Virus record (IMG/VR): IMGVR_UViG_3300027763_000034
Span: 32,001-96,000 of that record
DNA from: a virus
Strand: one strand, 5' to 3'
Length of the DNA stretch: 64,000 nucleotides
The position numbers and the translations under genes are program-made. The notes under the pieces are model-generated. The model saw only the letters and a list, made by a program, of their open reading frames with translations, was not told the origin of the DNA and ran no database searches. This document shows positions 1-64,000 of the stretch, in pieces. Positions within the stretch are counted from its first letter, which is position 1. The number at the start of each line of letters is the position of its first letter.

Positions 1-1121
1 ACATAAACACGTTCATATGTAGTTAAATTATTTTTTGTAAAATAAGGCAATGATTTATTATTGTAACAAGTTTGCCATCCAGATAATCCGTCTAAACTTA
101 TTTCAAATAATATATTTTCAAAGTCTGGTTCATACTTTAGTTGTGAACTGTTTATTCCAATTCCAGATGGAACAATTATCTCTTGTGTAAAATTAAAACT
201 GGCTGGGGATGCGGTGTCAGTTTTAGCAAATGTAACATAGTCATGATCTATAGATAGAACTGCATCTCCATTAATTAGATCTGACCATTTAATTGCAGAT
301 GGGTAGTAGTATTGTTTTACTGGCATTATTTTTGAATGATTCAATGTAAATAAAACTCCACCGTCTGGTTCTACTATCTGTAGGTGATTCAGCTCGTATG
401 AGCCAGCAGTGTAATGATTTTGTATTTTACTTTCAGAAAGAGAATATCTGTAGAATGCAACACAATCAATTACAAATGGTTCAGATTCATTAGAAGGACC
501 ACTCATAAATGAAACTGTTAGGTTGCTAAACGGGTACGGCTCGGAAATAGATTTAGTTGATTTACTTACTCCATTAACATATAATATAATTGAAGATCCA
601 TTGTATACGGCAGAAATGTAAGAAGCGGATGTTTTTTCTATTTTGGCAACTGCAACCGACGAACCTATTTTAAATAAAACATTTCCATTTTTATAAGTTA
701 AGCCAATTAAATTTGTTGTGTCAAATGCTAAAGGTATTTCATTGGTGGATGTTTGTGGCGGTTTAAACCATAAGTCTATAGAAAATGGATTATTTTTGTA
801 TGTTGATGTTGCCATTCCTGGAGTTATGTATATAATTTTTGTATCTGAATTCATTTTTGTTCCAGCTATCGATCCAGGAACTAATGGCATTAATACTGCA
901 TTTGATGAGTTAAACGATACTCCATTATTACTATTTCCAGAATAATCATATATTACCGACCCTCCGAGATTGGCATAAGAAATACCATTATCTCTTAAAT
1001 CAGCGTATGTAGCATATTGTGTTTTAAGGGCATCATATGAAACTGTGGTGCCAGATATTACTTCATCTAATAAATAAAATGATGTTGGGTGGTCATTTAA
1101 GACTACGCTTTTGTATGACAT
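1..1121 (-). CDS. LamG/concanavalin A-like domain virion protein (runs off the window; not in ORF track)
   Basis: Read manually from ATG 1121: MSYKSVVLNDHPTSFYLLDE...YDYSGNSNNG...FSIDLWFKP...ISAVYNGSSIILYVNG, which are LamG-type motifs. Confidence 0.7.
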   Translation of the reverse strand, partial: MSYKSVVLNDHPTSFYLLDEVISGTTVSYDALKTQYATYADLRDNGISYANLGGSVIYDYSGNSNNGVSFNSSNAVLMPLVPGSIAGTKMNSDTKIIYITPGMATSTYKNNPFSIDLWFKPPQTSTNEIPLAFDTTNLIGLTYKNGNVLFKIGSSVAVAKIEKTSASYISAVYNGSSIILYVNGVSKSTKSISEPYPFSNLTVSFMSGPSNESEPFVIDCVAFYRYSLSESKIQNHYTAGSYELNHLQIVEPDGGVLFTLNHSKIMPVKQYYYPSAIKWSDLINGDAVLSIDHDYVTFAKTDTASPASFNFTQEIIVPSGIGINSSQLKYEPDFENILFEISLDGLSGWQTCYNNKSLPYFTKNNLTTYERVY

Positions 1122-1128
1122 CCCAAAC

Positions 1129-2232
1129 CTACTTTTCTTCTAGTGATTTTACTCTTGCTGTAAGTTCTTGTACCGCTTTAATTAATGGAGAAATAAATTC
1201 TTCGTATCTTAATGCTTGTTGTCCTTCTGCATCATTCACATCAGAAATTACCCAGCCGCCGAAGTCAGCAATATTGACTTCATCTAAGACAGACTTTACC
1301 TCTTGTGCAATTAATCCGTAATGTGTTCTATCTCCACCAATTTTATTATATTTAACTGGGTTTAATTTATTAATAAAATTTAATCCAAGGTCAGATGTCA
1401 ATATATTTTCTTTTGTTCTTTCATCTGATATAACAGTTGCTGCTGAGTTTAAATATATGTTTTTCCATCCTCTAGTTACGTTATCTGTTCCAGAGTTAAT
1501 TGGACCAAGCAAACCTAAAGTAAATGTATTTGTTGATAGTGGATACCAGGCAGAGTTGACTCCAGTTGTAGATGTTGCTGTTGTTTGTAGCGCAATTCTT
1601 GTTGCAATTGGATCAATAACAGCATTTGATCCTGCTGCGCCAGTTGCGCCAGTTGCACCAGTTGCGCCAGTATCTCCACGAGGAATTGTAAAATTTAAAA
1701 TAACATTGCTAGATGTTCCAGTATTTGTAACAATAGCGTTTGTTCCTGCTGCACCTGTAGTTACTGGGCTAGCAATAGTAATTGTTGCTGCTGCATCACC
1801 TTTTGGACCAGTTGCTCCAGTTGCTCCAGTTGCTCCAGTTTCTCCAGTTGGTAAAACTAAATTTAAAACTTGAGATGGAGATGTGCCAGTAATTGTTGCA
1901 GAAGCTAGTGCGCCAGATACAACTGTTCCAATTGTTAAAACATTTGATGGACCAGGGCCACCAATTACTCCATCTTGACCTTTTGGAATATTAAATGTTA
2001 AAGATTGTGATGGAGATGTTCCGCTAATAGTTACCGAAGCATTTTGACCAGCATTTATTGTATTTGTTGAAGCAATGGTTAAAACGTTTGAAGGGCCTGT
2101 TGCTCCTTGGGGTCCAGGATGAGCAGCAATATATGTAGCAATATCATTACCTAAAATACCAAGATCTCTAGGTACATCGGGAGAATCCGAGTAACTTGGG
2201 AAGTGCCATCCATTAACGCCTGTAGTTGCCAT
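1129..2232 (-). CDS. Tail fibre with collagen-like repeats and C-terminal intramolecular chaperone (peptidase S74)
   Basis: GAT/GPQ triplets; SDERTKENI...LNPVKY...GLIAQEV...YEEFISPLIKAVQEL. Confidence 0.85.
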   Translation of the reverse strand: MATTGVNGWHFPSYSDSPDVPRDLGILGNDIATYIAAHPGPQGATGPSNVLTIASTNTINAGQNASVTISGTSPSQSLTFNIPKGQDGVIGGPGPSNVLTIGTVVSGALASATITGTSPSQVLNLVLPTGETGATGATGATGPKGDAAATITIASPVTTGAAGTNAIVTNTGTSSNVILNFTIPRGDTGATGATGATGAAGSNAVIDPIATRIALQTTATSTTGVNSAWYPLSTNTFTLGLLGPINSGTDNVTRGWKNIYLNSAATVISDERTKENILTSDLGLNFINKLNPVKYNKIGGDRTHYGLIAQEVKSVLDEVNIADFGGWVISDVNDAEGQQALRYEEFISPLIKAVQELTARVKSLEEK

Positions 2233-2239
2233 TTTTTAA

Positions 2240-2911
2240 TTATACCATTAAGCCTTTATACACAGAAAGGTGTGAGGTATATCTTTTGCCAGACAAAACT
2301 TCATTTACCTTATGAAGATACGGCTCTTGACTTGGAAATATTATTAGGCTGCCCTCTTGTGGCTTTATTGACAAGCCTTGGTTTGGAAACTCTATCTCGC
2401 CACCCTCATAGTCATCATTCAGATAAGCTATCATTGAGAATGCTAGTGTTGTATGTCCGTCATAGTTATCACAATGTGGCCCCATGCCAGAACCTGCTGC
2501 CCATTCTCTAATTGGAATTTCTCCCATTGGAAGTATATAATTTTTTCCGTCAATATTTCTTGACTTTAAATAATTATCAAGACACATTTCAAATGCCATT
2601 TTTAAACTATTACTTATGTAAAGAATTTTTTGATCTAGTCTGGAACCAGAATTATTTTCTTTTATGCTATTAGTTAAAACATTTTTATTTTTTCCGTATA
2701 CAACATTGACATCATCACTTGCTGTCCATGGGCTCCACTGTGTTATTTTTGAATAACTATCTTGGCTTTCATCGACCTCATTGATAAAATCAACTAGTTC
2801 TTTTGGATAGCTTAAAACATTTTTAAAATGCCATATGCCATCTTCTAAAGCATTTGGTATGAACATGTGATACATGTCATTTGGATTAAAATCTTTTTTA
2901 TCTTCTATCAT
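2240..2911 (-). CDS. 2OG-Fe(II) oxygenase (prolyl 4-hydroxylase-like)
   Basis: HCD...YLNDDYEGGEIEF...H.V..V.SG.RY. Confidence 0.85.
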   Translation of the reverse strand: MIEDKKDFNPNDMYHMFIPNALEDGIWHFKNVLSYPKELVDFINEVDESQDSYSKITQWSPWTASDDVNVVYGKNKNVLTNSIKENNSGSRLDQKILYISNSLKMAFEMCLDNYLKSRNIDGKNYILPMGEIPIREWAAGSGMGPHCDNYDGHTTLAFSMIAYLNDDYEGGEIEFPNQGLSIKPQEGSLIIFPSQEPYLHKVNEVLSGKRYTSHLSVYKGLMV

Positions 2912-3669
2912 TAGATATTCTCTACTTCTGAGGCTGGGACTGGTGCTCCGTACGGAGTTAGTCTTAATCCTTTGTCACGGATTTCTTTCCATTCTTCTTG
3001 CTCGCCTTTTTGATGTGCTCTGACTTTAGCTAACTCGTCTGCCCATTCATCTCTAATTTCTTGAGGATAATCAGACTCTTCTCTATCGTCCCAAAAAGAT
3101 CCAAGCGTATATCTTGGCGCTCCTTTTACTACGGTAACCTCATGCATGTTTTTATGACCACCATGAAATATTAAAAATGACCCAGCTTTTGGAATAACTT
3201 CAAGTGGGGTTTTTCCATGTCTTGCATCAAACTTTAATGTTCCGCCTTCAAAATCATCATTTAAATATAAAAAACCAGCATATCTACTTCGTGTAAACGC
3301 ACCCATTTTTCCTTCTGAGTCGCTGTTGTCTGAGTGCTTTGGTGCAAAAGCTCCTGGAAGCCATCTTTGCACATGAAAGCTAATCTGAGACATGTCTTCG
3401 AAAGACTTATTTGCTACATCTGCAGCAGCCTGTCTAAATCTATTTTTAAGATCAGTAAACCATGTAGGGCTTAAATTAAATTCAGCAAGCACTGCTTCAC
3501 CATCAAATGGGTATCTGGCAGAGTATGACTCATAAAAAGATATTCCCTTCCAGTAGTCATCGTCAGTCTCAGCAAGTTTTTCTAGCAGCCCAATGACAGA
3601 TTTGCATTCTTCTTTTGATATAAAATCTTCATAGAGATCTATATCTTCTGTTAGTTTAGTAAGCTTCAT
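2911..3669 (-). CDS. 2OG-Fe(II) oxygenase (P4H-like)
   Basis: HSD...YLNDDFEGG...HEV...RY. Confidence 0.85.
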   Translation of the reverse strand: MKLTKLTEDIDLYEDFISKEECKSVIGLLEKLAETDDDYWKGISFYESYSARYPFDGEAVLAEFNLSPTWFTDLKNRFRQAAADVANKSFEDMSQISFHVQRWLPGAFAPKHSDNSDSEGKMGAFTRSRYAGFLYLNDDFEGGTLKFDARHGKTPLEVIPKAGSFLIFHGGHKNMHEVTVVKGAPRYTLGSFWDDREESDYPQEIRDEWADELAKVRAHQKGEQEEWKEIRDKGLRLTPYGAPVPASEVENI

Positions 3670-4490
3670 TACATACCCCCTGGCCCAGATTTATCTCCAG
3701 ATAGATCATCATATTTGGTCGGAACCCCATCCTGTAAGTATCTCATGTTTCTAGGATTGTCGTGCTTTAATCTTTCAAATTCTTTTTTCATCCAATTAGC
3801 GGCTCCTAATTTCTTTTGATTTTCGAGCCATTCTGGGTGTCCGTCGTAAGGGTACATAACAAAATTTCTTACAAAGAATTTTTCTCCATTATATATTGTT
3901 TTTACGCCATGAAAATATGGTTCATCTGATGGAAAGACAAGGATGTCTCCAGCCTGTGGTTTATGATTTACCCTATCCCCATTAACAAAAAATTCAATAT
4001 CTCCGCCGTCGTAATTATCATTTATATACATTGTGCAGGTTAATTGAAATTTAGATCCTGGCATGTCTCTTTCTGAAATAATAAAATCTGTGTGATATTG
4101 CATAGTCATTTTATTATCTAGGACATCAACTTGATCCGTATACTTTGAAAAAGAACATCCGCTAAAATGCCAATTAGGTTTTAATTCAATGCCGTGCCTA
4201 TTAATATAATCAAGCAATACTGCATCATAGGCGGACTGAATTTGATCCACAAAATCTTTTTCTTCTATAAACATTGGGTCGGACTTTTGAGTATCATCTA
4301 CTTCTAATGAATTTTTTGCTTGGGAATAGGTGCCAAAATGTGCCCAAGGGTCCCAAGTCTTTAAAAGGTACTTGCCTTCAGATGTCTGCTCTGATTTTTT
4401 CATTGTCTCATACAGGGCCTGCGGATCTTTCAAAACATTTCTGTACACATCCACTTTTGGATATAGCTCTACGTATTCTAAATTTGTCAT
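3669..4490 (-). CDS. 2OG-Fe(II) oxygenase (P4H-like)
   Basis: HTD...YINDNYDGG...HGV; probable start ATG 4490 overlapping the upstream stop (ATGA). Confidence 0.85.
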   Translation of the reverse strand: MTNLEYVELYPKVDVYRNVLKDPQALYETMKKSEQTSEGKYLLKTWDPWAHFGTYSQAKNSLEVDDTQKSDPMFIEEKDFVDQIQSAYDAVLLDYINRHGIELKPNWHFSGCSFSKYTDQVDVLDNKMTMQYHTDFIISERDMPGSKFQLTCTMYINDNYDGGDIEFFVNGDRVNHKPQAGDILVFPSDEPYFHGVKTIYNGEKFFVRNFVMYPYDGHPEWLENQKKLGAANWMKKEFERLKHDNPRNMRYLQDGVPTKYDDLSGDKSGPGGM

Positions 4491-5164
4491 GGCTGTCTTT
4501 CTCCTGTGTGTTTCATTATCGTCCAAAAAAATGGCGAAGTAAATCTATTTCCTGCTGTTACTGGTCTTACCCCGTGTGTGTAGTGCATGTCTCCTGGGAA
4601 GAAATATGCTGCGCCTGCTTTTGGCTTAAATTCAATTCCGTGCTGTGGGAAGTATAGCTCTCCGCCTTCATAGTCATCATTAAAATAAAATAGTCCTGCT
4701 AAGTCATACCATGGAAAATCATTTGGTCTTCCCTTTTCTATTCCAGTGTGAAACTCTTTGTCTGCGTGTGGTTCTTGTCTTGCCCCAACTGGCCATCTAA
4801 CAATTGCTGGGCCTGTCTCTTGAGCATCAACAGAAAAAAATTTATCCACTTCAATTTTAAGTCTTGCTATCATTGAGTTAATTAATTCTAATATTGTTGG
4901 GTCAGACTCCATTAAAGAGTTGTGAGTGCAAACCCTATCTTTCCATATATTTGCATCATACAAAACTAATCCGTCTTCATCAACATGAGTTTCGGTTTGA
5001 TCCCAAACTTTATTGTTTAAAGCAAAACTTATAAGCCTTTGCCTTTCATCTTCAGTCAAAAAATTTTCTAGCTCTATAATATTATCTGAGGATGAGCCAA
5101 AGAAACCTGAAGGCGTTATTGACTTCGGTGCATATAGCTGTATGTCTTTATTTGCAATTTTCAT
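4487..5164 (-). CDS. 2OG-Fe(II) oxygenase (P4H-like)
   Basis: HAD...YFNDDYEGGELYF...HGV...RF. Confidence 0.85.
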   Translation of the reverse strand: MKIANKDIQLYAPKSITPSGFFGSSSDNIIELENFLTEDERQRLISFALNNKVWDQTETHVDEDGLVLYDANIWKDRVCTHNSLMESDPTILELINSMIARLKIEVDKFFSVDAQETGPAIVRWPVGARQEPHADKEFHTGIEKGRPNDFPWYDLAGLFYFNDDYEGGELYFPQHGIEFKPKAGAAYFFPGDMHYTHGVRPVTAGNRFTSPFFWTIMKHTGERQP

Positions 5165-5208
5165 TAGTTCTCTTTCTGTTAATACTACAATATAATTTTA
5201 CCATGCTA

Positions 5209-5913
5209 TTAATCTTTATTATCAATGACTTTTAATCTTATTGCTTTTACTTGGTGCTTCCCTAAAGATACTCCAAGGTGGTCTGTAGCATTACGGTAAA
5301 AATTAGTCCATTTCCCAACCGCATTTGATTCCGACCCAGCTTTGCTATATTCTTTAGAATCAAATGTTCTTTCTGGCATTTTTGAAGAGTCAAAAAACTC
5401 TATTTCGGAATCCTGCAAAGCTTCAAGGTTTATTGGCATTATTGAAAATATGGGCGTGTTAGCTTTTATTGTTATTTCAACATTTGGCCTAGTTACTCGG
5501 ATCGCACAAGATAAATCTCCACTATAAAAAGAAGAACTCATTATTGTTGTAAATGGCTCATACCCGTCTACAAAATTATTAGGGACTGGCATAGTGAGGA
5601 GGCTGTGGTTTTCATCTGTTTTAAATGTTATGCCAGTGTTAAAACTTACCGTAGCATTTGATCTTTCGGCATAAGCATATTTATCTCCAGATAATATTTT
5701 TACGTGATCTGGTGTGGAATCAGATATTCCGTCCCATATAAAAGTTATATCTTCTGGGAATGAGATAGACCAGCCCATTTGATTTGGTAATCCAACTGGA
5801 AAACATTTATATGCGTGAGCTTCCCAAGTTTCATCCATCCAATCTCTTTTTACTGATAAGGGGAGGACTGTGGCTGAAATATCTTTTGCTCTATAGGCTT
5901 TGAGTTTTACCAT
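5209..5913 (-). CDS. DUF6065-like protein
   Basis: KRDWMD...HAYKCFP...NQMGW motif; sits among oxygenases. Confidence 0.6.
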   Translation of the reverse strand: MVKLKAYRAKDISATVLPLSVKRDWMDETWEAHAYKCFPVGLPNQMGWSISFPEDITFIWDGISDSTPDHVKILSGDKYAYAERSNATVSFNTGITFKTDENHSLLTMPVPNNFVDGYEPFTTIMSSSFYSGDLSCAIRVTRPNVEITIKANTPIFSIMPINLEALQDSEIEFFDSSKMPERTFDSKEYSKAGSESNAVGKWTNFYRNATDHLGVSLGKHQVKAIRLKVIDNKD

Positions 5914-6565
5914 CGTTTAATCTTTTTTCTACAAGTGCACGATACTCATCATTATGAGTGTTATCGTTATAATCTAGCATTGTAACTATAGAATATTTTT
6001 TGCCTTCTTCTACTGGCATTGCAACATGAGAATAGATATATGTGGACGGGAATATGTATAAGTCACCAGCTTTTGGCTTAATTTTTAAGTCTAATTTTGG
6101 GAACCATAGCTCTCCGCCAGTGTAATCATCATTTGGATACGCTACCAGAGACACCGTTGCTGTATAAGAAAACCCGTGGTCGGCATGCTCTTGAAAATGT
6201 TGTCCTGGACCATAAGAAATAAAATTCATTACTTCCCAAAAATCCATTCTTACGCTATGAAATGAACAATAGTCTTCTGCTGCTGGCCCCTGTGTATCTT
6301 TGGCATCTTGCCATATATCATTTATTCGTCTATCAAAATCATTTCTTATTGTTGGCACTGGGCCTATCTTTACATCTTGGCAATCTCTATAGCTTGGCCT
6401 TGTTTCATCATAGCCAACTGTTGCGCCTCTCCAGTTGTACTGCCCATTGCTTTCATTAACAACAGAGACAAGCCTTTCCATTAAATTTAGTTCTGGCTTA
6501 ACTACGTCTCTATATACCCATAACCCAGGAAATAGGATTTCTTTGCTTGACCAAGTTTGATTCAT
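5891..6565 (-). CDS. 2OG-Fe(II) oxygenase (P4H-like)
   Basis: HAD...YPNDDYTGGEL...SHVA...KY. Confidence 0.85.
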   Translation of the reverse strand: MNQTWSSKEILFPGLWVYRDVVKPELNLMERLVSVVNESNGQYNWRGATVGYDETRPSYRDCQDVKIGPVPTIRNDFDRRINDIWQDAKDTQGPAAEDYCSFHSVRMDFWEVMNFISYGPGQHFQEHADHGFSYTATVSLVAYPNDDYTGGELWFPKLDLKIKPKAGDLYIFPSTYIYSHVAMPVEEGKKYSIVTMLDYNDNTHNDEYRALVEKRLNDGKTQSL

Positions 6566-6578
6566 TTTTCTCTTTCTC

Positions 6579-7157
6579 TCATATATAGTTTATCATATCA
6601 TCTGGTAATATGTCAATAATTAAATGCACTCTATCAAAATCAGTTGGGTTAGAAACGGAGTGTGGCATTTGATTATTAATTTCATACCATCCGCCCTCTT
6701 CCATATGTATTGTATTGTCCATTACAGTAAATGTTATTAAATCTTTTGTTATTATGGGTACATGAACTCTTCTAGAATAGTGAAGCAGGGCTCCACCATC
6801 AACATGCTTTGGTATATAAGAATTAGAATTTAATTTAACAAATTCACACCTTATTATTTTGCCAGAATAGTATGACTCTAAATCAATAAAAATTTTTTTA
6901 AGCTCTTGATCTGATAGACTATTTTTAAGAAGATTTACATAATTGGTTTCAACTGGGTCGCCAACAATCCAATCGTAATCTGTTTCACAAATTCTAAACA
7001 TCTGTGTGCTTTTGTGAGTATACCCTTTTTCTTGCCTGCTTTGATCAATCAGCCATTCATTTGAAAAATTAGAAATTTCATCTTTAATATGATTTATTTC
7101 AAAATGACCTAGGTGAAGTATTGACCACTCAGTATTCTTTTTTAATCTTTTGTACAT
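6579..7157 (-). CDS. Aspartyl/asparaginyl/proline beta-hydroxylase family protein
   Basis: IPKHVD...RVHVPI...EINNQMPHSVSN...RVHLIID. Confidence 0.8.
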   Translation of the reverse strand: MYKRLKKNTEWSILHLGHFEINHIKDEISNFSNEWLIDQSRQEKGYTHKSTQMFRICETDYDWIVGDPVETNYVNLLKNSLSDQELKKIFIDLESYYSGKIIRCEFVKLNSNSYIPKHVDGGALLHYSRRVHVPIITKDLITFTVMDNTIHMEEGGWYEINNQMPHSVSNPTDFDRVHLIIDILPDDMINYI

Positions 7158-7836
7158 ATTCGTATACCTCCATGTCCAATAAATTAATTTCTTCTATTCT
7201 ATTTATATGTCTTTTATCAAATTTAATTCCTATATCATAAGAGGAATTTGCTTTGTCGGAATGTTTAAATGTTGAAAATCCAAATTGTTTTAATAAGCTT
7301 TTATTTAAATCTATTTTAAATAAATCTAGTTCTTCTAGCGTATAAGCTTTCATTTTTTCAAGACTTGAAATTACATTTTTTATATCTAATTTATATCCTT
7401 CTAAATACCAACCGCTGCTAACTGTATTTTGAAATTGTAATATATCCTGATTAAATTTTTCTATATTTAATTTACCAGTTAAAAATTTTGACTGCAGGTT
7501 GGATTGCATTTCGCATTCTTCCCCATAAAGCCATCTATCTAATTTTTCTTCAGCTTCTTTTCCCGCTCTTATTGGTCCTGTTGTATATTTAAAATAGCTT
7601 ATAAATCTTTCTACTGGGTCTCTAACTATTGTAAAAATTTCTGGACTGTCCATATAATCTAAAGGCATTAAGCCAAAATGACCACCAACAAACCTACTTT
7701 TTTTTATTTTTTCTACATCTATTTTATTCCTATTGGATATACAATGCTCTACCCCATTTGATATCAAATGGGGTATTACATTATTCTTTATGTATATACC
7801 AGATGTTCTTGGAATATGCAGATGGTATATTGACAC
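7129..7836 (-). CDS. Sulfotransferase-family protein
   Basis: HLHIPRTSG (PAPS 5' motif), GHF, VRDPVERFISYF. Confidence 0.75.
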   Translation of the reverse strand: MSIYHLHIPRTSGIYIKNNVIPHLISNGVEHCISNRNKIDVEKIKKSRFVGGHFGLMPLDYMDSPEIFTIVRDPVERFISYFKYTTGPIRAGKEAEEKLDRWLYGEECEMQSNLQSKFLTGKLNIEKFNQDILQFQNTVSSGWYLEGYKLDIKNVISSLEKMKAYTLEELDLFKIDLNKSLLKQFGFSTFKHSDKANSSYDIGIKFDKRHINRIEEINLLDMEVYEYVQKIKKEY

Positions 7837-9128
7837 TAAAAAGCTTTACGGTTGTGTACTACTAGATCTCCCGCAATTAAAATATCATTTGGAGAAGCAT
7901 CAAATTCATAAACGGTTCTTTCTTCATTTATAATTTTTGTTGATTCTACTACTACCTCTTCAAAAATATTTTCATTATTTTTTACAAATATTGAATCTCC
8001 TGGTTCAAGAATTCCTGTTGTGCTAAAGAAATATGTGTCATTTTTCTTTGCAAGAATTGTTTGTTCTAGTGAGAATCTCTTAGAAGAGTCATCATTAATA
8101 ATCATAGTTGCATCTTTTATAGAAGGCTTTACGGCTCTAATTTCAGTTTTTACTAGATGTATATTATTAATTGAATCTGTAGACCATGTATAAGGATCGA
8201 TTTCAAATTCATCAAGCAATCCATCCCATGTTGCTGACCATACTTGGTCACCTACTTGAATTTCTTTTGCTTTTTTAAATTCTACTGTGTCATTTGGACC
8301 CACTGTCATTACAAGAGTGTCTTGATCAATGCAATAGAACCCTGGTGGGGCAAAGAACCCTGGTGGGGCAAAGAACCCTGGTGGGGCAAAGAACCCTGGT
8401 GGGGCAAAGAACCCTGGTGGGGCAAAGAATGATGGTGGTGCGAAGAACCCTGGTGGGGCAAAGAACCCTGGTGGGGCGAAGAATGATGGTGGTGCGAAGA
8501 ACCCTGGTGGGGCAAAGAAGCTTGGCGGGAAGAACGGTGCCAATGTTGTAACAGAATTTGATGATGCTGAATATGAAGAGTCTCCGTTACCATTTGTAGC
8601 AAGTACTTGATATGACTGTGCAGTGTTTGCTGTTTCTGGTACAGTGTGGCTTACTCCAGCTATTGAATATATTGGGCCATCGCTTGACTTAAGCTTGTAT
8701 CCAGTTATTGCTTTTCCTCCATCAGCTGGTGCAGACCAGGTAACATAGTCTTGGTTAATCTGTGCTGTAGCTGTTGGTGCTCCTGGGGTAGAAGGAACGG
8801 TTGTTGCGGTAACTGAGGCTGAAGCGGTTGATGGCTCGGAATCTCCAAATGTATTTTTTGCAACAACTGTATAGGTGTAAGGTGTATTAGAAAGAAGACC
8901 AGTGACTGTAATAGGAGAAGAAGTTCCTGTTCCAGTTCGACCTCCTGGGCTAGCTGTTACAACATACTCTGTTGCTGCGTATGGCCCATCTGGTGTAAAC
9001 GATACTGTTGCTGCTCCATCATTAAATGGACGGTTGGTTCCAACATCTGTTGCGCTTACATTGATTGGCTTAAATGGCATCAGGAAGTCATTCGAGCCCT
9101 GGCTCATTCTACCTACTTGTTTTGACAT
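7836..9128 (-). CDS. Fibronectin type III x2 + (FFAPPG/S)10 repeat + C-terminal Hint autoprocessing domain
   Basis: Fn3 motifs (ITVTGL..NTPYTYTVVAKN, WSAPADGG); Hint from C-IDQDTLV...IQVGDQV to VYEFD...GDLVVHN. Confidence 0.8.
   Translation of the reverse strand: MSKQVGRMSQGSNDFLMPFKPINVSATDVGTNRPFNDGAATVSFTPDGPYAATEYVVTASPGGRTGTGTSSPITVTGLLSNTPYTYTVVAKNTFGDSEPSTASASVTATTVPSTPGAPTATAQINQDYVTWSAPADGGKAITGYKLKSSDGPIYSIAGVSHTVPETANTAQSYQVLATNGNGDSSYSASSNSVTTLAPFFPPSFFAPPGFFAPPSFFAPPGFFAPPGFFAPPSFFAPPGFFAPPGFFAPPGFFAPPGFFAPPGFYCIDQDTLVMTVGPNDTVEFKKAKEIQVGDQVWSATWDGLLDEFEIDPYTWSTDSINNIHLVKTEIRAVKPSIKDATMIINDDSSKRFSLEQTILAKKNDTYFFSTTGILEPGDSIFVKNNENIFEEVVVESTKIINEERTVYEFDASPNDILIAGDLVVHNRKAF
8340..8519 (-). 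repeat. 10 x 18-bp tandem repeat encoding FFAPP[G/S]
   Basis: gaaccctggtggggcaaa units seen directly. Confidence 0.95.
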
Positions 9129-9151
9129 GGTTATTCTCCTTTAATTTTTGA

Positions 9152-11785
9152 TTAAGCTGTTAGGTCTCCGAAGATTAACCATCCAGTTGAAATTTTTAGT
9201 GCAGTTACAACTGAATTGTTAGCTCTGAATTTGCGTCCTGGTGTTCCAATTACTCCATTTGTATCTGCAAACGAAGCTCCTGTTCCAGTTTTTTGCCAGA
9301 AGTCAATTGATTGACCAGTTGAATATCCTGTTGCAGGAAGTGTTACAACAACTGCTCCTGATAGTGGAATAAACTTATCTTGTTCTCCAGCTCCAAGTGT
9401 TACAGAAGAAACAACTTCTGTTGCAATTGTTGTGATAGATGGTACACCTGCCCGTGCCTGTGTGCCATCAGAGAATACGATTCCTGCTGCTGGTAGAGTT
9501 ACTGTTCCAGTAAATGTTGGAGAAGCAAGTGGGGCAAATCCTGCAATGCTTGCTCCTGCTGGTATTGTAACTGTTCCTGTGAATGTTGGGGAAGCAATAG
9601 GTGACTTTGTTGCAATTGAGTTTGTAACTGTTGTTGAGAATGATGCGTCATTTCCAAGTGCAGATGCTAACTCGTTAAGAGTATCAAGTGCTGCTGGTGA
9701 TGCTGCTACTAGATTTGAAACAGCTGTTCCTACGAATGCTGTAGTTGCAACCTGTGTAGTATTTGTACCAGCTGCTGCTGTTGGTGCAGTTGGTGTACCA
9801 GTAAGTGCTGGTGAAGCAAGCGGCGCCCGTAGGGCAATTGATGCAGCTTGTGCTGTTGAAACTGGCTTATCTGCATCTGCAGTGTTATCAACAGATCCAA
9901 GTCCTACCATTGTCTTTGTAATTCCAGACACAGTACCTGTAAATGTTGGTGAAGCAAGATTTGCTTTAAGCGCTAATCCTGAATTAACAGTTGCAGTTAA
10001 TGCAAGTGCTGAGGTGTCTGCAATTCCATGAATATTTGTTGTATCTGCTTCGTGTGATGCAAGTGATGCAGATGAAGCTTTTGTATTTACAGATGTTTGT
10101 AATGTTGCTGCAGCAGTATTTATTGCTGTAACATCTGACTGCAATCCTGTAATTGCATTTTCTGCTGTATTCAAGTCTGTTGTCAGAGTTGAAGTATCGG
10201 TAAACAATGTTGCTATTGATGAGTCGTAGCTTGTAACCTTTGCAGCTAATGCATTTGATACAGTATTAATCTGGTACTGTATTCCAGAAGTAACTCCATT
10301 TACATATCCAAGCTCTGTTGCGCTTACATCACCAATTGTGGTGTCTGTTGGAAGGACAACTGATCCTGTGAATGTTGGAGAAATCTTTGGTGCTTTTCCT
10401 GCAAGATCGCCAGTCAAATTTGCAATCTTTGATTGTGCAATTTCTGCATAATCATTAACGTCTGCGTTGACTATTGTGCCATCTAAAATCATTCCAGCTG
10501 TTACTGTTCCAGATGGAAGAGTTACTGTACCTGTGAATGTCGGTGATGCTTTTGGAGCATATGTTCCTTCTGCTACAGTTGTAGAAAGCTTTGCATCAAT
10601 TTGAGACTGGATACCGCTTGTTACACCTGCTAAACGCTGTATTTCTGCATTTACTACAGAACCAACTCTTAATGAATCTGCGACGAGGCCGCCAACTTCA
10701 AGTGAGTCTTTTGTGTATGTTGTAAAGTCAACAACTGTTGTAGGCTCTGCTGTTACGCCAGAGAATAGTTTCCATACGCCATCTGAGGCATCTCTTACAA
10801 GGCCTGAGTGCTGGTATGTACCGTTATTGAATGCTCCAACTACACCAAGATCAAGAACGTTTGACTGGTTGTTTTCACCAATATAAATCATTGGATCATC
10901 AATTGTAACGTTAGTTGAATTTACAGAAGTTGTTGTTCCATTAACTGTTAGGTTTCCTGAAACTGTAAGCGCTCCAAGAGTTGCTGTGTCTGCCTGTACT
11001 TGATCTACTTGAACAAGAGGTCCAGTAAATTTAGTTGTTGCTGTGATTGTTGGGGACAATGAAAGTATGATGTCTAGGTTATCTGTTGCATCTGTCTTTA
11101 CTATTCCACCTTGTGCTCTAATTGCTGCAGAAACAACTTCTTTGCTTGTTGCGTTATCCCATGTTGAGCTAACTCCTCGTCCAGAAGTAACTGTTGAATC
11201 AATTAATGATGTAACTGTATTTGTAATATCTAGCTCTGAAGCTGGAATTTTACCTGAGTTATTTAATGAAGCAACTCCGCCAGCATTTCCTCTGTCTGCT
11301 AAAGGAATGTAGTCTAGGTCTACTGTATTTCCAAGTGCTGATACAGCTGAATCTACGTAGCCTTTGTTTGCTATGATTGATGTGTCAACAGAAACTGTTA
11401 GCTGGTTTGTTCCGTCATTGTATGACTTAGAAATACCATTTCCTGCTACAAGAGCTGTATTAACTGCATCCTGTGCCATTTCTGTAAAATATGAATCTGC
11501 TACTGCTATTGTAATAGTATTTGCGCCATCGTTGTATGTCTTTGTGAGACCATCTCCTACAACAAGGGCAGCGTTAATTGCATCTTGGGAAATTTCACCA
11601 ATTGCTACGTCTGAATTATTTGCATATGCAAGGGCAGTCCATGTAGAAGATCCGTTACCGAATTTAAATAGGTTTGTGTCTGACTCGACACCCATTTCTC
11701 CTGCTGCCAAAATTGGATTTACTGAGGTCCACTGTGAAGCGGTTCCTCTTCTTACTTGAATTCTTACTGTTGACATATTTGCCAC
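9152..11785 (-). CDS. Tail fibre-like protein with major tropism determinant (Mtd)-type N-terminal domain
   Basis: IQVRRGTASQWTSVNPILAAGEMGVESDT; repeated ASPTFTGT and ALDTLNELA motifs. Confidence 0.75.
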   Translation of the reverse strand: MANMSTVRIQVRRGTASQWTSVNPILAAGEMGVESDTNLFKFGNGSSTWTALAYANNSDVAIGEISQDAINAALVVGDGLTKTYNDGANTITIAVADSYFTEMAQDAVNTALVAGNGISKSYNDGTNQLTVSVDTSIIANKGYVDSAVSALGNTVDLDYIPLADRGNAGGVASLNNSGKIPASELDITNTVTSLIDSTVTSGRGVSSTWDNATSKEVVSAAIRAQGGIVKTDATDNLDIILSLSPTITATTKFTGPLVQVDQVQADTATLGALTVSGNLTVNGTTTSVNSTNVTIDDPMIYIGENNQSNVLDLGVVGAFNNGTYQHSGLVRDASDGVWKLFSGVTAEPTTVVDFTTYTKDSLEVGGLVADSLRVGSVVNAEIQRLAGVTSGIQSQIDAKLSTTVAEGTYAPKASPTFTGTVTLPSGTVTAGMILDGTIVNADVNDYAEIAQSKIANLTGDLAGKAPKISPTFTGSVVLPTDTTIGDVSATELGYVNGVTSGIQYQINTVSNALAAKVTSYDSSIATLFTDTSTLTTDLNTAENAITGLQSDVTAINTAAATLQTSVNTKASSASLASHEADTTNIHGIADTSALALTATVNSGLALKANLASPTFTGTVSGITKTMVGLGSVDNTADADKPVSTAQAASIALRAPLASPALTGTPTAPTAAAGTNTTQVATTAFVGTAVSNLVAASPAALDTLNELASALGNDASFSTTVTNSIATKSPIASPTFTGTVTIPAGASIAGFAPLASPTFTGTVTLPAAGIVFSDGTQARAGVPSITTIATEVVSSVTLGAGEQDKFIPLSGAVVVTLPATGYSTGQSIDFWQKTGTGASFADTNGVIGTPGRKFRANNSVVTALKISTGWLIFGDLTA

Positions 11786-11837
11786 CCCTTATTTAGACTT
11801 ATTTGGTAATTATAGCATTACAATAATTCCAAAACAA

Positions 11838-12209
11838 TTAGCTAATTGTTCCAGAATCAAAGGTCATGCTGTATGTATCTGTGGAATGATTTCCACCATC
11901 CGCAAATTTTGTAGCTGTAGTATTTACTCCATTTGCAAAAACTGTATATACTGGCTGGCCGTCATAATCTATTGCCAGTCCTATATCCATAAATGTTAAA
12001 GCTCCTAGATCTTCTGCCGCATCTGTAAGGAGGGCAATTTCCTTCCAAGCACCATTAATCTGGATCTTTAATCTTCCAGTTGATGAGTCGAAGGCAAGGG
12101 GGGTTGAATTTAAGACTAAGTTGTCTACATTTACTGCTGCATCAAATGTTGCAGGTCCTGCTACGTTAAGGCCATTTTTAACCTTGAAGTTTTTATTTAC
12201 TATTGCCAT
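11838..12209 (-). CDS. Putative virion structural protein
   Basis: N-terminus MAIVNKNFKVKNGL shared with the neighbouring gene. Confidence 0.55.
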   Translation of the reverse strand: MAIVNKNFKVKNGLNVAGPATFDAAVNVDNLVLNSTPLAFDSSTGRLKIQINGAWKEIALLTDAAEDLGALTFMDIGLAIDYDGQPVYTVFANGVNTTATKFADGGNHSTDTYSMTFDSGTIS

Positions 12210-12273
12210 TTAAGTTCACATATCCCCTAATTGTTTTGGTGGGGTTTTGGAAGGACCCCATACCTTTTATTAA

Positions 12274-13815
12274 TTATTTAATTAGTGTTGCATAAACCAT
12301 TACATCTGTTGATGCGTAGGTTGTTGTTACTGATATTGAAACGCTACCTGAAGCATATGCTGCTGATACTGTTCCTAGGTCGGTTCCAGTTGTAATTGAA
12401 CCAAATTCTGTTATTGCTACGTTATTGCTTGTATCAAGTGTTAGGAGAACTTCAGAAACCTGAGTGTTTACTCCATTCTTAAACTTAACAAGTGCCTTTG
12501 CTGTACGGTAGTCAGATCCTGACCATGTTAGAGCATTTACAGTTCCAGCTGAAGAAACTGTTGTGGTTGCTGCCCGTACTGCTGCCACATCATTTACATT
12601 AACTACTGTAAATGGTGTTGTACCATTCTTTACGGCTGTAAGAGCGCTAGCTGCTGTGGCTTCCGCTGAAGCCTGTGCTGCAGACTGTGCAGTTGCAATT
12701 GCTGAGTTACGATCTGTAACTTCACCTGAAATTGCTGTTGAAATTGCTGAATTACGAGCTGTAGCTTCTGCTGCAACTTTAGCTGTAGCGTCTGCTGCTG
12801 CTGTGGCTTCTGCTGCTGCTTTGGCAGCGTTGGCTTTTGTAGTTGCATCTGTTGCTGCTGCAGCTTGTGCTGCGTTAGCCTTTGAAGTAGCATCTGTTGC
12901 TGCAGTTGTGACTGCTGAAGCAATATCTGTTGCAACCTGTGTAGAGTTAGCTTTTGTTGCTAATGCTGTTGTAATAGTAGTTGTGTAATTAGCATCATCA
13001 TTAATTGCTGCTGCTAATTCATTTAGAGTATCAAGTAAAGCTGGTGCTCCGTCTACTACTGCTGAAACTGCTGTTGAAATTGCTGTGTTACGATTTGAAA
13101 CTTCTGTTGAGATTGCTGCGGTAAGTGCTGCTGCTGCTGTAGCCTCTGCTGCTGACCGTGCTGCGTTAGCTTTTGTAGTTGCATCTGTTGCTGCTGCAGA
13201 TATTGCTGCAGACTGTGCTGCGTTAGCCTTAGATGTAGCGTCTGTTGCTGCTGCAGACTGCGCTGCGTTAGCCTTTGAAGTAGCATCAGCGGCTGCTGTA
13301 GCTTCTGCTGCAGTCTTTGCTGTTGCAATTGCAGTATTTCTATCAGCAACTTCTGTTGCAATTGCTGATGCAATTGCTGAGTTACGTGCTGTGGCTTCTG
13401 CTGCTACTTTAGCTGTGGCATCTGTTGCTGCATTTGCCTGTGCGCTTGATGCTGCACCTGCTGCATCGTATGCTGCTGCTGTTGCAGCTAATGCACGAGC
13501 ATTTGTGAAATATAGATTTGATCCTTCTGCAAGATCTCCAGTATCATGGTTTGAAAGACTTGAAACTGTTCCTGTTACGTTACCAGTTAAGTTACCAACA
13601 ATGTTTGCTGTAATTGTGCCTGCTGCAAAGTTTCCTGAGCCGTCACGCTTTACTACAGTATTAGGAGTGTTGGCTGTATCTGCTGATCCGCCGACTGTGC
13701 TGATGATAAAGGCTGTTGATGCCTCTGTTAATACGTTATATCCGTTTACCGTTGCGACGGAACCGTCGACGATAAGACCATTTTTTACTCTAAAGTTTTT
13801 ATTTACTATTGCCAT
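12274..13815 (-). CDS. Ala-rich coiled-coil fibre protein
   Basis: DATSKANAAQ repeats, LDTLNELAAA, EGSNLYFT. Confidence 0.65.
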   Translation of the reverse strand: MAIVNKNFRVKNGLIVDGSVATVNGYNVLTEASTAFIISTVGGSADTANTPNTVVKRDGSGNFAAGTITANIVGNLTGNVTGTVSSLSNHDTGDLAEGSNLYFTNARALAATAAAYDAAGAASSAQANAATDATAKVAAEATARNSAIASAIATEVADRNTAIATAKTAAEATAAADATSKANAAQSAAATDATSKANAAQSAAISAAATDATTKANAARSAAEATAAAALTAAISTEVSNRNTAISTAVSAVVDGAPALLDTLNELAAAINDDANYTTTITTALATKANSTQVATDIASAVTTAATDATSKANAAQAAAATDATTKANAAKAAAEATAAADATAKVAAEATARNSAISTAISGEVTDRNSAIATAQSAAQASAEATAASALTAVKNGTTPFTVVNVNDVAAVRAATTTVSSAGTVNALTWSGSDYRTAKALVKFKNGVNTQVSEVLLTLDTSNNVAITEFGSITTGTDLGTVSAAYASGSVSISVTTTYASTDVMVYATLIK

Positions 13816-13838
13816 AATTTATGACTCCTCTTACTGCT

Positions 13839-14393
13839 TTATTTTAACGCTGTTCTGAAATACCTTACAGTTACTTCGCCTGATACTGGTGTGACTGTTA
13901 AACTAATTATACCATTCGCAGATTCAAAAGCTGTCGTTGCAATTGATGAATTAGCGTTTGTTACAATGTTAGACTCTGATACATATATGTCAGAAGATCC
14001 TCTTAATGCGGTTATGTTGGAAAAATATGATTCTCCAGTGGATGCCTTTACAATTTGTAGAGCATATGATGCCGTACGATAATCTGCTGAGGCATATGAG
14101 TCTATAGTCGTCTTGTTTTGAATTCCTGCGATTGTTAGATCGTTATTTCCTTCTAGGCCCATCAAGGTTTCGATGCTTGCCGATGTATTAGCAAGTGTTG
14201 CCACTGAAGTTGATAGCGAATTGATTTTATATGTCAACGAGCCTGAATCTGTGGAGTTTGTTACACCAACCACATTTTCTAATGCTTCAATTGCGTCATT
14301 TGCGTTAGCATGTTGTGCTGCATGTCCAGATAATTCATCCGTAGATGCTGGATTTGTGAGATTGTCTTTGCTTACTGGAAAGTTACTTGCCAC
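13839..14393 (-). CDS. Putative virion structural protein
   Basis: ORF in structural cluster; HANANDAIEALE motif. Confidence 0.55.
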   Translation of the reverse strand: MASNFPVSKDNLTNPASTDELSGHAAQHANANDAIEALENVVGVTNSTDSGSLTYKINSLSTSVATLANTSASIETLMGLEGNNDLTIAGIQNKTTIDSYASADYRTASYALQIVKASTGESYFSNITALRGSSDIYVSESNIVTNANSSIATTAFESANGIISLTVTPVSGEVTVRYFRTALK

Positions 14394-14456
14394 TATGTCC
14401 TCCTGGCGGTATTGCCTTAGATAATTATACCGTATGTTTTTTATTCAAATAAAGAA

Positions 14457-14687
14457 TTACCATTTTTTAAGTGGGCACTCAGCTCTTAAAAGTTTTGTTT
14501 TTAATGGCATAAAACATCCGCATTGTTTACACTGTTTTGTTAAATCTATTAGTTCTGGGCAGGCCTTGCAAATGTCATATCTTCTTTCAGATTCTGATTC
14601 CTCGGCATATTCGGTATTAGGATTTAATAGATCCCAAGGCCTTGTTTCCCCTAATTTTTCTTTGTACTGCTGCCATCTACTTGTCAT
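14457..14687 (-). CDS. Small Cys-rich protein (DUF6171-like)
   Basis: R..IC..CP......QC..CGCFM..K......CP..KW. Confidence 0.65.
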   Translation of the reverse strand: MTSRWQQYKEKLGETRPWDLLNPNTEYAEESESERRYDICKACPELIDLTKQCKQCGCFMPLKTKLLRAECPLKKW

Positions 14688-15058
14688 TCATAAACTCCTG
14701 GAATTATGAATTGACCTCCTTGATATAGCCAGCCAGGTTCTGCTCTGTCTGCATGCCTCTGGACATCTAAAGTTACATGTACAATAATTGGGTCTGAAAC
14801 CATAATTGAATATGTTTTTTCATTTGCCATTACAGTTTCACCATCCATATGAAATTCAAATACTTCTGGATCTACTTCTCCAATATCGGTTATAGAAGAT
14901 AAATTTAAAAATTTTTCTGCTAGATCTGGTCTAACTCCAATAAAATCAACAATTGCTCCGTCTATAATTAAAGCTAGCTGTTTAGCTGTATTGCCAGATG
15001 CAATTTGTCTAGACTTTACTCCTTCAAGAAACCAGTCTTCTTCATTTAAATTAATCAT
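14684..15058 (-). CDS. Hypothetical protein
   Basis: ORF with leaderless extended -10 promoter. Confidence 0.55.
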   Translation of the reverse strand: MINLNEEDWFLEGVKSRQIASGNTAKQLALIIDGAIVDFIGVRPDLAEKFLNLSSITDIGEVDPEVFEFHMDGETVMANEKTYSIMVSDPIIVHVTLDVQRHADRAEPGWLYQGGQFIIPGVYE

Positions 15059-15096
15059 AGTTTATTATACCTTTCAATACAGATGGTGTCAATATG

Positions 15097-16647
15097 TTAT
15101 GCATAACAAGTGTCTCTTGATCCGTCTGAGTTATATCGAGCATCGCAAGCACCTACGCTATAGCATGTTGAATAGTTTGTACTTGCTGAGTTTGTTACAT
15201 CGTATGACTTGCAAGCATATTTTCCAGTAGCAGTTTTAGTAACATTTGGACAATTAGCATTTGTAGTTGTTCCGCTTAGTGAACCAGCTCTTGTAGATCC
15301 TCCTGGACAGGACTCTGGTGCAAAGTGATAGCTCATTGTAGGTGTTGTTGTGTAATTACATACACATGCAACATAAGTACATGCTCGTGACTGATAGAAT
15401 GGACCTTGTTCTGTTATAAGTGCTGTTGAGCAGTCTGCATACCGATAAGTTCTTGTTCTTCCAGCGGAAGTTCCGCCTTCTAATGAATTACTTCCACAAA
15501 CGCCAGACCACGAAACATTATATGTGTAGTCCGCATCTACCCAACCTGCAGTACATGTAGGAACACAATATCTTGATGTTGAATATGAACCATATTCCAT
15601 TATATTATCTTGAGTACAATCTGCATATCGATACAGTCTGTATCTCCAGCTATAAGTTCCAGACTCTGAATTGTTTGAGCAGGTTCCGCTCCAAGTTGCT
15701 CCACCGTATGTCCAGTCTGCATCTACCCATGCAGCAGTGCATCCTAAAGTAACAGTAGCAGTACCAGGTGAACCAGTTTTATTAGATGTCATTACAGATG
15801 TTTGTACTCCATAGCCTTGATAAAGGGTAGATCTTGGATAAACAGTAAAATAATTTCCTTCATTTCCAGTAAGAATTGACCATGTGTAATTTAGCTGTGT
15901 TGAGGGAACGTTTATTGTTGTAGTCTCATTATTTCCATATTTAACAACGTCATAAGAAACGGCTCCAGGTGCTGCCGTCCAATACATGTAGACTTGCTTG
16001 TTTGTATTTATTGGAGTTACTGTTACAGTAGCACTGCCAGATGTTCCAGTTCCAGTAAATGCTCTGTTTCCCTGATCTGTAACTGATCCATTGTTTGTTG
16101 TTACAGAATATGTTGTTGCATTTGACGATGCCGTCCAAGAACCGCTATATGAAAATCCAGAATTTGAAATGCTTACAGATGGCTGTGTCGGAGTTGCAGT
16201 TGTTTCTGATGCCGTCATTGTTGATACAACTGGAAGAACTATAGTTCCAATATCTCCAGTTACAGAAACATTTCCTCTACCATTAATTGCAGTGACTGTG
16301 CAACTTAAAATTTGATCAATGTCTGCTACTGCTGCTGTATACGTTTGTGATGTTGCTCCAGATATTGGTGAAGAACCACGCTTCCATTGATATGTATAAG
16401 AAGCTGGGGCGTATGCTGGTTCTGATTTCCATAAAGAGCTAACAGTTAAAACGGCACCAACTTGACCTCTATATGTGGTGCCAGTATGTGTAAATGTTGG
16501 TGTTCCTAATGATTGTGGTAAATTTGGATATGCAAGTTGCCAGCCATTATTATAAACATAGGCTTTTTTAGCAGCAACAAATTGTGATCCAGTATTTATT
16601 TTTAGATCTTTTGCCTCTTGCCAATTTGAGCCATCATTTATTTTCAT
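15097..16647 (-). CDS. Ig-like virion protein with Cys-rich, thrombospondin-like C-terminal repeats
   Basis: YTYQWKRG...ISGATSQTY Ig motif; two CTA.WVDAD...WSG.C...R.YRYADC...SR.C repeats. Confidence 0.6.
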   Translation of the reverse strand: MKINDGSNWQEAKDLKINTGSQFVAAKKAYVYNNGWQLAYPNLPQSLGTPTFTHTGTTYRGQVGAVLTVSSLWKSEPAYAPASYTYQWKRGSSPISGATSQTYTAAVADIDQILSCTVTAINGRGNVSVTGDIGTIVLPVVSTMTASETTATPTQPSVSISNSGFSYSGSWTASSNATTYSVTTNNGSVTDQGNRAFTGTGTSGSATVTVTPINTNKQVYMYWTAAPGAVSYDVVKYGNNETTTINVPSTQLNYTWSILTGNEGNYFTVYPRSTLYQGYGVQTSVMTSNKTGSPGTATVTLGCTAAWVDADWTYGGATWSGTCSNNSESGTYSWRYRLYRYADCTQDNIMEYGSYSTSRYCVPTCTAGWVDADYTYNVSWSGVCGSNSLEGGTSAGRTRTYRYADCSTALITEQGPFYQSRACTYVACVCNYTTTPTMSYHFAPESCPGGSTRAGSLSGTTTNANCPNVTKTATGKYACKSYDVTNSASTNYSTCYSVGACDARYNSDGSRDTCYA

Positions 16648-16654
16648 TTATATC

Positions 16655-18826
16655 CTAATATTGTATATAAATATCTCCAGCAACCATGCCTGTAGTAGGA
16701 AGTGTGCCAGTATTATTATAGAATGTTTTTGCTCCTGCTGATATTGTTGTTGAGCCTCCAAGTGCTACTGCCGTTCCATTTATAGTAATAGATGAATTTG
16801 CTAACTTATTGTTGGCTATTGAGCCAGCAAGCATTGTATTTGTTACAGTTGCAGAATCTAAAAGTGTAACTGCTGTTCCAGATATTTTAGATTTATCAAT
16901 TGCTGCTGAAGCACTGATATCTGAATTAACAATAGTTCCATCAGCAATCATTGTTGATGTTATTGTTCCAGAAGGAGCAGAAAATGTTCCAGTAAATGAT
17001 GCATTATTAATTGGTGCATAGGCTGCTAAATTAAGAGTTGCCCACGATGGAGATGTACCATCAGTCATTAAATATTTTCCAGCATTGTTAAGTTGTGCTG
17101 GGAGAATTGAAATACCAGATACTGTTGCACCAGAAAAATCTACTGTTCCAGTAAATACTGGTGAAATCTTTGGTGCATAAGTTGATGATGCTGTTGATAT
17201 AGATAATTTAGTATCTAATGCGGATTGTGTAGCAGTTGATATTGGTTTTGATTCATCAGTTGTATTATCTACATTACCAAGACCAATCATTGTTTTTGTA
17301 ATACCATTTACTGTTCCAGTAAATGTTGGGGAAGCAATTGGTGCATATGTAGATGCGGCAGTTGCAGAAGATAATTTAGTTCCAACTAATGTTGTTAATG
17401 CTGTCCCTGCAGATTGATCTGTTGATATGTAATCTGCTATTTCTTTAAGTGTATCAAATGAAGATGGTGCTCCATTTACAACATTTGCTATAGCTGTGGT
17501 TATGTCAGATGTTCTTGCAATTGTTGAAGGTATAACTGTATCTAGTATTTTTCCACTAGATAATCCAATTTTTGCATATCCTCCTGGCAGATCAGCATCT
17601 GCTTCAGAAACATATGCATCTAATGTATTACCAAGTCCTGCTGATGTTAAGAAATGTGAATTTGCATATGCTAATAAATCATCGTTAGCTTGATTTAAAT
17701 TAACATATACATCTGTAAATCTTTGGTTAGTAGCTGAGATTGCTCTTGCATCTGTGAAATAAAGATTATTTGAGCCTTCTGTTATTGCATCTGTTGTCCC
17801 AGAAAATGTTGAACTTCCTGAACCAGCTGGACCCTGTGGACCAGTTGCGCCAGTTAATCCTCGTTCACCTTGTGGGCCTGTTGCGCCAGTGTCGCCTTTT
17901 AATCCCTGTGGACCAGTTGCACCAGTTGCGCCAGTGTCGCCTTTTAATCCCTGTGGACCAGTTGCGCCAGTTGCGCCAGTTGCCCCAGTAGCACCAGTGT
18001 CACCTCTTAATCCTTGTGGGCCTACGTCTCCACGAGGAATTGTAAAATTAAATAACGGTGCAGTTGGTGTTCCAGTATTTGTAATAGAAACAGATGTTCC
18101 TGGGTTTCCAGTTGAAACTGTTCCAAGCGTAATTGTAGATGATGCTCCACCTGAAGACAGTCCAGAAACAGCTGCATTAATTGCAGTATTCCTATTTGTA
18201 ATTTCAGTTGATATTGCTGTATTTATTGCAGTATTTCTATTAGATATTTCTAATGCAATTTTATTATCTGTATAAACATTTGCTGATGAGGTTGCTAATG
18301 TTACTGCTGCTTCGTCTTTAGAATCTGCTGAGGTTCCTGCCGCTGCTAAAGTTTCTATTTTTACTGCAGAAGTTTTGCTACTTGCATCGGCTGCTGCTGT
18401 TGCAATAGCTTCTGATTTGGCAGCAGATATAGCTGTATTTCTATTTGTAACTTCCGTTGCAATTGCTGCAGATATTGATGATGCTACTGCATCTATTGCT
18501 CTTTGGTTTGTAAAATATTTATTGCTACCTTCTGATACAGAGGTTGTTGATAGCGTTGCAATTGCTGTTGCTAAATCTGCAGATACGGACATTGAGTCTG
18601 GAAGTTGTGAGGTGGGTATTTTACCAAGAGCATTTAGTGTTGCTACTCCATTGGCCTCTCCAGCTTTAAATGCATAGGAAGTTGTTGCATTCCATCTTGA
18701 GCCATTACCAATTTTAAACTTTAGGCTGTCTGTCTCAATTCCTAGTTCACCTGATAATAGTATTGGGTTGTTGGACACCCAGTTTGCTGCTGTGTCTCTT
18801 CTAAGTTGTATTCTTAATGATGCCAT
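16655..18826 (-). CDS. Tail fibre-like protein, Mtd-type N-terminus plus collagen-like repeats
   Basis: [25 protein letters not shown]; [15 protein letters not shown] repeats; probable start MASLRIQ. Confidence 0.75.
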
Positions 18827-18827
18827 T

Positions 18828-19286
18828 TTATGAACCTCCTGCATCAACAATTATACCATCGTTGTCTGCAGAACTTCCTCCTTCTAAAACTTCGTCTTGT
18901 ACTACTGTAACGCTGCCTTCTGGGTTTCCGCCATCAAGCAATGTTTGGTTTTCAAATGTTCCGCCTTGGTTTGATGTTGAAGGACTTTGTCCGTCGTATC
19001 CAATTACAAGTGGTAATACTAGATCGGGAGAATCTGAAGTATTTGTTTCCTTAAATGTAATCTTATTCTGAACATCAATTGTATGAACATTTCCATCAAA
19101 TGTGTGAGTATGCATATAAAATGGTGTTGGGTCTGTGCTCGGCGGGGTAAGCTCTACCCAAACCATACCATTGTATATTCTTAAATTCTTACTTACTACA
19201 TTGAAGTATATATCTCCAACAGTGGCTATGTCGGGGTTCTCCATAGAAGTAAGAAGATTAAGTGCAACCTTCATTTGTCTGGACAT
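18828..19286 (-). CDS. Putative virion structural protein
   Basis: GDIYFN...LRIYNG..W motif; structural context. Confidence 0.55.
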
Positions 19287-19290
19287 TTTA

Positions 19291-20490
19291 TTATCCTACA
19301 ACTACTACTTTATATTCTCCAGCTGACGGGGCTATTGCAAAGTCTACTGTTACTGTATTCGAGCTAGTTCTTTTTACATCAGCTTCAACTTGTGCAAACG
19401 GTGATGCTGCTTCAAATATTTGAACAGTTACATCAGTTGTTCCTAAATTGTGTGTTATTGTATAAGATGTGGCAGACGCACCAAGTGTTTCTGCATATTT
19501 TCTAGCAATTGCATGATAGGCTGTTCCATTATTTGTTAATGCCCAGTTGTCTGATGTTTCATTCCATAGGATTTCTACATCTGTCTCTAGTCCACGCTCT
19601 ACTGTTATTCCAGCATCTGTTGTTGGGGTGCCAGCAAAATTGCTATTTAGCTTTACCTTATTATCTTCAATATTAATCTGTGTTGTATTTACAGAGTTAA
19701 CAGTTCCAATAACATTGAGGTTTCCACCAACCTGTAAGTTTCCAGTAATTTCTACATTGTCTGGCAAGCCTACGGTTACCGCTGCGTTGTGTCCGCTATT
19801 TGGAGAAACAGTAATTTCATTTGCTGTTCCTACAATAGTTGCTACATAGTCGCCTGTTGTTTGTGAATCTAAATTAATATCTTTTACAGATACTACGCCT
19901 GCGTTTACATTAAAGTCTGCTGCATCAAAAGAAGCGACACCTTTGTTTGTTGTGCTTGCGTCTTCACCAGAAATTGTAATTGCATTATTTGTTACAGCAA
20001 CATCAATTCCTTCTCCACCATTTACAGTTAATCCTTCTGTAAGTAATGAAATAGATGTATTTCCAGTGTCTCCAGTTATTGCAAGCTCTGTTGCTACATC
20101 AACCTGACCAGCTGCAGTTAATCTACCTTGCTGATCTACTGTGAATGTTGGTATCTTTGTTTGTGATCCGTATGAACCAGTTGTTACTGCTGTATTGTCT
20201 AAATCTATTGTTGTGATTCCTGTAGAATCAACGTATGTTCTTGTTAAGCCAACTCCGCCTTCAATTGAAGCGCCGATTACATCTTGAATTACTTCTTGAG
20301 AACCACTCATTGATTGCCATGGACCGTTTGGTGATGCTAATCCATTGTAGTAGTACATAACATTGTCGCCACTGTTATAGTAAATTTGACCAATTACTGG
20401 GTTTGATGGAGCTGAGCCTAAATTCTGAATTCTAGCATTTAAGAGCTCATTTTTATTGAGATCAATGCTAACTAAAAACTTTTTTGCCAT
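19291..20490 (-). CDS. Putative tail fibre/structural protein
   Basis: FTVDQQGRLTAAG, NLNVIGT, ITHNLGT motifs. Confidence 0.65.
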   Translation of the reverse strand: MAKKFLVSIDLNKNELLNARIQNLGSAPSNPVIGQIYYNSGDNVMYYYNGLASPNGPWQSMSGSQEVIQDVIGASIEGGVGLTRTYVDSTGITTIDLDNTAVTTGSYGSQTKIPTFTVDQQGRLTAAGQVDVATELAITGDTGNTSISLLTEGLTVNGGEGIDVAVTNNAITISGEDASTTNKGVASFDAADFNVNAGVVSVKDINLDSQTTGDYVATIVGTANEITVSPNSGHNAAVTVGLPDNVEITGNLQVGGNLNVIGTVNSVNTTQINIEDNKVKLNSNFAGTPTTDAGITVERGLETDVEILWNETSDNWALTNNGTAYHAIARKYAETLGASATSYTITHNLGTTDVTVQIFEAASPFAQVEADVKRTSSNTVTVDFAIAPSAGEYKVVVVG

Positions 20491-20502
20491 TTTCTTTCTC
20501 CC

Positions 20503-20940
20503 TTATGACAGATATGCTGTCCCTGAAAACGGTTGTGCCATAGTCAGTGTTAATATGTTTATACTATTATAGTCTATCCCAGTTTCTAATATATCCCCAG
20601 CACTTGACTTAACAGTCACATTGGGGTGGAACCCAAGGTTATGTGTTATTGGCAACGAGTAAATTCCATTTACTGGACCAACTATCTGTGCTAGTTCCCA
20701 AGAATGAGTCAGTGATATCTGCTTATCTAGAATGAAACTTTGTGCTATATTCCACGTATTTGTCTGTGTGTCTTTTGGACCCCAGAATCTTGTTGTATTT
20801 GTATCAAAATAAAAATCTCCAGGAACTCCAAGAGCATTATTTGGATTTCCTTGTCCGCTTATAATTGTGCGCCCTGGCGCACCAGTAGATCTTACAACTA
20901 CTAGGGGATTATTTTCGGTTACTATTAAACGTGTTGCCAT
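20503..20940 (-). CDS. Putative structural protein
   Basis: G.PNNALGVPGDFYFD, ITHNLG motifs. Confidence 0.6.
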   Translation of the reverse strand: MATRLIVTENNPLVVVRSTGAPGRTIISGQGNPNNALGVPGDFYFDTNTTRFWGPKDTQTNTWNIAQSFILDKQISLTHSWELAQIVGPVNGIYSLPITHNLGFHPNVTVKSSAGDILETGIDYNSINILTLTMAQPFSGTAYLS

Positions 20941-21284
20941 TATACCGTTACTGACCTATTTAGAGTCATGTACCCTTCTAATAATCTTGTCTTATTAACG
21001 CTTGGATCAACTATAACTAGGTCGTATGCAGATTTTGGATAAAACATTTTATTTGTTCTGTCTGAAGAAATAGAGATCTTTAACTTTCCTTCAGTTGGGC
21101 TAATGTTTATTCCATCTTGCTCTGTTAAAGTAAATGCTAATTTTTTACCACCTTGGGTGTCTCTAACTTGAAGTTTGGCGGTGTGAAAGTTTAATTGAAT
21201 TGGGGTTTGGTCTTCGTCCAAATACTGAACTTCAAACGTAAAAGTTGTATTTTGGTCTACTTCAAAATTTTTTTGCGCTGCCAC
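20940..21284 (-). CDS. BppU/LtfC-like fibre-attachment protein
   Basis: AKLQVR...YDLVIVD...RLLEG motif. Confidence 0.55.
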   Translation of the reverse strand: MAAQKNFEVDQNTTFTFEVQYLDEDQTPIQLNFHTAKLQVRDTQGGKKLAFTLTEQDGINISPTEGKLKISISSDRTNKMFYPKSAYDLVIVDPSVNKTRLLEGYMTLNRSVTV

Positions 21285-21301
21285 ATTTACCCCTAAATTA
21301 G

Positions 21302-21333
21302 AAAAGCCCTTATGCCAATTTTAGCATAAGGGC
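21302..21333 (-). terminator. Intrinsic terminator overlapping an extended -10 (TGCTAAAAT)
   Basis: GCCCTTATGC-8nt-GCATAAGGGC followed by TTTT on the minus strand. Confidence 0.6.
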
Positions 21334-21352
21334 GTTCCCAATCAACTATAAG

Positions 21353-21592
21353 TTAGGCTTTGTTAACAAATCCAAAACTCTTGTCATTTGGATTTAATGC
21401 CTTTAAAATTACGGGTGCTACTGCTGCGACTCCGCCAAGTAATAAATCTTTAGGATTTGTATTACCTGTCATATATAAGGCTAGTGCTGCTGAAAGAAAT
21501 GCTCTTCCGTAGCTTGCTAGCGCTGCTAGGATCTGTTCTTGCATGCTGACCTTTCCATCTTTGTTTAAATCTGCTTTTGCAAATTTAGCCAT
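21353..21592 (-). CDS. Holin-like small membrane protein
   Basis: Two hydrophobic helices, SYGRAF...LKALNPND; N-terminal EF-hand-like DLNKDGKVSMQE. Confidence 0.55.
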   Translation of the reverse strand: MAKFAKADLNKDGKVSMQEQILAALASYGRAFLSAALALYMTGNTNPKDLLLGGVAAVAPVILKALNPNDKSFGFVNKA

Positions 21593-21662
21593 TTTATTAT
21601 CTCCTTGTTGGGCAATTTGCCCCTGGAATTTTCGGCCTTAGCCGAATACTATAATTCTACCA

Positions 21663-23597
21663 CTATGCTGAAATATCTACAAGCTCGCAATTACCGTCTG
21701 AGCTACAAGCAAGCGTGGCATTTATGGAAGTACCATCTTCTGTCTCATAAAAAGACAAATCTTCCCAACGAATACTTTTAGGCATTTTTGCCGCTAAGTC
21801 CTCGTACTCTTTTTCTGAAATTTCTTGATATGGTGCCTGTTTATATGTATGCTCTGAATGAGGAAGGAATGATATACCAGACACTTCATCAAAGTTTTTG
21901 TAAACCCAGGCCCCTACTTCCATCCATTCGTCTTCTTTAACTGATACGGTAATGGAGGGCTTATGTTCACACCATGCACGTTGATATACCAGCCAAATAT
22001 TTAAATGATCAATAGCTGTTAAATCACTTCTAACAATTGCACCCTCTGGCGCTTTAATTGGAAATGAGAATACGTATGTATCGTTTGGCTTCATAACATC
22101 ATCTTCTACTGGAATTCCAACTTCCTTCAAAAATGTAGAGATTGGATCTCCCTTTGCTCCACGAACTGTACGAATGTAATATGGCGAATGCCAAGCATGC
22201 ATTCCTGAAGATACCCCGACCAATTGAGATACTGTTCCTGACGGCTTTACGCATGTAATAGCGGCAGACTCAGGAATCCCAATTTTTCCAGCCTCATCTT
22301 TATTTTTTGCTCTTGCTAATTCTCTAAGCGTCATTAAAAAAGCTTCTAGTGAAACAAGGTCTTCTTTACCTGACATAAACTTGTGTCCAAATTGTCCAGT
22401 TAGAGAAACACCTAATAAGCGCTCTTCTTCTGTATTGTCTTTCCATATCTTGCGAAGATATTTAAAGTCTGTAAGAGTTGACTGCCACGTCCCAAGGATA
22501 GTTGCAAGTTCAACCTTACGTTCAATTTCTTTCTTTGTATCATTCTCACGTAGTACCACTTCTGAAAGGTTACAAAACTGATAAGGACGTAGGATAATCT
22601 CTGAGCACGGGTTAGTTCCATAGTGTATATCTGGATCTCTTCTTCCATACTTGGCTGCTTGGGCTTGAGCTGCGGCCACATTGTATATGCCTCGTTCTCC
22701 TGATTTTGAATCATATAGAGATTTCCATTCTGCAATAAATTGCTCCATCTCTGGCTTGCGTGAGTAAGCAACAGAGTTATTAGATAAAGCACGTTGCGTA
22801 TTAGCTTCCCACCAGTTACCTGACTTAGCCTGTGCCATTTCAATATCGTTAATGTTAGAAAGAGAAATCATTGCTGATCGGCGAACTCCGCCTACAACAA
22901 CTACCTCACCAATCTTGCACATAATATCGTGGCATTCAATTGGTTTAAGGTTTCTTCCTGTGGCGCTTTTGAACTTTGCAATTGTAAAATCAAATAGATT
23001 AACAAGTGGTTGTGGACCTGATGATCTTCCACCCATTGTCTTAAGTCTTGCACCTGCTGGCCTTACCTTAGAAACATCAATTGCTGGAATCTGTCCAGAC
23101 CAAAGTAATGCTAGCAACTCACGGTATGCTTTAGCCCAACCTTGCTTAGAATCTTCTACTGTAATTACTGTAGTTGACTTCTCCAGTAACTCTGGGACGG
23201 CAGGAAGTTTATTAATGTACTTGTACTCAACAGAGAATCCAACGCCAGTGCCACACATGAGAATATACATTGTCTCGTCAAATGAACGTGGTGAATCAAC
23301 TGGAAGAAAAGCACAATTGTATCCTGCTACATTATCTCTTTCTAATGCTGGTCCTGAAGTCATTACTGATCTCATTGATGGCATTACATTTCGTTCAAAT
23401 ACAAACTCTTTTAATTCCGCAACTAGCTTTTCATTTGGAATATAATTATGGTTTACCTTTAAATGGTTAGTCATAAACTCAAAATATCTATCTACTGTTT
23501 CTCCCCATGTTTCTCTACGGCCTTCTGCCTGTACCCATTTTGCATATCTGGATAAAGCAATAAAGTTTTCATAAGGATTTTCAATAGTTTGTGACAT
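21663..23597 (-). CDS. nrdJ: Class II (adenosylcobalamin-dependent) ribonucleotide reductase
   Basis: YNCAF, GGVRRSA, GTNPCSEI, CNLSEV, TCVKPSGT, C-terminal CSSDGNC. Confidence 0.92.
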   Translation of the reverse strand: MSQTIENPYENFIALSRYAKWVQAEGRRETWGETVDRYFEFMTNHLKVNHNYIPNEKLVAELKEFVFERNVMPSMRSVMTSGPALERDNVAGYNCAFLPVDSPRSFDETMYILMCGTGVGFSVEYKYINKLPAVPELLEKSTTVITVEDSKQGWAKAYRELLALLWSGQIPAIDVSKVRPAGARLKTMGGRSSGPQPLVNLFDFTIAKFKSATGRNLKPIECHDIMCKIGEVVVVGGVRRSAMISLSNINDIEMAQAKSGNWWEANTQRALSNNSVAYSRKPEMEQFIAEWKSLYDSKSGERGIYNVAAAQAQAAKYGRRDPDIHYGTNPCSEIILRPYQFCNLSEVVLRENDTKKEIERKVELATILGTWQSTLTDFKYLRKIWKDNTEEERLLGVSLTGQFGHKFMSGKEDLVSLEAFLMTLRELARAKNKDEAGKIGIPESAAITCVKPSGTVSQLVGVSSGMHAWHSPYYIRTVRGAKGDPISTFLKEVGIPVEDDVMKPNDTYVFSFPIKAPEGAIVRSDLTAIDHLNIWLVYQRAWCEHKPSITVSVKEDEWMEVGAWVYKNFDEVSGISFLPHSEHTYKQAPYQEISEKEYEDLAAKMPKSIRWEDLSFYETEDGTSINATLACSSDGNCELVDISA

Positions 23598-23793
23598 TTA
23601 TTATACGACCTTCTCTCCGCCTTGCGGTGTTAATTTTAAGTGAAGTCCTAGTGTATCAAACTTTTATTTATCAGTCTATGGGTAAAAATATTTTTTATTT
23701 ATCTCATTATGTAAGATAGCATCTTGGTTGACTAACTTGACAGTTGTTTATATTTAATGCTATTCTTATAGTTCGTTATCTCTATAGGAGGAA

Positions 23794-24342
23794 ATGCCAA
23801 TGGAGAATATAAAGCAACAGTTTAGCGATTTGGTTCGTGACTGGACAATAATAGCAGTAACAATGTTATTTTTGTTTGGCAACTCAGCAAACGCTTTAAC
23901 TGTAGTAGCACCTTTAGTGAAAACTGAAGCCCAATTAAAGCAAGAAGTCTTAGATAGTTTTAGTAAAGAGATTTACAAGCCATCTGAGATGCTTACAGAC
24001 AAAGAGTTAAAACTATTACTTGAGACTGTAGGATTCGAAGGGTCAGGCCTTAAAAAAGCTTGGTCTATAGCAAAGCGTGAATCTAATGGAAGACCGCTTG
24101 CATATAACGGGAATAGGAATACAGGAGATAGTTCTTACGGATTATTTCAGATAAATATGATTGGAAATCTTGGTCCGCAAAGACTTGAGAAATTTGATCT
24201 ACAGAGTAACAAAGAGTTATTCGACCCAGTAACAAACGCAGAGATAACGTACTATATGACCGATGGCGGCAATGATTGGTCAAGCTGGAAGGGTATGACC
24301 CCAAAAGCTAAGGAATTTTTATTAAAATTTCCGACAAAGTAA
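23794..24342 (+). CDS. Lytic transglycosylase (SLT-like) with N-terminal signal/anchor
   Basis: AKRESNG...SYGLFQIN...LFDP.TNA...W..W. Confidence 0.8.
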   Translation: MPMENIKQQFSDLVRDWTIIAVTMLFLFGNSANALTVVAPLVKTEAQLKQEVLDSFSKEIYKPSEMLTDKELKLLLETVGFEGSGLKKAWSIAKRESNGRPLAYNGNRNTGDSSYGLFQINMIGNLGPQRLEKFDLQSNKELFDPVTNAEITYYMTDGGNDWSSWKGMTPKAKEFLLKFPTK

Positions 24343-24352
24343 AGGAGATGGG

Positions 24353-24568
24353 ATGAGGATACAGTATGTATCAACTTACATCTCCATGTCAGAAGAAGGA
24401 TTGGTTGAAAAGCTTTTATGCCCAGTAGACCAATCCATTCTTTTTTCTAATCAAAGCCTTTTAGATGAAATATACTTATATTGCTTAGAGTGCGATTATA
24501 AAAAGGCTCTTGGAACGGCAAGCTATCAAAAAATAGTTGATGAGGTGAATAAACACAAAAATGTGTAA
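24353..24568 (+). CDS. Small Zn-finger-like hypothetical protein
   Basis: CP.D...CLEC; SD aaggag. Confidence 0.5.
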   Translation: MRIQYVSTYISMSEEGLVEKLLCPVDQSILFSNQSLLDEIYLYCLECDYKKALGTASYQKIVDEVNKHKNV

Positions 24569-24651
24569 AGAAAATTGTATTTGTAATTTAGAAAATGATT
24601 CGGTTCCGATACAGGTAACTGACGCAATGGGTAGAGAGGTTTTTTGGTTAG

Positions 24652-25063
24652 ATGCAGGAAGGCCAGAATAATCAAATTTCAAATGATTTAGAAGATAATT
24701 TGCCTATGGTAAATTACATAATGCTTCATAGAATATATGACATGCTTAGCCTTATAGCAAAGGGATCGGTTGGGCAGGAAGAAGTAAGCAAAATGATTGC
24801 TTACCACGAACAGGGATATTTATTGGGCCCATCTCCAGCCTTTACCCCAGGAGATCAAAATGATTGATCCATTAAAACAAAGAATGATATTAAAAGATAT
24901 GCACAAAAAGTTTCAAGATTTAAGTACTGATCTTGCTAAACTTAATGGCCTTTCTTTAGAAGAAGCTAATATATATGCAGACAACTCAAAAGAATCAACA
25001 TTTTGGCTTTTAGATAAAGTACTTCAAGACATGGTAGAAAAAAAATATATAAAATTTGATTGA
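24652..25063 (+). CDS. Two small hypothetical proteins (about 24652-24867 and 24860-25063)
   Basis: Tandem overlapping ORFs; SD ggag before ATG 24860. Confidence 0.45.
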
Positions 25064-25088
25064 CTATTATAGATTCTTGTAATATAAT
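25060..25088 (+). promoter_or_regulatory. Near-consensus sigma70/SigA promoter
   Basis: TTGACT-N17-TATAAT. Confidence 0.75.
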
Positions 25089-25094
25089 TAAAAC

Positions 25095-25156
25095 TCAGGT
25101 TGAGTTATGCTCCCTGTTAAAACCCTAGTCGGATCCGCCTCTGACTAGGGTTTTTT
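25095..25156 (+). ncRNA. Candidate ~60-nt sRNA
   Basis: Between a strong promoter and a terminator hairpin (25119-25156); no ORF. Confidence 0.45.
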
Positions 25157-25193
25157 AATACCATAGCCGTGATACAATTAGGTTATATTATCA

Positions 25194-26051
25194 ATGGAGG
25201 CAAAAATGTATTTTTATGACAGACCAGATTGTATAAAACTTTCAAGCTACACCGACGCTTATGGAACCCCAAGCGGTATATTTTTGTTTAAAAACATACT
25301 GCCCGAAGAATTAATGTTAGACCTTGAAAACGAGCTGGACTCAATAGACTACCGAGACACCTTTAAATATTCAGGAACACTTATTAGCTGGTATGAGAAT
25401 AAGATGGCCCCTAGACCAAAAAAACTATTAGAGTTTTGGGAATTTATTAGTGAGCTTCTTTATCCACATTATGTTATTCACCCTTCACAATCAATCTTAA
25501 ATATAAGACCTGGGGACGGTGGAATGTTTACACATTCAGATAGTCCTGGAAAGGGTGCTTGCCATCTTTTATCTCAAGACGACAAATATGCAACATGCTG
25601 TGTAATTGACTACGGTCTAGTTGCTTATTTTGGACACTTTACTGGCGGAGAAATATTTTATCCAGACATCAACCCAGATGGAACTATAAAAACTGATGAC
25701 AACAGACAAGCAGGTCAATACGAATACCTTCCTCAGCGTGGAGACATACTTATTCACAGCGCTTTTGATCCATACAGCCACGGAGTAAAAGAAGTTGAAT
25801 CTGGTGTAAGGTATGCGTTTTCAAACTTCTGTTTAAAGACAGAAGACAATCCAGGAACATTCTACAATTACAAAACTCCAGAGTATTACGAACAAATAGG
25901 AAATGGAACAGAGGATGAGCTTGATAAGTGGATGCAGCCATTAAGAGAAAATCCACAGTTCTCAAAAGATAGAATTGCAATTATGCAAGCATCAGGCCTT
26001 GAAGGTAAAGAATTAGCATCTACATTTATGTCCGAATTCAAAGAGCATTAA
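25194..26051 (+). CDS. 2OG-Fe(II) oxygenase
   Basis: HSD...FTGGEIFYP...HGVKEVESGVRY. Confidence 0.8.
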   Translation: MEAKMYFYDRPDCIKLSSYTDAYGTPSGIFLFKNILPEELMLDLENELDSIDYRDTFKYSGTLISWYENKMAPRPKKLLEFWEFISELLYPHYVIHPSQSILNIRPGDGGMFTHSDSPGKGACHLLSQDDKYATCCVIDYGLVAYFGHFTGGEIFYPDINPDGTIKTDDNRQAGQYEYLPQRGDILIHSAFDPYSHGVKEVESGVRYAFSNFCLKTEDNPGTFYNYKTPEYYEQIGNGTEDELDKWMQPLRENPQFSKDRIAIMQASGLEGKELASTFMSEFKEH

Positions 26052-26686
26052 GATCATTTAGTGCAAAAGTGAAAAAATTGAAGTGCGGCGGCGGTAGAAG
26101 ATACCATTTGGAGGATATGAATGCCTAGAGACCATTTTAGTAAGATGATGAAGAGCCCATACTTCCAAACAGATCATTTTAAAAATGAATCCCATGAAGC
26201 TTTACTTGAAGCAAAAATAGAAAATGCTATATTTAAATTCTTTAATAGATTTAAACTTAAGCGATACAGGGCCAAATAAGGCTCTTTGAGTAAAGTTCTA
26301 CCAGTTACACTGGTTAAATTCTCTGATGGCCTTCTGAGCCATTATAAGACCCATTCTGACAGAATCTGACAGTAGACAATATGAATATATTCTAGTCAAC
26401 TAGGATATATATACACATACTGCATATATAGATATCAATACCCATGAACATATGATTACAGTCTTATAGAACTTAGAGCTGATCATTGTCTATATCCTCA
26501 TTTAGGTCAAAATCAAAGATTTCTTCTTTACCCGCCCAATTTAAAAATCTAGACAATGCAACTCCTGAAAGGATTGCTGTCGCAATTAGACTTACCAATG
26601 CCCATATCTTTTTCATTTAATATCATCCCAAAATGCAATAATAGCAATAACTATTGGTCCAAATATAATTGATGCTTGAAGCCAGT

Positions 26687-27322
26687 TCATAGGTCATACC
26701 CAAATGTATGAAATTCCCATGCCCATTCATATGATATATTCTCCATCTGCTCTTCTGAAAACACATCTTTTGCAGTTATTTCTTTTGGTCTATGAGCTTT
26801 TTGATATACATTTAAATCTAAATGCAATCCTTTGGGCTCTAAAATTTTATTAATTCCTGGCTCAATTCCATCCTCATATTTAATAACATTTTTAACCTGA
26901 ATAACACCATCTTTGGAGTATAACCCTTTTGTACTTTTTAACCACCCACGCCATTCTTCTCTTAAAGTGTTTTCAAAATATCTATTTACAAAATTAGATC
27001 TATCTCCAGATAAATAGTTTTGCATATTACCTGTATACTCTAGCTGCAAAAAGAAATCTGACATGACTGTATCGTATGGGTTTCTGACCACAACGCATGA
27101 GTCTACTTCAGATAAATTTTCAATCAGTGTTTCTAATTCTGAGTATGGGATATGATTAAAAAACTTTTCATCATTTCTTGGACTATGTCTTTCATCTATT
27201 GGATGTACTGGAGTTACAACAGCATCATCGTCCATTATTTGAGATAAACAAATTTCAGTTGAAGACCCTCCAACTTTTTTATTTTTTAAATATAAAAAAT
27301 TATATTTTTTTGAATATATCAT
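26687..27322 (-). CDS. Sulfotransferase-family protein
   Basis: FLYLKNKKVGGSS, VRNPYD..S, IKYED. Confidence 0.7.
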   Translation of the reverse strand: MIYSKKYNFLYLKNKKVGGSSTEICLSQIMDDDAVVTPVHPIDERHSPRNDEKFFNHIPYSELETLIENLSEVDSCVVVRNPYDTVMSDFFLQLEYTGNMQNYLSGDRSNFVNRYFENTLREEWRGWLKSTKGLYSKDGVIQVKNVIKYEDGIEPGINKILEPKGLHLDLNVYQKAHRPKEITAKDVFSEEQMENISYEWAWEFHTFGYDL

Positions 27323-27335
27323 TTAATGCCTCCAG

Positions 27336-27410
27336 TAGGGATACTGGGATTTGAACCCAGAATCTATTGTATATAAGACAAGTGCTTTAACCAGATTAAG
27401 CTATATCCCC
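27336..27410 (-). tRNA. tRNA-Ile (anticodon TAT)
   Basis: GGGGATA/TATCCCT acceptor stem, CT-TAT-AT loop, CTGGG-TTCAAAT-CCCAG T arm. Confidence 0.85.
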
Positions 27411-27553
27411 TAGGGACTAGCGTATTCGGCTTGCTACTAGCTTTTCAATGCAAGATGTGCAAAAGTTTTCAAGTATGCCTTTAGCGTTTATACGCTCTAC
27501 ATACTTTGGGTTTTCACAAAAATCACATTTCATAGTATTAGTATACCATAATT

Positions 27554-28153
27554 TTAGTTGACTGCAATTTTATATTTGTATTCCCAATATCTATCATAGG
27601 TCTGCTTGACAATGTCGCTTGATTCAACCGCAGCTTTTAATATTGGTTTTTCTGGTGTTCCTATATTTCTATTTCTTCTAGCAAGTGGATAATTTACATC
27701 AGAAAGGTTTGCAACTAACTTTTCATCTACCCATTTATCAGTTACATCAAAATCTACAATAGGTATATTAAACTTATCAGAAATCTTTTGTACTAGATCC
27801 ATTGGATTATTTCTCATATCTTCATACACATAAATTAATACGTTGTCCCTTTCAAAATCATCCATGAAAACGTTGTATAGCGTATTATAATATTTTATTT
27901 TTAGTTTTAATGTATCTGAATTAGATATTTCAAATTCCCGCAAATCTGGAGAATCTATGCCTTGAAAATGTCTTTCTAAGCCTGAGACTATTGCGTAATA
28001 TGGATCTCTAAGTATGTATACCTGATTTCCGCCTTCTGTTAGCAGATGCGGCTGATGTGTTGTTTGAAACCATTTTCCAAAAGCTTTTTGTAAAATAGTG
28101 CTACAATAAGTTGTACCTGATCCTGGGGCTGAGTTTATAATTAAGTCATCCAT
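27554..28153 (-). CDS. Sulfotransferase-like P-loop protein
   Basis: SAPGSGTT, LRDPY..I.S, YEDM. Confidence 0.6.
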   Translation of the reverse strand: MDDLIINSAPGSGTTYCSTILQKAFGKWFQTTHQPHLLTEGGNQVYILRDPYYAIVSGLERHFQGIDSPDLREFEISNSDTLKLKIKYYNTLYNVFMDDFERDNVLIYVYEDMRNNPMDLVQKISDKFNIPIVDFDVTDKWVDEKLVANLSDVNYPLARRNRNIGTPEKPILKAAVESSDIVKQTYDRYWEYKYKIAVN

Positions 28154-29447
28154 TTATATTTTCCTTTTCTATTTGTTTTTTATACTCCAAAAATAATTCT
28201 TTCATTGGCTCATATTCACGTATTCTATTATTAATAAGGCTCCTTAAAGGATTTATTTTTTTTGGAATTCTTTTTTCAGCAAACTTATCATTTTTCATTT
28301 TATTAATAATAATTTCTTGAATTAAATTTGAATCAAAATCTTTTAGTTTAGCATTAAATTTATTAGAAAATTTATTTAAAAAGTTTTCTGGTGTTTTTGT
28401 TAAAAACTCAAATGTGCACAATAAAGCATGACTACTTTCTTCTTTATTTAATTGATTTAAAAAATACCTATAATCTTTTATACATCTTTCAAACATATCA
28501 TCTAATATAAATCTATCAAATTTTATTTGATTCATAAATCTAGCATTCTCGAGATAGTTAAGTGAACTTGAGTTTTTACTTAAATCAAGTTCTATACAAG
28601 ATGCTATTGATTCGTATGGATCTCTTATTATTGATACATCAAAAATATTTTTATTAAAAGATGTGTAGTCGTGGTGCTGCGATTCGTACCTGGAGTCTTC
28701 AACATATTCATGTAGTAAATTTTCAGCAAAAGTATTTCCACATCCTGGTGGTGATATCAGACTGAACTGAACAGTTTTAATCAAAGATGCTTTTTTAATA
28801 AATAAATCATATATCTTGCTCCAATATTCTCTCTTTAAAGAATCTTGTGGATGAGGGGCCCATGTTGCAGTATCTTCTGGGGTAAATTCAGATAGTCCAA
28901 CTGCCTCTCTAATTTCTAATTGAGTTATCGGTTTAAGCATATTATGATCTCTAACATACTTGTTAAGAGTGCTTATAAATATGCCATTAATTTTTCTTCT
29001 TTCTTCGTAAGTATAGCTTGGAGAAATCCCATCATACTTTAGAAGCATTTCAGTGAATTGCGGAAGTGGTTCTATTAACTGTATTGTTGAGCCCTTAAAG
29101 TATTCTCTAACACGGTCTAAATACTCTATAACTGTTTGCTCTGTATTTTGATGTTTTGGTAGCCACTGTCTAATGTCTACATATCCCAGCCATAACATAA
29201 CTATGTCTGAATCTTTAAATTCGTTAAATGGTCTTACCCAGTAATCTCTTTGCTTTACACAATAATCGCTTCCGCTTTCTATTCCACTGGATTCCGCTTT
29301 TTCTTCCTCAAGTTTTTTTGGATCAAATGCCCATGCTGTCATACCAGCAACTCCCCAGACCTTAAAATCTACTGGGCAATCTTCTGGATTCCAATGCTCC
29401 CATATTCTGGTTGAGTGGCAATCTCCTATAAGGTTTACTGATCTCAT
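28146..29447 (-). CDS. SGNH-like N-terminal domain fused to a sulfotransferase-like domain
   Basis: LIGDCHS...LGYVDIR; then SPPGCGNT...IRDPYESIAS. Confidence 0.5.
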   Translation of the reverse strand: MRSVNLIGDCHSTRIWEHWNPEDCPVDFKVWGVAGMTAWAFDPKKLEEEKAESSGIESGSDYCVKQRDYWVRPFNEFKDSDIVMLWLGYVDIRQWLPKHQNTEQTVIEYLDRVREYFKGSTIQLIEPLPQFTEMLLKYDGISPSYTYEERRKINGIFISTLNKYVRDHNMLKPITQLEIREAVGLSEFTPEDTATWAPHPQDSLKREYWSKIYDLFIKKASLIKTVQFSLISPPGCGNTFAENLLHEYVEDSRYESQHHDYTSFNKNIFDVSIIRDPYESIASCIELDLSKNSSSLNYLENARFMNQIKFDRFILDDMFERCIKDYRYFLNQLNKEESSHALLCTFEFLTKTPENFLNKFSNKFNAKLKDFDSNLIQEIIINKMKNDKFAEKRIPKKINPLRSLINNRIREYEPMKELFLEYKKQIEKENING

Positions 29448-29576
29448 ACTTTATTGTATCATTCTATGTATCACTTGATCTTAGGTCTTAGGTCTTATAT
29501 ATTTAATATTTATTATTTATTGATTTACTGACCCCCCGACCCCCCTATTGGAAGTATACTAAATGAAAATTCTATG

Positions 29577-30227
29577 TCAAGGCATTACGGAAACATTACC
29601 AACACGATCAATCCCAAATAATAAAATATTTTTTTGAGATCCTTTTTTAAAAGTAATTACTGGCATATATAAATTTTGTGTATCTTCTGGTATATAGTAC
29701 GCATTGTCTGGTATGTCCGCTTTAAACTCTTTGCAGCTGAAGTCCATGTCACAACTTAGAAATATTGGAGTATCTCGATCTTGATACCAAGAAAACTTAG
29801 CTCCAGGGTTTACATGGTTTTTTGCTATCTGATTATAAAATTGATATAGCCTTAATGTAGACTTATCTGTATAGTCATCATGTGGAGAATCATCTAGAAA
29901 TATCGTATCATACGTCCCAAGGCCATTTAAAGCCTTTTGCCAAGATCCTTCTACAATTATGACTCTATGCCTTTGTTCTCCCGCCCACTTACGAGCCTTC
30001 TGAAGTACCTCTGGGCTACTTTCAATGATGGTGTGTGACTCTATGTCATGCATCTGTATTTCAGTGGCTGAAAACCCCATTCCAAAGCCGATTTCCAAAA
30101 CATGACCTTTGGGATTTAAATTTTTAATAATAGCTTGCATATACGGCTTTTCCCATTCCATCATTACCTGGAAATTATTTTTATCAATTAAAATATCTTT
30201 GTCGTACTGATCTTTTCCGTATTCCAT
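29577..30227 (-). CDS. Class I SAM methyltransferase, GAMT/RMT2-like
   Basis: VMMEWEKPYM, VLEIGFGMG, HTIIE, G.WQ. Confidence 0.75.
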   Translation of the reverse strand: MEYGKDQYDKDILIDKNNFQVMMEWEKPYMQAIIKNLNPKGHVLEIGFGMGFSATEIQMHDIESHTIIESSPEVLQKARKWAGEQRHRVIIVEGSWQKALNGLGTYDTIFLDDSPHDDYTDKSTLRLYQFYNQIAKNHVNPGAKFSWYQDRDTPIFLSCDMDFSCKEFKADIPDNAYYIPEDTQNLYMPVITFKKGSQKNILLFGIDRVGNVSVMP

Positions 30228-30482
30228 ATCTTAATTGTAGCATTTGTATTTTAGTCGACTGCTATTTCATATTTCTAAAAATGTTAATATATTTTTATTA
30301 TGTATGATACATACCTAAAAACAAAACGGACATTTGGGATAGACCGCACATATTAAGCGTGAATGTGTCCTATCTCACAGGATAATTCTAAGATTTATTC
30401 CGACACGCCGAGAGATAACTTGATAAATGTCAGTCCCCTAGTGTAGAGTTATCTTATAACAACAAACGAAAGGAGTCACACA

Positions 30483-33013
30483 ATGACTCAACTTACAGAA
30501 ACACTATACAGCACTATTGTGCACGACTTCCATAATGGTGGGGTCAAGTCCTCTTATGGACTCAATGCCTATACACGCAAGGCTCTATTGCGTGACCTAC
30601 TCTCTAGCAAGGCTTGCTATTGCATAGAGTGCGTGTGTGAGGTAACTCACACCGCATAAGGCTCACGCTACGGCGTGTCGCCTTGATAATGTCAGCCCAC
30701 TAGGCTACAATACTTACTATAACTACTAACGAAAAGGATAGAAAATAAAATGAAGATAACTTACTCACTATGGGACGGCGCTCAACTACTAGGCGTGGAT
30801 TTCACCGCTAATAGCGCAGACGAAATGAATAAGGTCGTAGCAGACCTAATGAAAGTTTCTCGTAATGTCGTAGCACATATGCGAAAGGTAGAGCAGAACT
30901 AATGTCATACGCATACTCATACCAAACTAACTCAATAGATAAATATAACTCTATTCAATCAGATGTCGCAGACGCATACGCATACCTTGATGAAGAAGAA
31001 ACAGAGCAACCCCCTGTTGATGATTTTGATGATGTAGATGATGAAGAATTGGCGCAAGTATTCGCACTAAGTTGGGATAACTAATGAACTTAGAACTAAA
31101 CGGATATGGTCTATGCCTAGATAGCGATTGGTTCTATGTCGCACTAGATTGGAAACTAATAACACTAACCGCCCTAGTGGTAATCGCCTATAAGATTTAT
31201 AAGAGAAAGAAGAATAAGTAATGACTACTAATCGCCTACTAACTACCCTAGTGCAACTGGGTATTGGTATCCCCGCCCTGCTTATGCTACGCCTTGCTAT
31301 AAAAGACTTCTTAGAGAATGGACTAGATTAATGAAATCGGAATTAGAGAGAGATTTAGAAATCAAAGAAAGTTTTATTGATTTACTAAATGATGTTTATC
31401 CTACTGTAAAAATCGGTTACTCTACATTCACACCCGCCGAGATTTTGGAGTGTTGCGATCCTATCGCTTTTTCTATCGGACTAATTGAGCACCAAGATTA
31501 TTTAGAAGAATTAGAAGAAGAATAACGGCGTGTCGGCTTGACAATGTCAAGCTGGCCCGCAAAGGCACGGGGTCGGGCGTGTCGTTACGGGCTTTGCATA
31601 GAACCCCTAGAATTTTGTGATTTTTATCACATAGGTTGAGCGTCTCAGTATTTGGATTTACTGGCTAGTAATTATCTTATGTCAGTGGGTTCGTGTATAA
31701 TGTCTACTATAACAACAACGAAAGAAGGTCAATTCATGAACCTAGATGAATTCAAGGCGCATGTTATCGCCACCCGTCAAGCAAGCAAGGCAGAAGCCTT
31801 GTCAGTGCTATCTGCTACAATGTCAGTATCAACAACAACGAAAGAAGGAAAGTAATGTCAGCAAATGTTTACAATGTAACCGATTTACTAATCGGAAAAA
31901 CTTATCGCTCAAATTCCGTAACTGGAGAAATTATCTCAGCGGAAATTCACCCGCAAGCAATTTGGTATGAAGGCGCAGAAGCGTATCGTGTCCAAATTAG
32001 AAAAAATACTGGCGGTTATACTTATCGCAGTTTGGCGGTAAATAAATGAACACAATGATTGACGAAAATGAATTTTATACAATTCACGAACCAACTTTTA
32101 TGTGTTGTGATGAAAGCCAATTTCGTTATGTGTGTAAAGCACACGGCGAAAGTATGGGTTGCTACTTTTGCGAATTTGACTACTCTAATGATTGCGAGGA
32201 ACAACACTAATGGGATACATTGAAATTTTCCGAATGGATAACGAAGGTGCTGGCTGGGTAGATTTATCCGAAGCAACACCCGATGAATTATTCAACATTG
32301 AATTAGGTCTAGTCAATGAAGGTGCGTTTGACGGCTCTTTATTTATGAATGGGGAAAACGAATGAGCGAAATTGCTGGAATGTGGATTTGCTCTAATTGC
32401 GATACTCTCGCCATTGTGTCAGTGGAAACTGATACAATACTTGTAACACAATGTAAATGCGTAACTAACGAAAGGGAAACTAATGAATAAATACACTTTT
32501 GGCGTTTGGCTAGACATAGACGCAGAGGATGAAAATCAAGCGTTATCTTTATTTGATGAGGTTGTAAAGAAAAATCCTTTTGTTTCAGACTCTTATTGTT
32601 TTGAATGGAAAGAGGTTGCTAATGTATAAAATAACTCTAGCCTATGACGGAAATGCCCCACACTGGCAGGGCGATTACTATGATGAAATGGAAGCGTGGT
32701 CAGCGTTTTTCAAATTCACCGACTGGGGATTTGCTGATGAATTCTCAACTGTAAATATTTACACTCCCGAATTGAAATGCTACACAAAAAACTTTTATCG
32801 TAGCGGAATGGTGGTAGCAAAATGATGACACGCAAAGACTATGTGGCAACGGCAGAAATTCTAAAGTTTGCTAGCGACAAAACGCACCCTGCTTTATTTT
32901 CTAAAATCGTAAATGATTTTGCTGAAATGTTTGCGAAAGATAATGAGCGATTTGATGTAAAACGATTTCACGAAGCGAGTGGATACAATGTTCCTAAACT
33001 CACTTCAAGATAA
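30483..33013 (+). CDS. Array of small (40-70 aa) early-type hypothetical ORFs, e.g. 30483-30659, 30750-30902, 30902-31084, 31331-31525, 31855-32049, 32822-33013
   Basis: Tightly coupled ORFs (TAATG overlaps) behind repeated promoters and RBS. Confidence 0.6.
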
Positions 33014-33255
33014 GGTAAAACGAATTCAGGAATTGCGTCGCAGTAATGCGGCGCAACCTGTTCGTAATAAAAAAAAATACACACGCAAGATCAAACATAA
33101 AAATAAACTTGACAATTAGCCAGCTGGCCCGCAAAGGCACGGGGTCGGGCGTGTCTTTAAGGGTGTGATCAATATCACCCTGGAAATTTGGGCCAGGATT
33201 GGAATATGTCGGTCCATTCTGCTATACTTGCCATTCAACCAACGATTGGGCTCCA

Positions 33256-33975
33256 ATGAAATTAAAACGTTCTAATGATAGAAAGGTGGCTAACCTTGTC
33301 ACAAAAAATGGAAAGCAAGCCGCAATTGCGAACACGTTCGGATTACCTGCAGGAAAGAATTATTCATGCCCTGGTGCCACTAGTATTTGTGAGAGTGTTT
33401 GCTACGCAGGAAAACTTGAAAAGTTATTCCCAGGAGTAAAAACTAATCTGCTACACAATTGGGATCTTCTGCGTAATGCGGATATGGATACAATGCTTAT
33501 TCTATTGGATGAGATGATTGTTGAATTTATTGCTGATTGTGAAAAGAAAGACGCTCCTAAATTATTCCGTATCCACTGGGACGGCGATTTCTTCAATGAT
33601 ACTTATACCTATGCCTGGAAAGTAATTATTGAAAATCATCCCGATGTGCAATTTTGGGTTTACACACGTGTAAAGTCTGCAGCGCTTATTCTAAAGGATG
33701 TATCTAATCTATCTCTTTACTATTCCACCGACGATGAAAATAAAGAAATAGCATTCGATTTGAAAACTAATTCTAAGGTCCGCCTTGCTTACCTAGGCAA
33801 GACATTCGCTGCAACCGAAGACACAATGAAAGAGTTGACTGGTAAGCCTGGTGCTAAGTGTCCTGAGAATATGAAGAGTATTCCACTTATCTCTAGCAAT
33901 GGGTCCGCCTGCGTATCTTGTGGCCTATGTGTATACGGTAAAGCGGATATTAGATTTTCTGCGAGTAAAAAATAA
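33256..33975 (+). CDS. GP88-like protein (radical-SAM-related Cys motif)
   Basis: CPGAT..C...CYA, RIHWDGDF, FWVYTR, C..CGLC; start placed after the promoter at 33207. Confidence 0.7.
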   Translation: MKLKRSNDRKVANLVTKNGKQAAIANTFGLPAGKNYSCPGATSICESVCYAGKLEKLFPGVKTNLLHNWDLLRNADMDTMLILLDEMIVEFIADCEKKDAPKLFRIHWDGDFFNDTYTYAWKVIIENHPDVQFWVYTRVKSAALILKDVSNLSLYYSTDDENKEIAFDLKTNSKVRLAYLGKTFAATEDTMKELTGKPGAKCPENMKSIPLISSNGSACVSCGLCVYGKADIRFSASKK

Positions 33976-34307
33976 TGTATGACGTTATCGGATCCATTCT
34001 TGGAATTGGATTAATTGCATTCTTGTGCTCACCAATTGTGCTAGCAGTGTACATGTGGAATGGTGCAAAATTTGATGATGATAATGATGGAATAGAAGAT
34101 TTACCTAATCGTTGGTAACGGCGTGTCGGCTTGACAAAGTCAAGCTGGCCCGCAATATTGTGGGGGGTTATCCACAGGCTTACGGGAGTTATCCACAACC
34201 CCTGGAATTGTGAGTATTATCACAAAAGCTGCGACACGCCCATAATGGATTAGGTAATGTCAGTGGCAAATGCTATAATACTCTTATCCAACAACGAAAG
34301 GTAACAA

Positions 34308-34777
34308 ATGACACCAGTAGAACACTCACTCAAATTCGTAACTGAGTTTGACGAAACACACCCTATCGCAAAACAATTTCTAAACTTAGATGAACAATCA
34401 CAAATTACAATGCTAGAGTCAATGCTAAAAGATTTATTGGTATCTGCTATTCAACCAGTAATTGACCAAATAAATGAAAATGGCTCTTACGCAATTCTAA
34501 AGGTGGCTAACTAATGGGATACAATACAGCGTTAGATTTAGCAGACTTAGATTTAGAACAAGGTATTGCTATTCACTTACAAAGTAATCATTACCCGCCC
34601 GTTCCTTATTCTATGGTGAAGCCGTGTATCGATGCTATCGATGCTTGGTGGGATGGCGATAGCGATAAACTGATCGAAATGCCTGAAGGCGTATCTTATC
34701 GAGGAGATAAGTTTGCCCCCGCTCACGCAATAATTGACCAACACCACTTACACGCTTGGCTACAAGAAAGTGATTAG
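34308..34777 (+). CDS. Two small hypothetical proteins (34308-34514, 34514-34777)
   Basis: Coupled ORFs with AACGAAAGG RBS. Confidence 0.65.
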
Positions 34778-35217
34778 CATCACACAATAACTTTCTCAAA
34801 TAATGAGATAGGGCTAGACTAATGTCAGACCCCAATGCTACAATACTACCTAACAAAGAAAAGAGGCAAAAATGACAATAGAAGGAAAACTCTATCAGGT
34901 CGGCGATTTATTCACCAGCCTAAAGTCAAAAAAGACAGGTGTTATCAAAGAGATACACCCACAGGCATCTGGCTCGGTGCGTGTGCTACTGGAACTACCT
35001 AGCAAGGAAACTCGCTGGACTTCAGTATCAGCCAAGACACTACTTGGCTAATAAGACGGAGGCATACACCATAATCGGGTGCTAAGCCACGAAACAGGGA
35101 CAGTTTAGGAGAGTATCTAGTCCAATGTCGTAAGTAAGAACTCTCCCCCCTTCGGGGGAAATGTCAGACCCCCCTGCTATACTATCCATAACAACAACCA
35201 ACGAAAGGTAATACAAA

Positions 35218-35634
35218 ATGAGCAGAGCAATAACAGTAAAGGTGGCAACACCAAAGGTAATCAAGGCACTAGAAACTCGTCTAGCAACACTAGAAAAAGA
35301 CTACGCTAGTCAAACAGCAAATGAAGCAAAGTTCCAAAAGGCACACGAAGCGTGGAAAAAGGAAATTGGTAAGTGGGCTATTGCCAACTTCTCAAAGTCT
35401 GAAAACCTACGCACAAACTATCGCTCTTGGAACAACACTCTCAATGTTGATTTTGACATCATCACAAAAGAGGGAACTTTTCCATCAGAACCTGAAAAGG
35501 ATTTTGAGGTTATCCATCAGCACAGTTATCGTGAGATGAAAGAGGACATCACCAATGCTCTCACAATTCTCAAAATGACAGATGAGGAAACAGTAAATGC
35601 TTCTACAATGAAGCAGATTGCTAAGTATCTCTAA
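35218..35634 (+). CDS. Hypothetical protein
   Basis: ORF with promoter 35162 and RBS 35199. Confidence 0.7.
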   Translation: MSRAITVKVATPKVIKALETRLATLEKDYASQTANEAKFQKAHEAWKKEIGKWAIANFSKSENLRTNYRSWNNTLNVDFDIITKEGTFPSEPEKDFEVIHQHSYREMKEDITNALTILKMTDEETVNASTMKQIAKYL

Positions 35635-35682
35635 ATAGGTTTTGGGGGGTTAGCACACAAAGTCTAGACACCTAAACCCAAA

Positions 35683-35709
35683 CAACCTGAGTAAGTTGCC
35701 AAACTGCTC
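35683..35709 (+). ncRNA. H-type pseudoknot motif, copy 1
   Basis: CAAC-CTGAGTAA-GTTG-ccaaac-TGCTC. Confidence 0.55.
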
Positions 35710-35741
35710 TCCTTCGGGAAACTACTAACAAAGGTAATACA

Positions 35742-36002
35742 ATGGCAAATCGTTTCAGAGTAGAAATCTACGATGCTAACAAAGCAAATGACATCACGAT
35801 TTATTCGGATCAAGGTGTTGATAAAGAGTATCTAACTGAATTAGTATTCAGTAACATCAGAAACTTTAGCGGAAAAATAAATGCTTATGTTTTTGATAAC
35901 GTAAAGAAAAAGAAAACAACTGCGATGTTTCTTGATGAGAGCACAGTTGAGTTTAATAAAAATCTAATTAGCAATGCTAAAAAGGTAGAGGTGGGGATTT
36001 AA
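35742..36002 (+). CDS. Hypothetical protein
   Basis: ORF with SD aaaggt. Confidence 0.6.
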   Translation: MANRFRVEIYDANKANDITIYSDQGVDKEYLTELVFSNIRNFSGKINAYVFDNVKKKKTTAMFLDESTVEFNKNLISNAKKVEVGI

Positions 36003-36179
36003 TCTCCAGCTCGGCCCCCGCTTTTGGGGGGTTATCCACAGGTTTACGAGTGCTTGTGGATAACCCTGAAAGTTTGTGAGAATGATCACACCGCACAATT
36101 CGGACAAATGACTAACTAACCTAGACAATGTCAGTGGCAGATGTTATACTTATGACTAATCAAACGAAAGGAAATAAAA

Positions 36180-37184
36180 ATGGCTCATAATCTAGAAATG
36201 GAAAATGGCGAAGTTGCATTTGCACTTCGTGGTGCTCCTGCTTGGCACAATCTCGCTAACCGAATCTTTACACAAGATGAGGAAGTTACAACCGCTACAA
36301 TGCTTGAAGAGGCAAAGTTAGCAAATTGGAATGTTCGTTTATCTCCAATCACTGAGCACATTCCAGAATCTTGGAATGATGTTTCTACCGCATCTCTTGT
36401 CATTCGTGATAACCCATTCAATAAGGGCGTAGATGTTCTCGCAACTGTCGGCAAGCGTTACAAGCCTGTGCAGAATGAAGAATTATTTGCATTCGCTGAT
36501 GCAATTCACGATGCTAATGCTGATTGCCGTTGGGAATCTGCTGGCTCATTGAAAAAGGGTAAAGTAGTTTTCGGAACTGTAGACATTCCCCGCACAATGG
36601 TATTAGACCCACAAGGTGCTAATGACCAAACTAAACTCTATCTAATTGTATGGACATCACACGATGGTTCTGTTGCTGTTCAGGCAGCCGTTACACCCGT
36701 TCGTGTTGTATGCCAAAACACACTAAACCTTGCAATGAAGAATGCTAAGCAATCTTTCAAGATTCGCCACACGCAATCTGTTGAAGGTCGCATTCAGGTT
36801 GCTCGTGAAACTCTTGGAATGGCGCTTGGCTATTTCGATGAGTTCGAAGTTCAAGCAAAAGCACTTTATGCTCAAGCAATTACTGATGCTGAATTCTCTA
36901 AGTTGATTCAGACAATCTATCCTAAGCCTGAAAAAGATGCTAAGGGTGCAATCAAGAAGTGGGAAAATAAGGTCGTTCTAATTGATGACCTTTATCATAA
37001 CTCACCAACTAACGCTACAATCAAGGGAACTAAGTGGGGTGCGTTCAATGCACTAACTGAGCGCCTTGATTATTATCGTTCAGGTCGTGGCAATGGCGAA
37101 ACACTTATGGCGGGTGCATCAGGGTTCGACCCAGTTCTAACCGCAGAAAAAAATAAGTTGTATCGTATGGTTGCAACTTTCTAA
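36180..37184 (+). CDS. DUF932 / TIGR03299-like phage-plasmid protein
   Basis: AWH.L, Y.PVQNEE.F, ESAGSL..G..VF, SHDGS, TPVRVVCQNTL, T.WGAFNA.TE. Confidence 0.85.
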   Translation: MAHNLEMENGEVAFALRGAPAWHNLANRIFTQDEEVTTATMLEEAKLANWNVRLSPITEHIPESWNDVSTASLVIRDNPFNKGVDVLATVGKRYKPVQNEELFAFADAIHDANADCRWESAGSLKKGKVVFGTVDIPRTMVLDPQGANDQTKLYLIVWTSHDGSVAVQAAVTPVRVVCQNTLNLAMKNAKQSFKIRHTQSVEGRIQVARETLGMALGYFDEFEVQAKALYAQAITDAEFSKLIQTIYPKPEKDAKGAIKKWENKVVLIDDLYHNSPTNATIKGTKWGAFNALTERLDYYRSGRGNGETLMAGASGFDPVLTAEKNKLYRMVATF

Positions 37185-37196
37185 AAAACTAAATAA

Positions 37197-37225
37197 AAAT
37201 CCTGAGCAAGATTTAAAACTGCTCA
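37197..37225 (+). ncRNA. H-type pseudoknot motif, copy 2
   Basis: AAATC-CTGAGCAA-GATTT-aaaac-TGCTCA. Confidence 0.55.
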
Positions 37226-37237
37226 CAATTTTTTCTT

Positions 37238-37311
37238 GGTCTGTTAGCTCAGTTGGTTAGAGCGCTACCCTGTCACGGTAGAGGTCGACGGTTCAAGTCC
37301 GTTACAGATCG
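37238..37311 (+). tRNA. tRNA-Asp (GTC)
   Basis: Canonical cloverleaf; CTACC-CTGTCAC-GGTAG; GGTTCAAGTCC. Confidence 0.92.
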
Positions 37312-37415
37312 CAAAGCGCCCCCAAAGGTAAGGGATCAAAAAGTGTGTTACGAATCACAAAAAAAATCCCTGAAAGCTATTGTAAATGTCAGTGGGCTCG
37401 TGTATAATTCTCATC

Positions 37416-38072
37416 ATGACCAACGAACTAGTATCAACTAAGTATACATTTGCCTGTGACCCAGACGAATGCGATGTATTAATAGAACTAACATCATCTG
37501 ACGGATTTGGATTCCCGTCGGGTGTGACTGAAATCACTTGTCCTTGTGGCCGTAAGCCAGTCTTATTGTCAGTGGTCAATGCTACAATTGCTCCTATAAC
37601 CCAAACGAAAGAGGAAAAAATGGAACCAACAACAACACCAATCCCTGAGTCATATAACTCTAATCTATTGGTAACCTACAAAGTTATCCGTGGATTCTCA
37701 GATGCAGAATATGCAACTGATAAAGTTACAAGTCTTGAATGGGACTTACACAATGGACGTCAGGCACAGAAGCACAATGCAGTTCTCCAAGGCAAGATTG
37801 ATTCGGCTAAAGAAATTATCTGCGAGGCATATGCAGACTCACAAGACCAAGATACCTTGCGTGAAATTGCTGAAGCGCTTGGCATTGAACTAATCAAGGA
37901 AGTTGAATGGTCTGCATCTATTGAAGTTAGCGGAACATATTCTTTCAACATTCTTGAGAATGATTATGATATGGACCTTGAATCAGAAATTACAGATGCA
38001 ATCTTTGCTGATTCACATCACGGTAACATTGAAATCAATGACCAAGAAGTATGTAATGTGCGTGAGAACTAA
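37416..38072 (+). CDS. Hypothetical protein with in-frame internal start at 37620
   Basis: Leaderless start after promoter 37387; second promoter 37567 plus RBS 37604 inside the ORF. Confidence 0.6.
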   Translation: MTNELVSTKYTFACDPDECDVLIELTSSDGFGFPSGVTEITCPCGRKPVLLSVVNATIAPITQTKEEKMEPTTTPIPESYNSNLLVTYKVIRGFSDAEYATDKVTSLEWDLHNGRQAQKHNAVLQGKIDSAKEIICEAYADSQDQDTLREIAEALGIELIKEVEWSASIEVSGTYSFNILENDYDMDLESEITDAIFADSHHGNIEINDQEVCNVREN

Positions 38073-38988
38073 TGTACTTTGAGTTGACCGCTCCCGATAG
38101 GCTATCTCTTGAGATGGCTTATTGGGATGCACAAATCACAGGGCTCGACCCTGAATTTATGCCGCCATTGACATTCAACATTGGAACTGGTAGTATTGAG
38201 AAAGTTAGTCGCATTCGTGATAAGTATAATTTAAAAGAATCATACTGGTCAGACAGAGAAGCGACAGGATACAGGGAGAAGTAATGTCAGATTACAAAGA
38301 TGGATTTCAAGACGGGTATAAGTTTGCTCGTGAAGAACTAATGGAAAAGTTAGCAGAGATTGATATTGCTGACATTGACTCTTGGATCCTTGACCGTCTT
38401 TCAGAAATGATTGAGGGTGGCAACCTGTGATGGCTGAATGGCTTAAGTGTGATCAGTGTGCAGCTCAGGCAATGTGGGAAGCAAAGAAAGATGAGATGTC
38501 TCTTTATTTTTGTGGACATCATAAAAACAAACAGGGCGAGTCACTTGTGGACTGGGCCCATGAAATGGTACAATTACTAAACTACGAGCAAGAACAACAA
38601 CTAGCAAAGGCGGAATAAAATGGGCGACAGAGCAAACTTTGGATTCAGAGATTCCAAGGAAAATATTGTATTTTTATATGGACATTGGGCAGGGCACCGA
38701 ATGCTAGAGAATTTAGCGGACGCCGTGCAGATTGCACATCCACGTTGGAATGATGAAGCATATGCTACACGTATTGCTATCAGCCAAATGATTGGTGATG
38801 AGTGGGCTAGCGAAACAGGCTGGGGCATTAGTGTTAATCAATTGGCAGATAATGAACACAAGGTCCCAATTATTGATTGGAAAAATAAAACGTTTACGTT
38901 AATGGAAGAAGACCTGCAGACTGTAGTATTTAGTACAACCTTGGATGCATTTGTGGCCAAGTATTGTAGTCAACTAAGTATGGTATAA
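38072..38988 (+). CDS. Run of small hypothetical ORFs (38072-38284, 38427-38618, 38620-38988)
   Basis: Coupled ORFs; 38620 has MGDRAN...LYGHWAG, a phage-type motif. Confidence 0.6.
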
Positions 38989-38994
38989 TTAATC

Positions 38995-39145
38995 TAGGAC
39001 CTTGGTCCTGGTTTTAATACAGAAATGAAGTGGTGCGTCTAACTAGTCTACGGGCCAGGCGCTAAGTAAAGCGGTTTATTTCTTTCGTTGGAAATCAGCA
39101 GCCATATTCATTAACCCCCCAGCTTGATCTGGGGGGTATTTTTTT
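38995..39145 (+). ncRNA. Candidate ~150-nt sRNA antisense to the early-gene RBS
   Basis: TGGTATAAT at 38981-38989, 5' hairpin, TTCTTTCGTTG seed at 39080-39090, terminator 39114-39145. Confidence 0.55.
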
Positions 39146-39308
39146 GCCCACAAAAGAAATGAGGGTATCATATGTGTTTTACGGATGTCAAGTCAAAACC
39201 CTGAAAATCCCAAGCTTTGAGATCATGTGGCATGAATCACATGCATTTGCTCTTCCATATGTCAGTGGTCTGATATATAATTAGAACATATCAACGAAAG
39301 GATATAAA

Positions 39309-40082
39309 ATGCCAAATTGGTGTTACAACACATTAACTATTCAAGGACCTAAGTCTGAGGTAGATATGATTAAAGATAGATTGAATAAACCTTTTACATT
39401 AGCCCAAGAAACATTTGGTATGGGTGATATATCTACTATGGGATTTCCTACTAAGATTGAACAGGTATCTTATTCTAATCCCGTTTTTTCTTTTCATAAC
39501 ATCCACTCATATAAAGATGACGGAATTACTGATGAGGAATATGCCTGCCAGCCTACACGACTAGGAACAGACACTAGTGCTCCTGATTGGTTTGCTAAAG
39601 AAGTTGCACATGCTAAAACTCAGAAGGATTGGTATTCATGGAATACATCTAATTGGGGAACCAAATGGGATGTTGCTGTCCGTGATGAAGATGAATATCC
39701 TGAAACAGAATTACTTGAATATAAGTCAGAAGGTGATGACAACTGGGTTGTATATAAATATGAAACTGCTTGGTCACCTGCTGTAACTATCTTAACTAAA
39801 CTAAGTAATCTTGTTCCGAACTGCCTGCTCACATTAGAGTATGAAGAAGAAACAGGCTGGGGTGGGGAATATGAGATTGTCCGTGGTGAAGTAAAAGAAT
39901 TGGCTGAATGGGAAAACCGTTGCTATGCTTGCCAGTCTTTTGATACATTGAGTTATTGTGAAGATGACTGTGGAGAATTCTGCTCAGAATGTAATCAAGG
40001 CTCTTGGCAGGATGAAAAGGCAATGGCAGAATGTCAGACCCATAGTGTATTATTAGAGCCTAAAGAAAAGGTGGAGGCATAA
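39309..40082 (+). CDS. DUF1281/YubB-like ferredoxin-fold protein
   Basis: MPNWCYN.L, WY.WN..NWGTKWD, TAWSP. Confidence 0.7.
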   Translation: MPNWCYNTLTIQGPKSEVDMIKDRLNKPFTLAQETFGMGDISTMGFPTKIEQVSYSNPVFSFHNIHSYKDDGITDEEYACQPTRLGTDTSAPDWFAKEVAHAKTQKDWYSWNTSNWGTKWDVAVRDEDEYPETELLEYKSEGDDNWVVYKYETAWSPAVTILTKLSNLVPNCLLTLEYEEETGWGGEYEIVRGEVKELAEWENRCYACQSFDTLSYCEDDCGEFCSECNQGSWQDEKAMAECQTHSVLLEPKEKVEA

Positions 40083-41598
40083 TGGCAAGTTTCTTAGAAG
40101 ATGTAAATCAAATGGTAATTGACGCTGTATATCAAGAGATAGCAGAACAATTACTAGATGACTGGATTAATAATAATCTAAATGAAGGACAGTATTATGC
40201 AGATAAACAATTTGCACAAATGTCAGGAGATAAATTTATCTTTGAGCAATTTAATAAGTTCTATGAACTTAAAGAAGGAGACGATGATTATATGGAGTAT
40301 GACTTATGCTAGGTTATACTGAATCTGATCTAAATGAAATGATTAATGCTGTACATGACGCAAAGCTTTTCTATCTTAGGACCCCGTCCGATTTAATGGA
40401 TAAGTCTTTGCTAACTAATAGTTTGCTAAAGACAAATGATTTCTTGCAAGGACTATGGGCGGAGGGTTACTTTGACCACACTAACTAAATCTTCTAAGTT
40501 CCTAGAATATATGAAGATACATCTAATTAGTCTTAACCAGGACTTAGAAATGAATCCTGAATCTATCAATGTAATTGATATTCCAGGACAAATATATGCA
40601 ACCGAACATTTGTTGTCAGTGGCTACTGATATAATGAATGAAAACGAGAGGATATAAAATGAATTCAGAAGACATTGGGCTCCCGCCCCACTTGCAACGT
40701 TTAGTTAATGCAGGTGTTAATGGATTAGATATAATGCATGGCGAACTAAAGAATCTAATGTTGATTGCCGAAGAGCAATTGGCTTGGGCTCAGGCAATTG
40801 AAGATGAAACCGAAGAGGCAATGGATTCAATGGCACGTACAGAGGCGGAGGGACGACTAGATACTCTAGTTGAACTATATAAACTAACATATGATTTATC
40901 ATTTGCTATAGGAGAAAAGGAAGGGCAAAAAGTATGACATACGAGCCAAGTCTAGAAATCCTGGAAATGGAATACTCTTGCTCACCTGGAGGAGTAGATA
41001 CATTTGAGGTGTATGATAAAACAGATATACCTTTATCTGTACCAATATATGAGACTGAATCTTTGACGGATGCCGTGCTCTACTGTTATAATTTAGGGAA
41101 AGACTTTACTGTCAAGACATTAGCGGAATGGAATGAAAGGGAGTTAGCATATGAAGCCAGCCGATAAAGATAAACTAAACGAATGTTTAAAGATTCTAGA
41201 CACCACCGACCTTGGCTTGTCATTAGTATGGCTGTGGACATGGTCCACAATTAACAACATTTTTGAGGATGAGACCTACAAGCAGAACTGCACCATAGAT
41301 GACATGTGGGACCACCTCTGCGAGGCCGTGGAGGCTGGTATGGGCTTCTCCCTAGAGTACGGGGCGGAACAACATCAGGAAGACGTCCTTGAATGGATGA
41401 TGAATCGTGAGTACATTGTCGACACAATGTTTGAAGAAGAGGAAGAAGACGAAGATGAGGATGAGTGATCAATACATCGATGAGATCCTTAACAGGGCCC
41501 AACAGCTTTTGTGGGGCGGATCAGAAACAGAGAACATCGAAGCACACAACCTTATATCTAATCTAATTAAAGAAAGAGTAGAACAAGTTTCTAACTGA
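40082..41598 (+). CDS. Run of small acidic hypothetical ORFs (40082, 40306, 40436, 40638, 40934, 41151, 41461)
   Basis: Overlapping co-directional ORFs. Confidence 0.55.
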
Positions 41599-41687
41599 GG
41601 GCAAGATTTTTAGTTTACGGTGACTATTTACAAACCCGTGAAAAGTTGCTATAATTAAAGCAAACCGATCTAGAAAGGATCAAACAC

Positions 41688-41837
41688 ATGACAACAAAGC
41701 GTGAATATCTAAAGCAGCAAGGCATCACAGTAGGTGTACGTGGCCGCTTCTCAGGAGCAGCTAAGGTAGCTCTACAAGAAGCTGCAGCAAAGGGAATTAC
41801 ATTTACATCAGAGGCGCCTGCTAACAAGGCCAAGTAA
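41688..41837 (+). CDS. Stand-alone Lsr2-like DNA-binding domain (49 aa; below the ORF-track cutoff)
   Basis: MTTKREYLKQQGITVGVRGRFSGAAKVALQEA; TTTACA-N17-TATAAT promoter, GAAAGGA SD, downstream terminator. Confidence 0.6.
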   Translation: MTTKREYLKQQGITVGVRGRFSGAAKVALQEAAAKGITFTSEAPANKAK

Positions 41838-41843
41838 GCCAGG

Positions 41844-41883
41844 GACGGGGTTAGGGCTTCGTTGGTCCTTGACCCCGTTTCTT
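41844..41883 (+). terminator. Intrinsic terminator
   Basis: ACGGGGTTAGGG...CCTTGACCCCGT followed by a T-rich tract. Confidence 0.6.
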
Positions 41884-41919
41884 ATTTTTGATACAATAGA
41901 CAGTTAGGCGGAGGCGGAT

Positions 41920-42288
41920 ATGAAAACACCAGAAAGCAAAGTAGCAGAATCATTAGTTAATTTAATGGATGACCATTGGTTTAATCCAACAATGTTTGGT
42001 CGATATTTGGCAGAACAGCCAATGTATACACTTGACCGCATTATGGAAATGGTTGTATCGATTATATCAGAACAAGCAAAGATATATGATGTATATCTAA
42101 ATAGGGGTACATCGTCTGAAGGTCTATTACTAGCCAATGAACTGAATGAATGTATCAAAGCATATCAAGAAGATAATAGTTTAATTAATCTTAAGTTACC
42201 TTCTCGTTCCTACAAAGTAGGGACGGTTCCAAAGGAACCTAAAGTTAATATATTTGGATGGAAAGAAGAAACAGATCCATTCAGTTAG
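41920..42288 (+). CDS. Hypothetical protein
   Basis: ORF with GGAGG SD. Confidence 0.65.
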   Translation: MKTPESKVAESLVNLMDDHWFNPTMFGRYLAEQPMYTLDRIMEMVVSIISEQAKIYDVYLNRGTSSEGLLLANELNECIKAYQEDNSLINLKLPSRSYKVGTVPKEPKVNIFGWKEETDPFS

Positions 42289-42289
42289 T

Positions 42290-42840
42290 ATTAGGCATAT
42301 GACAATGAATAGATGAATGCCTGGTTAGATAGATAAACATATCTAGCCCAAATTATCCACAGGGTTATCCACATCCTGTGGATTTTTTGTATGCTGTGGG
42401 CATGTGGGCAACATTTTGCTTTTACGACACATGATCCAAATCCCTGAAATTTCTAGCTCATGGGCCAAATTTTTCATTTACGAAGCCTTGACAAAAATCC
42501 CTGAAAATGCTACACAATATGTCTAAATAGATAATTATACATATAGAATGTCGACAAATGTGTAGAGAATATGGCAAAATAAGCAAAAATCGCTCCATAA
42601 ATCTATTGACAAATATGGATCAATATGCTGCTATATATGGCTATTGACATTACGTTTAAGATGGGGTATGCTCAATTACATATGTATGTTTAACTATATA
42701 TAACTATAGTATATGATATGCTATCTATAGTATAAATTCTCCACTATGCTCCACTTTACTCCACTATATAAGCCTTCTAAGGGCTATATGAGGCTGGATA
42801 AATGGGAGGGGGATATAGGAGTTAGGAGCTAATTTATTGC
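42290..42840. other. Candidate replication origin / control region
   Basis: ORF-free convergent strand switch; DnaA boxes at 42353 and 42365; AT-rich tract; CTCCACT x3 at 10-bp period. Confidence 0.4.
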
Positions 42841-42997
42841 AATTTGCTCTTATTCTTAGATGGTCTTCTAGACCAATCTGGAGCTTTATGTGCAGTAGTT
42901 CCTCTAGATGTAGAATCTATTAGGGCTTTATTCTTATCTAATGCTTCTTGGGCATATTGAAGCTGTTGATCCCAATTGAACTTCCGTTTTTTTGCCA

Positions 42998-43228
42998 TTA
43001 TAAGTGAATCTCATTTACAGGCTCTTTAGACCAATGTACGTAAGATCTAATATAAACTGCGCCATAGGCTATTGCTGCAAGGATAAATCCGTACTGCTTA
43101 GTAGTAATAGCATAAATCATCCATAGACACTCATTTACCAGTAATACAAGCCATGCCCATATAACCTTGCGTCCTACAAAGAATGTCCCTGTGACTCCAA
43201 TGGCTGCTAAGATATACGACCAATACAT
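42998..43228 (-). CDS. Small PnuC-like membrane protein
   Basis: Three hydrophobic segments, AW.V.L.NE..W..YA...QYG. Confidence 0.5.
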   Translation of the reverse strand: MYWSYILAAIGVTGTFFVGRKVIWAWLVLLVNECLWMIYAITTKQYGFILAAIAYGAVYIRSYVHWSKEPVNEIHL

Positions 43229-44834
43229 TACTTACAACTCATGCAGTAGTATGGAACACGTAGGTTATCTCTATGAATATACTCTGTTCGAGCACAACCA
43301 GCACATATAGATCTAACTATCTCAGAATCATCTTCTGGCATATTAATCAAAGGATCTTTTGTATAGTATATCTTGGTTATATACCATGTAATGGCTATTA
43401 GTAGTATCTCTATCATTGTTTTCCCGCTCTTATCTATTCGGTCCAAATATTGGAGTTATTGTTGGATGAACATCGTCATCATCCGACCATTTGCCTGTGC
43501 TATACCCAGCTTGAGGATTGGGCATATCATCGCCCATTGCACCACAGTTGTCGCATGTGACTTGACCATCAAGGTCTAGTTGATAGTCACATCCATATTT
43601 GGTACATAGGGCATCGCTCATACATTTAGTGTATCATATCTGTCTGGATCTGACAAGATCTCTTCTTCCAGATCATCTGGTATATTATGTCCTAATTGTC
43701 TATGTTGTCTAATATGTTCGATTAGCTGATCATCATTAGTTATCTTCTCAGATAATCCAAATAATGAATATTCATCTAAGTTCTCATTTAGCCAACATGC
43801 ACAACACTCTATGTATCCTTCAACGTGGGCATATATGTATATGTCTGAGTCAAAGAATCTAGAGTATGCCATTACATTGTTTTCTTTATCTTATTTAATG
43901 CTCTATGAAACTTGATGTATCTAATTGGGTTCTTCCATATTTTAAGTGGAAGCTTTATCTTTTTCTTTGTCATCATTCCTCAATTATATCATTAAATGTG
44001 TCAACGTAGTTGACTGAATTGTCTCTACCGCCGCCGATTTCACTATTTGGGATCTGATTTTCATGGTATTGTAAATGAAAGTCTAATAGATTATGAGTAA
44101 CTGCACAAAAGCATGTAGGGCAATGTGTGATCCATTGAGACTTATCTTCCCATTGTTTACTCATAAGCTTCAGGTGAAGGAGTCGGACCTTCGTTATCAG
44201 GTTCGGAACCTGGAGTACTGCCGTTATACGAACCTGAAATATTCTTAGGAATAATTCTCTTAATCTCGTAGTAACAGACTGGGCACTCTCCGATGTGCAA
44301 CCAATTACCTGAATCTAAGATAACCATTTCGGTTAACCTTCCTTCTACATTCTTATTACAAGAAACGCAGAAAGCACTCAACATTACTGTCATAACTCAG
44401 TAAACTTTTTACCATTCCATTCATATTTCAATCCACATTTACATTCCCAGATTGAGCCTGAATGTCTTTTTTGAAGATGTATCCCAGAGGTTGTATGAGC
44501 ACCTAAAGCCCATGGTAAATCACATTTATGCTCTGGTTCACCGACTATTTTAATCCACTTCGACATACTCATCAGCCTCTCTAAGCCATTGATCTTCCCA
44601 TAATCCCATTAAAGACTCATTTCCAATATCATCAAAATAATATCTTTTCTTTATTGGGTTATATGTCCAACCATACCATGTATTTCCTTCTGACCATGTA
44701 AGATTGGTTGGTTCTTCATGTTCATGTTCTTTAAGAATGCGTAGCAGCTCATCATTATCCCTTACAACCGCCTGTATTGCCATTCTAAGGCGTCTCGGGC
44801 GCATAAGGTATCTTTCTACCAATTCATATAGCAT
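43228..44834 (-). CDS. Run of small hypothetical ORFs, several Zn-ribbon-like (43228, 43430, 43618, 43973, 44157, 44390, 44550)
   Basis: Coupled minus-strand ORFs with CxxC pairs. Confidence 0.55.
44168..44238 (-). tRNA. tRNA with CCG (Arg) anticodon; atypical, Gln-like body
   Basis: TTCAGGT/ACCTGAA acceptor; CAGG-TTCCGAA-CCTG; GAAGG-TCCGACT-CCTTC. Confidence 0.65.
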
Positions 44835-44932
44835 GTGTTTAGTATACTATATATGACGGGTGCCGTCAATAGTCTCTACCGCCGAATTTTCGCACTATTG
44901 TACACTATATTGCGTAATGGTATAATTATGAC

Positions 44933-45514
44933 ATGATTACATTAAATCAATTAATTAAAGAAGCAAAAGATGCTGGACTTAACTACGCTGTATTTAAAAA
45001 CTGGCATCAGCCAACGCCGACAAGAAGAGAGATAGAGCCTATGTACGGCCCAAATGACATCTGGCACAATAGGCTTCAGCTTCAAGATAGAGTTGTACCA
45101 GCGTCAGTTAAATATTTTATGGATGAGGCTAATCAGGCCTACCCAGATACAGAAAATGATTTTTATATTTTATCAAATATATACTATAGAAATTTTTATC
45201 ATAACAGACCAGGATCTAAATTGCATAGAGACACATTTGATGTAGTTCATTTACAATGTACTGGTGTTACAAAGTGGGATATCGGTATAAAGGCGGAAGC
45301 ATTAAACGACCCAGCTTACTTAAGGCCACCAGTTGGTACTGAATGGGACTGGAGAGCAGAATTTACTGGGGACTATGAAACATTTATTCTTGAGCCTGGA
45401 GATGTAATTTGGTTTAACAATAAATCTTGGCATAGAACAGAAAACATATGTGACAAGTATTCGGTAGTCATGCAAGCAGGCACAGTAGATATTTCAGGGA
45501 GAAAGAGAAGATGA
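44933..45514 (+). CDS. Cupin/JmjC-like oxygenase
   Basis: LHRD..DV.HLQC.G..KW...LEPGDV.WF....WH. Confidence 0.7.
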   Translation: MITLNQLIKEAKDAGLNYAVFKNWHQPTPTRREIEPMYGPNDIWHNRLQLQDRVVPASVKYFMDEANQAYPDTENDFYILSNIYYRNFYHNRPGSKLHRDTFDVVHLQCTGVTKWDIGIKAEALNDPAYLRPPVGTEWDWRAEFTGDYETFILEPGDVIWFNNKSWHRTENICDKYSVVMQAGTVDISGRKRR

Positions 45515-46071
45515 CAACGCTAGCAGAATTTATAGATCAAGCAAAGAAAGATAATTTGCCATACGCTGTATTTAAGAATTGGCACCATCCTGTCCCATCC
45601 TGGAAAGAATTTGAAGACATAATCGATCCGCAGTCTACTGGTGTTAGAAAGTTTATTCAGAATGTACCTCTTCCAGAACCAATGCAATACTTTCTTGATG
45701 AATCAAAGAAAGCTTACCCTGATATTGAATATCAGTACTATATATTTGAAGGCAAGAGATACAGAAACCTAGACTCTAATTGGCCAGGAGAGCCTTTGCA
45801 CAAAGACCCATATGATATCATTCATTGGCATTGTAGGGGCGCTACAGAGTGGCAGGTAGGCCTATATGGTGAGATGAGTGGTGTTCCAAAAGAGTTTAAG
45901 TATGAAGAGCGTCAGGGATGGGAATGGCAAACTGCTTGGACAAGAGAGCCAGAAACACTAATGCTTGAGCCAGGAGACATTTTGTGGCTTAGAAAAGGTA
46001 CTTGGCATAGAACACAAAACCTATCAGAAAAGTACTCTATAATTTTTGATGCTGGCCCACTCTGGGAATAA
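45511..46071 (+). CDS. Cupin/JmjC-like oxygenase (paralogue of the preceding gene)
   Basis: LHKD..D...W...LEPGDI.W...TWH; shared YAVFKNWH.P. Confidence 0.7.
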   Translation: MTTLAEFIDQAKKDNLPYAVFKNWHHPVPSWKEFEDIIDPQSTGVRKFIQNVPLPEPMQYFLDESKKAYPDIEYQYYIFEGKRYRNLDSNWPGEPLHKDPYDIIHWHCRGATEWQVGLYGEMSGVPKEFKYEERQGWEWQTAWTREPETLMLEPGDILWLRKGTWHRTQNLSEKYSIIFDAGPLWE

Positions 46072-46072
46072 A

Positions 46073-46648
46073 TTAAAAATCAATTAAAAATAAATCAACA
46101 ACAATTCTTGATCCGCTAATAAGTTTATTTACATAATGCATTTTTTCAGAATTAAATACAATTGCGTCACCAGCAGATGGCTTTATGACTATCTCTTTTT
46201 CAGATTGAAATACTATTTCTCCGCCTTCAAAATCACCAGATAGATATAGCAGTATGCTTATTTTTGGACTTCCAGCAAGACCCTTTAATTCACCACTTGG
46301 ATAATTTATGACATCGTTATGTATGCCCATTTGCGACCCTAAATCCCATGTTGTTATGTGATAAAGTTTTTTTGAATGCTTATATTTATTTTCATTTTTA
46401 CTAAATTGATTTATATATAAATCTGCTGCTTGTAGCATTATATTATCTATATACTGATAGAGATCCTGTTGCTCTTTAATAGAGGGGTCGACAGGCTGAC
46501 GAATCCCAATTCTTGCCTGCTGACCTTTAATATTTTTTTTTGAATTTAATATATAAGATATTTCTTCTTTTGAAATTAAATTTTGTATATGGATTCCAAA
46601 ATCACTTAAAATTTTAATTTCTGCGGATTCATTCAACTTTAACTCCAT
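46073..46648 (-). CDS. 2OG-Fe(II) oxygenase
   Basis: HND...YLSGDFEGGE...HYV...R. Confidence 0.8.
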   Translation of the reverse strand: MELKLNESAEIKILSDFGIHIQNLISKEEISYILNSKKNIKGQQARIGIRQPVDPSIKEQQDLYQYIDNIMLQAADLYINQFSKNENKYKHSKKLYHITTWDLGSQMGIHNDVINYPSGELKGLAGSPKISILLYLSGDFEGGEIVFQSEKEIVIKPSAGDAIVFNSEKMHYVNKLISGSRIVVDLFLIDF

Positions 46649-47177
46649 AAAATAAAATTATATTTGCTCTTTCTCCATCAATGACTTCATTAACTGAGTG
46701 AGGGTAATCCCTATCACCTTTAAAGAATATCAATGTGCCAGCCTGTGGCTTGTATGCAGTGCTGTCTGCCTTATCCCCAGAGTTGTTTTCATAAAAATGA
46801 ATCTCTCCGCCTTCATAATTATCAGTTAAATATAGTAGGGCAGAGTAATAGTTATCTTCGTATCCATCAACACCGCCGTATCCATCTGCATGCCAACCAA
46901 GACCTTCACCTTTTTGTAAAACTTGATAGTTCATTCTATCTAAAAAGATCTCTGATTTTTTAAAACCAAACTGAGCAGATGTGGAGCTTTCTATCATATT
47001 AATTAAATCGTGTACAACATGGTCTTCGATGTTACCATCTTTTGATATGTCTAATGGCTTAAGGTAAACATTCAAAAGGCCTCTTGGATTTAAATATGAC
47101 CTAGGCCTTAAGTAATCATTTAAGTATTTAGCTGTCTTGGGTGATATGAAACCTTTAACTACGTTTGGCTGTGCCAT
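46629..47177 (-). CDS. 2OG-Fe(II) oxygenase
   Basis: WHAD...YLTDNYEGGE...HSV...GER. Confidence 0.85.
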   Translation of the reverse strand: MAQPNVVKGFISPKTAKYLNDYLRPRSYLNPRGLLNVYLKPLDISKDGNIEDHVVHDLINMIESSTSAQFGFKKSEIFLDRMNYQVLQKGEGLGWHADGYGGVDGYEDNYYSALLYLTDNYEGGEIHFYENNSGDKADSTAYKPQAGTLIFFKGDRDYPHSVNEVIDGERANIILFYGVKVE

Positions 47178-47179
47178 GT

Positions 47180-47779
47180 CTATACCAACTCTATGTCTTT
47201 GTCTGCTCTATACATTGGCATACTTACCTCTATCTTGCGTCCGCCTCTTTTTATTCCATTGACGCTAGTAAATGTATCTGATTCAAATATTATCATGCTG
47301 CCAGCTTTTGGCTTTATGCTTACACCAAGATCAGTAAAATTAAATGCTCCGCCCTCAAAGTCATCGCTCATAAACAAATAGGCGCTTATGTCTGGGACAA
47401 TTAGAAGACTACCCTCATTGTTTATGCTTTGCTGATGTATTCCAATTCTTTCTTCGTTCCATTCAATAACTGCATAGTAATCATTTGCTGGCTTATAGTC
47501 TGCAATAGATCTACCAGTCATATCTAGATATCTTGATATACCTTCTGTCATTATTTCACGAATTGATTTGAAATGTGCTGCATGTGATGATCTAAAGCTG
47601 TGGACGGTGTACCTTGTTCCAAATCTAATCTGGCTAGATTCAAATTTAGTTATCTTATCAAGCATTTCATCAAGGATTTCTTTAGATGAGCAGTTCTCGA
47701 TGTATACTCCAACATCACCAATCTTTTCTATTGGATCAAATGTTTTCAACTGGGGTTGGTTCTTTTGGTGTGTCTGCAA
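47180..47779 (-). CDS. 2OG-Fe(II) oxygenase-like protein, metal ligands degenerate
   Basis: DDFEGG...KPKAGS fold but HQQ instead of HxD and no distal His; start uncertain. Confidence 0.6.
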   Translation of the reverse strand: MQTHQKNQPQLKTFDPIEKIGDVGVYIENCSSKEILDEMLDKITKFESSQIRFGTRYTVHSFRSSHAAHFKSIREIMTEGISRYLDMTGRSIADYKPANDYYAVIEWNEERIGIHQQSINNEGSLLIVPDISAYLFMSDDFEGGAFNFTDLGVSIKPKAGSMIIFESDTFTSVNGIKRGGRKIEVSMPMYRADKDIELV

Positions 47780-48245
47780 TATTATTTAATAGCGCATGCT
47801 TAATTAAAGCTTCCATCTCCATGGGATCGGTGTCTGGCGATGTCTCGTGTATCTTTCCGTCAAGATCAATTATATACTTTGTAAAGTTCCAAGGTGCTTC
47901 ATGACCAACTGCATTTGCAATATACTTATGAATTGGATTAGCTTCCTCACCCAGCACAGCTGATTTTGAAGCAAATTCAAATGTAACACCGTAATTTGTT
48001 GAACAGAACTCTGCTATCTCTGTGTCTGTTCCTGGCTCTTGGCCTCCAAATTGATTACAAGGGAATGCAATTACTTTAAGCCCCGCTTCTGAATACCTAT
48101 CGTGAAGAGTTTGAAGTGCTTTGTATTGCGGCGTGAAACCACAGTTTGTTGCAACGTTTACAATTAAAAAAACTTTATCTTTAAAGTGTGATAAAGGAAT
48201 ATCTTCTCCTGTTGAAATTTTAAATGTTTGGTCATATATTGACAT
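47736..48245 (-). CDS. btuE: Glutathione peroxidase family (Cys-type)
   Basis: NVATNCGFTPQY, FPCNQFGGQEPG, WNFTKY. Confidence 0.9.
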   Translation of the reverse strand: MSIYDQTFKISTGEDIPLSHFKDKVFLIVNVATNCGFTPQYKALQTLHDRYSEAGLKVIAFPCNQFGGQEPGTDTEIAEFCSTNYGVTFEFASKSAVLGEEANPIHKYIANAVGHEAPWNFTKYIIDLDGKIHETSPDTDPMEMEALIKHALLNNIADTPKEPTPVENI

Positions 48246-48246
48246 A

Positions 48247-48909
48247 TTATTGTTCTCCTTTTTGTAGAGATAAATCTACGTTATGATTCTTGCCTTCATA
48301 CTGAGGTACTTCCTCACGTGTGAAAAACTCTTGTTCTTTTGTAATGTTCTTGTAATCTATTGAGAATGTTTTGTAAAAAACACTATTTTTAACTAAGAAT
48401 ACACTTCCCAGCCCTCTTTCGCCACTAGTAACATCGTTTACTGCATGTCTTACTTTATTTCCAAATATAACAATACTACCAGCCTCTGGCTTTAAAGATA
48501 TGTCATAGTCTGGGAATACTATCTCTCCGCCACCAAAGTCTTCTGGGTCTGAGAAGTAGGTTAGTATGGTTGCAAATACCTCTTCGTATGTTCCATCTCC
48601 AATTGCAGCAAAATCTGTATGTGCTGTGTATCCACCGCCTGGACCTCTTTTATAAAAATGGGTGTTTCTCAAAAGTTTATAATTTTCAGAATTAAAGTCT
48701 TGATTGTTGTGATACCATATGTCTAAACATTTAAAGATAGCGTTATCAGAATCTTCAAGGTATTTTTTAGTACTGATGATTGAAGTTTCCATAAAGTCTT
48801 GATTTAAGACTGGTTCCCAGTCTGTTAGCGAGCTAAATATAGCCTTGTGATCCTCTACGGCATTTTTAAAATACCACACTTTATCTGCAAGCTTTATTGC
48901 TTCTATCAT
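48247..48909 (-). CDS. 2OG-Fe(II) oxygenase
   Basis: HTD...FGGGEIVFP...HAV...GER. Confidence 0.8.
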   Translation of the reverse strand: MIEAIKLADKVWYFKNAVEDHKAIFSSLTDWEPVLNQDFMETSIISTKKYLEDSDNAIFKCLDIWYHNNQDFNSENYKLLRNTHFYKRGPGGGYTAHTDFAAIGDGTYEEVFATILTYFSDPEDFGGGEIVFPDYDISLKPEAGSIVIFGNKVRHAVNDVTSGERGLGSVFLVKNSVFYKTFSIDYKNITKEQEFFTREEVPQYEGKNHNVDLSLQKGEQ

Positions 48910-48975
48910 TAATTTATCTCCAATATCTATTGTTGGGTGGATTATTGTCCTATAGGTATATTATACTATATTGGC

Positions 48976-49557
48976 TTACTGTGGGTCGTAATGAGAAAGT
49001 GGGTGCCTGTAAGCATATGTTTGGGTCATATATCTATTCCCGCTGACTACTGGAAGAACGCCGTGTACAAATGAACTTGGAAATATTAAAACTGAGTTGG
49101 CTTTAGGCTTAATGATTAGCCCTGAATCTTCATATGGAAACTCAATATGACCGCCTTCAAAATCATCATTTATGTAATAAATTATTGTAATTTTTGGACG
49201 AACCTCTTCACCATTTTCCTTCACATAGCTATAAGCATCTTCATGTGCAGTCATAAAGGAGCCAGGCTGATATTCTCTAACTAGCCATCGGCCAGAGCCA
49301 AGCCTATCTGGTGTCATCCACGTAAACATTTCTTCAGAATATTTTGCCAAGCACTCAGCAAATATATTTAATATATCTTCATAATGGTCTTCTGTTTTGT
49401 TGATCCAAGTAGATCTTCCAATTAATGTGCTTCCGCCACCATCATTGTTATAGGTTTTCCAGTCTTTAAGCAGTATGTTATCAAGCAACTCTTGGTTTTT
49501 ATCAAAAACGTTTTCAAATACCCAAACGGCATCAGACTTTTTTACTAAATCAAACAT
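48976..49557 (-). CDS. 2OG-Fe(II) oxygenase
   Basis: HED...YINDDFEGG...HGV...GNRY. Confidence 0.85.
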   Translation of the reverse strand: MFDLVKKSDAVWVFENVFDKNQELLDNILLKDWKTYNNDGGGSTLIGRSTWINKTEDHYEDILNIFAECLAKYSEEMFTWMTPDRLGSGRWLVREYQPGSFMTAHEDAYSYVKENGEEVRPKITIIYYINDDFEGGHIEFPYEDSGLIIKPKANSVLIFPSSFVHGVLPVVSGNRYMTQTYAYRHPLSHYDPQ

Positions 49558-49871
49558 TGTTTTTTTGATCCGATCCGACTAATTTAATCATCTTTGTACA
49601 TCTTGTACAGATATTATACTCTGCTTTGGTAAAGGGACAAAGCCCAGCATAAATAGTTTTATGCTTTAAAATAAGACAAAGTATTTTTTTCATAAGTTAA
49701 ATATACTATAACTTAAATTTATTGTCAATAGGCTATGAGCTGTAGTAGTTAACCATATGCTTTTTGCATACTGATATAAAAATTGCACCTAATTGATCCC
49801 AGTAGGCACCATTTTCTTCACAATAATAACATTTATCTTTCTTTTCCATAGTGTCACCTACCTTTATAACA

Positions 49872-50105
49872 TTATACATCATTTTCGCCTTTATTGTATT
49901 TATCTTTAAGTCTAAGCCATCTACCATATTTATTTGGCACCGTTGCACCTATGTACTCTTGACCAGTCTCTAAATCTATTAACAACCATTTTCCAGGAGC
50001 CTTCGTGTGTATCGTCAGGTTAACTGCGCTTGAAAACTCTTCTACTTCTGCACCTTGATATACCCTAGGCAAAAATGTGTAAACATTATTTAAAAGCTTT
50101 CTCAT
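49872..50105 (-). CDS. Hypothetical protein
   Basis: TKAPGKWLLIDLETGQEYIG. Confidence 0.55.
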   Translation of the reverse strand: MRKLLNNVYTFLPRVYQGAEVEEFSSAVNLTIHTKAPGKWLLIDLETGQEYIGATVPNKYGRWLRLKDKYNKGENDV

Positions 50106-50194
50106 TAAATAATACCACTATCTTCAACAGCATCAACAGCATCATCAATAGTTCTTGTATGCTCTGAAGTACAGCTACCACATGACATACACAT

Positions 50195-50593
50195 TTATTT
50201 TACACTATCTATCTTTAAATATTTTGCAGCCATTTTGGCAGACAAATTAAAATCATCATTTTTATTATATACTAAATCTAAAATTGAGGGCATAGTAAAT
50301 TCTGGATCATATTCATGATGGGAGACCTCTTGATCGCCAATCATAATCACTTTATCATAATTACCAAAGTATTTACTAACTGATTCGTTGGGGCTGTACA
50401 GGTCAACTATAATGTGTTTATTATATTTAGACATGTAGGAAACAAGATCTTTTGCTAGCTGGTGTTGCTTTATAGCATCATCTTCACCAAAGATTGACTC
50501 TATTTTTAGATAGATACCATTTACTTCTTTTGCTAAAGCTTTTGCAAACTCGGTTCTTCTTGCCTCTTTAAATCCAATGACTTTGATTATCAT
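50195..50593 (-). CDS. Degenerate P-loop kinase (APS-kinase-like)
   Basis: IIKVIG....RTEFAKALA; Walker A eroded. Confidence 0.35.
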   Translation of the reverse strand: MIIKVIGFKEARRTEFAKALAKEVNGIYLKIESIFGEDDAIKQHQLAKDLVSYMSKYNKHIIVDLYSPNESVSKYFGNYDKVIMIGDQEVSHHEYDPEFTMPSILDLVYNKNDDFNLSAKMAAKYLKIDSVK

Positions 50594-51631
50594 TTAAATC
50601 TAAACCTTTTTTCTGCCACTTTTCTTAGGCTGCCTAGGTATTAGGCTGGTCTCTCTGCGTATCCCATGTTTATTTGTATCAATCTTAACGCCCTGCCTTG
50701 GATATTTTTTTGGAGTCGTCGTGCTTGTAACAGCACCAGCAGGCGCACCAGCGTTAGCTGGTGGCACCGTGCCAGTACCATCTTCTTTTTTAAAATTGCT
50801 CATAATTACATATTTACAATCAAATTGTCTGATTCATCTGCACCAGAAATGGGAAGAGATCCAGAAGATCCTTCTTGGTTTAATCCAGAATTTCCTTGTG
50901 ATGAAAAATCTTTAATGTTAACTGAGGTTGCACCCAGAGTGCTTCCTAGTGTCTCACATCCACATTCATAACACATTAGTTGCAGTTCTCACAATCTTTA
51001 ACTACACAATCAGCATCGCCTCTTGTGTCTCTTGTGCATTCTGCTCCACGATTAACTGGTGCAACAACCGCAACTGGTTTAATTGCTTCTGCTACTGCTG
51101 CTTCAATTGAAGGGGCAGTTATTTCTTCTTTATCAAATAGACCCATTTTTACTTTGGGCCTTGTGCTGATGCTTGGTTAGAAACATCTGAAGCTGGAAAT
51201 GCGGCTGCTGGTGCCTCTGTGTAATTTTCTGTTGCCCATGGTGATGATCCTGCTGGCTTTGTTTCGTTAAATCCTTTTAAATCTTTTCCGTCTGACATGT
51301 TGTACTCCTATAGGTTATTTATTTAAGCGGGACTAGTAATCCGCTCATACCTATATTATAGCATTTAGTTGATTAGGATCTAAAGTTTTGATGCCAGCAC
51401 TCGTCGCAGACCTTTGTGGTTCCGCCTGCTTTAAGGGCTATTCTAGTTGCCTTATTGGGGCAATCTGTTAAATATTCGCATTTATTGGTAGACATTATTT
51501 AATATTTTTTTTAACAATACCTTGCTTGTATGGGCCCAGATCGGCTTTAATCGACCCATCTTTTCTTAATCTAACAATTCTTCCATCTTTAATTTGAGTG
51601 TCATTAAATGCTGTTGATTTTCTTTTTGCCA

Positions 51632-51850
51632 TTACTTAATCTTACCGCCAAACTTTGACCACGCTCTTTCATGTAAGAAATACCCAAGCATTTCGCATGC
51701 GCTGTAAATAATTGCAAAAGTACCAGCATACTCCCAATGAGCTTCGCCAGTAATAGCCTTTTCAAAAAAATAGACTAATGTACCAACAAAACAAATGTGA
51801 ACAACTGGCCAAGTAATTGACTTGTATAAACTTCTTTTATTGGACTCCAT
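51632..51850 (-). CDS. DUF2061 membrane protein
   Basis: RSLYKSITW...YFLHERAW. Confidence 0.7.
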   Translation of the reverse strand: MESNKRSLYKSITWPVVHICFVGTLVYFFEKAITGEAHWEYAGTFAIIYSACEMLGYFLHERAWSKFGGKIK

Positions 51851-52625
51851 TTTGTTCCTCCATCATTTCTCTAATTGTATCATGGATACGATTTATGTTG
51901 TTATCCATAGGGTGCCCATGAATTAAAATATCTGTAACTCCTATGCCTTCTAAATACCTAATCTTTGACTTAAAATTTTCTTTTGTACCATATATATATT
52001 TAGATATTTCATGTATATTAAGGTTATTAGTATGAAATTCTTCAGCCTCCTCCTCGGTATTTGTTATTATGGCTCCAAGACAAACCATCTGCTTACCATC
52101 AGTATACTCTCTAGCAGCTAGGTACTTGTCTACCATTGCCAATGGGGTTGCTTGATATTTATTTGCAAGATCTATTGTTTTTTTTGAATGACCGCCCATT
52201 ACAATATCAACTGCTGGATTCATTTTAACAAATTTTGACATCCATCTATCTGTATATTCAATTCTTTTATCGTTAGAATCTACTAAATCAGATATGTCTA
52301 CAAGATCTTCTATGCTAGTCTCTTCTGGATGAACGTCGCCAGAAACGATATTCAGCATTATTTTGTTTGGCATCATGGTATTTATAGTTTTGCATATCAT
52401 AGACAAATACTCTGGGCTTATAGAGTATGTTCTAAATGCAAGCATATACTTAATCTTTTGTTTTTTGGACATAACACGAACTGCTTTTGTTAAAAAGTCT
52501 TCTTCTTTTGAATGGTATACAAACAAAACTGAATCGTATTGGCACTCTTCTAGTTTTTCTGACAATCTGAACAGGTAGTCCACAGAGTTATTGTCATTTC
52601 TATGCATCCAATGGAATTTCATCAA
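51837..52625 (-). CDS. Luciferase-like (LLM) flavin-dependent monooxygenase
   Basis: KYMLAFRTYSISPEY...LNIVSG...IYGT. Confidence 0.7.
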   Translation of the reverse strand: MMKFHWMHRNDNNSVDYLFRLSEKLEECQYDSVLFVYHSKEEDFLTKAVRVMSKKQKIKYMLAFRTYSISPEYLSMICKTINTMMPNKIMLNIVSGDVHPEETSIEDLVDISDLVDSNDKRIEYTDRWMSKFVKMNPAVDIVMGGHSKKTIDLANKYQATPLAMVDKYLAAREYTDGKQMVCLGAIITNTEEEAEEFHTNNLNIHEISKYIYGTKENFKSKIRYLEGIGVTDILIHGHPMDNNINRIHDTIREMMEEQNGVQ

Positions 52626-52663
52626 TATCCTTTATTTAAAAACAATTCTATCATTTATATGGT

Positions 52664-52693
52664 AAAGGGGCAAGACCTGAGTCTTGCCCCTTT
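52664..52693. terminator. Bidirectional terminator hairpin
   Basis: AAAGGGGCAAGAC-ctga-GTCTTGCCCCTTT. Confidence 0.7.
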
Positions 52694-52703
52694 AATAGAA
52701 GAT

Positions 52704-53720
52704 TTACTTCTTTAGTGCAACCTTAGCCTTTGGATTCTTTGCGTTCCACTTCTTAGCAAGAGCATTATACTCTGCAATATAAGTGGCCTTAGCAAGATCT
52801 GCTGCTGCCTTATCTGTAGCAAGCTTTGTTGCTGCATCGGCAAGTGCCTTATCTGCTGCAACCTTGTCTGCTGCACGTCCAGCTTTTTCTGCTGCAAGTG
52901 CTGCATTAGCAACTGCTAGTTCTGAGTTCTTTGCTGCAAGTTCCCCTGCAAGATCACGAACTGCTACTGTTGCAACTACAGAACCTACTGGTGCTGCAAG
53001 GCCTGTTACGGCTGTTGCTACTGTTGCGTATGCTGTAACTACAACTGAACCTGAAGCAGGAAGTGTAACTGTCTGCTCCTTAGTTCCAAGTGTTGCTACT
53101 GCTGTATCTGTTGTAAGCGCTGTTGCAGTTGCTGCACCATTTGAGCTTACTAAAGTATTAATTGTTGCTCCACCCTTTAAGTTTCCAAATACATCGTATC
53201 CTGATACCTTAAGTGTTGCAATTGTTCCTGCTGCTCCAGATGCTGGTGCGGTTAGGGTAATTGAGTTCAAAGCACCTGCGGTACCTTGTACGTAGTATGT
53301 AGTTGTGTTTCCACCAACAGTAACTAATACTGTTCCTACTGTAGTAGTTTTAGTATATACATAAAACTCTGCTGTTGTTCCTGTTCCAACATTAATTGTT
53401 AGAGCAGATGATCCGCTTGATGCGGTTACTGGTGCACTTGCTGTTGCTAGTGCTGGAACAATAGTTGCATTTGTTGCAACTGCTGATACTGCTGTTCCTG
53501 TATCTACAGAAGTAATAGCAATCTTTAATGCATCTGCTGCATCTACGCTATTGTCTGCTGGTACTGGAAGTGCTACAGGAGCTGTTGCTACTGTGCCACC
53601 CGTTGCTGCAGAACCCGCAACTGTTAGAGTTGTGGTTGCCGCATTTGCTGCTGGCGATACTAGCATTGTGCTAGTCAGGGCTGCAGCGATGATTAGCGAT
53701 ACTTTCTTAAATGAGTTCAT
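52704..53720 (-). CDS. Secreted Ig-like/surface protein
   Basis: Signal peptide (KKVSLIIAAAL...PAANA), DVFGN Ig motif, C-terminal coiled coil. Confidence 0.6.
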   Translation of the reverse strand: MNSFKKVSLIIAAALTSTMLVSPAANAATTTLTVAGSAATGGTVATAPVALPVPADNSVDAADALKIAITSVDTGTAVSAVATNATIVPALATASAPVTASSGSSALTINVGTGTTAEFYVYTKTTTVGTVLVTVGGNTTTYYVQGTAGALNSITLTAPASGAAGTIATLKVSGYDVFGNLKGGATINTLVSSNGAATATALTTDTAVATLGTKEQTVTLPASGSVVVTAYATVATAVTGLAAPVGSVVATVAVRDLAGELAAKNSELAVANAALAAEKAGRAADKVAADKALADAATKLATDKAAADLAKATYIAEYNALAKKWNAKNPKAKVALKK

Positions 53721-53958
53721 TTAATTTATTCTCCTTATTTCTTCTATTTCTTATATGAAACAGAAAGTTAGTGTAATTCATGTATCTTTACATGAAACGA
53801 ACAGGGATCTCCGCCCTCTTCCCATTCTTGCATTTCTTCATCTGACATTGGTGGACCATCATGTGTATCACAAAATACATCTGATACCCACCCACGATCA
53901 TAACCATTCTTAAGCCATATTTCAAACTCTAAATGATTATTATCTTTTGAATCAAATT

Positions 53959-54261
53959 CTATATCCATTCGGAAATCTCTTCTAGAATTAAGTGCTTAGG
54001 CTTTGCCCCAATAATAGTTTTAACTGGTCTGCCTGACTTAAATAGTACCATATAAGGTATAGAGGTTACAGAGTATTCTACTGGTTTAATGGGATTTTCA
54101 TCAATATTAATTTTACCAACCCACAGCCCACGTTCATTTGATATCTCATCTAATATTGGAGATACCTTTTTGCATGGTCCGCACCAAGGTGCCCAAAAGT
54201 CGATAAGAACTAAATCATGAGAATCTAGGACTCTATCAAAACTTTCATCTGTAACTATCAA
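53959..54261 (-). CDS. trxA: Thioredoxin
   Basis: DFWAPWCGPC, SIP. Confidence 0.92.
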   Translation of the reverse strand: MIVTDESFDRVLDSHDLVLIDFWAPWCGPCKKVSPILDEISNERGLWVGKINIDENPIKPVEYSVTSIPYMVLFKSGRPVKTIIGAKPKHLILEEISEWI

Positions 54262-54464
54262 CTTACTCTCCTTTTAATTCATCCGCCGCTTTATTAAATT
54301 TATTCATAAATGTTTGGATCACCCAAACTGCGGTTTCCCCTGCATTGACAGACATTGCTTTTGAAGCTTCTTCAGTTCTGTCCTCGATAGCAAGGGCGTT
54401 GTACCATTTCTGGTACAACTCCTCACCAATCTCTTTAATAATTTCTTCAAGTACAGTTAACTTG

Positions 54465-55604
54465 TTATCCATTAAGTCTTGCTAACTGTGTTGCTTTTAA
54501 TGCTGCAAGCTTATCCGCTGCTGCCTTTATGGCAAGATCGTAATCTGCTTGTGCCTTTGCAATTTGTGCATTAACATCTGCCTGCAATGCTAATTTTGCT
54601 GCTGCTTTATCTGCAGCAATTTGCTCAGGTGTTGGGCCTGTTGGTGCTGTTGTAGCAACAGGAACCATATTATATGCAATTGCTGCATCAATATTAATTA
54701 ATTTTTTGAATGTTCCTTGTCTTCCAATTGTAGAAGATGTTGTCGAACGCAAAGCCATAAGCAATTGATTGTATGTATAAGAAGGCTTTGCTGCCTTTAG
54801 CTTAATCCATTGTGCTCCTGCAACTTGAATTGCAGCAGATGATCCCGAAATATTTTTTGAAACATTTCCTGGACCAGCAATTGTAAAGAATCCTGGCGCA
54901 AAGAAATCAAGTTTTTGGGTATCGTTATTGCTTGATGTTGAAATTTCGTTCTGTTGGTCAACATAACCAACTGAAATTGACTCATCTAAACATGCTGGCC
55001 AGTCAATTCTTAGGTAGTCACGGCCATTTCCTGAAGGAAAGAATGTCGGAATACCAATATCAATAAGGTCTTTAATAGACTGCTGCGTTGTTGGTGTCTT
55101 TGGACAATAATCTGTTCCCGCTGCTCCTAAATTATGCATGCCTTGCGACATAGTTACTGCTTGAATATTATATTTTGATGCATTATTTTTTACCCAATTA
55201 AGTGCATTATAAACAGACCCTTCACCAGCATTTTGACGTAAGCCAGTTGATGTATTTCCAATAATTTTAATAAATACAATATTTACATTTGGGTTAGTTG
55301 CTAAAAATACGGAAGTCATGAATGTGCCATGATCAAAACCACTTTGCGTAATAAGGTTTGCTGGCATTGATGCTGCACCCTTGCCCTCCATAAATGACTG
55401 ACCATTAGGGCATGTTGTCCATTCTAGAATACAAACTTCTTGAACAATTTTACCTTGAAAGGCTGGAAGAGAAGTGTCAATTGCTGTATCTAAAATAGCA
55501 ATTGCTGGTGTTGAATCAATACGATTCTGTAGTCCCGCTGCATGAGCGGTTGTAGGTACTGCTAGTGTGATTGCGATTAACGCAGCTATTAGTTTTTTAT
55601 TCAT
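54465..55604 (-). CDS. Secreted subtilisin-like (S8) serine protease
   Basis: Signal peptide; AILDT, HGT, SGN, SGSSAA catalytic motifs. Confidence 0.8.
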   Translation of the reverse strand: MNKKLIAALIAITLAVPTTAHAAGLQNRIDSTPAIAILDTAIDTSLPAFQGKIVQEVCILEWTTCPNGQSFMEGKGAASMPANLITQSGFDHGTFMTSVFLATNPNVNIVFIKIIGNTSTGLRQNAGEGSVYNALNWVKNNASKYNIQAVTMSQGMHNLGAAGTDYCPKTPTTQQSIKDLIDIGIPTFFPSGNGRDYLRIDWPACLDESISVGYVDQQNEISTSSNNDTQKLDFFAPGFFTIAGPGNVSKNISGSSAAIQVAGAQWIKLKAAKPSYTYNQLLMALRSTTSSTIGRQGTFKKLINIDAAIAYNMVPVATTAPTGPTPEQIAADKAAAKLALQADVNAQIAKAQADYDLAIKAAADKLAALKATQLARLNG

Positions 55605-55828
55605 AGCTTAATTCTACTAAATAATAGCAGGATGTCAAGGGGTATCTTTAAGGTTTGGGTACCATTTCCCAGCGTCTAGGCTGGATTGAAGAAAATCTAC
55701 CGCTACTGGTTCTTCTATAACCATCTTTTGCGATTCCATTAGGTCATTTACATAACCTATAAGTAGTTCAAGGGTCATTTCCATTTGAGTTACTTTAAGA
55801 TCAAGATCTTTAAGCTTTTTGTTTCTAA

Positions 55829-56185
55829 TCATTCCATTGTCTCTCTATCCAGTAGGGTTGGTGCTGTTGCCATACTTCCGCAGTTGGCACATTCCATATC
55901 AAGAAAATATGTTGCTATTTCAAATTGATCGAAGATAACTTTTACGTTCCAGATGTTGCATCCACAAGGACATAAGTGTGTCGGAGTTCCTCTTAAGTCT
56001 ATTGCATGATCATAATTTTCTGGTCTTAGATCATCTATGCTTAAAGGGTATTGTCTTTTTTGTGATTGTTCTTCAAGTTCTTCTAACTTGTTTATGTAGT
56101 AAATTCCAAGACTATACCTAGACCTAAACCATTTCACGAAAGAAATAATGGAAAAAGCTATAAGGATAGATACAATAGTCTTCAT
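55829..56185 (-). CDS. Membrane-anchored Zn-binding hypothetical protein
   Basis: PTHLCPCG...C..CG. Confidence 0.5.
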   Translation of the reverse strand: MKTIVSILIAFSIISFVKWFRSRYSLGIYYINKLEELEEQSQKRQYPLSIDDLRPENYDHAIDLRGTPTHLCPCGCNIWNVKVIFDQFEIATYFLDMECANCGSMATAPTLLDRETME

Positions 56186-56199
56186 GTATCAATTATACA

Positions 56200-56757
56200 C
56201 TAAACTTGGATGTATGTATAGGGTGCCGCTACGCTCATATTAAACTCTGTTGCGGCTTCTAAAGCTGCTTTTAAACGTACTTTAGGGTTTTGCTGCTTCT
56301 TTGTTGCATGTAAGGCTCCTAGGGCTATCATTCCACCACTGCCCTCCGCCATATAGTTAACTATGTTTTCACCAACGTGAAAGTCTTCATCTACCGTAAA
56401 GAGTCTACCGCAAATTCCAACTATAAAAATTCCACCTGTATCTTCTTCTGAAGCAGATCCAACACTTCCATATCCATGATCTTTGAATGCTTGTTTAACA
56501 GAATCAATAAACTTAGTTCTCATGAACTTGTCTAAGCCTGAGTTAGTTTTAGTTGGAGTGTATTTTGGAGGAGTCCACATGTATTGAAGGATCTGCCCCA
56601 TGCGAAATGAGTCTGTAAATGCAATTCCGTATTGACCATTTTTAAAAACTTTTGGTTCTTTTCTAGACAGTATCCAGCCCGTTTTATCATCTGAAGCGGC
56701 ATGGTCCGATCCCATATATACGATACCATTTTGGGCGATTGCTACTATACAAGTCAT
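56200..56757 (-). CDS. Proteasome beta-subunit/HslV-like Ntn hydrolase
   Basis: N-terminal M-TCIVA, D, K-VF, GSG...ALGAL. Confidence 0.75.
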   Translation of the reverse strand: MTCIVAIAQNGIVYMGSDHAASDDKTGWILSRKEPKVFKNGQYGIAFTDSFRMGQILQYMWTPPKYTPTKTNSGLDKFMRTKFIDSVKQAFKDHGYGSVGSASEEDTGGIFIVGICGRLFTVDEDFHVGENIVNYMAEGSGGMIALGALHATKKQQNPKVRLKAALEAATEFNMSVAAPYTYIQV

Positions 56758-56789
56758 ATTATTAGTATACTATTTTTATTTTTGTAGGG

Positions 56790-58184
56790 CTAGTCCTCAT
56801 CGGAATGAATTTCTATATGAGTTAATTTAAGCAAAGTTCCCTCTAATTCAGCCTTGACCCGAATCAATTCCTGAAGGGCTTCATAGTACTTATCTTTCCA
56901 TTCATTTAAATCTTTTTCTAATTGGTACAATTTAATCTGAAGGTCCTTGATTTCTAATAAAAGCTTATCGTGGGCTTTTTCTGCCAGACGCTCTATTTTT
57001 TCCTTTTTAGATCTTCTGGCGCTAAATTGCGCTGTAAGCAGACCGCTGATAGCTGCTGCAAAGAGAGTTATTATTATCTCAGTTAGGGGAATATTCATTA
57101 TATGAATATTATACCGTAATATCTATATTAAATTAATAATTCAGAAGCCGTTATGTCTGGACCAGCGTATTTCTTTTTAGAAATAAACTCTTTTACATGA
57201 TCTGATCCGTATTGTCTTCCTGCCAATATTACAGTCCATCTTGGCTCAAATTTATTGTCTGAGCATGTCTTGCATAGCAACAAATTAATTGGAAGTATTA
57301 CTGATTTCTTTAATGATAATTCATTTTTGCTCTTATTACAAGAATAACATAGCACTTTATCCATTATTCCACCGCCTTTGTCATTGAAGATTTGCAGTTA
57401 GCAAAAAATCTTTCTGGGTCAAACCTGTAGCTGTCATGAGAGAAAAGTAGTGCGAATTGTCTTACCAGCTCATTATAAACTTCTTCTGTCATTCCTTCTT
57501 TTGCCTCAGACAAAATTCTTGCTGCAATATAGTACTGATGTCTCTCAAATACACACTCTCCAGCCATTGGTGCATGAAGCACTTTTTCTTCAATATCTCC
57601 ATTGGTCATGTACAAAGTAACTGTTAAAAACTTTTTTGCAAATCCCCAGTCTTGATATTCATTATATGCATTTACTGCATCTATTGGACTTGAGAACCTG
57701 TATAAAGATCTGTGCGGAGTCTCTCCATCTCTTGATATGCCAACCATGAATGTATTGTTTTTTGTTTTATCATATCTGTTTGCATGCCATTTTTCTAAAT
57801 TATCTACTATGTTTTGATTTACTGGAGCAATCCTATGAACTCTTGGTTGCTCCTTTGGCTGATCGTAGTTCATCTTCTTCCTCCTGGCTTTCCTTCAAGC
57901 TCTACTCTTACTCCGTATGATTCCAAAATATTTTTTACCATTTCTATATATTCTATTACTCTAACTCTCATTGAGCCATCGTATTGTGAAAAATTATCTT
58001 CATATAGCCTAATTGCTAAAAATTCTGGATACTTTACTATATCCATTTCAAGTGTTGGTGTTGGTTTTTTTATCTCTCTTATTTTAAGAGCCATTTCTTT
58101 GTTGTAGAATGTTGGTTTGTTTGGCTCACCAGTCCATTCATTGATTCCATACTTAAAGTGATCTTTATTCTTATCAATAAACAT
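56790..58184 (-). CDS. Four hypothetical ORFs (56790, 57128, 57364, 57870)
   Basis: ORF track; coupled starts and stops. Confidence 0.55.
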
Positions 58185-58485
58185 GCTTTTCCTTTATACG
58201 TCTCCAGACATCTTTTGTCTTATGGGCATTTCTTAGTTTATCATGGGAGCCAGAGTTTAAATAAACCCCTCCCCAGACACCATAATCACTATTGGCAACC
58301 CCATTATCATAGCATAGCTTTATGACTGGGCATGACAGGCATGCCTCATCAATACTTTTTGCTATGTTAACATCAGCCTCATATTTATCAAAAAACAGAT
58401 TAGTATCCATTCCAAGGCACAACGCAAGCTTATACCAATCTACATTATCTTCATCTACGTTTAAACTATTTAAAATATTTGACAT
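58174..58485 (-). CDS. whiB: WhiB family Fe-S transcription factor
   Basis: W..LALC...FF...C..CPV...C...GVWGG; probable start MSNILNS. Confidence 0.85.
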   Translation of the reverse strand: MSNILNSLNVDEDNVDWYKLALCLGMDTNLFFDKYEADVNIAKSIDEACLSCPVIKLCYDNGVANSDYGVWGGVYLNSGSHDKLRNAHKTKDVWRRIKEKHVY

Positions 58486-58699
58486 ATCGTTTTGGCAGTT
58501 TCCAGATTCCTTCACGGCTGACAGAAATCTTTTCTGCCTTACCCCAAGCATCTTTTCTATACATTCCCTTTAAGTCAGTATAGCCGCCACTATCTTTTTT
58601 CCAAATTACAAGATCATAGTTGTTCCAAAATGATTCTTGTATCTTTGTGCGAGATCTTTTAATAAAAATCTCAACACCTTTCTCCGTTAGATGCAACAA
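58466..58699 (-). CDS. Hypothetical protein
   Basis: FWNNYDLVIW...G.Y...WG. Confidence 0.55.
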   Translation of the reverse strand: MLHLTEKGVEIFIKRSRTKIQESFWNNYDLVIWKKDSGGYTDLKGMYRKDAWGKAEKISVSREGIWKLPKRYVKYFK

Positions 58700-58718
58700 A
58701 TTACTTTACCTTTTCTAG

Positions 58719-58800
58719 TACCCGAAGTCGGACTTGAACCGACATGCAATGAAGCAACAAATTTTAAGTCTGTCGTGTATACCGATTCCACCATTCGGGC
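58719..58800 (-). tRNA. tRNA-Leu (TAA)
   Basis: GCCCGAATGGTGGAATCGGTATACAC, CT-TAA-AA loop, long variable arm. Confidence 0.9.
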
Positions 58801-58805
58801 ATACG

Positions 58806-58878
58806 CTGGTCCACCAGGGCTCGATCCTGGGACATCCAAATTAACAGTTTGGCGCTCTACCAACTGAGCTATGGACCA
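58806..58878 (-). tRNA. tRNA-Asn (GTT)
   Basis: TGGTCCA/TGGACCA acceptor, CCAAA-CTGTTAA-TTTGG. Confidence 0.88.
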
Positions 58879-59097
58879 ATATGCACAAAACCACTGTACT
58901 ATGTAATTATACACGGAAAACAGTGGCGTTGTCAACGACTATTTAGTTGTTATTTTAACGATATTAACTTTTTTAATTTCGTCATCTATATTAAAAATAT
59001 CGTGAATATATTCACTGGCATCTTCTGGATTAAAGGCTTCTACTTCAACCTCTACATCTAATTTAATGCGATATTTATTCATAACACAATTATAGCA

Positions 59098-59570
59098 TTA
59101 TTTAGGTGCTTTTTTATCTACTGCTGTAAATGCTGCATTAATTTCTGATACGGTTAATTTACCATCATCTAAAAATCCACGAGCAAGTTTTTCAATTACT
59201 GTAGCAACTCCTAGGGTTCCAGCCAATATAACTGCTTTATAGGTTTCAATTCCTACAATTGCTCCCGCTCCAATTACAGATAATCCAGAGGCTGCAAATA
59301 CAGCAATAATTCTAGCTAGAATATTATTGATGTTTGCAATTGCTCCTGATCCTACTTGTGCTGGCTCTTCAATATATGCTTTTGCCATTAGTCATCCTCT
59401 CTGTTTCTAATCGGATATGTTATAGCCCATGCAATTAAAGTACATATAATTGCATATCCAACAATTGTTTTTGCTGACCCATCTAGGACAACCCAAGCAA
59501 TAAACATGCCTAGTAGAGTCCATAATTGATCAATCATATCTTGCATTACTTTCTTTATCATTGTTATCAT
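59098..59570 (-). CDS. Two small membrane proteins (59098-59388, 59388-59570)
   Basis: Hydrophobic helices; DDGKLTVSE; coupled to the large upstream gene. Confidence 0.6.
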
Positions 59571-62257
59571 GGTTTTCTTCTCCTTATTCTTGGGTCTCCA
59601 CCGCCTGGACCTCCACTGGAACCTCCACCACTATGTGATGGGGTTGTTCCTCCTGCGGTTCTTGCTGCTGACGCTGCTGCTCCTGTTACTGATACAGCAT
59701 TTAATGCTGCTCCTGTTGCAACAACTGTTGCTACAACCATTTTGGTTGCCTCTTCTCTTTCATCTTCTGTCATATCCGCACCGATACTTCCCAGTGCTTC
59801 TAAAGCCGCTCCAGGGTCACTGAATAGCTCTTGTGCAAATGCCGCTACGTCTGTAACCAATTCTACATTTGCAGCAACCTCTGCTGTAATAACAACCTCT
59901 TGACCTGTTTCAGATGTTCTAACCTCAACTGGAGTCTCTGGTGGTAAATCTGCTAATTTAATTCCAGCATCTGCCACTTGTTCTTTTGTAAGATTTTCAC
60001 CTTCTGGAACTGATTGTATTAATGCATCCGCAACAATTTCTTTTTCTGCTGCAGACAACTTGCCATCTGAGTTGGCCAATGCAACAATTGCTGCAACATC
60101 TTCTTTTGAAACTTCACCATCTGACGCAAGTGCTTCTAGTACTGCTACTTGATCTGCAGTAGAAACTTTTCCATCCGCTGCTAATGCATCAATTAATTGA
60201 TCAGTTTCTTTTGCATCAATTTCACCATCTGCTGCCATTGACTCTGCAATTGCTTCAACTTCTGTACTATCAATTTTACCATCTAATAATGCATCATCAA
60301 CTGTATTAGTTACATCTTCTTCTGATCCCGCCTCTGGCTCAACCGCTGGTGGCTCTTCTGCAGGTGGCTCTTCTGCAGGTGGCTCTACTACAGGTGGCTC
60401 TTCTGCAGGTGGCTCTTCTGCAGGTGGCTCTACTACAGGTGGCTCTTCTGCAGGTGGCTCTACTACAGGTGGCTCTTCTGCAGGTGGCTCTTCTGCAGGT
60501 GGCTCTTCTGCAGGTGGCTCTACTACAGGTGGCTCTACTACAGGTGGCTCTACTACAGGTGGCTCTACTACAGGTGGTTGGACAACTGGTGGTTCCACTA
60601 CAGGTGGTTGGACAACTGGTGGTTCAACTGGTGTTGGTGGAGTAGGAGCTGGTGCGGGTGTAGGTGGAGCTGGTGCAGGAACTGCATTAATTACTGTTTG
60701 CGCTTCTGCAATGATTGTAGGTGCAGTATTTACTTTTTCTACAGCTGTAGAAACAATTGCAAGGTCTGCTACTTTTGTAGCTAATGTTGTGTTTGCTGTT
60801 GCTAATGCAGTCACAGTGTTTGCAGAAACAGTAGCGATTACAGGAATTGCTGCTGCTGCTGTTGTATTTGCTGTATTTGCTGCAACAACTGTTGTGATGG
60901 CTGAATTTAATGTAGCAATTTGCGTATTAGCTGTTTCAATTGCTGCTTGTATTGTTTCCGTATTTGGATCTGCAATAGGAGTAAACGGTGCACCCTGACT
61001 AATAGTTCCATTAAATCCAGGTCCAGAATTTGTATCAGTAATAGCAGTTATTGCTCCGCCAGTTGTCTCTCTTACATTAAATCTAGCACCATTTGGTATA
61101 GGACCAGTAACACTGACATCTGCTGCCCATGCGCCATTAGCTGGATTTACATCTGCGTTAAACCTAACCTGAGTCATCTGTGTTGCGGCGGTAGTAAGAG
61201 GATATACTCTAAGGTCCCAAGCAATATTTAAGGTATTGGTAGTTGTTGAATAAGTTACTCCAGATCCATTGCTCCATGTAGTCCAATCATACCCTGCTAT
61301 AGAAATGGAAGGGGCGTTGGGAGTAGAGTAATAGTTTTGTCCCTCATTAACACCAAAAGTAATAGTAGCATTTGAGCTTACATAAACATTGTTATATGTA
61401 ACCCCGCCCATTTGTAAATTAAATGGAAGGTTCATTCTAATTCCAGCATCGTCTGTATTTGCTAGTACATTTGTTGTTGTTCCAATTGTTGCTGCCAAGG
61501 CATTGACTGCTTCTTGAGCGTTATTAATTGCAACATTTGCTTGAGTTAATTGTGTTTGTGCCTCTGTCCTTGCAGGAGTTACTGCTGCCACCGCAGTAGT
61601 TGCCGTTGCAATTGTAGCTGTGGATGTATCTATTGCTGTTTGTGCTGCTTGAATTAAAGTTGTTGCAGTCTCTGATTGTGCAACTTCTACTGCAATTGCC
61701 GTAGCTAATTGAGCAACCGTGGTTGGCGTTTCTGTCATTAAAGGGGTTGCTGTTGCTATAACTGTTGTAGTTGCAGACTCAACAACAGGCACGGCTGCTG
61801 TAACTGCTGCCTGTGCTGTAGCAACCTCTGGTGTTTGAGTTGTAGAGCTTATTGGGATTGCCGCTACTGCCCGTGTAACAGCCGTTACGGTTGATGTAAC
61901 TGCTTGTGTAACCGCAGTTGCTGTTTCCACTGCCGTAGATACATTTGATACTTCCGCCACCGCAGTAGTGGCTGCAGTTACTGCAGTAGTTGCTGCAGCT
62001 ACGGCTGTGTTAGATGTATTTACTGCCTGTACTGCAGTCGCAATAGTTACTGTTGCTGTATCTGAGGCTTGTGCTGCTTGGGCTACTTCTGTGGTTGCTG
62101 TTGCAAGCGCTGTATTAACTGCAGCCTGTGCAGGGCTTACTACAACTTGTTCGGCGGGTGCTGGAACTTCATCACCGTAAGCAACACTTGGCCCGAAAAG
62201 AAAAAGCCAGCCCACAATAAACAGGCTGGTTAAAAAGTATTGAATCTTTCTAGTCAA
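59567..62257 (-). CDS. Large exported protein: Ala/Thr coil, NIDO-like domain, EPP repeat stalk, DG-repeat domain, C-terminal anchor
   Basis: Signal peptide; LPF..MGG..YNNVYVSSNATITF; (VV/AE)EPP repeats; DGKIDSTE-like repeats; basic tail. Confidence 0.7.
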   Translation of the reverse strand: MTRKIQYFLTSLFIVGWLFLFGPSVAYGDEVPAPAEQVVVSPAQAAVNTALATATTEVAQAAQASDTATVTIATAVQAVNTSNTAVAAATTAVTAATTAVAEVSNVSTAVETATAVTQAVTSTVTAVTRAVAAIPISSTTQTPEVATAQAAVTAAVPVVESATTTVIATATPLMTETPTTVAQLATAIAVEVAQSETATTLIQAAQTAIDTSTATIATATTAVAAVTPARTEAQTQLTQANVAINNAQEAVNALAATIGTTTNVLANTDDAGIRMNLPFNLQMGGVTYNNVYVSSNATITFGVNEGQNYYSTPNAPSISIAGYDWTTWSNGSGVTYSTTTNTLNIAWDLRVYPLTTAATQMTQVRFNADVNPANGAWAADVSVTGPIPNGARFNVRETTGGAITAITDTNSGPGFNGTISQGAPFTPIADPNTETIQAAIETANTQIATLNSAITTVVAANTANTTAAAAIPVIATVSANTVTALATANTTLATKVADLAIVSTAVEKVNTAPTIIAEAQTVINAVPAPAPPTPAPAPTPPTPVEPPVVQPPVVEPPVVQPPVVEPPVVEPPVVEPPVVEPPAEEPPAEEPPAEEPPVVEPPAEEPPVVEPPAEEPPAEEPPVVEPPAEEPPAEEPPAVEPEAGSEEDVTNTVDDALLDGKIDSTEVEAIAESMAADGEIDAKETDQLIDALAADGKVSTADQVAVLEALASDGEVSKEDVAAIVALANSDGKLSAAEKEIVADALIQSVPEGENLTKEQVADAGIKLADLPPETPVEVRTSETGQEVVITAEVAANVELVTDVAAFAQELFSDPGAALEALGSIGADMTEDEREEATKMVVATVVATGAALNAVSVTGAAASAARTAGGTTPSHSGGGSSGGPGGGDPRIRRRKP
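60343..60630 (-). repeat. 15-bp tandem repeat encoding (VV/AE)EPP
   Basis: caggtggctcttctg / caggtggctctacta units. Confidence 0.92.
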
Positions 62258-62324
62258 CTAAGGCTCTCCAAAGTAAAACAATATTTTTGTTTACTTAGTA
62301 ATTATAGCAGAATGTTAGTTTAAA

Positions 62325-62513
62325 CTACTTAGGATTATCTGTTTTGTAAAATCCATTACCTTTAAACTGTATGCCAAACGGAGTAAAGTGTCTGGTCATT
62401 TGTGATTCACATTCAACACAAGTGTAACCAGGATCTGCATCCATGATTGATCTATGCGTTGACATTGTTGGATGTGCATCATCATATGAGCACTTGTATT
62501 CGTATACTGGCAT
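62325..62513 (-). CDS. FmdB family zinc-ribbon protein
   Basis: MPVYEYKC...C..C...FKG.GFY.TD. Confidence 0.85.
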   Translation of the reverse strand: MPVYEYKCSYDDAHPTMSTHRSIMDADPGYTCVECESQMTRHFTPFGIQFKGNGFYKTDNPK

Positions 62514-62532
62514 ATCTATCCTTTAAGTTTGA

Positions 62533-62559
62533 TGAGCCTTTTCATGACTTGCTCAGGTC
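62533..62559 (-). ncRNA. H-type pseudoknot motif, copy 3
   Basis: GAC-CTGAGCAA-GTC-atgaaaag-GCTCA. Confidence 0.55.
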
Positions 62560-62581
62560 TCCTTCGGTAGCGAACCAAAGA

Positions 62582-63001
62582 CTATTTGATCTTAATGACC
62601 TTTGGCTTCTTTTCTTCTGGAATGATTCTATCTACATTAATATGTAGCATTCCGTCTTCAATTGAAGCTCCAGTTACTTCCATATATTCACCTAGTCCAA
62701 ATGTTCTGGTGAACTTACGTGCAGCGATACCCTTATGTAGGTACTCCCCGTCTGTAACCTCTTTAATTTCACCCTTAACAATAAGTGTTCCGTTATCTAC
62801 TGAAACATCAATATCGCTTCTTGTGAATCCTGCTACTGCAATTGATACCTGATAGGTATCTTCGTCTATCTTTAATACATCGTATGGTGGGTATGTCTGG
62901 CGTGTTGCAGCCTGATGGACATGTGCCATTCTTTCCATTTCACGATTAAAGCCAATAAAAAAGGGATCTGTGAAGATAGATCCCATGAGTGTATTTACCA
63001 T
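62582..63001 (-). CDS. Small heat-shock protein (Hsp20/IbpA-like)
   Basis: YPPYD, AVAGF, YLHKGIAARKFTR.F.L, DGML; start ATG 63001 with AGGAG SD. Confidence 0.9.
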   Translation of the reverse strand: MVNTLMGSIFTDPFFIGFNREMERMAHVHQAATRQTYPPYDVLKIDEDTYQVSIAVAGFTRSDIDVSVDNGTLIVKGEIKEVTDGEYLHKGIAARKFTRTFGLGEYMEVTGASIEDGMLHINVDRIIPEEKKPKVIKIK

Positions 63002-63130
63002 TTTTGCTCCTTTTAAGCGAGTTAGTTTAGCATCCCCATAAGGCGGATGTAAAATAATTATAGCATATTTAATACTAGATTTCCAGCCTGTGCCATGACT
63101 AATAAACATGAAAATGCTACAATCTATAGT

Positions 63131-63775
63131 ATGAAATCATTTTATCATTTGCATGTCAGCAGGACTAATGGAAGGTTTTTGTTTAAGTACGTACTTAAAG
63201 ATCTTATTAAGTATTCAAAAACACAAGAAATAGATTTTCTTTGGCCAGAAGTTATTCCAGATTATTGGACACACCATGGTTGGAATAATCTGATATCTGA
63301 TGACACATACATAATATGTGCACTGAGGGATCCAGTGGAAGCAATAATAAGTTATAACCTATCATTTAGTGCAATTGTAGACAAAGAAGATTTCTTTAAT
63401 AGAATAGACCTAGTTACCAACATTCAGTCTAGAAGCTTTATAGAGTGGACAAACAATAAAATTGATCCACATAAAGATGTTGAATTAGATAGAAATCTAA
63501 TACTATCAAGACTTAACAGAGTAGACATGTTGATAGACTCAAAAGATATTAATATAAATACATACAACAAAATAAAGAAAAAAATTGCTAGTGATCTAGG
63601 TTTTAATGATCTTCAATATTTTGATAATCTAGAGGATACAAACGATTTTAGGTCTAATAAGGTTAAAGAATTTTATGACTCTTTAAATGCAGAAGAAATA
63701 AATAAAATCAAAGAGGCTAACTATATGGATGTAGAGCTATATGAAGCTGCTAGGAGTCTTTTCTTCCCCATCTAA
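63131..63775 (+). CDS. Sulfotransferase-like protein
   Basis: HLHVSRTNG, LRDPVE..IS, N.MD.ELY; leaderless start. Confidence 0.6.
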   Translation: MKSFYHLHVSRTNGRFLFKYVLKDLIKYSKTQEIDFLWPEVIPDYWTHHGWNNLISDDTYIICALRDPVEAIISYNLSFSAIVDKEDFFNRIDLVTNIQSRSFIEWTNNKIDPHKDVELDRNLILSRLNRVDMLIDSKDININTYNKIKKKIASDLGFNDLQYFDNLEDTNDFRSNKVKEFYDSLNAEEINKIKEANYMDVELYEAARSLFFPI

Positions 63776-63959
63776 CCCTATTCCACCCACGCTCATGGAA
63801 ATAATAAAGGATAGTTTTTGTTAGTACCTCAAACCCTGCAATTGATGCAGCAGTAATTGCTTTGTGTGTTATAAAATATGATAGTACAAAGGTATCCGCA
63901 GTTCCAATTATGCGCCAAGTTATTGCTTTTAACGCAGATCTTTGCTTAGTTACTTTCAT
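63750..63959 (-). CDS. DUF2061 membrane protein
   Basis: RS..KAITWR..GT.DT...YYFHER.W. Confidence 0.8.
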   Translation of the reverse strand: MKVTKQRSALKAITWRIIGTADTFVLSYFITHKAITAASIAGFEVLTKTILYYFHERGWNRVRWGRKDS

Positions 63960-64000
63960 CTTTATCCTTAAAGTAGAGTCTTGCTTCTTTGTCTGCTAAA

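Follow-up and report, generated by a model that had tools for sequence, protein, structure and literature searches.

Does this phage encode a structural-type protein and, side by side with it, the enzymes that decorate it? We analysed a window of 64,000 nucleotides from the ~116-kb genome of an uncultured lake phage, the host of which probably belongs to the Actinobacteria. The window contains one minus-strand operon (9128 to 2240) headed by a gene with the architecture Fn3-Fn3-(FFAPP[G/S])10-Cys266-Hint (Table 1). Eight enzyme or DUF genes follow: a sulfotransferase, an AspH-like oxygenase, a P4H-like oxygenase, a DUF6065 gene and four more P4H-like oxygenases. Six of these enzymes (five P4H-like, one AspH-like) are hydroxylase-like, and the genes overlap or are tightly packed. 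This is a late, fibre-module operon amid tail-fibre genes, adjoined by a Peptidase_S74 fibre at 1129-2232. We infer from gene position alone that the repeat protein is located in the virion. Our sequence-based answer to the opening question is a tentative yes, at slightly less than an even chance.

Table 1 Features of the operon and of the putative sulfation genes
Feature	Position	Strand	Basis
Precursor gene, 430 aa: conserved N-terminal segment, two Fn3, Pro-Phe tract, C-terminal Hint	7836..9128	-	ORF, Pfam, relatives
Two fibronectin type III domains, about aa 30-196	8541..9041	-	Pfam fn3 1.8e-10, two stretches
Repeat tract, aa 199-265: FFPPS, ten FFAPP[G/S], FY	8334..8534	-	Repeat analysis; unit conservation
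Hint domain, aa 266-426	7851..8333	-	PDB profile search, AF2, Foldseek, residue statistics
Tail RKAF, four residues after terminal Asn	7839..7850	-	Sequence
Sulfotransferase, 235 aa, GTG start	7129..7836	-	Pfam PF03567 5e-6
AspH/cupin-type 2OG oxygenase, 192 aa	6579..7157	-	Pfam PF05118 4e-11; motif
P4H-like 2OG-Fe(II) oxygenase a, 224 aa	5891..6565	-	Pfam, PDB profile, motif
DUF6065 protein, 234 aa	5209..5913	-	Pfam 2e-26; predicted fold
P4H-like oxygenase b, 225 aa	4487..5164	-	Pfam, PDB profile, motif
P4H-like oxygenase c, 285 aa from TTG start; alternative ATG start at 4490	3669..4526	-	Pfam, motif
P4H-like oxygenase d, 252 aa	2911..3669	-	Pfam, motif
P4H-like oxygenase e, 223 aa	2240..2911	-	Pfam, PDB profile, motif
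Second, distant sulfotransferase-like gene, 226 aa	63095..63775	+	BLASTP, PAPS motifs
APS-kinase-like gene, just past window end	L160:2020-2781	-	APS_kinase 2.6e-15

The repeat tract consists of one degenerate FFPPS unit and ten exact-register FFAPP[G/S] units (aa 204-263; eight with Gly, two with Ser), with 23 Phe and 22 Pro among its 67 residues. It ends in Phe-Tyr, followed by Cys266 (codon 8333-8331). This agrees with a sequence-only reading of the locus, which had placed ten repeats almost directly before the first Cys of a Hint domain and had named a series of downstream genes that matches the Pfam assignments. In the underlying DNA, an 18-bp unit is repeated in tandem 10.4 times at 87% matches (TRF score 292), far above chance, and the FF.PP pattern was absent elsewhere in the 116-kb genome in every frame. 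Across 925 units from 62 proteins, Phe occupied position 1 in 92% and position 2 in 98%, and position 3 was Ala, Ser or Gly in 88%. Because these residues are conserved while the proteins drop to 35% identity elsewhere, the tract appears to be under selection. A collagen triple helix was rejected for the tract: in the register (F-F-A)(P-P-G), Gly recurs only every sixth residue and is variable in relatives.

The C-terminal domain adopts the Hint fold and is nearest to bacterial intein-like domains. Pfam alone gave a weak match (Intein_splicing, E 0.011); a PDB profile search and a structure model then confirmed the assignment. The top match in the profile search was the BIL domain 2lwy (4e-6). 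By Foldseek, the AF2 model (pLDDT 89) matched many inteins, BIL domains and Hedgehog 1at0 at probability 1.00, with TM-scores, normalised to the targets, of up to about 0.8. The domain terminates in His425-Asn426 and the protein in VVHN-RKAF, which places Arg427 at +1; the fold and this Arg bear out the earlier claim of a Hint domain without a +1 nucleophile. We rejected a canonical intein on the basis of Arg427 in place of Cys, Ser or Thr and of the four residues only beyond the domain, with no insertion within a host protein. A Hedgehog-type autoprocessing domain was also rejected, as the sterol-recognition region is missing and the protein stops four residues past the Hint. BIL domains of the A type are defined as Hint domains with a terminal His-Asn and without a C-flanking nucleophile (PMC5874633); judged from its sequence, this copy would belong among them, and the protein that carries it is variable and non-housekeeping. 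Position 1, here Cys266, was Cys (92) or Ser (14) in all 106 representatives covering it, and 84 of 89 cases had a Lys at most two residues past the terminal His-Asn (here at +2). (Thio)ester chemistry at position 1 of the Hint is probable.

Block B reads S-L-E-Q (353-356) rather than TxxH, and the autoprocessing competence of this copy is uncertain because Gln356 replaces the canonical catalytic His. The fourth position of block B was Q in 59 representatives, H in 56 and E in 29. Some clades are without the terminal His-Asn and some without the whole Hint domain, which diverges fast (24-35% between clades) and occupies the place where fibre proteins bear receptor-binding or chaperone domains. 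All of this would suit a domain that is not an autoprotease but was retained from a Hint ancestor as a folding cap or as a tip with a structural or receptor-binding role. We consider this unlikely, given the invariant Cys or Ser at position 1, a Ser or Thr at the first position of block B in 145 of 147 representatives, and the Hint-less relatives, which end right after the tract, precisely at the junction. Inteins active without the block B His are also documented, in references cited by PMC5874633 and PMC8616854. Under the preferred, autoprocessing reading, the Hint would form a thioester between Tyr265 and Cys266 and then excise itself, leaving the decorated tract as a free or adduct-bearing C-terminus of the Fn3 protein.

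We assessed the enzymes by Pfam, PDB profile searches and motifs. The AspH-like protein matched Asp_Arg_Hydrox (4e-11) and the P4H-like proteins 2OG-FeII_Oxy_3 (a, 1.6e-12; b-e, 3e-9 to 3e-12), all five above the curated PF13640 cut-off (37.5-48.6 bits vs 27). The HxD...H iron triad, with a basic 2OG-binding residue ~10 after the second His, was intact in all six (AspH-like, H118-x-D120...H166...R176; a, H127-x-D129...H180...K189; b, H133-x-D135...H197...R207; c, H145-x-D147...H206...K216; d, H112-x-D114...H176...R186; e, H146-x-D148...H200...R210). The closest solved relatives of the P4H-like set are protein hydroxylases (B. anthracis P4H at 3e-6 by profile, prolyl 3-hydroxylase 1, LH3 and PBCV-1 P4H), with distant similarity to P4H (E 1e-5 to 1e-6). 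The nearest PDB entry to the AspH-like protein was L-proline cis-4-hydroxylase (4p7w, 1e-3). The P4H-like paralogues are anciently diverged; they are 23-30% identical, yet maintained as separate orthologues across relatives, with b the most conserved. Oxygenase e also had a weak Tet_JBP match (E 0.041). The DUF6065 gene (PF19541, 2e-26; 93.3 bits vs a cut-off of 26.6) and oxygenase a overlap by 23 nt. The DUF6065 protein is predicted to fold into a dUTPase/dCTP-deaminase-like barrel (AF2 pLDDT 92.6; VIA-align Z 10 to many dUTPases), a nucleotide-enzyme fold that would fit a protein-hydroxylation pathway poorly.

To relate the repeat to the enzymes, we compared related loci. In 80 of 80 with enough flank, the repeat-Hint gene was followed by oxygenase a, DUF6065 and oxygenases b-e, so the conserved linkage that had been proposed holds throughout. 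For 75 distinct genes that have 7 kb or more of downstream sequence, we counted the enzymes within 7 kb: all 34 relatives with a PP-rich tract had four or more oxygenases and all 40 with a PP-poor tract (FGFSP, FGFTP and similar) had two or fewer. In the one apparent exception, the battery sits further along the same genome. The P4H-like battery and DUF6065 go with Pro-Pro-rich tracts and are missing beside FGFSP/FGFTP tracts, which upholds the expectation that repeat sequence tracks enzyme set. Because related phages carry the hydroxylase set only with Pro-Pro-rich repeats, the repeat is its likeliest substrate. A tree from the non-repeat columns showed the PP-rich and PP-poor states interleaved (4 and 3 changes), and two of three independent pairs agreed while none disagreed; with only ~3 such independent repeat/battery switches, the numbers do not suffice for a sign test. 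A single broad phage lineage, with RNR 79-89% identical, supplied every locus, and module exchange could shift neighbouring genes jointly without an enzyme-substrate relation.

These comparisons suggest, with somewhat better than even confidence, that the oxygenases act on the tract. The P4H-like enzymes would hydroxylate prolines of the Pro-Pro(-Gly) units in the host cytoplasm, and the five kept paralogues may differ in the positions they target or in regiochemistry, or assemble into a hetero-oligomer. In a single relative, L050, the slot after the precursor holds a PF11397 glycosyltransferase (1e-15). We take PF11397 to be the family of the Skp1 hydroxyproline GlcNAc-transferase, and by this analogy the gene is a hint of hydroxyproline. 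Hydroxylation of Phe had also been proposed; nothing in the analysis points to Phe as a target.

The enzymes could instead be a metabolic or nucleotide/DNA-modifying set that is not protein-directed, kin to orphan cyanophage oxygenases and placed here by inherited synteny. The DUF6065 fold, the Tet_JBP match and the single lineage behind all loci would agree with this, as would the nearest cultured-phage relatives, cyanomyovirus 2OG oxygenases without an assigned role. However, the genes overlap and are translationally coupled inside a fibre operon, and the solved proteins closest to them are peptidyl-Pro/Lys hydroxylases rather than nucleic-acid oxygenases. The battery also disappears at just those points where Pro-Pro vanishes from the tract, in interleaved clades, and DUF6065-like genes (U2) still adjoin repeat-Hint genes in loci without the battery. 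Such a role is improbable on this evidence. That the oxygenases have their targets among other virion proteins in the fibre block, with the repeat protein a mere neighbour, is very unlikely: the window does hold collagen-repeat fibres (16655-18850; a weak one at 1129-2232) as candidates for Pro/Lys hydroxylation, LH3 and collagen P4Hs are among the closest solved relatives, and Cys-rich EGF modules are classical substrates of AspH enzymes, a fact that would suit AspH-type hydroxylation of a Cys-rich tip protein, but the collagen case is weakened because five cassette-bearing relatives, with completeness estimated at 86-100% (≥90% for four), are without any PF01391 match, most loci have no Gly-X-Y run within 10 kb, and the battery is present or absent according to how much PP the adjacent tract contains.

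The sulfotransferase matched Sulfotransfer_2 (PF03567; 27.3 bits vs a cut-off of 22) and carries the PAPS-binding-type motifs HIPRTSG and RDPVERFISY. The TAG stop of the precursor overlaps its GTG start by one base, and each of its 42 homologues starts -3 to +25 nt past a Hint gene, oxygenase battery present or not. The tract had been proposed to be hydroxylated and then sulfated; this is not the best reading, because the sulfotransferase is equally present in loci without the battery and is tied to the repeat-Hint gene rather than to the hydroxylases. Tracts of L025 and some other sulfotransferase-bearing relatives contain no Ser, Thr or Tyr, so the sulfation site may lie elsewhere. That the sulfotransferase acts on the repeat protein is possible, at not quite even chances judging from gene arrangement. 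Translationally coupled to the precursor gene, it would sulfate the same protein, independently of proline hydroxylation. A second sulfotransferase-like gene is 25% identical to the first (3e-8, BLASTP), with both PAPS motifs aligned, and adjoins the APS-kinase-like gene past the window end. An APS-kinase-like gene was present in six of seven records with a sulfotransferase-like gene and in none of four without; these two genes are possibly a PAPS-supply and sulfation module, in which the phage APS-kinase-like gene would supply the sulfotransferase. The sulfotransferase-Hint adjacency, the APS-kinase-like co-occurrence and the Lys after His-Asn are new here.

We also compared the locus with known systems. 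As in RiPP clusters, the gene for the modified polypeptide would head a tailoring-enzyme operon with accessory enzymes that vary among relatives. The RiPP-like label is analogy only: the precursor is a 430-aa multidomain, fibre-module protein with two Fn3 and a Hint rather than a short leader-core peptide, a Pfam search found no leader peptide or recognition element in it, and release would be by its own Hint. Of the sequence-only reading, the substrate coupling is supported, whereas the RiPP label, Phe hydroxylation, sulfation of the repeat and the sequential hydroxylation-sulfation are not.

In the Skp1 pathway of Dictyostelium and Toxoplasma, prolyl hydroxylation by PhyA is followed by glycosylation by Gnt1 (PMC3515798). 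A cytoplasmic P4H step followed by a transferase on hydroxyproline would be the shared feature, with the L050 PF11397 gene in the sulfotransferase slot. The target there is a single regulatory Pro and here would be a polymeric tract, and the second-step enzyme here is a sulfotransferase present independently of the battery. The chlorovirus PBCV-1 prolyl 4-hydroxylase is described as acting on the virus's own Pro-rich repeats, e.g. (Pro-Ala-Pro-Lys)n (Eriksson et al. 1999, as cited in PMC3634087; PDB 5c5t). Both viruses combine a P4H-type 2OG oxygenase with non-collagen Pro-rich tandem repeats, and oxygenases a and e count 5c5t among their solved relatives. Unlike PBCV-1, the present phage has five diverged paralogues plus AspH-like, DUF6065 and sulfotransferase genes in an operon headed by the putative substrate, an aromatic FFxPPx repeat capped by a Hint, and a bacterial host.

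The Hint shares with BIL and Hedgehog domains (2lwy, 6tmm/6y75, 1at0) its fold, the N-terminal Cys, the terminal His-Asn, the lack of a +1 Cys, Ser or Thr and a variable, surface-type protein. It differs in its extreme C-terminal location with four residues past Asn, the missing sterol-recognition region, the block B Gln for His, an aromatic/Pro short repeat that always precedes it and a conserved Lys at +1/+2. Like Peptidase_S74 domains, the self-cleaving intramolecular chaperones at the C-termini of phage fibres and spikes, it is the C-terminal domain of a fibre-module protein, with removal expected after folding; the two have nothing in common in fold or chemistry (thioester in the Hint, Ser-Lys dyad in Peptidase_S74).

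The source record, of which the window covers bases 32001-96000, is a 116,155-bp IMG/VR virus rated complete by CheckV, and a WhiB-family gene in it points to an actinobacterial host. Nine tightly packed minus-strand genes form an operon flanked by tail-fibre genes, of Mtd_N/collagen type on the upstream side and of Peptidase_S74 type on the other. The precursor encoded by the first gene has a conserved N-terminus, two Fn3 domains and a tract of FFPPS plus ten FFAPP[G/S] units (aa 199-263). Phe-Tyr follows the tract, then a 161-residue domain that starts at Cys266 and ends in His425-Asn426, and the tail RKAF. The tract DNA repeats an 18-bp unit 10.4 times in tandem, and FF.PP occurs in the genome only within it. 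Checks of the ORF, domain and tract bore out every detail observed in the sequence-only reading, down to the position of the Cys codon. That reading called the operon RiPP-like, a label we keep as an analogy only. The chemistry, cleavage and virion location of the repeat protein are what we infer from the data below. Promoter and terminator scans gave sites no commoner than in shuffled sequence.

Coordinates of the features discussed (window positions unless a locus is named; L-numbers are fetched loci, mostly relatives; L160 is the same genome past the window end; G000 is the whole record)
Feature	Position	Strand	Remark
Operon	2240-9128	-	nine genes
Precursor	7836-9128	-	first gene of the operon, 430 residues
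516-aa ORF	15097-16647		
WhiB-family gene	58264-58437 (G000:90264-90437)	-	1.5e-11
Second, distant sulfotransferase-like gene	63095-63775	+	beside APS-kinase-like gene
APS-kinase-like gene	L160:2020-2781 (G000:96020-96781)	-	253 aa, just beyond window end
Stretch after the kinase-like gene	L160:2778-5942 (G000:96777-99941)		
Hint-less precursor	L031:10001-10801		also in L043 and L047
U2 genes	L018:13352-14104; L106:12064-12780		240-250 aa
NTQ-repeat Hint genes	L090:1232-2704; L095:73-1512		in FGFSP-type phages
Second fibre-block proteins	L066:1556-4729; L070:2418-5045; L081:1884-4445		850-1050 aa, Cys-rich
PF11397 glycosyltransferase gene	L050:11891-12895		complete relative; 1e-15

By profile comparison and predicted structure, the C-terminal domain of the precursor is a Hint domain. 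A 40-sequence profile compared with the PDB ranked the bacterial intein-like domain 2lwy first (4e-6), with inteins next. The AlphaFold model of the domain (pLDDT 89) matched inteins, Tetrahymena BIL2 (second in the fold list), a Clostridium BIL domain and Hedgehog (1at0). Among 1.84 billion representatives, 3,495 Hint relatives were found by profile search, and we counted residues in an alignment of the best 150, in which the domain lies almost always at the extreme C-terminus. Among these 150, Hint position 1 was Cys in 92 and Ser in 14, with no other residue where it was covered. The first residue of block B was Ser or Thr (145/147), and the fourth, canonically His, was Gln in 59 (the residue of the window), His in 56 and Glu in 29. 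The final two residues were His-Asn in most, with a Lys at most two residues further on in 84/89. Because the position-1 nucleophile is invariant, these alignments argue for (thio)ester formation at the junction as the conserved function. With no +1 Cys/Ser/Thr and hardly any C-extein, canonical splicing is excluded, so the N-terminal part would be cleaved or transferred, the remaining option. Cleavage or transfer without a +1 nucleophile is the logic of BIL and Hedgehog domains (PMC5874633), which the Hint end of the precursor is predicted to resemble in its mode of working. We observed natural Hint-less precursors of 265-266 aa in three relatives, ending in ...FFAPPGFWD-stop. They terminate directly after the tract, which fits a mature product whose C-terminus normally lies at this point, and they retain the oxygenases, in a cassette that includes an extra HD-domain/DUF6817 gene.

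The eight downstream genes are, in order, Sulfotransfer_2, Asp_Arg_Hydrox, 2OG-FeII_Oxy_3, DUF6065 and four more 2OG-FeII_Oxy_3, all with Pfam matches that exceed the curated cut-offs. The HxD...H motif and a basic residue ~ten positions on are kept in 6/6 oxygenases. The five P4H-like paralogues (oxygenases a-e, here the battery) are only 23-30% identical to one another, and each has its own orthologue in relatives, which suggests that the duplication is old and that every copy was retained. Their nearest cultured-phage relatives were cyanomyovirus oxygenases of unknown function (21-31% identity). Phage 2OG-Fe(II) oxygenases are best known from cyanophages; for two decades they have counted as “auxiliary metabolic genes”, to our knowledge with no substrate assigned. 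The closest solved structures were protein hydroxylases, namely Bacillus anthracis P4H (3e-6, family profile), prolyl 3-hydroxylase 1, LH3 and PBCV-1 P4H. PBCV-1, in which a viral P4H hydroxylates the virus's own Pro-rich repeats (PMC3634087), is the nearest precedent for a repeat protein with P4H-like enzymes. A cupin or a hydroxylase substrate-binding module was our expectation for DUF6065, but its confident predicted model (pLDDT 92.6) has a dUTPase/dCTP-deaminase-like barrel, with the top 21 rows of the fold search all from that superfamily (Z ~10). DUF6065 has 880 homologues, most on phage-sized contigs; across 185,579 prokaryote genomes we found it only on two short MAG contigs resembling binned phage DNA, and the literature searched does not mention it.

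Precursor relatives numbered 206 in viral contigs, 80 of which were kept. The order precursor, oxygenase a, DUF6065, oxygenases b-e was present in every one of these 80 loci with enough flank. The sulfotransferase (24 loci) and the AspH-like gene (22 loci) mark the nearer relatives of the window. Across 925 tract units from 62 proteins, positions 1 and 2 were Phe (92% and 98%), position 3 was Ala/Ser/Gly (88%) and position 6 was variable (Gly 49%, then Ser, Arg, Ala and Asn). Copy number ranged from 6 to 35, and identity in the rest of the precursor fell to 35%. Judged from these sequences, the tract is under strong selection. The residues at positions 3 and 6 did not visibly track the presence of the sulfotransferase or the AspH-like gene. 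The compared phages all fall within a single broad lineage (RNR 79-89% identical). The 185,579 prokaryote genomes contained no precursor relative. In cultured phages there was no match at the DNA level, nor any to the precursor or DUF6065 at the protein level. The Fn3 half alone as query returned close relatives only. None of the top-ranked phage-literature titles, judged by title, describes such a cassette. Several relatives also encode a second fibre-block protein that likewise ends in an FFxPPx tract and a Hint domain; its N-terminus resembles the 516-aa ORF of the window, from which the tract is absent.

The repeats that precede Hint domains of this family include FFxPPx, FFPFFPP, FGFSP, FGFTP, YSFTP, polyproline and GFYG. 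We fetched 71 loci around an FGFSP-type member, and cassette-gene HMMs were then run over all loci. Of the distinct genes, 75 had 7 kb or more of downstream sequence. Tracts rich in Pro-Pro were accompanied by at least four oxygenases (34/75) and Pro-Pro-poor tracts such as FGFSP by at most two (40/75). The single gene that seems to depart from this pattern lies upstream, in a genome with the battery further along. On a tree from non-repeat columns the two kinds interleave, with four changes of Pro-Pro state and three of the battery. Of three independent pairs, two were concordant, none was discordant and one had no battery difference. Whether repeat sequence tracks enzyme set, the check proposed in the sequence-only reading, came out positive. 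These data suggest that the battery tracks the Pro-Pro content of the tract, with support that is real but thin: the phages share one broad lineage, and three contrasts are too few for significance. DUF6065 proper was not found beside Pro-Pro-poor tracts, where the DUF6065-like family U2 was often still there. U2, a distant DUF6065 relative (Pfam 1e-5), lies between DUF6065 and oxygenase b in 43 of the first 80 loci and is absent from the window; it persists, often in two copies, directly after FGFSP-type Hint genes without the battery. Two FGFSP-type phages also encode a Hint protein with a Thr/Gln/Asn repeat (NTQNTQ...) and a Gly run before the Cys; a single 2OG oxygenase gene comes directly after it. 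The Hint cap is therefore not limited to Pro/aromatic repeats.

Collagen-like fibres, which the window itself encodes, are a rival substrate for the oxygenases. No collagen-family match was found in five relatives with tract and battery (86-100% estimated completeness, four at least 90%), and most loci had no Gly-X-Y run within 10 kb. These results argue that collagen is not the obligate substrate.

The sulfotransferase carries both PAPS-binding-type motifs, and its start codon overlaps the precursor stop. Among ~150 loci, 42/42 sulfotransferase genes begin at -3 to +25 nt relative to where a Hint-bearing gene stops, 24 after Pro-Pro-rich tracts with the battery and 18 after FGFSP tracts without it. 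This equal closeness ties the sulfotransferase to the repeat-Hint protein, not to hydroxylation. The sequence-only reading had coupled sulfation to the hydroxylated repeat, a coupling that these counts do not favour, and we dropped hydroxyproline as the sulfation target for the same reason. In some sulfotransferase-bearing relatives the tract is without Ser, Thr or Tyr.

The 253-aa protein encoded just past the window is APS-kinase-like at its N-terminus (Pfam 2.6e-15; TIGR00455 1.6e-16, under the equivalog cut-off) and weakly nucleotidyltransferase-like in its C-terminal part, a fusion that is possibly a compact PAPS synthase. In eleven large records, own genome included, the kinase-like gene was present in 6/7 with any sulfotransferase-like gene and in 0/4 without (P ~0.015, Fisher exact, records treated as independent despite their relatedness). 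The single record with a sulfotransferase-like gene but without the kinase is a 69%-complete fragment. A phage-borne PAPS supply serving the phage sulfotransferase is a reasonable reading of this gene content, and the pairing suggests that a phage can bring along a sulfation pathway of its own. The stretch after the kinase-like gene encodes a luciferase-like monooxygenase fragment, a staphylococcal-nuclease homologue, a CHAP-domain protein (likely a lysin) and a carboxymuconolactone-decarboxylase-family protein.

The slot after the precursor is variable among relatives, some of which hold a short-chain dehydrogenase and others unknown genes. One complete relative has a PF11397 glycosyltransferase instead of the sulfotransferase, and this gene recurs only in two near-identical fragments. 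We take PF11397 to be the family of the Skp1 hydroxyproline GlcNAc-transferase. The Skp1 pathway itself is described in PMC3515798. The gene hints at hydroxyproline chemistry; because it is rare, we treat it as a lead and not as a pattern.

Tetrahymena BIL2 joins the C-terminus of its N-flank to a lysine amine through an isopeptide bond (PMC8616854). Given this chemistry and the conserved Lys after His-Asn, the Hint domain could be a ligase rather than a mere self-remover, grafting a hydroxylated, sulfated Pro-Phe polymer covalently onto the particle, although we regard this as improbable. A lysine amine would then resolve the thioester at Tyr265|Cys266, supplied by the conserved Lys two residues past the terminal Asn or by another virion or host-surface protein, and the sulfate would derive from the phage-encoded PAPS supply. 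If true, the phage would have an appendage of a new type, tailored by enzymes and joined covalently to the particle.

Lake phages of a very common group encode six oxygenases behind a protein, and the proline content of that protein predicts whether they are present. If confirmed, this would be the first case of a bacteriophage structural protein hydroxylated, and possibly sulfated, by enzymes. It would also be a new use of Hint domains, and the cassette would supply orthogonal proline hydroxylases and self-cleaving tags. We also observed six to eight Hint stretches per 1100-1350-aa protein in three representatives (P0200, P0214 and P0223), a tandem arrangement that recalls polyprotein or BUBL-like loci.

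Follow-up and report, generated by a model that had tools for sequence, protein, structure and literature searches.

A phage gene block preceded by promoters resembling the host PafBC DNA-damage promoters

To our knowledge, PafBC-type 'sigma adaptation' has been known for host DNA-repair genes only. The promoters concerned (RecA-NDp) follow the consensus tGTCgg(N10)tA(N3)T, in which a -26 element is combined with a -10 and no -35, and the GTC core of this element is read by R46 and R50 of PafB (PMC8635444). For PafBC alone, no specific binding to the motif was detectable in vitro (PMC6789036). Connections with phage defence or with DNA damage have been described for other WYL regulators such as BrxR, CapW, DriD and DdaA (PMC9122601, PMC11662680, PMC12392091). 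The first-pass annotation of the DNA studied here had been aware of no phage described to use PafBC-type promoters, and the literature on PafBC, RecA-NDp, Nanopelagicales phages and actinophage (early) promoters indeed yielded no such description. A report by Rafique et al. from 2025 (ACS Infect Dis), cited in PMC12848934, is said to deal with PafBC and mycobacteriophage resistance.

The phage genome comprises 116,155 bp, of which the window, i.e. the whole stretch of DNA that was analysed, is a 64,000-nt part. Judged by its sequence, it is an actinophage: WhiB and an Lsr2-like protein (49 aa, 41688-41837) are among its gene products, and portal and DnaE share about 57% identity with their counterparts in Streptomyces cluster BE phages (Stanwilliamsviridae). 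No near-identical cultured phage was found by megablast. The virus appears to be a lytic-type siphovirus of actinobacteria of roughly 116 kb, and the uncultured lineage to which it belongs is abundant.

The promoter array and its gene block

In the window, TGTCRG-N10-TANNNT was found 16 times compared with 1.16 matches expected from shuffles (100 shuffles, maximum 6, none attaining 16), and all 16 matches lie on the plus strand inside 30428-40635. Fifteen of these had been listed in the first-pass annotation, and every coordinate and strand was correct, as was the statement that TGTCGG occurs only once among them; it is the copy at 33207. No match outside this block had been noticed there, and the rest of the 116-kb genome indeed holds a single additional weak match (genome position 114848). 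The hexamer TGTCAG on its own is present on the plus strand 18 times in the 10-kb block versus 12 times across the other 106 kb. The block as a whole covers 12 kb of the plus strand and contains about 30 genes, which are small, for the most part unknown, and probably early, as suggested by gene size and layout. The matches and the genes behind them are as follows.

30428-30449, plus strand: promoter 1, TGTCAG-N10-TAGAGT, TTGATA 18 nt before the -10; ATG 30483, 58 aa
30690-30711, plus strand: promoter 2, TGTCAG-N10-TACAAT, TTGATA 17 nt before the -10; ATG 30750, 50 aa
31680-31701, plus strand: promoter 3; first ATG 31736
31800-31821, plus strand: promoter 4; ATG 31855, 64 aa
32417-32438, plus strand: promoter 5; ATG 32483, 48 aa
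33207-33228, plus strand: promoter 6, the sole TGTCGG copy; ATG 33256, 239 aa, Pfam GP88 family
34258-34279, plus strand: promoter 7; ATG 34308, 68 aa
34823-34844, plus strand: promoter 8; ATG 34872, 59 aa
35162-35183, plus strand: promoter 9; ATG 35218, 138 aa
36129-36150, plus strand: promoter 10; ATG 36180, 334 aa, DUF932 / TIGR03299 phage-plasmid-like protein
37387-37408, plus strand: promoter 11; ATG 37416, 7 nt past the -10, 218 aa
37567-37588, plus strand: promoter 12, within the 218-aa gene; in-frame ATG 37620, possible nested form of 150 aa
39260-39281, plus strand: promoter 13; ATG 39309, 257 aa, DUF1281_C / Api92-like domain
40032-40053, plus strand: promoter 14; ATG 40082, 76 aa
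40614-40635, plus strand: promoter 15; ATG with Shine-Dalgarno at 40659, 92 aa
40221-40242, plus strand: sixteenth pattern match, inside an open reading frame

The match at 40221 probably arose by chance, given its position within a gene, its weak -10 (TATCTT) and the absence of the leader. At all of the other 15 sites the TGTCRG element with its TGTC core stands exactly 10 nt before TANNNT, positions +7/+8 are G or C, and a start codon follows 7-44 nt downstream of the -10; most of them have a leader in common (..AACAACGAAAGG..). A canonical TGn extended -10 is present at nine sites. TGTCAG spans -28 to -23 and substitutes for a -35 box, although a -35-like hexamer is also seen at a few copies (30428, 30690 and 36129). 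This geometry equals that of the published PafBC consensus, in which a -26 element and a -10 suffice and a -35 is missing, and it bears out the likeness to RecA-NDp promoters claimed by the first-pass annotation (PMC8635444). A LexA box (TCGAAC-N4-GTTCGA) was absent from the window when up to two mismatches were allowed. The mRNA from promoter 11 is probably leaderless, as its ATG lies just 7 nt past the -10; an ATG 6-7 nt after the -10 is also seen in host small genes, which would agree with transcription starting 6-8 nt past the -10, and the full-length form of this 218-aa gene is kept in relatives.

Further elements lie within or at the end of the block.

37238-37312, plus strand: tRNA-Asp(GTC)
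38968-39146, plus strand: conserved non-coding unit; separate promoter AGTCAACTAA-N3-TGGTATAAT lacking TGTCAG; terminator 39114-39137
41627-41655, plus strand: canonical -35/-10 promoter, TTTACA-17-TATAAT with TGn and no TGTCAG, before the Lsr2-like gene
41869-41897, plus strand: canonical -35/-10 promoter, TTGACC-17-TACAAT with TGn, before a 122-aa gene (41920-42288), the final plus-strand gene ahead of the terminator
42355-42383, plus strand: intrinsic-terminator-like hairpin and T run, end of the plus-strand block

The non-coding unit contains an invariant stretch, TTTCTTTCGTTGG, that is complementary to the shared leader and the Shine-Dalgarno sequence, and it is a candidate antisense shut-off RNA. 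A search of the block for known RNA families found the tRNA alone. Other phage genes have canonical -35/-10 promoters or AGTCAACTAA together with an extended -10, and thus TGTCAG marks one class. Allowing one mismatch, AGTCAACTAA itself is not enriched genome-wide (14 observed versus 13 expected), and only the copies adjoining an extended -10 look meaningful. The 15 elements are best explained as real promoters of a single temporal class.

Arrays in related viruses and boxes in likely hosts

Arrays of the same kind were found in 120 related IMG/VR loci, with 827 TGTCRG-N10-TANNNT sites (760 distinct) that always lie on one strand. Throughout these arrays the TGTC core is invariant, the spacer measures exactly 10 nt and the -10 is close to consensus. 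The logo of the 760 sites contains no TTGACA-like -35 signal, has TG before the -10, and +7/+8 are G or C in 92% of sites. In a box-independent test, sites were defined by the -10 and leader alone, and the hexamer 10 nt upstream was then read. TGTCAG was found 369 times, TGTCGG 53 times, other TGTCnn hexamers seven times and unrelated ones about eight times. Hence, TGTC is the invariant core, being present at exactly 10 nt in 429 of about 437 sites (~98%) that were defined without reference to the box, while the spacer sequence is free to vary. This invariance agrees with the readout of GTC by PafB R46/R50 (PMC8635444).

Early proteins are shared with this phage in 118 of the 120 loci, and across the array genomes they are 30-100% identical. 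Two loci were considered as independent lineages and rejected, one being an array edge and the other a chance hit. All arrays found therefore belong to one phage lineage, so that convergence between independent lineages, which would speak for a host factor, is not seen. Among cultured actinophages, BillNye had no array matches, and Peebs, Peregrin, Yasdnil, SCentae, Flabslab, KidneyBean, MortySmith, Papyrus and DrLupo had 0-6, which is about control level; these ten array-free phages infect hosts that also carry PafBC.

The hosts of the lineage are likely small-genome Actinomycetota. Array-bearing contigs were binned in three Actinomycetota metagenome-assembled genomes (MAGs), and also in one Bacteroidia and one Polynucleobacter MAG; binning alone is therefore no proof of the host. 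The first-pass annotation had suggested looking for pafBC in candidate hosts, and pafB-pafC-tatC is present in the small-genome Actinomycetota MAGs with misbinned contigs of the phage lineage (matches to 7P5X: PafB chain 3.9e-39, PafC 2.6e-30). The RMFERDK recognition helix of the MAG PafB is conserved and its DNA-reading arginines are kept. The same box precedes recA in these likely hosts, as TGTCAGTGG-N7-TATCTT with a LexA box. Promoters combining the box with a LexA box were found in 140 of 151 genomes of the likely host order versus none in reversed controls, and PafB in 101 of 101. The host boxes have the TGTC(A/G)G + N + SS signature in common with the phage sites, whereas the upstream flank is A/T-rich in the phage and CTTGC (-35-like) in the host. 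Elsewhere in host genomes the box is scarce, at about control level, and is thus not a general promoter form.

Candidate readers of the TGTCAG element

The phage probably borrows the DNA-damage switch of its host, and the reading of its promoters by host PafBC is given a probability of roughly 0.65. Each promoter is a hybrid, in which a near-consensus -10, often with TGn, is joined to TGTCAG exactly 10 nt upstream, an architecture read in the host by the PafBC heterodimer via 'sigma adaptation'. In this mechanism, PafBC bound to ssDNA inserts between region 4 of sigma-A and the DNA, and the helix-turn-helix (HTH) of PafB reads the GTC core. PafBC constitutively present in the host would then recruit host RNA polymerase to the block genes. 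Block expression may be started or boosted by ssDNA in the cell, which could come from the incoming genome as it is resected, from replication or recombination of the phage, or from earlier UV damage. Since the phage sites lack the LexA operator of the host boxes, LexA would not hold them off. Against PafBC as the reader stand the near-consensus and often TGn-extended -10, with which RNA polymerase and sigma-A might need no activator, the limitation to one lineage, the ten cultured actinophages without arrays, and the differing upstream flanks of phage and host. The strong -10 would probably yield some basal activity independent of PafBC.

A fuller scenario can be put forward tentatively and is, as a whole, somewhat less likely than not. 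The lake actinophage lineage might have dropped the -35 for its first block and use PafBC, the ssDNA sensor of the host, as a LexA-free early activator. The signal of an incoming genome under attack or in replication would thereby itself turn on about 30 takeover or anti-defence genes, which a conserved antisense small RNA would shut off later.

The strongest competitor, itself unlikely, is a phage-encoded protein with no detectable similarity to PafB that reads TGTCAG, the likeness to the host box being mimicry or coincidence. Such a protein could be an activator, which might enter the cell together with the DNA or be expressed from the few canonical promoters; alternatively, it could be a repressor closing the block. 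Class-specific promoter elements are common in phages, and AGTCAACTAA is a second one here; every array is found in one lineage, and for most block proteins no function is known. HTH and sigma region 4 hits in the phage were sub-threshold only, among them a block protein with a weak HTH-like stretch (sigma region 4, 11.8 bits, not significant), and no sigma homologue exceeded the threshold. However, no WYL domain, no PafB homologue and no match to MotA or AsiA (PF09158 and PF09010) was found in the phage genome, and the phage-encoded PafBC mimic that the first-pass annotation had offered as an option thus found no counterpart at the sequence level. An unrelated reader would also have to agree by coincidence with the host DNA-damage promoters in the 6-mer, in the spacing of exactly 10 nt and in the signature at +6 to +8. 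Should the block be the earliest class, no phage protein would yet be there to read TGTCAG.

More doubtful still is that host RNA polymerase with sigma-A alone fires these promoters through the extended near-consensus -10 and that TGTCAG is dispensable for initiation, serving perhaps to fine-tune or to titrate PafBC-RNA polymerase off host repair and defence genes. A -35 consensus is often absent from actinobacterial promoters in general, which fits with this proposal, as do the TGn and good -10 at nine of the 15 sites and the TTGATA at 17-18 nt in two copies. With such a -10, the promoters could fire without any activator. Yet TGTC is retained at exactly 10 nt in ~98% of the 437 anchor-defined sites while the spacer varies, which shows that an element at a fixed distance from the -10 is under strong selection. 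Simple titration is made less likely by the undetectable binding of PafBC alone to the motif in vitro (PMC6789036). That the repeats are a functionless by-product of cassette duplication, with which the common leader of the cassettes would be consistent, is already contradicted by the conservation pattern and extremely improbable, because spacers and flanks have diverged, yet box, spacing and -10 are kept in 760 distinct sites.

Comparison with known systems

If the phage uses PafBC, it would be the first known virus running on a host WYL sensor and 'sigma adaptation', and a new viral route to sense and exploit host DNA damage, one that works through an activator instead of LexA and is found in a lytic-type phage, not a temperate one. 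The arrays would then also offer hundreds of natural, strong PafBC-type promoters with which the mechanism could be dissected, and the finding would bear on the dynamics of infection in freshwater actinobacteria that are very abundant and exposed to sunlight.

The closest relatives are the PafBC promoters of Mycobacterium and other Actinobacteria, which have the same TGTCRG at -28 to -23, 10 nt before TANNNT (PMC8635444, PMC6789036, PMC11804915). The lack of a -35 consensus, the invariant GTC core and the T followed by G/C after the box are likewise common to both, and PafB of the likely hosts keeps R46 and R50. In contrast to the host promoters, the phage sites form an array of 15 in front of small genes other than repair genes, have a near-consensus -10 with TGn instead of a weak one, lack an accompanying LexA box and have an A/T-rich upstream flank. 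Among WYL proteins, BrxR, CapW, DriD and DdaA similarly sense ssDNA and make transcription respond to DNA damage and phage infection, but they control host defence or repair genes, and none is reported to serve a phage's own genes; DdaA, unlike PafBC, binds about 50 bp upstream and uses no -26 element.

In the middle promoters of T4 (MotA/AsiA, 'sigma appropriation'), an activator box at about -30 to -26 likewise replaces the -35 beside a normal -10, and the activator bridges DNA and sigma region 4, as would be the case in the scheme proposed here. However, T4 encodes MotA and AsiA and remodels sigma, whereas here no MotA, AsiA or WYL gene was found and the box is that of the host itself. Phage and prophage genes under the control of LexA, for instance coliphage 186 tum and CTX-phi, also couple expression of a mobile element to the host DNA-damage regulator. 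These rely on LexA operators and de-repression, usually of one switch gene in a temperate phage. In the lytic-type phage studied here, by contrast, 15 promoters carry a box of the activator type, and LexA boxes are absent. In the leading regions of conjugative plasmids, ssDNA itself folds into Frpo-type single-strand promoters. There, too, the first-expressed entry genes, some of them anti-defence, are tied to the presence of ssDNA, and proteins of the DUF932 and DUF1281 types are found both in such leading regions and in this phage block; in the Frpo type the ssDNA is the promoter, whereas here it would work in trans via a host sensor.

Promoter array and its conservation

The pattern TGTCRG-N10-TANNNT, a box hexamer and a -10 separated by a 10-nt spacer, has 16 matches in the 64-kb window, in every case on the plus strand and within 30428–40635, whereas dinucleotide-preserving shuffles of the window (n = 100) gave a mean of 1.16 and reached 16 in 0/100 cases. 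A pattern search of the window returned all 15 sites of the first-pass annotation at the correct coordinates. The sixteenth match (40221) is treated as chance because it lies within an open reading frame, has TATCTT as its -10, and lacks a leader. The window covers bases 32001–96000 of one virus record of 116,155 bp, which CheckV rates as complete, and the remainder of this genome contains only one more, weak match, in keeping with the earlier remark that the motif had not been noticed beyond the block of small genes. TGTCAG alone occurs 18 times on the plus strand of the 10-kb block versus 12 times in the remaining 106 kb.

These elements are almost certainly real promoters. Their -10 boxes are near consensus (TATAAT, TACAAT, TATACT), with a canonical TGn extended -10 in nine sites. 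Positions +7 and +8 after the box hexamer are G or C in 15/15 sites, the triplets at +6 to +8 being TGG (8), TGC (1), TCC (2), CCC (1), and ACC (3). Most sites share an A/C-rich leader ending in the Shine-Dalgarno sequence GAAAGG(A) (..AACAACGAAAGG..), and the start codon follows the -10 by 23–44 nt, except at site 37387 (promoter 11), where ATG 37416 lies just 7 nt past the -10. The designation of the block as early is inferred from gene size, dense promoters, and divergent layout only.

Scanning IMG/VR for box, -10, and leader identified at least 120 loci, and those listed hold at least 827 box and -10 sites (at least 760 distinct), on a single strand within each locus. In the logo of the listed sites, the three positions ahead of the box are A or T, box position 5 is A in 86%, +6 is T or A, +7 and +8 are G or C in 92%, TG precedes the -10, and no -35 signal is present. 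As this set was chosen by the box itself, the test was repeated with a box-blind anchor (TAYAMT and leader only), and the hexamer exactly 10 nt upstream was TGTCAG in 369 cases, TGTCGG in 53, another TGTCnn in 7, and unrelated in about 8. These counts indicate strong selection on TGTC and on the spacing, with the spacer sequence left free. Early-block proteins are common to this phage and 118/120 listed loci (30–100% identity); the other two are one array edge and one chance match. The arrays found are all within one broad phage lineage. The Streptomyces phage BillNye has no box and -10 match, and nine more cultured actinophages (Streptomyces, Rhodococcus, Gordonia, Mycobacterium, Microbacterium) have 0–6, similar to controls. 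The literature searched gave no description of phage promoters of the PafBC type, in agreement with the earlier remark that no described phage was known to do this.

The phage encodes tail fibres, a portal, a prohead protease, a capsid protein, and a 2,723-aa tape measure, together with ribonucleotide reductase, DnaE, DnaB, and RecA, and has a G+C content of 37%. Against Streptomyces cluster BE phages (family Stanwilliamsviridae), the portal and DnaE show about 57% identity. Clustering at 90% identity places the phage proteins in groups of 344–570 members that span many metagenome contigs, so the lineage is abundant. A WhiB gene (window 58174–58551, minus) and the full-length RecA gene (genome 111690–112694, minus) both lack a PafBC-type box. 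WhiB and Lsr2-like proteins are characteristic of actinobacteria and of actinophages.

Other elements in and around the block

Features of the window and genome (window coordinates unless marked):
37416–38072, plus: 218-aa gene, Cys-rich N-terminus and acidic C-terminus
38968, plus: AGTCAACTAA word
38968–39146, plus: conserved non-coding unit; promoter of its own, AGTCAACTAA-N3-TGGTATAAT, plus intrinsic terminator
41627 and 41869, plus: ordinary -35/-10 promoters without TGTCAG, last block genes
42355–42383: terminator at the end of the block
genome 107192, 83374, 76015, 62260, 59563, minus: second upstream word AGTCAACTAA (or AGTCGACTAA, AATCAACTAA)
51374, 44015, 30260, 27563, minus: the same sites in window numbering (75192 falls outside the window)

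TGTCAG belongs to just one of three or more promoter classes, since the block-end genes use -35/-10 promoters and several minus-strand genes carry AGTCAACTAA upstream, 3–8 nt ahead of an extended -10. The distance from AGTCAACTAA, AGTCGACTAA, or AATCAACTAA to the TGnTAnAAT promoter is variable (3–14 nt), and with one mismatch allowed the AGTCAACTAA word shows no genome-wide enrichment (14 observed versus 13 expected). This type of word may be characteristic of a class of middle or late promoters specific to the phage. Of the final two plus-strand genes (41627–42288), both behind canonical -35/-10 promoters, one codes for an Lsr2-like DNA-binding domain of 49 aa (phrog_6269, E = 3.5e-7). The 11-mer AATCCCTGAAA has three exact plus-strand copies (37365, 42439, 42496) and a near copy (39196), in non-coding stretches beside promoter 11 and past the block terminator; its count alone is not significant (4 matches versus 1.55 expected).

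The unit at 38968–39146 has 14 homologues (82–95% identity) and contains a 13-nt stretch, TTTCTTTCGTTGG, that is complementary to the shared leader and Shine-Dalgarno and invariant in 15/15 aligned sequences. Compensatory changes occur in its terminator and 5' hairpin, and its fold z-score is just -2.3. The stretch had been described as displayed in a loop, a description that the minimum-energy fold, where it is partly paired, does not confirm. The unit is a candidate antisense RNA that might silence the block post-transcriptionally.

The mRNA of the 218-aa gene behind promoter 11 is probably leaderless, as its ATG lies so close to the -10. Promoter 12 (site 37567) is internal to this gene, upstream of the in-frame ATG 37620, and would give a predicted nested form of 150 aa; the full-length form is conserved in relatives.

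Likely hosts and the reader of the promoters

The composite pattern was scanned over 185,579 species genomes, and matches were mostly single and due to chance. Array-bearing contigs were found in three Actinomycetota MAGs, one Bacteroidia MAG, and one Polynucleobacter MAG and are probably misbinned phage; apparent binning contamination is widest in the low-G+C Bacteroidia bin.

MAG contigs of the phage lineage with arrays:
L134, L142, L157: Bacteroidia MAG EUL_060
L149: Polynucleobacter MAG
L140, L143, L161: Actinomycetota MAGs

The three Actinomycetota genomes (1.3–1.7 Mb) have box copies of their own that directly precede actinobacterial LexA boxes (TCGAAC-N4-GTTCG), in one case upstream of recA (TIGR02012, E = 7.5e-173). 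Their small size presumably fits the freshwater acI/Nanopelagicales group. In one of them, a pair of neighbouring WYL genes is followed by tatC. The pair matches PafB and PafC of M. smegmatis (chains of 7P5X) at 3.9e-39 and 2.6e-30, and the recognition helix RMFERDK (R46, R50) is conserved. Within the taxonomic order of this genome (genomes of 1.1–2.2 Mb), 57/61 and then 140/151 genomes have 1–3 promoters with box and LexA box, and a reversed control pattern gave none. As to pafBC in candidate hosts, a point raised by the first-pass annotation, a PafB homologue is present in 101/101 genomes of the order in which we infer the host to lie. In host boxes, TGTC(A/G)G is followed by one variable base, usually T, and by G or C at each of the next two positions. 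Elsewhere in host genomes the box is no commoner than the reversed control, so it is not a general promoter form of the likely hosts. At host loci L167–L170 and L178–L207, the box, a weak -10, and a LexA box overlap in merged promoters upstream of recA and of one to two further genes. In two MAGs (L171, L173), a box without LexA box stands 6–7 nt ahead of the ATG of a gene for a small, Cys-rich product, a distance that suggests a leaderless start.

The most economical reading, to which we assign a probability of roughly 65%, is that these promoters are read by host PafBC, a WYL heterodimer activated by single-stranded DNA. It is very unlikely that an unrelated reader matches the 6-mer, the exact 10-nt spacing, and the flanking signature of the host by coincidence. 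The main rival, a reader of the box encoded by the phage, is less probable than host PafBC but would suit the confinement of the arrays to one lineage and the lack of assigned function for most block proteins. The phage genome gave no match above threshold to sigma region 4 or HTH_11, and neither AsiA nor MotA. A phage-encoded PafBC mimic, as once proposed, lost ground, with no WYL domain in the phage genome and no PafB homologue found in the phage.

With host PafBC as the reader, expression would be coupled to single-stranded DNA, as PafBC needs at least about 6 nt of it and longer stretches give stronger activation (PMC11804915). The block would lie outside LexA control; no LexA box is found in the window. 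The strong -10 may permit basal expression without PafBC.

Comparison with known PafBC promoters

The original RecA-NDp motif of Gamulin et al. 2004, the promoter class read by PafBC, is reportedly tTGTCRgtg-8nt-TAnnnT, and we take the commonest phage form, TGTCAGTGG, to fit it as well. The consensus from PafBC ChIP-seq is tGTCgg(N10)tA(N3)T, and PafBC promoters have no -35 motif (PMC8635444). By cryo-EM, PafBC sits between sigma-A region 4 and the DNA, with PafB touching -23 to -28 and reading the GTC triplet via R46 and R50 (PMC8635444). The phage arrays agree with this class in the TGTC hexamer, the spacing of exactly 10 nt to TANNNT, and a logo without -35 signal, which upholds the initial assignment to the PafBC/RecA-NDp pattern. 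Phage and likely-host boxes also have a common signature, TGTC(A/G)G followed by one base and two G/C bases. They differ at the -35 position, where CTTGC is kept in host boxes only, and at the -10, which is weak in host boxes (TACCTT, TATTTT, TATGGT) but near consensus in the phage.

What the first reader, a model, noticed from the sequence alone, without database searches (positions are those of the whole stretch)
31569..42506. Rigidly spaced tripartite element GGG-N13-TTACG-N15/16-CCCTGRAA, nine copies
Seen: TTACG (once TTAAG) at 31585, 33157, 34180, 36044, 37348, 39179, 41615, 42422 and 42478. Each is preceded by GGG exactly 13 nt upstream and followed 15-16 nt later by CCCT(G/A)RAA (CCCGTGAA at 41615). 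Spacer sequences vary freely. All copies have one orientation, lie at cassette boundaries, and are paired in the candidate origin. Conserved spacing with free spacers implies a protein reading three patches. Inference: phage recombination or cassette-shuffling sites, initiator/packaging or DNA-entry signals, or antisense promoters (TTTCAGGG-N15-CGTAA) for a phage sigma factor.
Basis: seen in the sequence. Interest (0 to 1): 0.72.

Follow-up and report, generated by a model that had tools for sequence, protein, structure and literature searches.

The report
Repeated promoter-like signal in actinophage
A 58-base DNA signal made of four short fixed boxes at rigid distances recurs nine times, always pointing the same way, at the head of gene units in one block of an uncultured freshwater actinobacterial phage. 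It is kept across a whole phage clade and looks most like a phage-specific promoter, but what reads it is unknown.

Summary
Nine copies of (GCCC-N10-)GGG-N13-TTACG-N15/16-CCCTGRAA lie on the + strand between 31555 and 42506. A weight-matrix scan finds no other copy on either strand of the 116-kb genome, and shuffles expect none. More than 80 related metagenomic phage stretches carry 2-9 co-oriented copies; five complete relatives have 3-8, all within 10-12 kb. The box distances are rigid and the spacers do not base-pair, so this is read as duplex DNA, not as a hairpin. The spacers hold perfect DnaA boxes, CRP-like palindromes and a GGCGTGTCG motif at fixed offsets.

Each copy follows the preceding unit, in five of eight boundaries after a strong hairpin. 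Each precedes a PafBC-type (RecA-NDp-like) or sigma-A-like promoter. The first operon has none. A tandem pair heads a last non-coding unit that runs into an AT-rich region.

Best reading (about 0.4): a factor-dependent phage promoter scaffold. TTACG sits like a -35 box, the spacing equals 17/18 bp, and an AT-rich patch follows CCCTG. A polar boundary or operator array remains a serious rival.

An earlier follow-up in this scan (e1-5967093) found the same element in a related genome and left the same question open.

The parts
31555..31612 (+). Copy 1: GCCC, GGG (31569), TTACG (31585), CCCTAGAA (31605). Spacer 1 holds GGCGTGTCG.
   Evidence: 59 bits; a hairpin precedes it; CRP-like site at 31616 and NDp-type promoter at 31680 follow
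33127..33185 (+). Copy 2: TTAAG variant (33157), 16-nt gap. A CRP-like palindrome (33164) sits inside spacer 2 and overlaps CCC.
   Evidence: 55 bits; NDp-type promoter at 33207 ahead of the GP88-family gene
34150..34207 (+). Copy 3: perfect DnaA boxes in both spacers, in direct orientation (34168, 34189).
   Evidence: 56 bits; a hairpin precedes it; CRP-like site 34209, NDp-type promoter 34258
36014..36071 (+). Copy 4: DnaA boxes in both spacers, in inverted orientation (box 1 at 36032-36040 on +; box 2 occupies 36055-36063 and reads on the - strand).
   Evidence: 58.5 bits; two hairpins precede it; CRP-like site 36075, NDp-type promoter 36129 ahead of the DUF932 gene
37318..37375 (+). Copy 5: starts 6 nt after tRNA-Asp. 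TTACG forms the centre of a CRP-like palindrome (37344).
   Evidence: 52 bits; NDp-type promoter 37387
39149..39206 (+). Copy 6: starts 4 nt after a canonical terminator (39114-39145).
   Evidence: 32 bits; CRP-like site 39226, NDp-type promoter 39260
41599..41643 (+). Copy 7, the weakest: no GCCC, and CCCGTGAAA with one extra base. It is interleaved with a sigma-A-like promoter (first hexamer at 41627, second hexamer ending at 41655, 17-bp spacer) ahead of a 49-aa Lsr2-C-terminal-like gene.
   Evidence: 23 bits; in relative L070 the same sigma-A-like promoter lies just downstream of an intact copy
42406..42449 (+). Copy 8: first of the tandem pair, after a hairpin made of DnaA boxes followed by a T-run (42355-42389).
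   Evidence: 34 bits
42462..42506 (+). Copy 9: second of the tandem pair. Spacer 2 holds a sigma-A -35 consensus hexamer, conserved in most of the pair regions. An NDp-like promoter (about 42549) and an AT-rich, repeat-bearing non-coding region (to about 42830) follow.
   Evidence: 31 bits
30364..31525 (+). First operon of the block. It has CRP-like sites (30364, 30636) and NDp-type promoters (30428, 30690) but no tripartite copy.
   Evidence: the same arrangement is seen in relatives
58174..58551 (-). WhiB-like (Wbl) gene. It marks the phage as an actinophage and is a speculative candidate for redirecting host sigma-A.
   Evidence: four-Cys motif, GVWGG turn, basic tail

Best explanation
The element is a clade-specific, orientation-dependent promoter scaffold at the head of delayed units in the phage's accessory, host-takeover block.

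Proposed geometry: TTACG(a) takes the place of a -35 box. CCCTGRAA plus the T-rich bases after it take the place of an extended -10 and melting region. The 15/16-nt gap equals a 17/18-bp hexamer spacer. GGG and GCCC, at about -50 and -63, are upstream contact points.

Proposed reader: host RNA polymerase, directed by a phage-made factor still to be identified, as with T4 MotA/AsiA middle promoters. The phage encodes no polymerase or recognisable sigma factor, and the host has no such motif.

The free spacers and the +1 region hold host regulator sites (DnaA boxes, CRP-like palindromes, GGCGTGTCG). All sit where a bound protein would exclude polymerase. Host state would therefore gate this promoter, and the same CRP-like site is helically phased to the downstream PafBC-type promoter.

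The first operon has no copy and would be expressed first. The tandem pair would fire into the AT-rich terminal region, as the tandem T7 promoters do at the T7 primary origin.

Shown here: anatomy, spacing, conservation, context.
For: 1. The TTACG-to-CCCTGRAA gap is only 15 (119 copies) or 16 (44 copies), with none at 8-14 or 17-24. GGG lies exactly 13 nt before TTACG in 163 of 173 copies.
2. No base-pairing exists between the spacers or around TTACG, so the element is read as duplex DNA.
3. The most AT-rich 7 bp of the 140-bp neighbourhood (0.79-0.84) lies directly 3' of CCCTG. There is no such patch beyond CGTAA on the other strand.
4. Every copy is intergenic and co-oriented with the next unit. 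Nearly all copies outside the terminal AT-rich region are followed by an NDp-type or sigma-A-like promoter on the same strand.
5. Strong hairpins or terminators precede the element at five of eight boundaries, which places it at the start of the next unit.
6. Regulator sites sit at fixed offsets inside the scaffold. DnaA box 1 starts 4 nt after GGG. Box 2 abuts CCC. The CRP-like palindrome starts 9-12 nt after CCC in 106 of 208 copies, otherwise inside spacer 2 or over TTACG.
7. All copies lie in one 11-kb block on one strand in this genome and in five complete relatives, with 0 control hits.
8. The first operon lacks a copy.
9. A conserved tandem pair lies upstream of an AT-rich region.
10. 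The rest of the genome uses ordinary sigma-A-type promoters.
Against: 1. The -10-like box lacks the canonical A at -11 in the register that gives 17/18 spacing: G in 91% of copies, hexamer TGAAAT. Alternative registers have only 60-80% T at the last position.
2. No copy stands as the sole promoter of a unit. A host-type promoter always follows, so the element is not obviously needed for expression.
3. No reader was found. Sigma-70 regions 2, 4 and 4_2 gave nothing above cut-off, and there is no WYL domain. No RNA polymerase appeared among the large proteins scanned.
4. The motif is not enriched in actinobacterial genomes.
5. Its distance to the downstream promoter is not helically phased, so it is not a classical upstream activator site for that promoter.
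6. There are no transcript data.
Confidence: 0.4

Rival explanations
1. Polar boundary or operator array. A phage-encoded DNA-binding protein or complex binds the four patches between units. It acts as an orientation-dependent roadblock or insulator that backs up weak terminators. Alternatively it acts as a shut-off operator that displaces host DnaA and CRP from the upstream regions of the PafBC-type promoters later in infection. Cluster A mycobacteriophage stoperators and eukaryotic TTF-I/Sal-box terminators work in a comparable way.
For: The element always lies between the end of one unit and the promoter of the next. It is absent before the first operon and doubled after the last gene. It never stands as the only promoter. 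It directly abuts or overlaps host regulator sites, so binding would compete with them. The motif is absent from host genomes, so a phage-made reader is expected. A Streptomyces phage with a homologous DUF932 gene has an analogous palindrome between terminator and promoter in each intergenic region of its terminal block.
Against: This reading does not explain the -35/-10-like 17/18 spacing or the AT-rich patch after CCCTG. A roadblock placed after an already strong terminator, as at 39114-39145, seems redundant. The tandem pair is itself followed by + strand promoters, so it does not close the block. No candidate multi-domain DNA-binding protein was identified.
Confidence: 0.25
2. Replication-, packaging- or DNA-entry-related protein binding sites. 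The full site is the tandem array in the AT-rich non-coding region, which is either an origin or the physical genome end of a long-terminal-repeat phage. The dispersed copies couple that function to the early block, for example as secondary origins, a polar fork barrier or entry pauses.
For: The terminal region holds 2-4 tandem copies with a conserved spacer 1. DnaA boxes lie beside them, and an AT-rich stretch and short direct repeats follow. DnaA boxes are built into two dispersed copies. Transcription converges on this region, and homologues of the DUF932 gene lie inside the terminal gene block of Streptomyces phages, so the block may be a collapsed terminal repeat. T5-like phages carry ordered DnaA boxes in the untranslated part of their terminal repeat, which has been proposed as an injection stop signal (bioRxiv 10.1101/866236).
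Against: Seven of the nine copies sit at the heads of ordinary transcription units and are tightly packed against promoter-regulator sites. This is unexplained by replication or packaging. Iterons and pac repeats are normally clustered, not spread over 11 kb. No initiator or small-terminase candidate was linked to the motif. The terminal-repeat idea is untested.
Confidence: 0.1
3. Recombination substrate for cassette shuffling, like the PeSL cassettes of T4-type phages. The repeated module serves mainly as dispersed homology, or as a recombinase site, that moves gene cassettes.
For: Relatives differ by rearrangements in the 31-33 kb part. One breakpoint cluster (39 ends) lies at 31500-31550, in the roughly 65-nt repeat that includes the first half of copy 1.
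Against: Equally large breakpoint clusters lie at gene boundaries without the element (32600, 33250, 34300, 34500, 40900). Copies at 36028, 39163, 41599 and 42406 show few or none. Selection keeps four short patches while the spacers diverge, which is the opposite of what homology-driven recombination needs. There is no hairpin of the attC type.
Confidence: 0.08
4. Antisense promoter on the - strand (TTTCAGGG-N15/16-CGTAA), read by an ECF-like sigma factor. It would make RNAs against the preceding + strand unit.
For: CGTA-type -10 boxes with a 16-17 nt spacer are typical of ECF sigma factors (background knowledge). The CCC-N10-GGG patch would form a small 5' hairpin.
Against: There is no AT-rich melting patch or purine-rich start region beyond CGTAA; spacer 1 is often GC-rich. 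The -35 part does not resemble the GGAAC or TGAAAC type. No sigma factor is encoded. No - strand genes or conserved RNAs follow.
Confidence: 0.05

Closest known systems
T4 middle promoters (MotA box plus sigma-70 -10, read through AsiA/MotA sigma appropriation), including those that form the T4 origins oriF and oriG
   Same: A phage-specific box replaces the -35 element. Host polymerase would be redirected by phage factors made from the first genes. Sites lie upstream of early units, often in tandem with host-type promoters. One class member sits before an AT-rich unwinding region. This comparison rests on background knowledge.
   Different: T4 middle promoters keep a good TAnnnT -10, and this element does not. 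No MotA or AsiA homologue was found. There are two further upstream patches (GGG, GCCC). Host regulator sites are built into the spacers.
T7 primary origin (tandem phage promoters 1.1A and 1.1B followed by an AT-rich region)
   Same: Two co-oriented copies of a phage-specific signal about 50 bp apart lie directly upstream of an AT-rich non-coding stretch.
   Different: T7 promoters are 23-bp contiguous sites for a phage-encoded single-subunit polymerase. No such polymerase was found among the proteins scanned. The Pfam RNA_pol genome search was uninformative because its controls did not ring.
PeSL cassettes (promoter-early stem-loop) of T4-type phages
   Same: A repeated regulatory module with a stem-loop lies between small early genes of a plastic region, and relatives differ by cassette content. 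An earlier follow-up in this scan (e1-5967093) named this as the closest known.
   Different: PeSLs carry ordinary sigma-70 early promoters and act through sequence homology. Here only four short patches are conserved, and breakpoints are not concentrated at them.
Stoperators of Cluster A mycobacteriophages
   Same: Many copies of an asymmetric site lie in short intergenic regions of an actinophage, all in one orientation relative to transcription.
   Different: Stoperators are contiguous 13-14 bp repressor sites spread over the whole genome of temperate phages. This element is a 58-bp, four-patch site confined to one 11-kb block. No repressor or integrase was looked for or seen.
Intergenic modules of Streptomyces phage NootNoot (Stanwilliamsviridae) terminal gene block
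   Same: It has the same unit design: GC hairpin, then a conserved site, then CGGACA-type repeats, then a promoter, then an A/C-rich leader ending in GAAAGG. A homologous DUF932 gene is present.
   Different: The conserved site there is a 15-bp palindrome (TGTCGGG/CCCGGACA), and the promoters are ordinary -35/-10 types. The tripartite motif is absent.

Membership tests
sigma-70-family promoter | Two conserved blocks separated by a spacer of 17 +/- 1 bp | tested here: met
   Gap is 15 (119 copies) or 16 (44 copies) only, which equals 17/18 bp between the hexamers TTACGn and TGAAAt
sigma-70-family promoter | A -10 hexamer with A at position 2 and T at position 6 (TAnnnT) | tested here: inconclusive
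   In the 17/18 register position 2 is G in 91% of copies. Shifted registers give A at 71-100% and T at 62-82%. An AT-rich patch is present.
sigma-70-family promoter | Intergenic and co-oriented with the downstream transcription unit | tested here: met
   True for all nine copies here and for the copies in relatives
sigma-70-family promoter | A cognate sigma factor or activator exists | tested here: not met
   No sigma region 2, 4 or 4_2 above cut-off and no WYL domain in the phage. No motif enrichment in 401 + 25 actinobacterial genomes.
sigma-70-family promoter | Transcripts start 5-9 nt after the -10 box | not testable with these tools
   No transcript data are held
PeSL-type shuffling cassette | Gene gain and loss junctions map to the repeat | tested here: not met
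   836 alignment ends from 460 alignments: clusters occur at most gene boundaries, and four of nine copies have few or none
Integron attC or other folded single-strand site, or RNA hairpin | Paired arms with covariation | tested here: not met
   Pairing of spacer positions is no better than shuffled partners in every register tried
Intrinsic terminator | Stable GC hairpin followed by a U-run | tested here: not met
   GCCC-N10-GGG is a 3-5 bp stem without a U-run. Separate stronger hairpins lie upstream of it at five of eight boundaries.
Host regulon site copied by the phage (as for the PafBC-type, CRP-like and DnaA sites of this block) | The same motif recurs in host genomes above chance | tested here: not met
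   10 hits against 8 control in 401 genomes. 6 against 2 in five small genomes. 8 against 5 in 25 small genomes with up to 2 mismatches. The one full match, upstream of ftsH in a 70% GC lineage, looks coincidental.
Stoperator array | Contiguous 13-14 bp site bound by the immunity repressor, genome-wide | tested here: not met
   The site is 58 bp long in four patches and is confined to 31.5-42.5 kb. The repressor was not tested.
Phage origin of the promoter-plus-unwinding-element type | Phage-specific promoter copies directly upstream of an AT-rich region | tested here: inconclusive
   The anatomy fits at 42406-42830 and in 16 pair regions of relative loci. Transcription converges on the region, however, and origin activity cannot be tested.

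The most novel reading that the evidence does not exclude
Freshwater actinophages of this clade use a previously undescribed promoter class. An unidentified phage factor, possibly the phage WhiB-like protein acting on sigma-A region 4, would retarget host RNA polymerase to a four-patch site. The free spacers of that site would serve as slots for host DnaA, CRP and a third regulator. One scaffold would then integrate several host-state signals and also fire the replication origin.
Probability: 0.25. Interest if true: 0.75.

Novelty: new variant of a known kind. Interest (0 to 1): 0.55.

Why it matters
This phage clade is very abundant in lakes. Its DUF932 protein alone has hundreds of near-identical metagenomic copies. 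Its hosts are hard-to-culture, genome-streamlined Actinobacteria.

The block carrying the element is wired to host regulators: PafBC-type promoters, CRP-like sites and DnaA boxes. If the element is a factor-dependent promoter, it would be a new example of polymerase redirection outside the T4 model. It would also give a defined DNA bait for finding the factor.

If it is a polar boundary element, it would be a new way for a phage to insulate small transcription units.

Either way it is a precise, conserved and testable signal. Lake metatranscriptomes that already exist could settle its direction and function.

Tried and rejected
1. Close or distant relatives among deposited phages: none, apart from a short DUF932 match to Streptomyces phages.

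2. Rfam: only the tRNAs and sub-threshold hits in 29-46 kb.

3. Hairpin, RNA or attC readings: rejected, because no covariation appears in any register.

4. Host sigma regulon: rejected at the stringency tested.

5. A full four-patch match upstream of ftsH in three high-GC actinobacterial genomes looked like the host original. Across 25 ftsH upstream regions the conserved motif is a different one. The match is confined to one narrow lineage (record titles of two matching MAGs: Frankiaceae and Mycobacteriales), it is single-copy, and that lineage cannot be this 38% GC phage's host. I treat it as coincidence, with a rough chance of 0.01-0.05.

6. Phage RNA polymerase: the 896-aa candidate has only an extensin-like repeat match. 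The other large proteins are DnaE-type polymerase, RecA, terminase, tail fibres and ribonucleotide reductase. The Pfam RNA_pol genome search had no working control.

7. Small early proteins: no DNA-binding family found. The atlas look-ups were uninformative.

8. Host identification through the reductase gene: it returned only mis-binned phage contigs.

9. Helical phasing between the element and the downstream promoter: absent.

10. Literature: no paper with this motif in a relevant context.

Full report
**Observation.** GGG lies 13 nt before TTACG (TTAAG at 33157). CCCT(G/A)RAA follows 15 or 16 nt later; the copy at 41615 has CCCGTGAA. Shuffled sequence gives 0.00-0.01 matches where 6 are found. 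A weight matrix built from relatives scores only these nine sites above zero on either strand of the 116,155-bp genome: 23-59 bits, next best -7.6. So the count is nine, all within 31555-42506.

**What the genome is.** The window is part of a complete 116-kb virus record. It has 38% GC, tRNAs, tail fibres, ribonucleotide reductase, a DnaE-type polymerase, RecA and a terminase. It also has a WhiB-like gene at 58174-58551 with the four-Cys motif and GVWGG turn. WhiB-like proteins mark actinobacterial phages. Thirteen + strand promoters between 30428 and 40614 fit the PafBC-dependent RecA-NDp consensus of Actinobacteria, TGTCRGTG-N8-TAnnnT. That lead came from earlier notes of this scan. No deposited phage is close. 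The clade is nevertheless very abundant in metagenomes.

**Conservation.** The exact pattern hits 109 stretches of IMG/VR. More than 80 of them carry 2-9 copies on one strand. Five complete relatives of 104-120 kb have 3-8 copies each, on one strand, within 10-12 kb, with no hit to the reversed control pattern.

From 208 distinct instances the consensus extends in three ways:
- a fourth patch, GCCC, about 14 nt before GGG;
- an A-run before CCC;
- a T-run after CCCTGAAA.

Without forcing the spacing, the TTACG-to-CCCTGRAA gap is 15 (119 copies) or 16 (44 copies) and never anything else between 8 and 24. GGG sits at -16 from TTACG in 163 of 173 copies.

**Not a hairpin.** Positions in the two spacers pair no more often than shuffled partners. 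This holds whether counted inward from GGG/CCC, outward, or around TTACG in four registers.

**The spacers are not empty.** Other sites sit at fixed offsets:
- Perfect DnaA boxes start 4 nt after GGG. A second box abuts CCC, in direct or inverted orientation.
- A GGCGTGTCG motif fills spacer 1 in another class of copies. It recurs, inverted, about 30 nt downstream.
- A CRP-like palindrome starts 9-12 nt after CCC in 106 of 208 instances. Otherwise it lies inside spacer 2, or with TTACG as its centre.

The distance from the CRP-like site to the downstream NDp-type promoter peaks at 34, 44, 54 and 64 nt, which is helical phasing. The distance from the element itself to that promoter is not phased.

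**Context.**
- Each copy starts within 0-30 nt of the preceding unit's end in most cases. It lies 6 nt after tRNA-Asp and 4 nt after a canonical terminator.
- Strong hairpins precede it at five of eight boundaries, with z-scores of -2.4 to -3.1.
- Nearly every copy outside the terminal AT-rich region is followed on the same strand by an NDp-type promoter. One locus has a sigma-A-like promoter instead.
- The first operon (30364-31525) has CRP-like sites and NDp-type promoters but no copy, here and in relatives.
- The tandem pair at 42406/42462 follows a hairpin built of DnaA boxes. Spacer 2 of its second copy holds a sigma-A -35 hexamer. An NDp-like promoter, further sigma-A-like promoters and an AT-rich stretch with short direct repeats follow, up to the ends of convergent - strand genes.
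- The pair recurs 47-57 bp apart in 16 pair regions of the relative loci.
- Elsewhere the genome uses ordinary sigma-A-type promoters.

**Direction.** The most AT-rich 7 bp in the 140 bp around the element (0.79-0.84) lies directly after CCCTG on the + strand. If T of CCCTG is taken as -12, TTACG falls at -35 to -31, the spacer is 17 or 18 bp, GGG lies near -50 and GCCC near -63. On that geometry:
- the CRP-like palindrome is centred near +4, or at -21 or -32 in the other two placements;
- the DnaA boxes cover about -46 to -38 and -25 to -17.

All of these are positions where a bound protein would exclude polymerase. On the - strand there is no comparable melting patch beyond CGTAA, and spacer 1 is often GC-rich.

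**Who reads it.** I found no reader.
- Phage: no sigma-70 region 2, 4 or 4_2 above cut-off and no WYL domain. No polymerase among the large proteins.
- Host, strict motif: 10 hits against 8 for the reversed control in 401 Actinomycetes genomes.
- Host, one mismatch: 6 against 2 in five small genomes.
- Host, full 16-base pattern with up to two mismatches: 8 against 5 in 25 small genomes.

The tallies include six unpublished genomes (G007, G015, G024, G030, G036, G043). None of them gave a hit that I use, and their loci were left out. So this is not a common host promoter or regulon site. A phage-made factor acting with host polymerase, or acting alone, is the remaining option.

**A false lead.** Three of the ten exact host hits were one conserved element between hpt and ftsH in 70-72% GC genomes. 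It had all four patches at the right distances. Across 25 ftsH upstream regions the conserved motif is instead GGTGTACCGTC. The tripartite form is confined to one narrow lineage and occurs once per genome. I regard it as coincidence.

**Recombination.** Relatives do differ by rearrangements in the 31-33 kb part, and one breakpoint cluster lies in the long repeat that contains copy 1. Equally large clusters lie at gene boundaries without the element, and four copies have few or none. Selection keeps four short patches while the spacers diverge, which does not suit homology-driven exchange. Cassette shuffling is at most a by-product.

**Verdict.** The anatomy is best explained by a factor-dependent, sense-strand promoter scaffold of delayed units, gated by host regulators and also placed in tandem before the AT-rich terminal region. 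In logic this is close to T4 middle promoters and to the promoter-type origins of T4 and T7 (background knowledge).

The weak points are the non-canonical -10, the constant presence of a second promoter downstream, and the missing reader. A polar boundary or operator array read by a phage protein explains the placement equally well, but not the spacing or the AT patch.

An earlier follow-up in this scan on a related genome (e1-5967093) reached the same description and also could not settle start, stop or block. New here are:
- the melting-patch argument;
- the fixed placement of host regulator sites;
- the hairpin-then-element order;
- the host-genome negatives;
- the breakpoint test.

Transcript 5'-end data would decide.

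Noticed in passing
window 30428-40614 (+): Thirteen promoters fit TGTCRGTG-N8-TAnnnT, the PafBC-dependent RecA-NDp consensus of Actinobacteria. Most are followed by a shared A/C-rich leader ending in GAAAGG. The rest of the genome has only one chance-like match.
   Followed up: partly
window 30364-39241 (+): Ten CRP-like palindromes (TGTGA-N6-TCACA, up to 1 mismatch) occur only in this block. Across the clade their distance to the NDp-type promoter peaks at 34, 44, 54 and 64 nt, with an extra peak at 49.
   Followed up: yes
window 31527-31535, 31577-31584, 34120-34130, 34228-34236 and relatives: A GGCGTGTCG motif (inverted form CGACACGCC) recurs upstream of, inside and about 30 nt downstream of the element. 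A CGGACA motif also recurs. Similar GTGTCGG/CCGGACA palindromes and CGGACA repeats fill the intergenic regions of Streptomyces phage NootNoot (L271). This suggests a shared, unidentified regulator.
   Followed up: partly
window 42300-42830: This is a non-coding region on which transcription converges. It holds three DnaA boxes that form a hairpin, the tandem pair, several + strand promoters, an AT-rich stretch and three CTCCACT repeats. It could be an origin, or the physical end of a collapsed long terminal repeat. The homologous DUF932 gene lies 1.4 kb from the left end of NootNoot.
   Followed up: partly
window 41688-41837 (+): A 49-aa basic protein with an RGR motif resembles the C-terminal DNA-binding domain of Lsr2 (judged by eye only). 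NootNoot has an annotated Lsr2-like gene in its corresponding block.
   Followed up: no
window 44933-49557 and L274:10100-10726, 14805-15638: There are many paralogous 2OG-Fe(II) oxygenase or JmjC-like genes, plus sulfotransferase-like and DUF6065 genes. This is an unusually large set of tailoring enzymes for a phage.
   Followed up: no
L275-L304 (ftsH upstream regions of Actinomycetes genomes): A conserved GGTGTACCGTC motif lies about 90-130 nt upstream of ftsH. In many genomes a GGAACA-N17-CGTT ECF-type promoter precedes it. A conserved GC hairpin lies next to the ribosome-binding site.
   Followed up: partly
L261:1450-1530, L262, L263 (Frankiaceae / Mycobacteriales MAGs): A single host locus between hpt and ftsH carries CCCCC-N6-GGGGG, N13, TTACG, N15/16 and CCCTGAAA, with spacers that differ between genomes. 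It matches the phage element in all four patches but is probably coincidental.
   Followed up: yes
window 59567-62257 (-): An 896-aa protein has no phage-family match and an extensin-like proline-rich repeat region. It lies next to the WhiB-like gene and two tRNAs.
   Followed up: no

Follow-up and report, generated by a model that had tools for sequence, protein, structure and literature searches.

The window analyzed here comprises 64,000 nucleotides and corresponds to bases 32001–96000 of a 116,155-bp IMG/VR phage record with a GC content of ∼38%. It contains a WhiB-family gene on the minus strand (58264–58437 of the window, 42 bits), a marker of phages of actinobacteria (PMC10914622). We found no tyrosine or serine recombinase, integrase, or resolvase anywhere in the genome, which suggests that the phage is probably virulent; its host is probably an actinobacterium. 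An array of small-gene cassettes on the plus strand (30.4–40.7 kb) forms the early block. The early genes considered below as targets code mostly for small proteins outside any Pfam or PHROG family, the exceptions being a DUF932 and a DUF1281_C protein. A tRNA-Asp(GTC) gene is located between two cassettes of the array (37238–37312), and four further tRNA genes are found elsewhere in the window.

Seventeen promoters of the form TGTCRG-N10-TAnnnT are present on the plus strand of the genome and none on its minus strand, and 16 of them lie in the early block. They have no −35 box and match the PafBC (RecA-NDp) architecture, by which alone they are assigned to this class. In the published PafBC consensus, tGTCgg(N10)tA(N3)T, a −26 element replaces the −35 box (PMC8635444). 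The leader 8-mer AACGAAAG is present at 9 of the 17 PafBC-type promoters genome-wide, and at 11 of the 17 when two wobble-compatible variants are included; the other promoters of this type (∼40%) have different leaders or are leaderless.

An initial annotation had placed a promoter, a hairpin, a stretch complementary to these leaders, and a terminator at 38981–39145, and all four elements are found there on the plus strand. The extended −10 promoter TGGTATAAT (38981–38989) overlaps the TAA stop of ORF 38620–38988, and no TGTCRG box is found upstream of it. Its TGnTATAAT motif is retained in 30/30 close homologues and also in divergent groups despite a changed overlapping codon (ATGGTA, ATGATA, ATGCTA). 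As the −10 box stays fixed while the codon that it overlaps changes, TGnTATAAT is conserved beyond the coding requirement. A 5′ terminal hairpin, P0 (38994–39011, helix 1), starts at the predicted transcription start (∼38996). Stem P1 closes a predicted three-way junction, with its 5′ strand (39024–39034) pairing to a 3′ strand at 39101–39112 that is supported by covariation (helices 3–5). The junction holds the P2/P2b arm (39035–39062, helices 6–7), in which GCGTCT pairs with AGGCGC and an inner GTC/GGC stem carries a UACG tetraloop, the A-rich junction strand J2/3 UAAGUAAA (39063–39070; consensus YUAARUAAAGC across groups), and the P3 hairpin (39071–39099, helices 8–10), whose stem (39071–39077 with 39092–39099) presents a 14-nt loop (39078–39091). 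In this apical loop lies the seed CTTTCGTT (39082–39089), the reverse complement of the leader block, within the longer complementary stretch TTCTTTCGTTG (39080–39090). The unit ends with an intrinsic terminator (39114–39145), composed of a 9-bp G+C-rich stem (39114–39137) followed by T7 (39139–39145).

The locus had been described as ORF-free, and in practice it is. Its only frames, one of 5 codons from an ATG and one of 31 aa on the minus strand (39076–39171), are not conserved, since indels and compensatory RNA changes separate the relatives at these positions. Judged by sequence, the conserved promoter, the covarying terminator, and the lack of a conserved frame define an independent transcription unit; some subfamilies have no clear promoter or terminator. 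Past the terminator, a second conserved non-coding block (39146–39200; GCCC[AG]CAAAAG...GAGGGTAnCAT...TTTACGnnGTCAA) is kept in nearly all relatives.

Relatives were fetched from IMG/VR via the flanking proteins, the complete contigs being ∼104–116 kb in length. By blastn we located 30 distinct close homologues (76–99% identity), and more divergent copies at the same syntenic spot were found with a profile and then with a covariance model, which amounts to 86 distinct sRNA sequences in all. A search of the locus against Rfam gave no match at the gathering score and, up to an E value of 10, only sub-threshold, terminator-driven matches, and blastn of the locus against 50,697 GenBank phage records returned no match, so far placing the family only in IMG/VR contigs. 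The family is abundant among these metagenome-derived phage contigs, and its apparent hosts appear to be uncultured low-GC actinobacteria.

The fold that we propose (5′ hairpin, closing stem P1, arms P2 and P3, and terminator) was tested on 52 of the 86 distinct sequences. In this alignment, which was fitted to the covariance model and hence favors structure, 93.4% of the cells are paired compared with 72.5% in shuffles, 31 of the 41 pairs show changes in both partners, and covariation scores 0.45 versus 0.14 in shuffles (0/500 reach it) and ≤0.09 when the partners are slid by 1–3 columns. Compensatory changes are also plain in an independent MAFFT alignment of the close homologues, where GCGTCT/AGGCGC is changed to GCATCT/AGGTGC and GCGGCT/AGTCGC, for example, and GGTTT/AAATC to GGATCT/AGATCC. 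All six pairs of P0 change on both sides and 94% of its cells are paired, with the hairpin missing in one subfamily (L006 type). P1 shows compensatory changes such as AATGAA/TTCATT to ATGATA/TATCAT, also evident in the MAFFT alignment, together with an invariant GGT that pairs with GCC. The cells of P2/P2b are 100% paired, with exchanges between GC, AU, CG, UG, and GU. The P3 stem has been replaced between lineages (GGTTT/AAATC, GGATCT/AGATCC, AGAGTTC/GAACCTCT, ATCGG/CCGAT, GCAG/CTGC, CGTC/GACG). In the terminator (helix 11), 8/8 pairs change on both sides, and whole terminator stems are swapped between relatives independently of the RNA body. G-U pairs are abundant, which identifies the plus strand as the RNA strand. 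Covariation supports the proposed three-way-junction fold.

An RNAalifold consensus of the close homologues pairs AGCGG with UCGUU, which would bury the seed. We rejected this fold because GCGG is replaced in divergent copies by GCAG, GCAT, or GCGT, in step with the opposite (3′) strand of P3, and the seed does not change. The single-sequence minimum free energy structure pairs part of the seed with AGAAAUGAAG, an arrangement that has no covariation support. Burial of the seed in a stem, which the initial annotation had named as evidence against its own proposal, is not what we find; the seed is located in the apical loop of a covarying hairpin.

In three contigs (L027:4381–4521, L033:5407–5564, and L073:5207–5348) the sRNA is found downstream, not upstream, of the DUF1281_C gene. 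These relocated copies are again positioned at a cassette boundary, just ahead of a PafBC-type promoter, and their presence at other boundaries fits an action in trans. One subfamily (L006, L013, L026, L036, L044, L056, L063, L066, L070, and L116; ∼2700–2860 in each) lacks the 5′ hairpin and the intrinsic terminator and has instead a TTGACA box after the RNA body; some of its members have no clear −10 box. Copies of this type may arise when the upstream mRNA is processed. L022 (2700–2880) keeps the scaffold, that is, the promoter, P2 with a compensatory change, GCAGCC, and the terminator, with ACCUUUC as the apical loop of P2, and has lost P3 and the seed. A stand-alone, G+C-rich 11-bp hairpin is located 2.4 kb downstream in the same contig (5340–5400), and its loop shows UUCCCUUUCGUUG (CUUUCGUU). 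Our search for further copies of this stand-alone hairpin returned only matches in the same contig and unrelated ones. From this single case, the seed hairpin looks like a module, and the persistence of a scaffold without P3 and seed hints at a possible separate function for the scaffold.

The position of the element between two cassettes, where its terminator must also end upstream transcripts, raises the question of whether it acts in cis, as the 3′UTR or terminator of the upstream cassette or as a riboswitch or attenuator gating read-through into the gene starting at 39309. With its conserved junction bases, the three-way junction is reminiscent of an aptamer, and the subfamilies without a clear promoter of their own would also be in line with such a function. 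However, a separate promoter and leader serve the downstream gene ∼115 nt past the terminator, the freely exchanged terminator stems leave no conserved anti-terminator partner, TGnTATAAT is under more than coding constraint, and the element relocates to other boundaries. Alternative pairing between a sensor and the terminator, and control of the next gene, as would be expected of a riboswitch or attenuator, are not seen. We consider a cis-acting element very unlikely and regard the locus as probably encoding a separately promoted RNA.

Only two blocks are at least 96% identical across the 52 sequences, GGTGC and CTTTCGTT, the latter being the longest. The seed is kept in 85 of the 86 distinct copies. 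Its sole variant, CTTTCGAT (L114:2647–2816, identical to L200), occurs with leaders that still read AACGAAAG, and could be a sequencing or population variant. Energy models give the seed bases an unpaired probability of 0.67, compared with 0.40 for the rest of the RNA. They do pair the two outer seed bases, and the median probability that all 8 bases are free is 0.024, a low value because these models usually close the loop to 6–7 nt. The loop contains CUUUC, which it shares with the 3′ end of actinobacterial 16S rRNA. Beyond CUUUC the seed adds GUU, reading a phage-specific AAC.

On the target side, the window contains nine copies of AACGAAAG on the plus strand, all of them 7–11 nt ahead of an AUG, and the complement once, at 39082–39089, whereas shuffles yield 1.26 matches on both strands together and 0/100 reach 10. 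The rest of the 116-kb genome holds only two more copies, both of them unrelated minus-strand matches. The first leader copy (30465–30472) is located 10 nt before the AUG of gene 30483–30659, with a predicted duplex energy of −12.7 kcal/mol. The next two, at 31717–31724 (AUG 31736) and 31837–31844 (AUG 31855), have 11-nt matches, CAACGAAAGAA in the former, and reach −15.4 kcal/mol each. Further copies precede the AUGs at 32483 (32467–32474), 34308 (34293–34300), 35218 (35200–35207), 36180 (36163–36170; DUF932 protein), and 37620 (37604–37611). The last copy (39293–39300) lies before AUG 39309 of the DUF1281_C gene, and its 8-mer is predicted to be 90% unpaired. All nine correspond to sites listed in the initial annotation, three of whose coordinates include the preceding C; the variant that it reported at 30728 reads AACGAAAA (30728–30735, plus strand), and we add a further variant, AACGAGAG, at 40643–40650 on the same strand, in which an A-to-G change still pairs with U as a wobble. 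The natural leader variants AGCGAAAG and AACGAGAG are both A-to-G changes that keep pairing via G-U.

The leader block is positioned 7–14 nt from the AUG and 11–16 nt, once ∼43 nt, from the −10 box. Being constant in its distance to the AUG and variable in that to the −10 box, it belongs to translation initiation and not to the promoter. Where leaders of phages that have the RNA contain the Shine-Dalgarno core GAAAG, the three bases directly ahead of it (−3 to −1) are mostly A (96%), A (89%), and C (90%), and the flanks are variable on both sides. The conserved leader block is thus exactly AACGAAAG, with the same length and boundaries as the invariant block of the RNA. The leaders are CA-rich, very short, and mostly unstructured. 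Seed and leaders would pair over 8–12 bp; the predicted duplexes have 10–12 bp and energies of −10.6 to −15.4 kcal/mol, and by duplex energy all nine leaders rank within the top ∼25 of 46,450 genome windows. When we compared own and swapped duplex energies for loop flanks and leader sets in 18 groups, own leaders had no consistent advantage. Covariation of seed and leader among relatives had been put forward as a check on the pairing: both partners are conserved, indeed invariant, and no compensatory seed-leader change is seen, the one seed variant being unmatched.

The copy at 37604 lies in a region (37387–38072) with two promoters. The promoter at 37387 has its predicted start ∼7 nt past its −10 box, right at ATG 37416, and a leaderless mRNA is predicted from it for a 218-aa ORF. 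A second promoter (37567) and the AACGAAAG leader lie within the same frame, ahead of the in-frame ATG 37620. Two nested isoforms starting at 37416 and 37620 are possible, of which the sRNA would address the shorter one only.

We also compared the occurrence of the RNA and of the leader motif between genomes. Each of ten complete genomes with the RNA has 7–12 same-strand leader copies, mostly clustered in the early region, and a single opposite-strand copy, which is the seed. The RNA is absent from the complete relatives G004 and G005, and the large fragments G002 and G003 likewise gave no match; G016 (the L057 contig) ends before the expected sRNA site. G004 and G005 keep the promoter class and have the 8-mer in only 2/11 and 1/10 leaders, respectively. 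Where the RNA is lacking, GAAAG is preceded mostly by A instead of C, and the leaders of the complete relatives without it mostly read AAAGAAAG; G004 retains a few AACGAAAG leaders. Overall, 287 of 523 leaders carry the 8-mer in the presence of the RNA, compared with 4 of 30 in its absence (Fisher 6e-6, a value that overstates significance because the sequences are related and not phylogenetically independent).

The same 8 bp being present at all sites on the DNA, the 8-mer could in principle be a site for a double-strand-binding protein, with the copy in the sRNA gene as one more, inverted site. Against this, the RNA copy is always framed by a covarying hairpin that keeps the 8-mer in its loop, and the leader copies track the AUG, not the promoter. 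The seed copy, moreover, is single and in strictly opposite orientation in ten genomes. We regard a DNA site as highly improbable.

It is somewhat easier to imagine, and still unlikely, that the structured RNA serves another purpose, for instance as a ligand of a phage or host protein or as a regulator of host mRNAs, and that its complementarity to the leaders is incidental. The pairing model assigns no role to the conserved single strands GGUGC, YUAARUAAAGC, and AGCAGCC, the scaffold persists in the L022 lineage although the seed hairpin is gone, and host mRNAs with AACGAAAGG at their ribosome-binding sites would be candidate partners. Yet a chance 8-mer complement within 150 nt has a probability of only ∼0.0015, as estimated from the shuffle rate, the seed is one of just two blocks that do not vary and starts and ends exactly where the leader block does, and genomes with the RNA are also those with C at leader position −1. 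Covariation, the invariant seed, matching boundaries, and co-occurrence strongly support the initial proposal of a separately promoted, structured sRNA with a loop antisense to a shared leader and Shine-Dalgarno region. From these sequence comparisons we consider it likely that the loop pairs with the leaders.

Whether such pairing would be inhibitory is a separate matter. The RNA might pair with the leaders without being a repressor and protect or stabilize the mRNAs, act as a threshold or noise filter, or set apart a sensitive “immediate” subset. The pairing evidence, namely covariation, the invariant seed, and the matching leader block, is the same for these roles. The sRNA promoter, an extended −10 that looks constitutive, contains no delay device, and the ∼40% of same-class promoters without the motif suggest differential control over a global shut-off. 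On the other hand, masking of the Shine-Dalgarno sequence normally represses initiation in known systems. The predicted duplex covers the Shine-Dalgarno sequence 7–14 nt before the AUG, and masking of this kind blocks initiation elsewhere, as for P1 c4 (PMC12197685). In addition, the CA-rich, mostly unstructured leaders offer no inhibitory fold that pairing could relieve. A role other than repression thus seems improbable to us, and we lean toward the view that the pairing represses translation. On balance, we favor a trans-acting sRNA of ∼150 nt that would mask the Shine-Dalgarno region of the early leaders.

In the mechanism that we propose, host SigA-type RNA polymerase probably transcribes the sRNA from its own extended −10 promoter. 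The transcript would begin with a protective 5′ hairpin, fold into the three-way junction, and end at the intrinsic terminator, which would also close the upstream early cassette. The apical loop of P3 would present CUUUCGUU and pair with AACGAAAG in the leaders of most PafBC-type early cassettes. The duplex would cover the 5′ half of the Shine-Dalgarno sequence (GAAAGG) and three upstream bases that would confer specificity over host mRNAs; as the GUU of the loop reads the phage-specific AAC, phage leaders should be favored over ordinary host ribosome-binding sites. By competing with the 3′ end of 16S rRNA, the sRNA would lower translation of the first cistron in each targeted cassette, and mRNA decay or lost translational coupling may follow. 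We infer that the RNA is expressed, that it pairs in vivo, that its effect is negative, and that its role is early shut-off rather than tuning.

The scope of this control appears narrower than first assumed. The initial annotation had the RNA shutting off the whole early regulon, which does not agree with the ∼40% of same-class promoters that have other leaders or none; with the motif at only ∼60% of the PafBC-type promoters, the RNA would split the array and not silence all of it. Because its promoter looks constitutive, a timed off switch would need more, for example an RNA stability that outlasts promoter activity. Two further points count against the model: one RNA gene faces nine or more promoters, and the pairing is short. 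To our knowledge, no RNA chaperone is known in actinobacteria, and the host phylum is without Hfq. We only tentatively propose, and with some doubt, a regulon-wide, RNA-based early-to-middle switch in a virulent actinophage whose early promoters would imitate the PafBC DNA-damage promoters of the host. In this switch one RNA, its loop in part a mimic of the 16S anti-Shine-Dalgarno sequence, would simultaneously silence a defined subset of about ten early operons via the 8-nt address AACGAAAG. The comparative data predict that cassettes with the motif are silenced and that those without it escape.

If true, this would be a regulon-wide RNA early-to-middle switch of a kind not known to have been described for any lytic phage. 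Timing in lytic phages is usually ascribed to proteins, among them sigma factors, modifiers of RNA polymerase, and repressors of translation such as T4 RegA; a single RNA that recognizes the same leader on many operons would offer a compact alternative to protein control. It would also provide a clear case of sRNA regulation in the Hfq-less actinobacteria, and the RNA family may shape infections of a major bacterioplankton group. An 8-nt address beside the Shine-Dalgarno sequence, read by a scaffolded loop, is a simple and portable design for synthetic control in actinobacteria.

RNAs of this general kind, phage antisense RNAs and sRNAs with anti-Shine-Dalgarno loops, are already known, and what is not described in the literature that we searched is the combination of a virulent actinophage, an unrelated scaffold, and one 8-nt address on about ten separately promoted early cassettes. 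The best sub-threshold Rfam match is mmgR/suhB (RF00519; 24.7 bits compared with a gathering score of 41, mostly from the terminator), in which a terminator likewise follows a hairpin with a CU-rich loop. It is an alphaproteobacterial family of which our RNA is not a member. In actinobacteria (6C/B11) and Firmicutes (RoxS/RsaE), pyrimidine-rich loops carried by stable hairpins pair with the purine-rich ribosome-binding sites of many mRNAs independently of Hfq. These RNAs are chromosomal and aim C-rich loops at G-rich sites; Rfam has models for them, and none of these models matches our RNA. The seed reported here, by contrast, is U-rich, mimics the 16S 3′ end in part, and is extended by GUU. 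Phages and prophages also carry small regulatory RNAs that act by base pairing, among them VpdS (VP882), PreS (lambda), DicF, and AgvB (PMC12197685). In contrast to our RNA, they are Hfq-dependent, come from Proteobacteria, and act mainly on host mRNAs or sRNAs and not on a leader that early genes of the phage itself have in common. Our RNA finds its closest analogue in the c4 RNA of P1/P7, a structured phage RNA whose loop pairs in trans at the ribosome-binding site of a phage mRNA and blocks its translation (PMC12197685). The resemblance is functional only, in that the loop of our RNA is complementary to ribosome-binding sites of the phage's own mRNAs; there is no homology in sequence or structure, and C4 is not among the Rfam matches up to an E value of 10. 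c4 is an immunity factor of temperate phages that is cut from the same operon transcript that it controls and has one target operon, whereas the phage described here lacks an integrase, and its RNA has a dedicated promoter and faces a leader shared by 9–12 separate cassettes.
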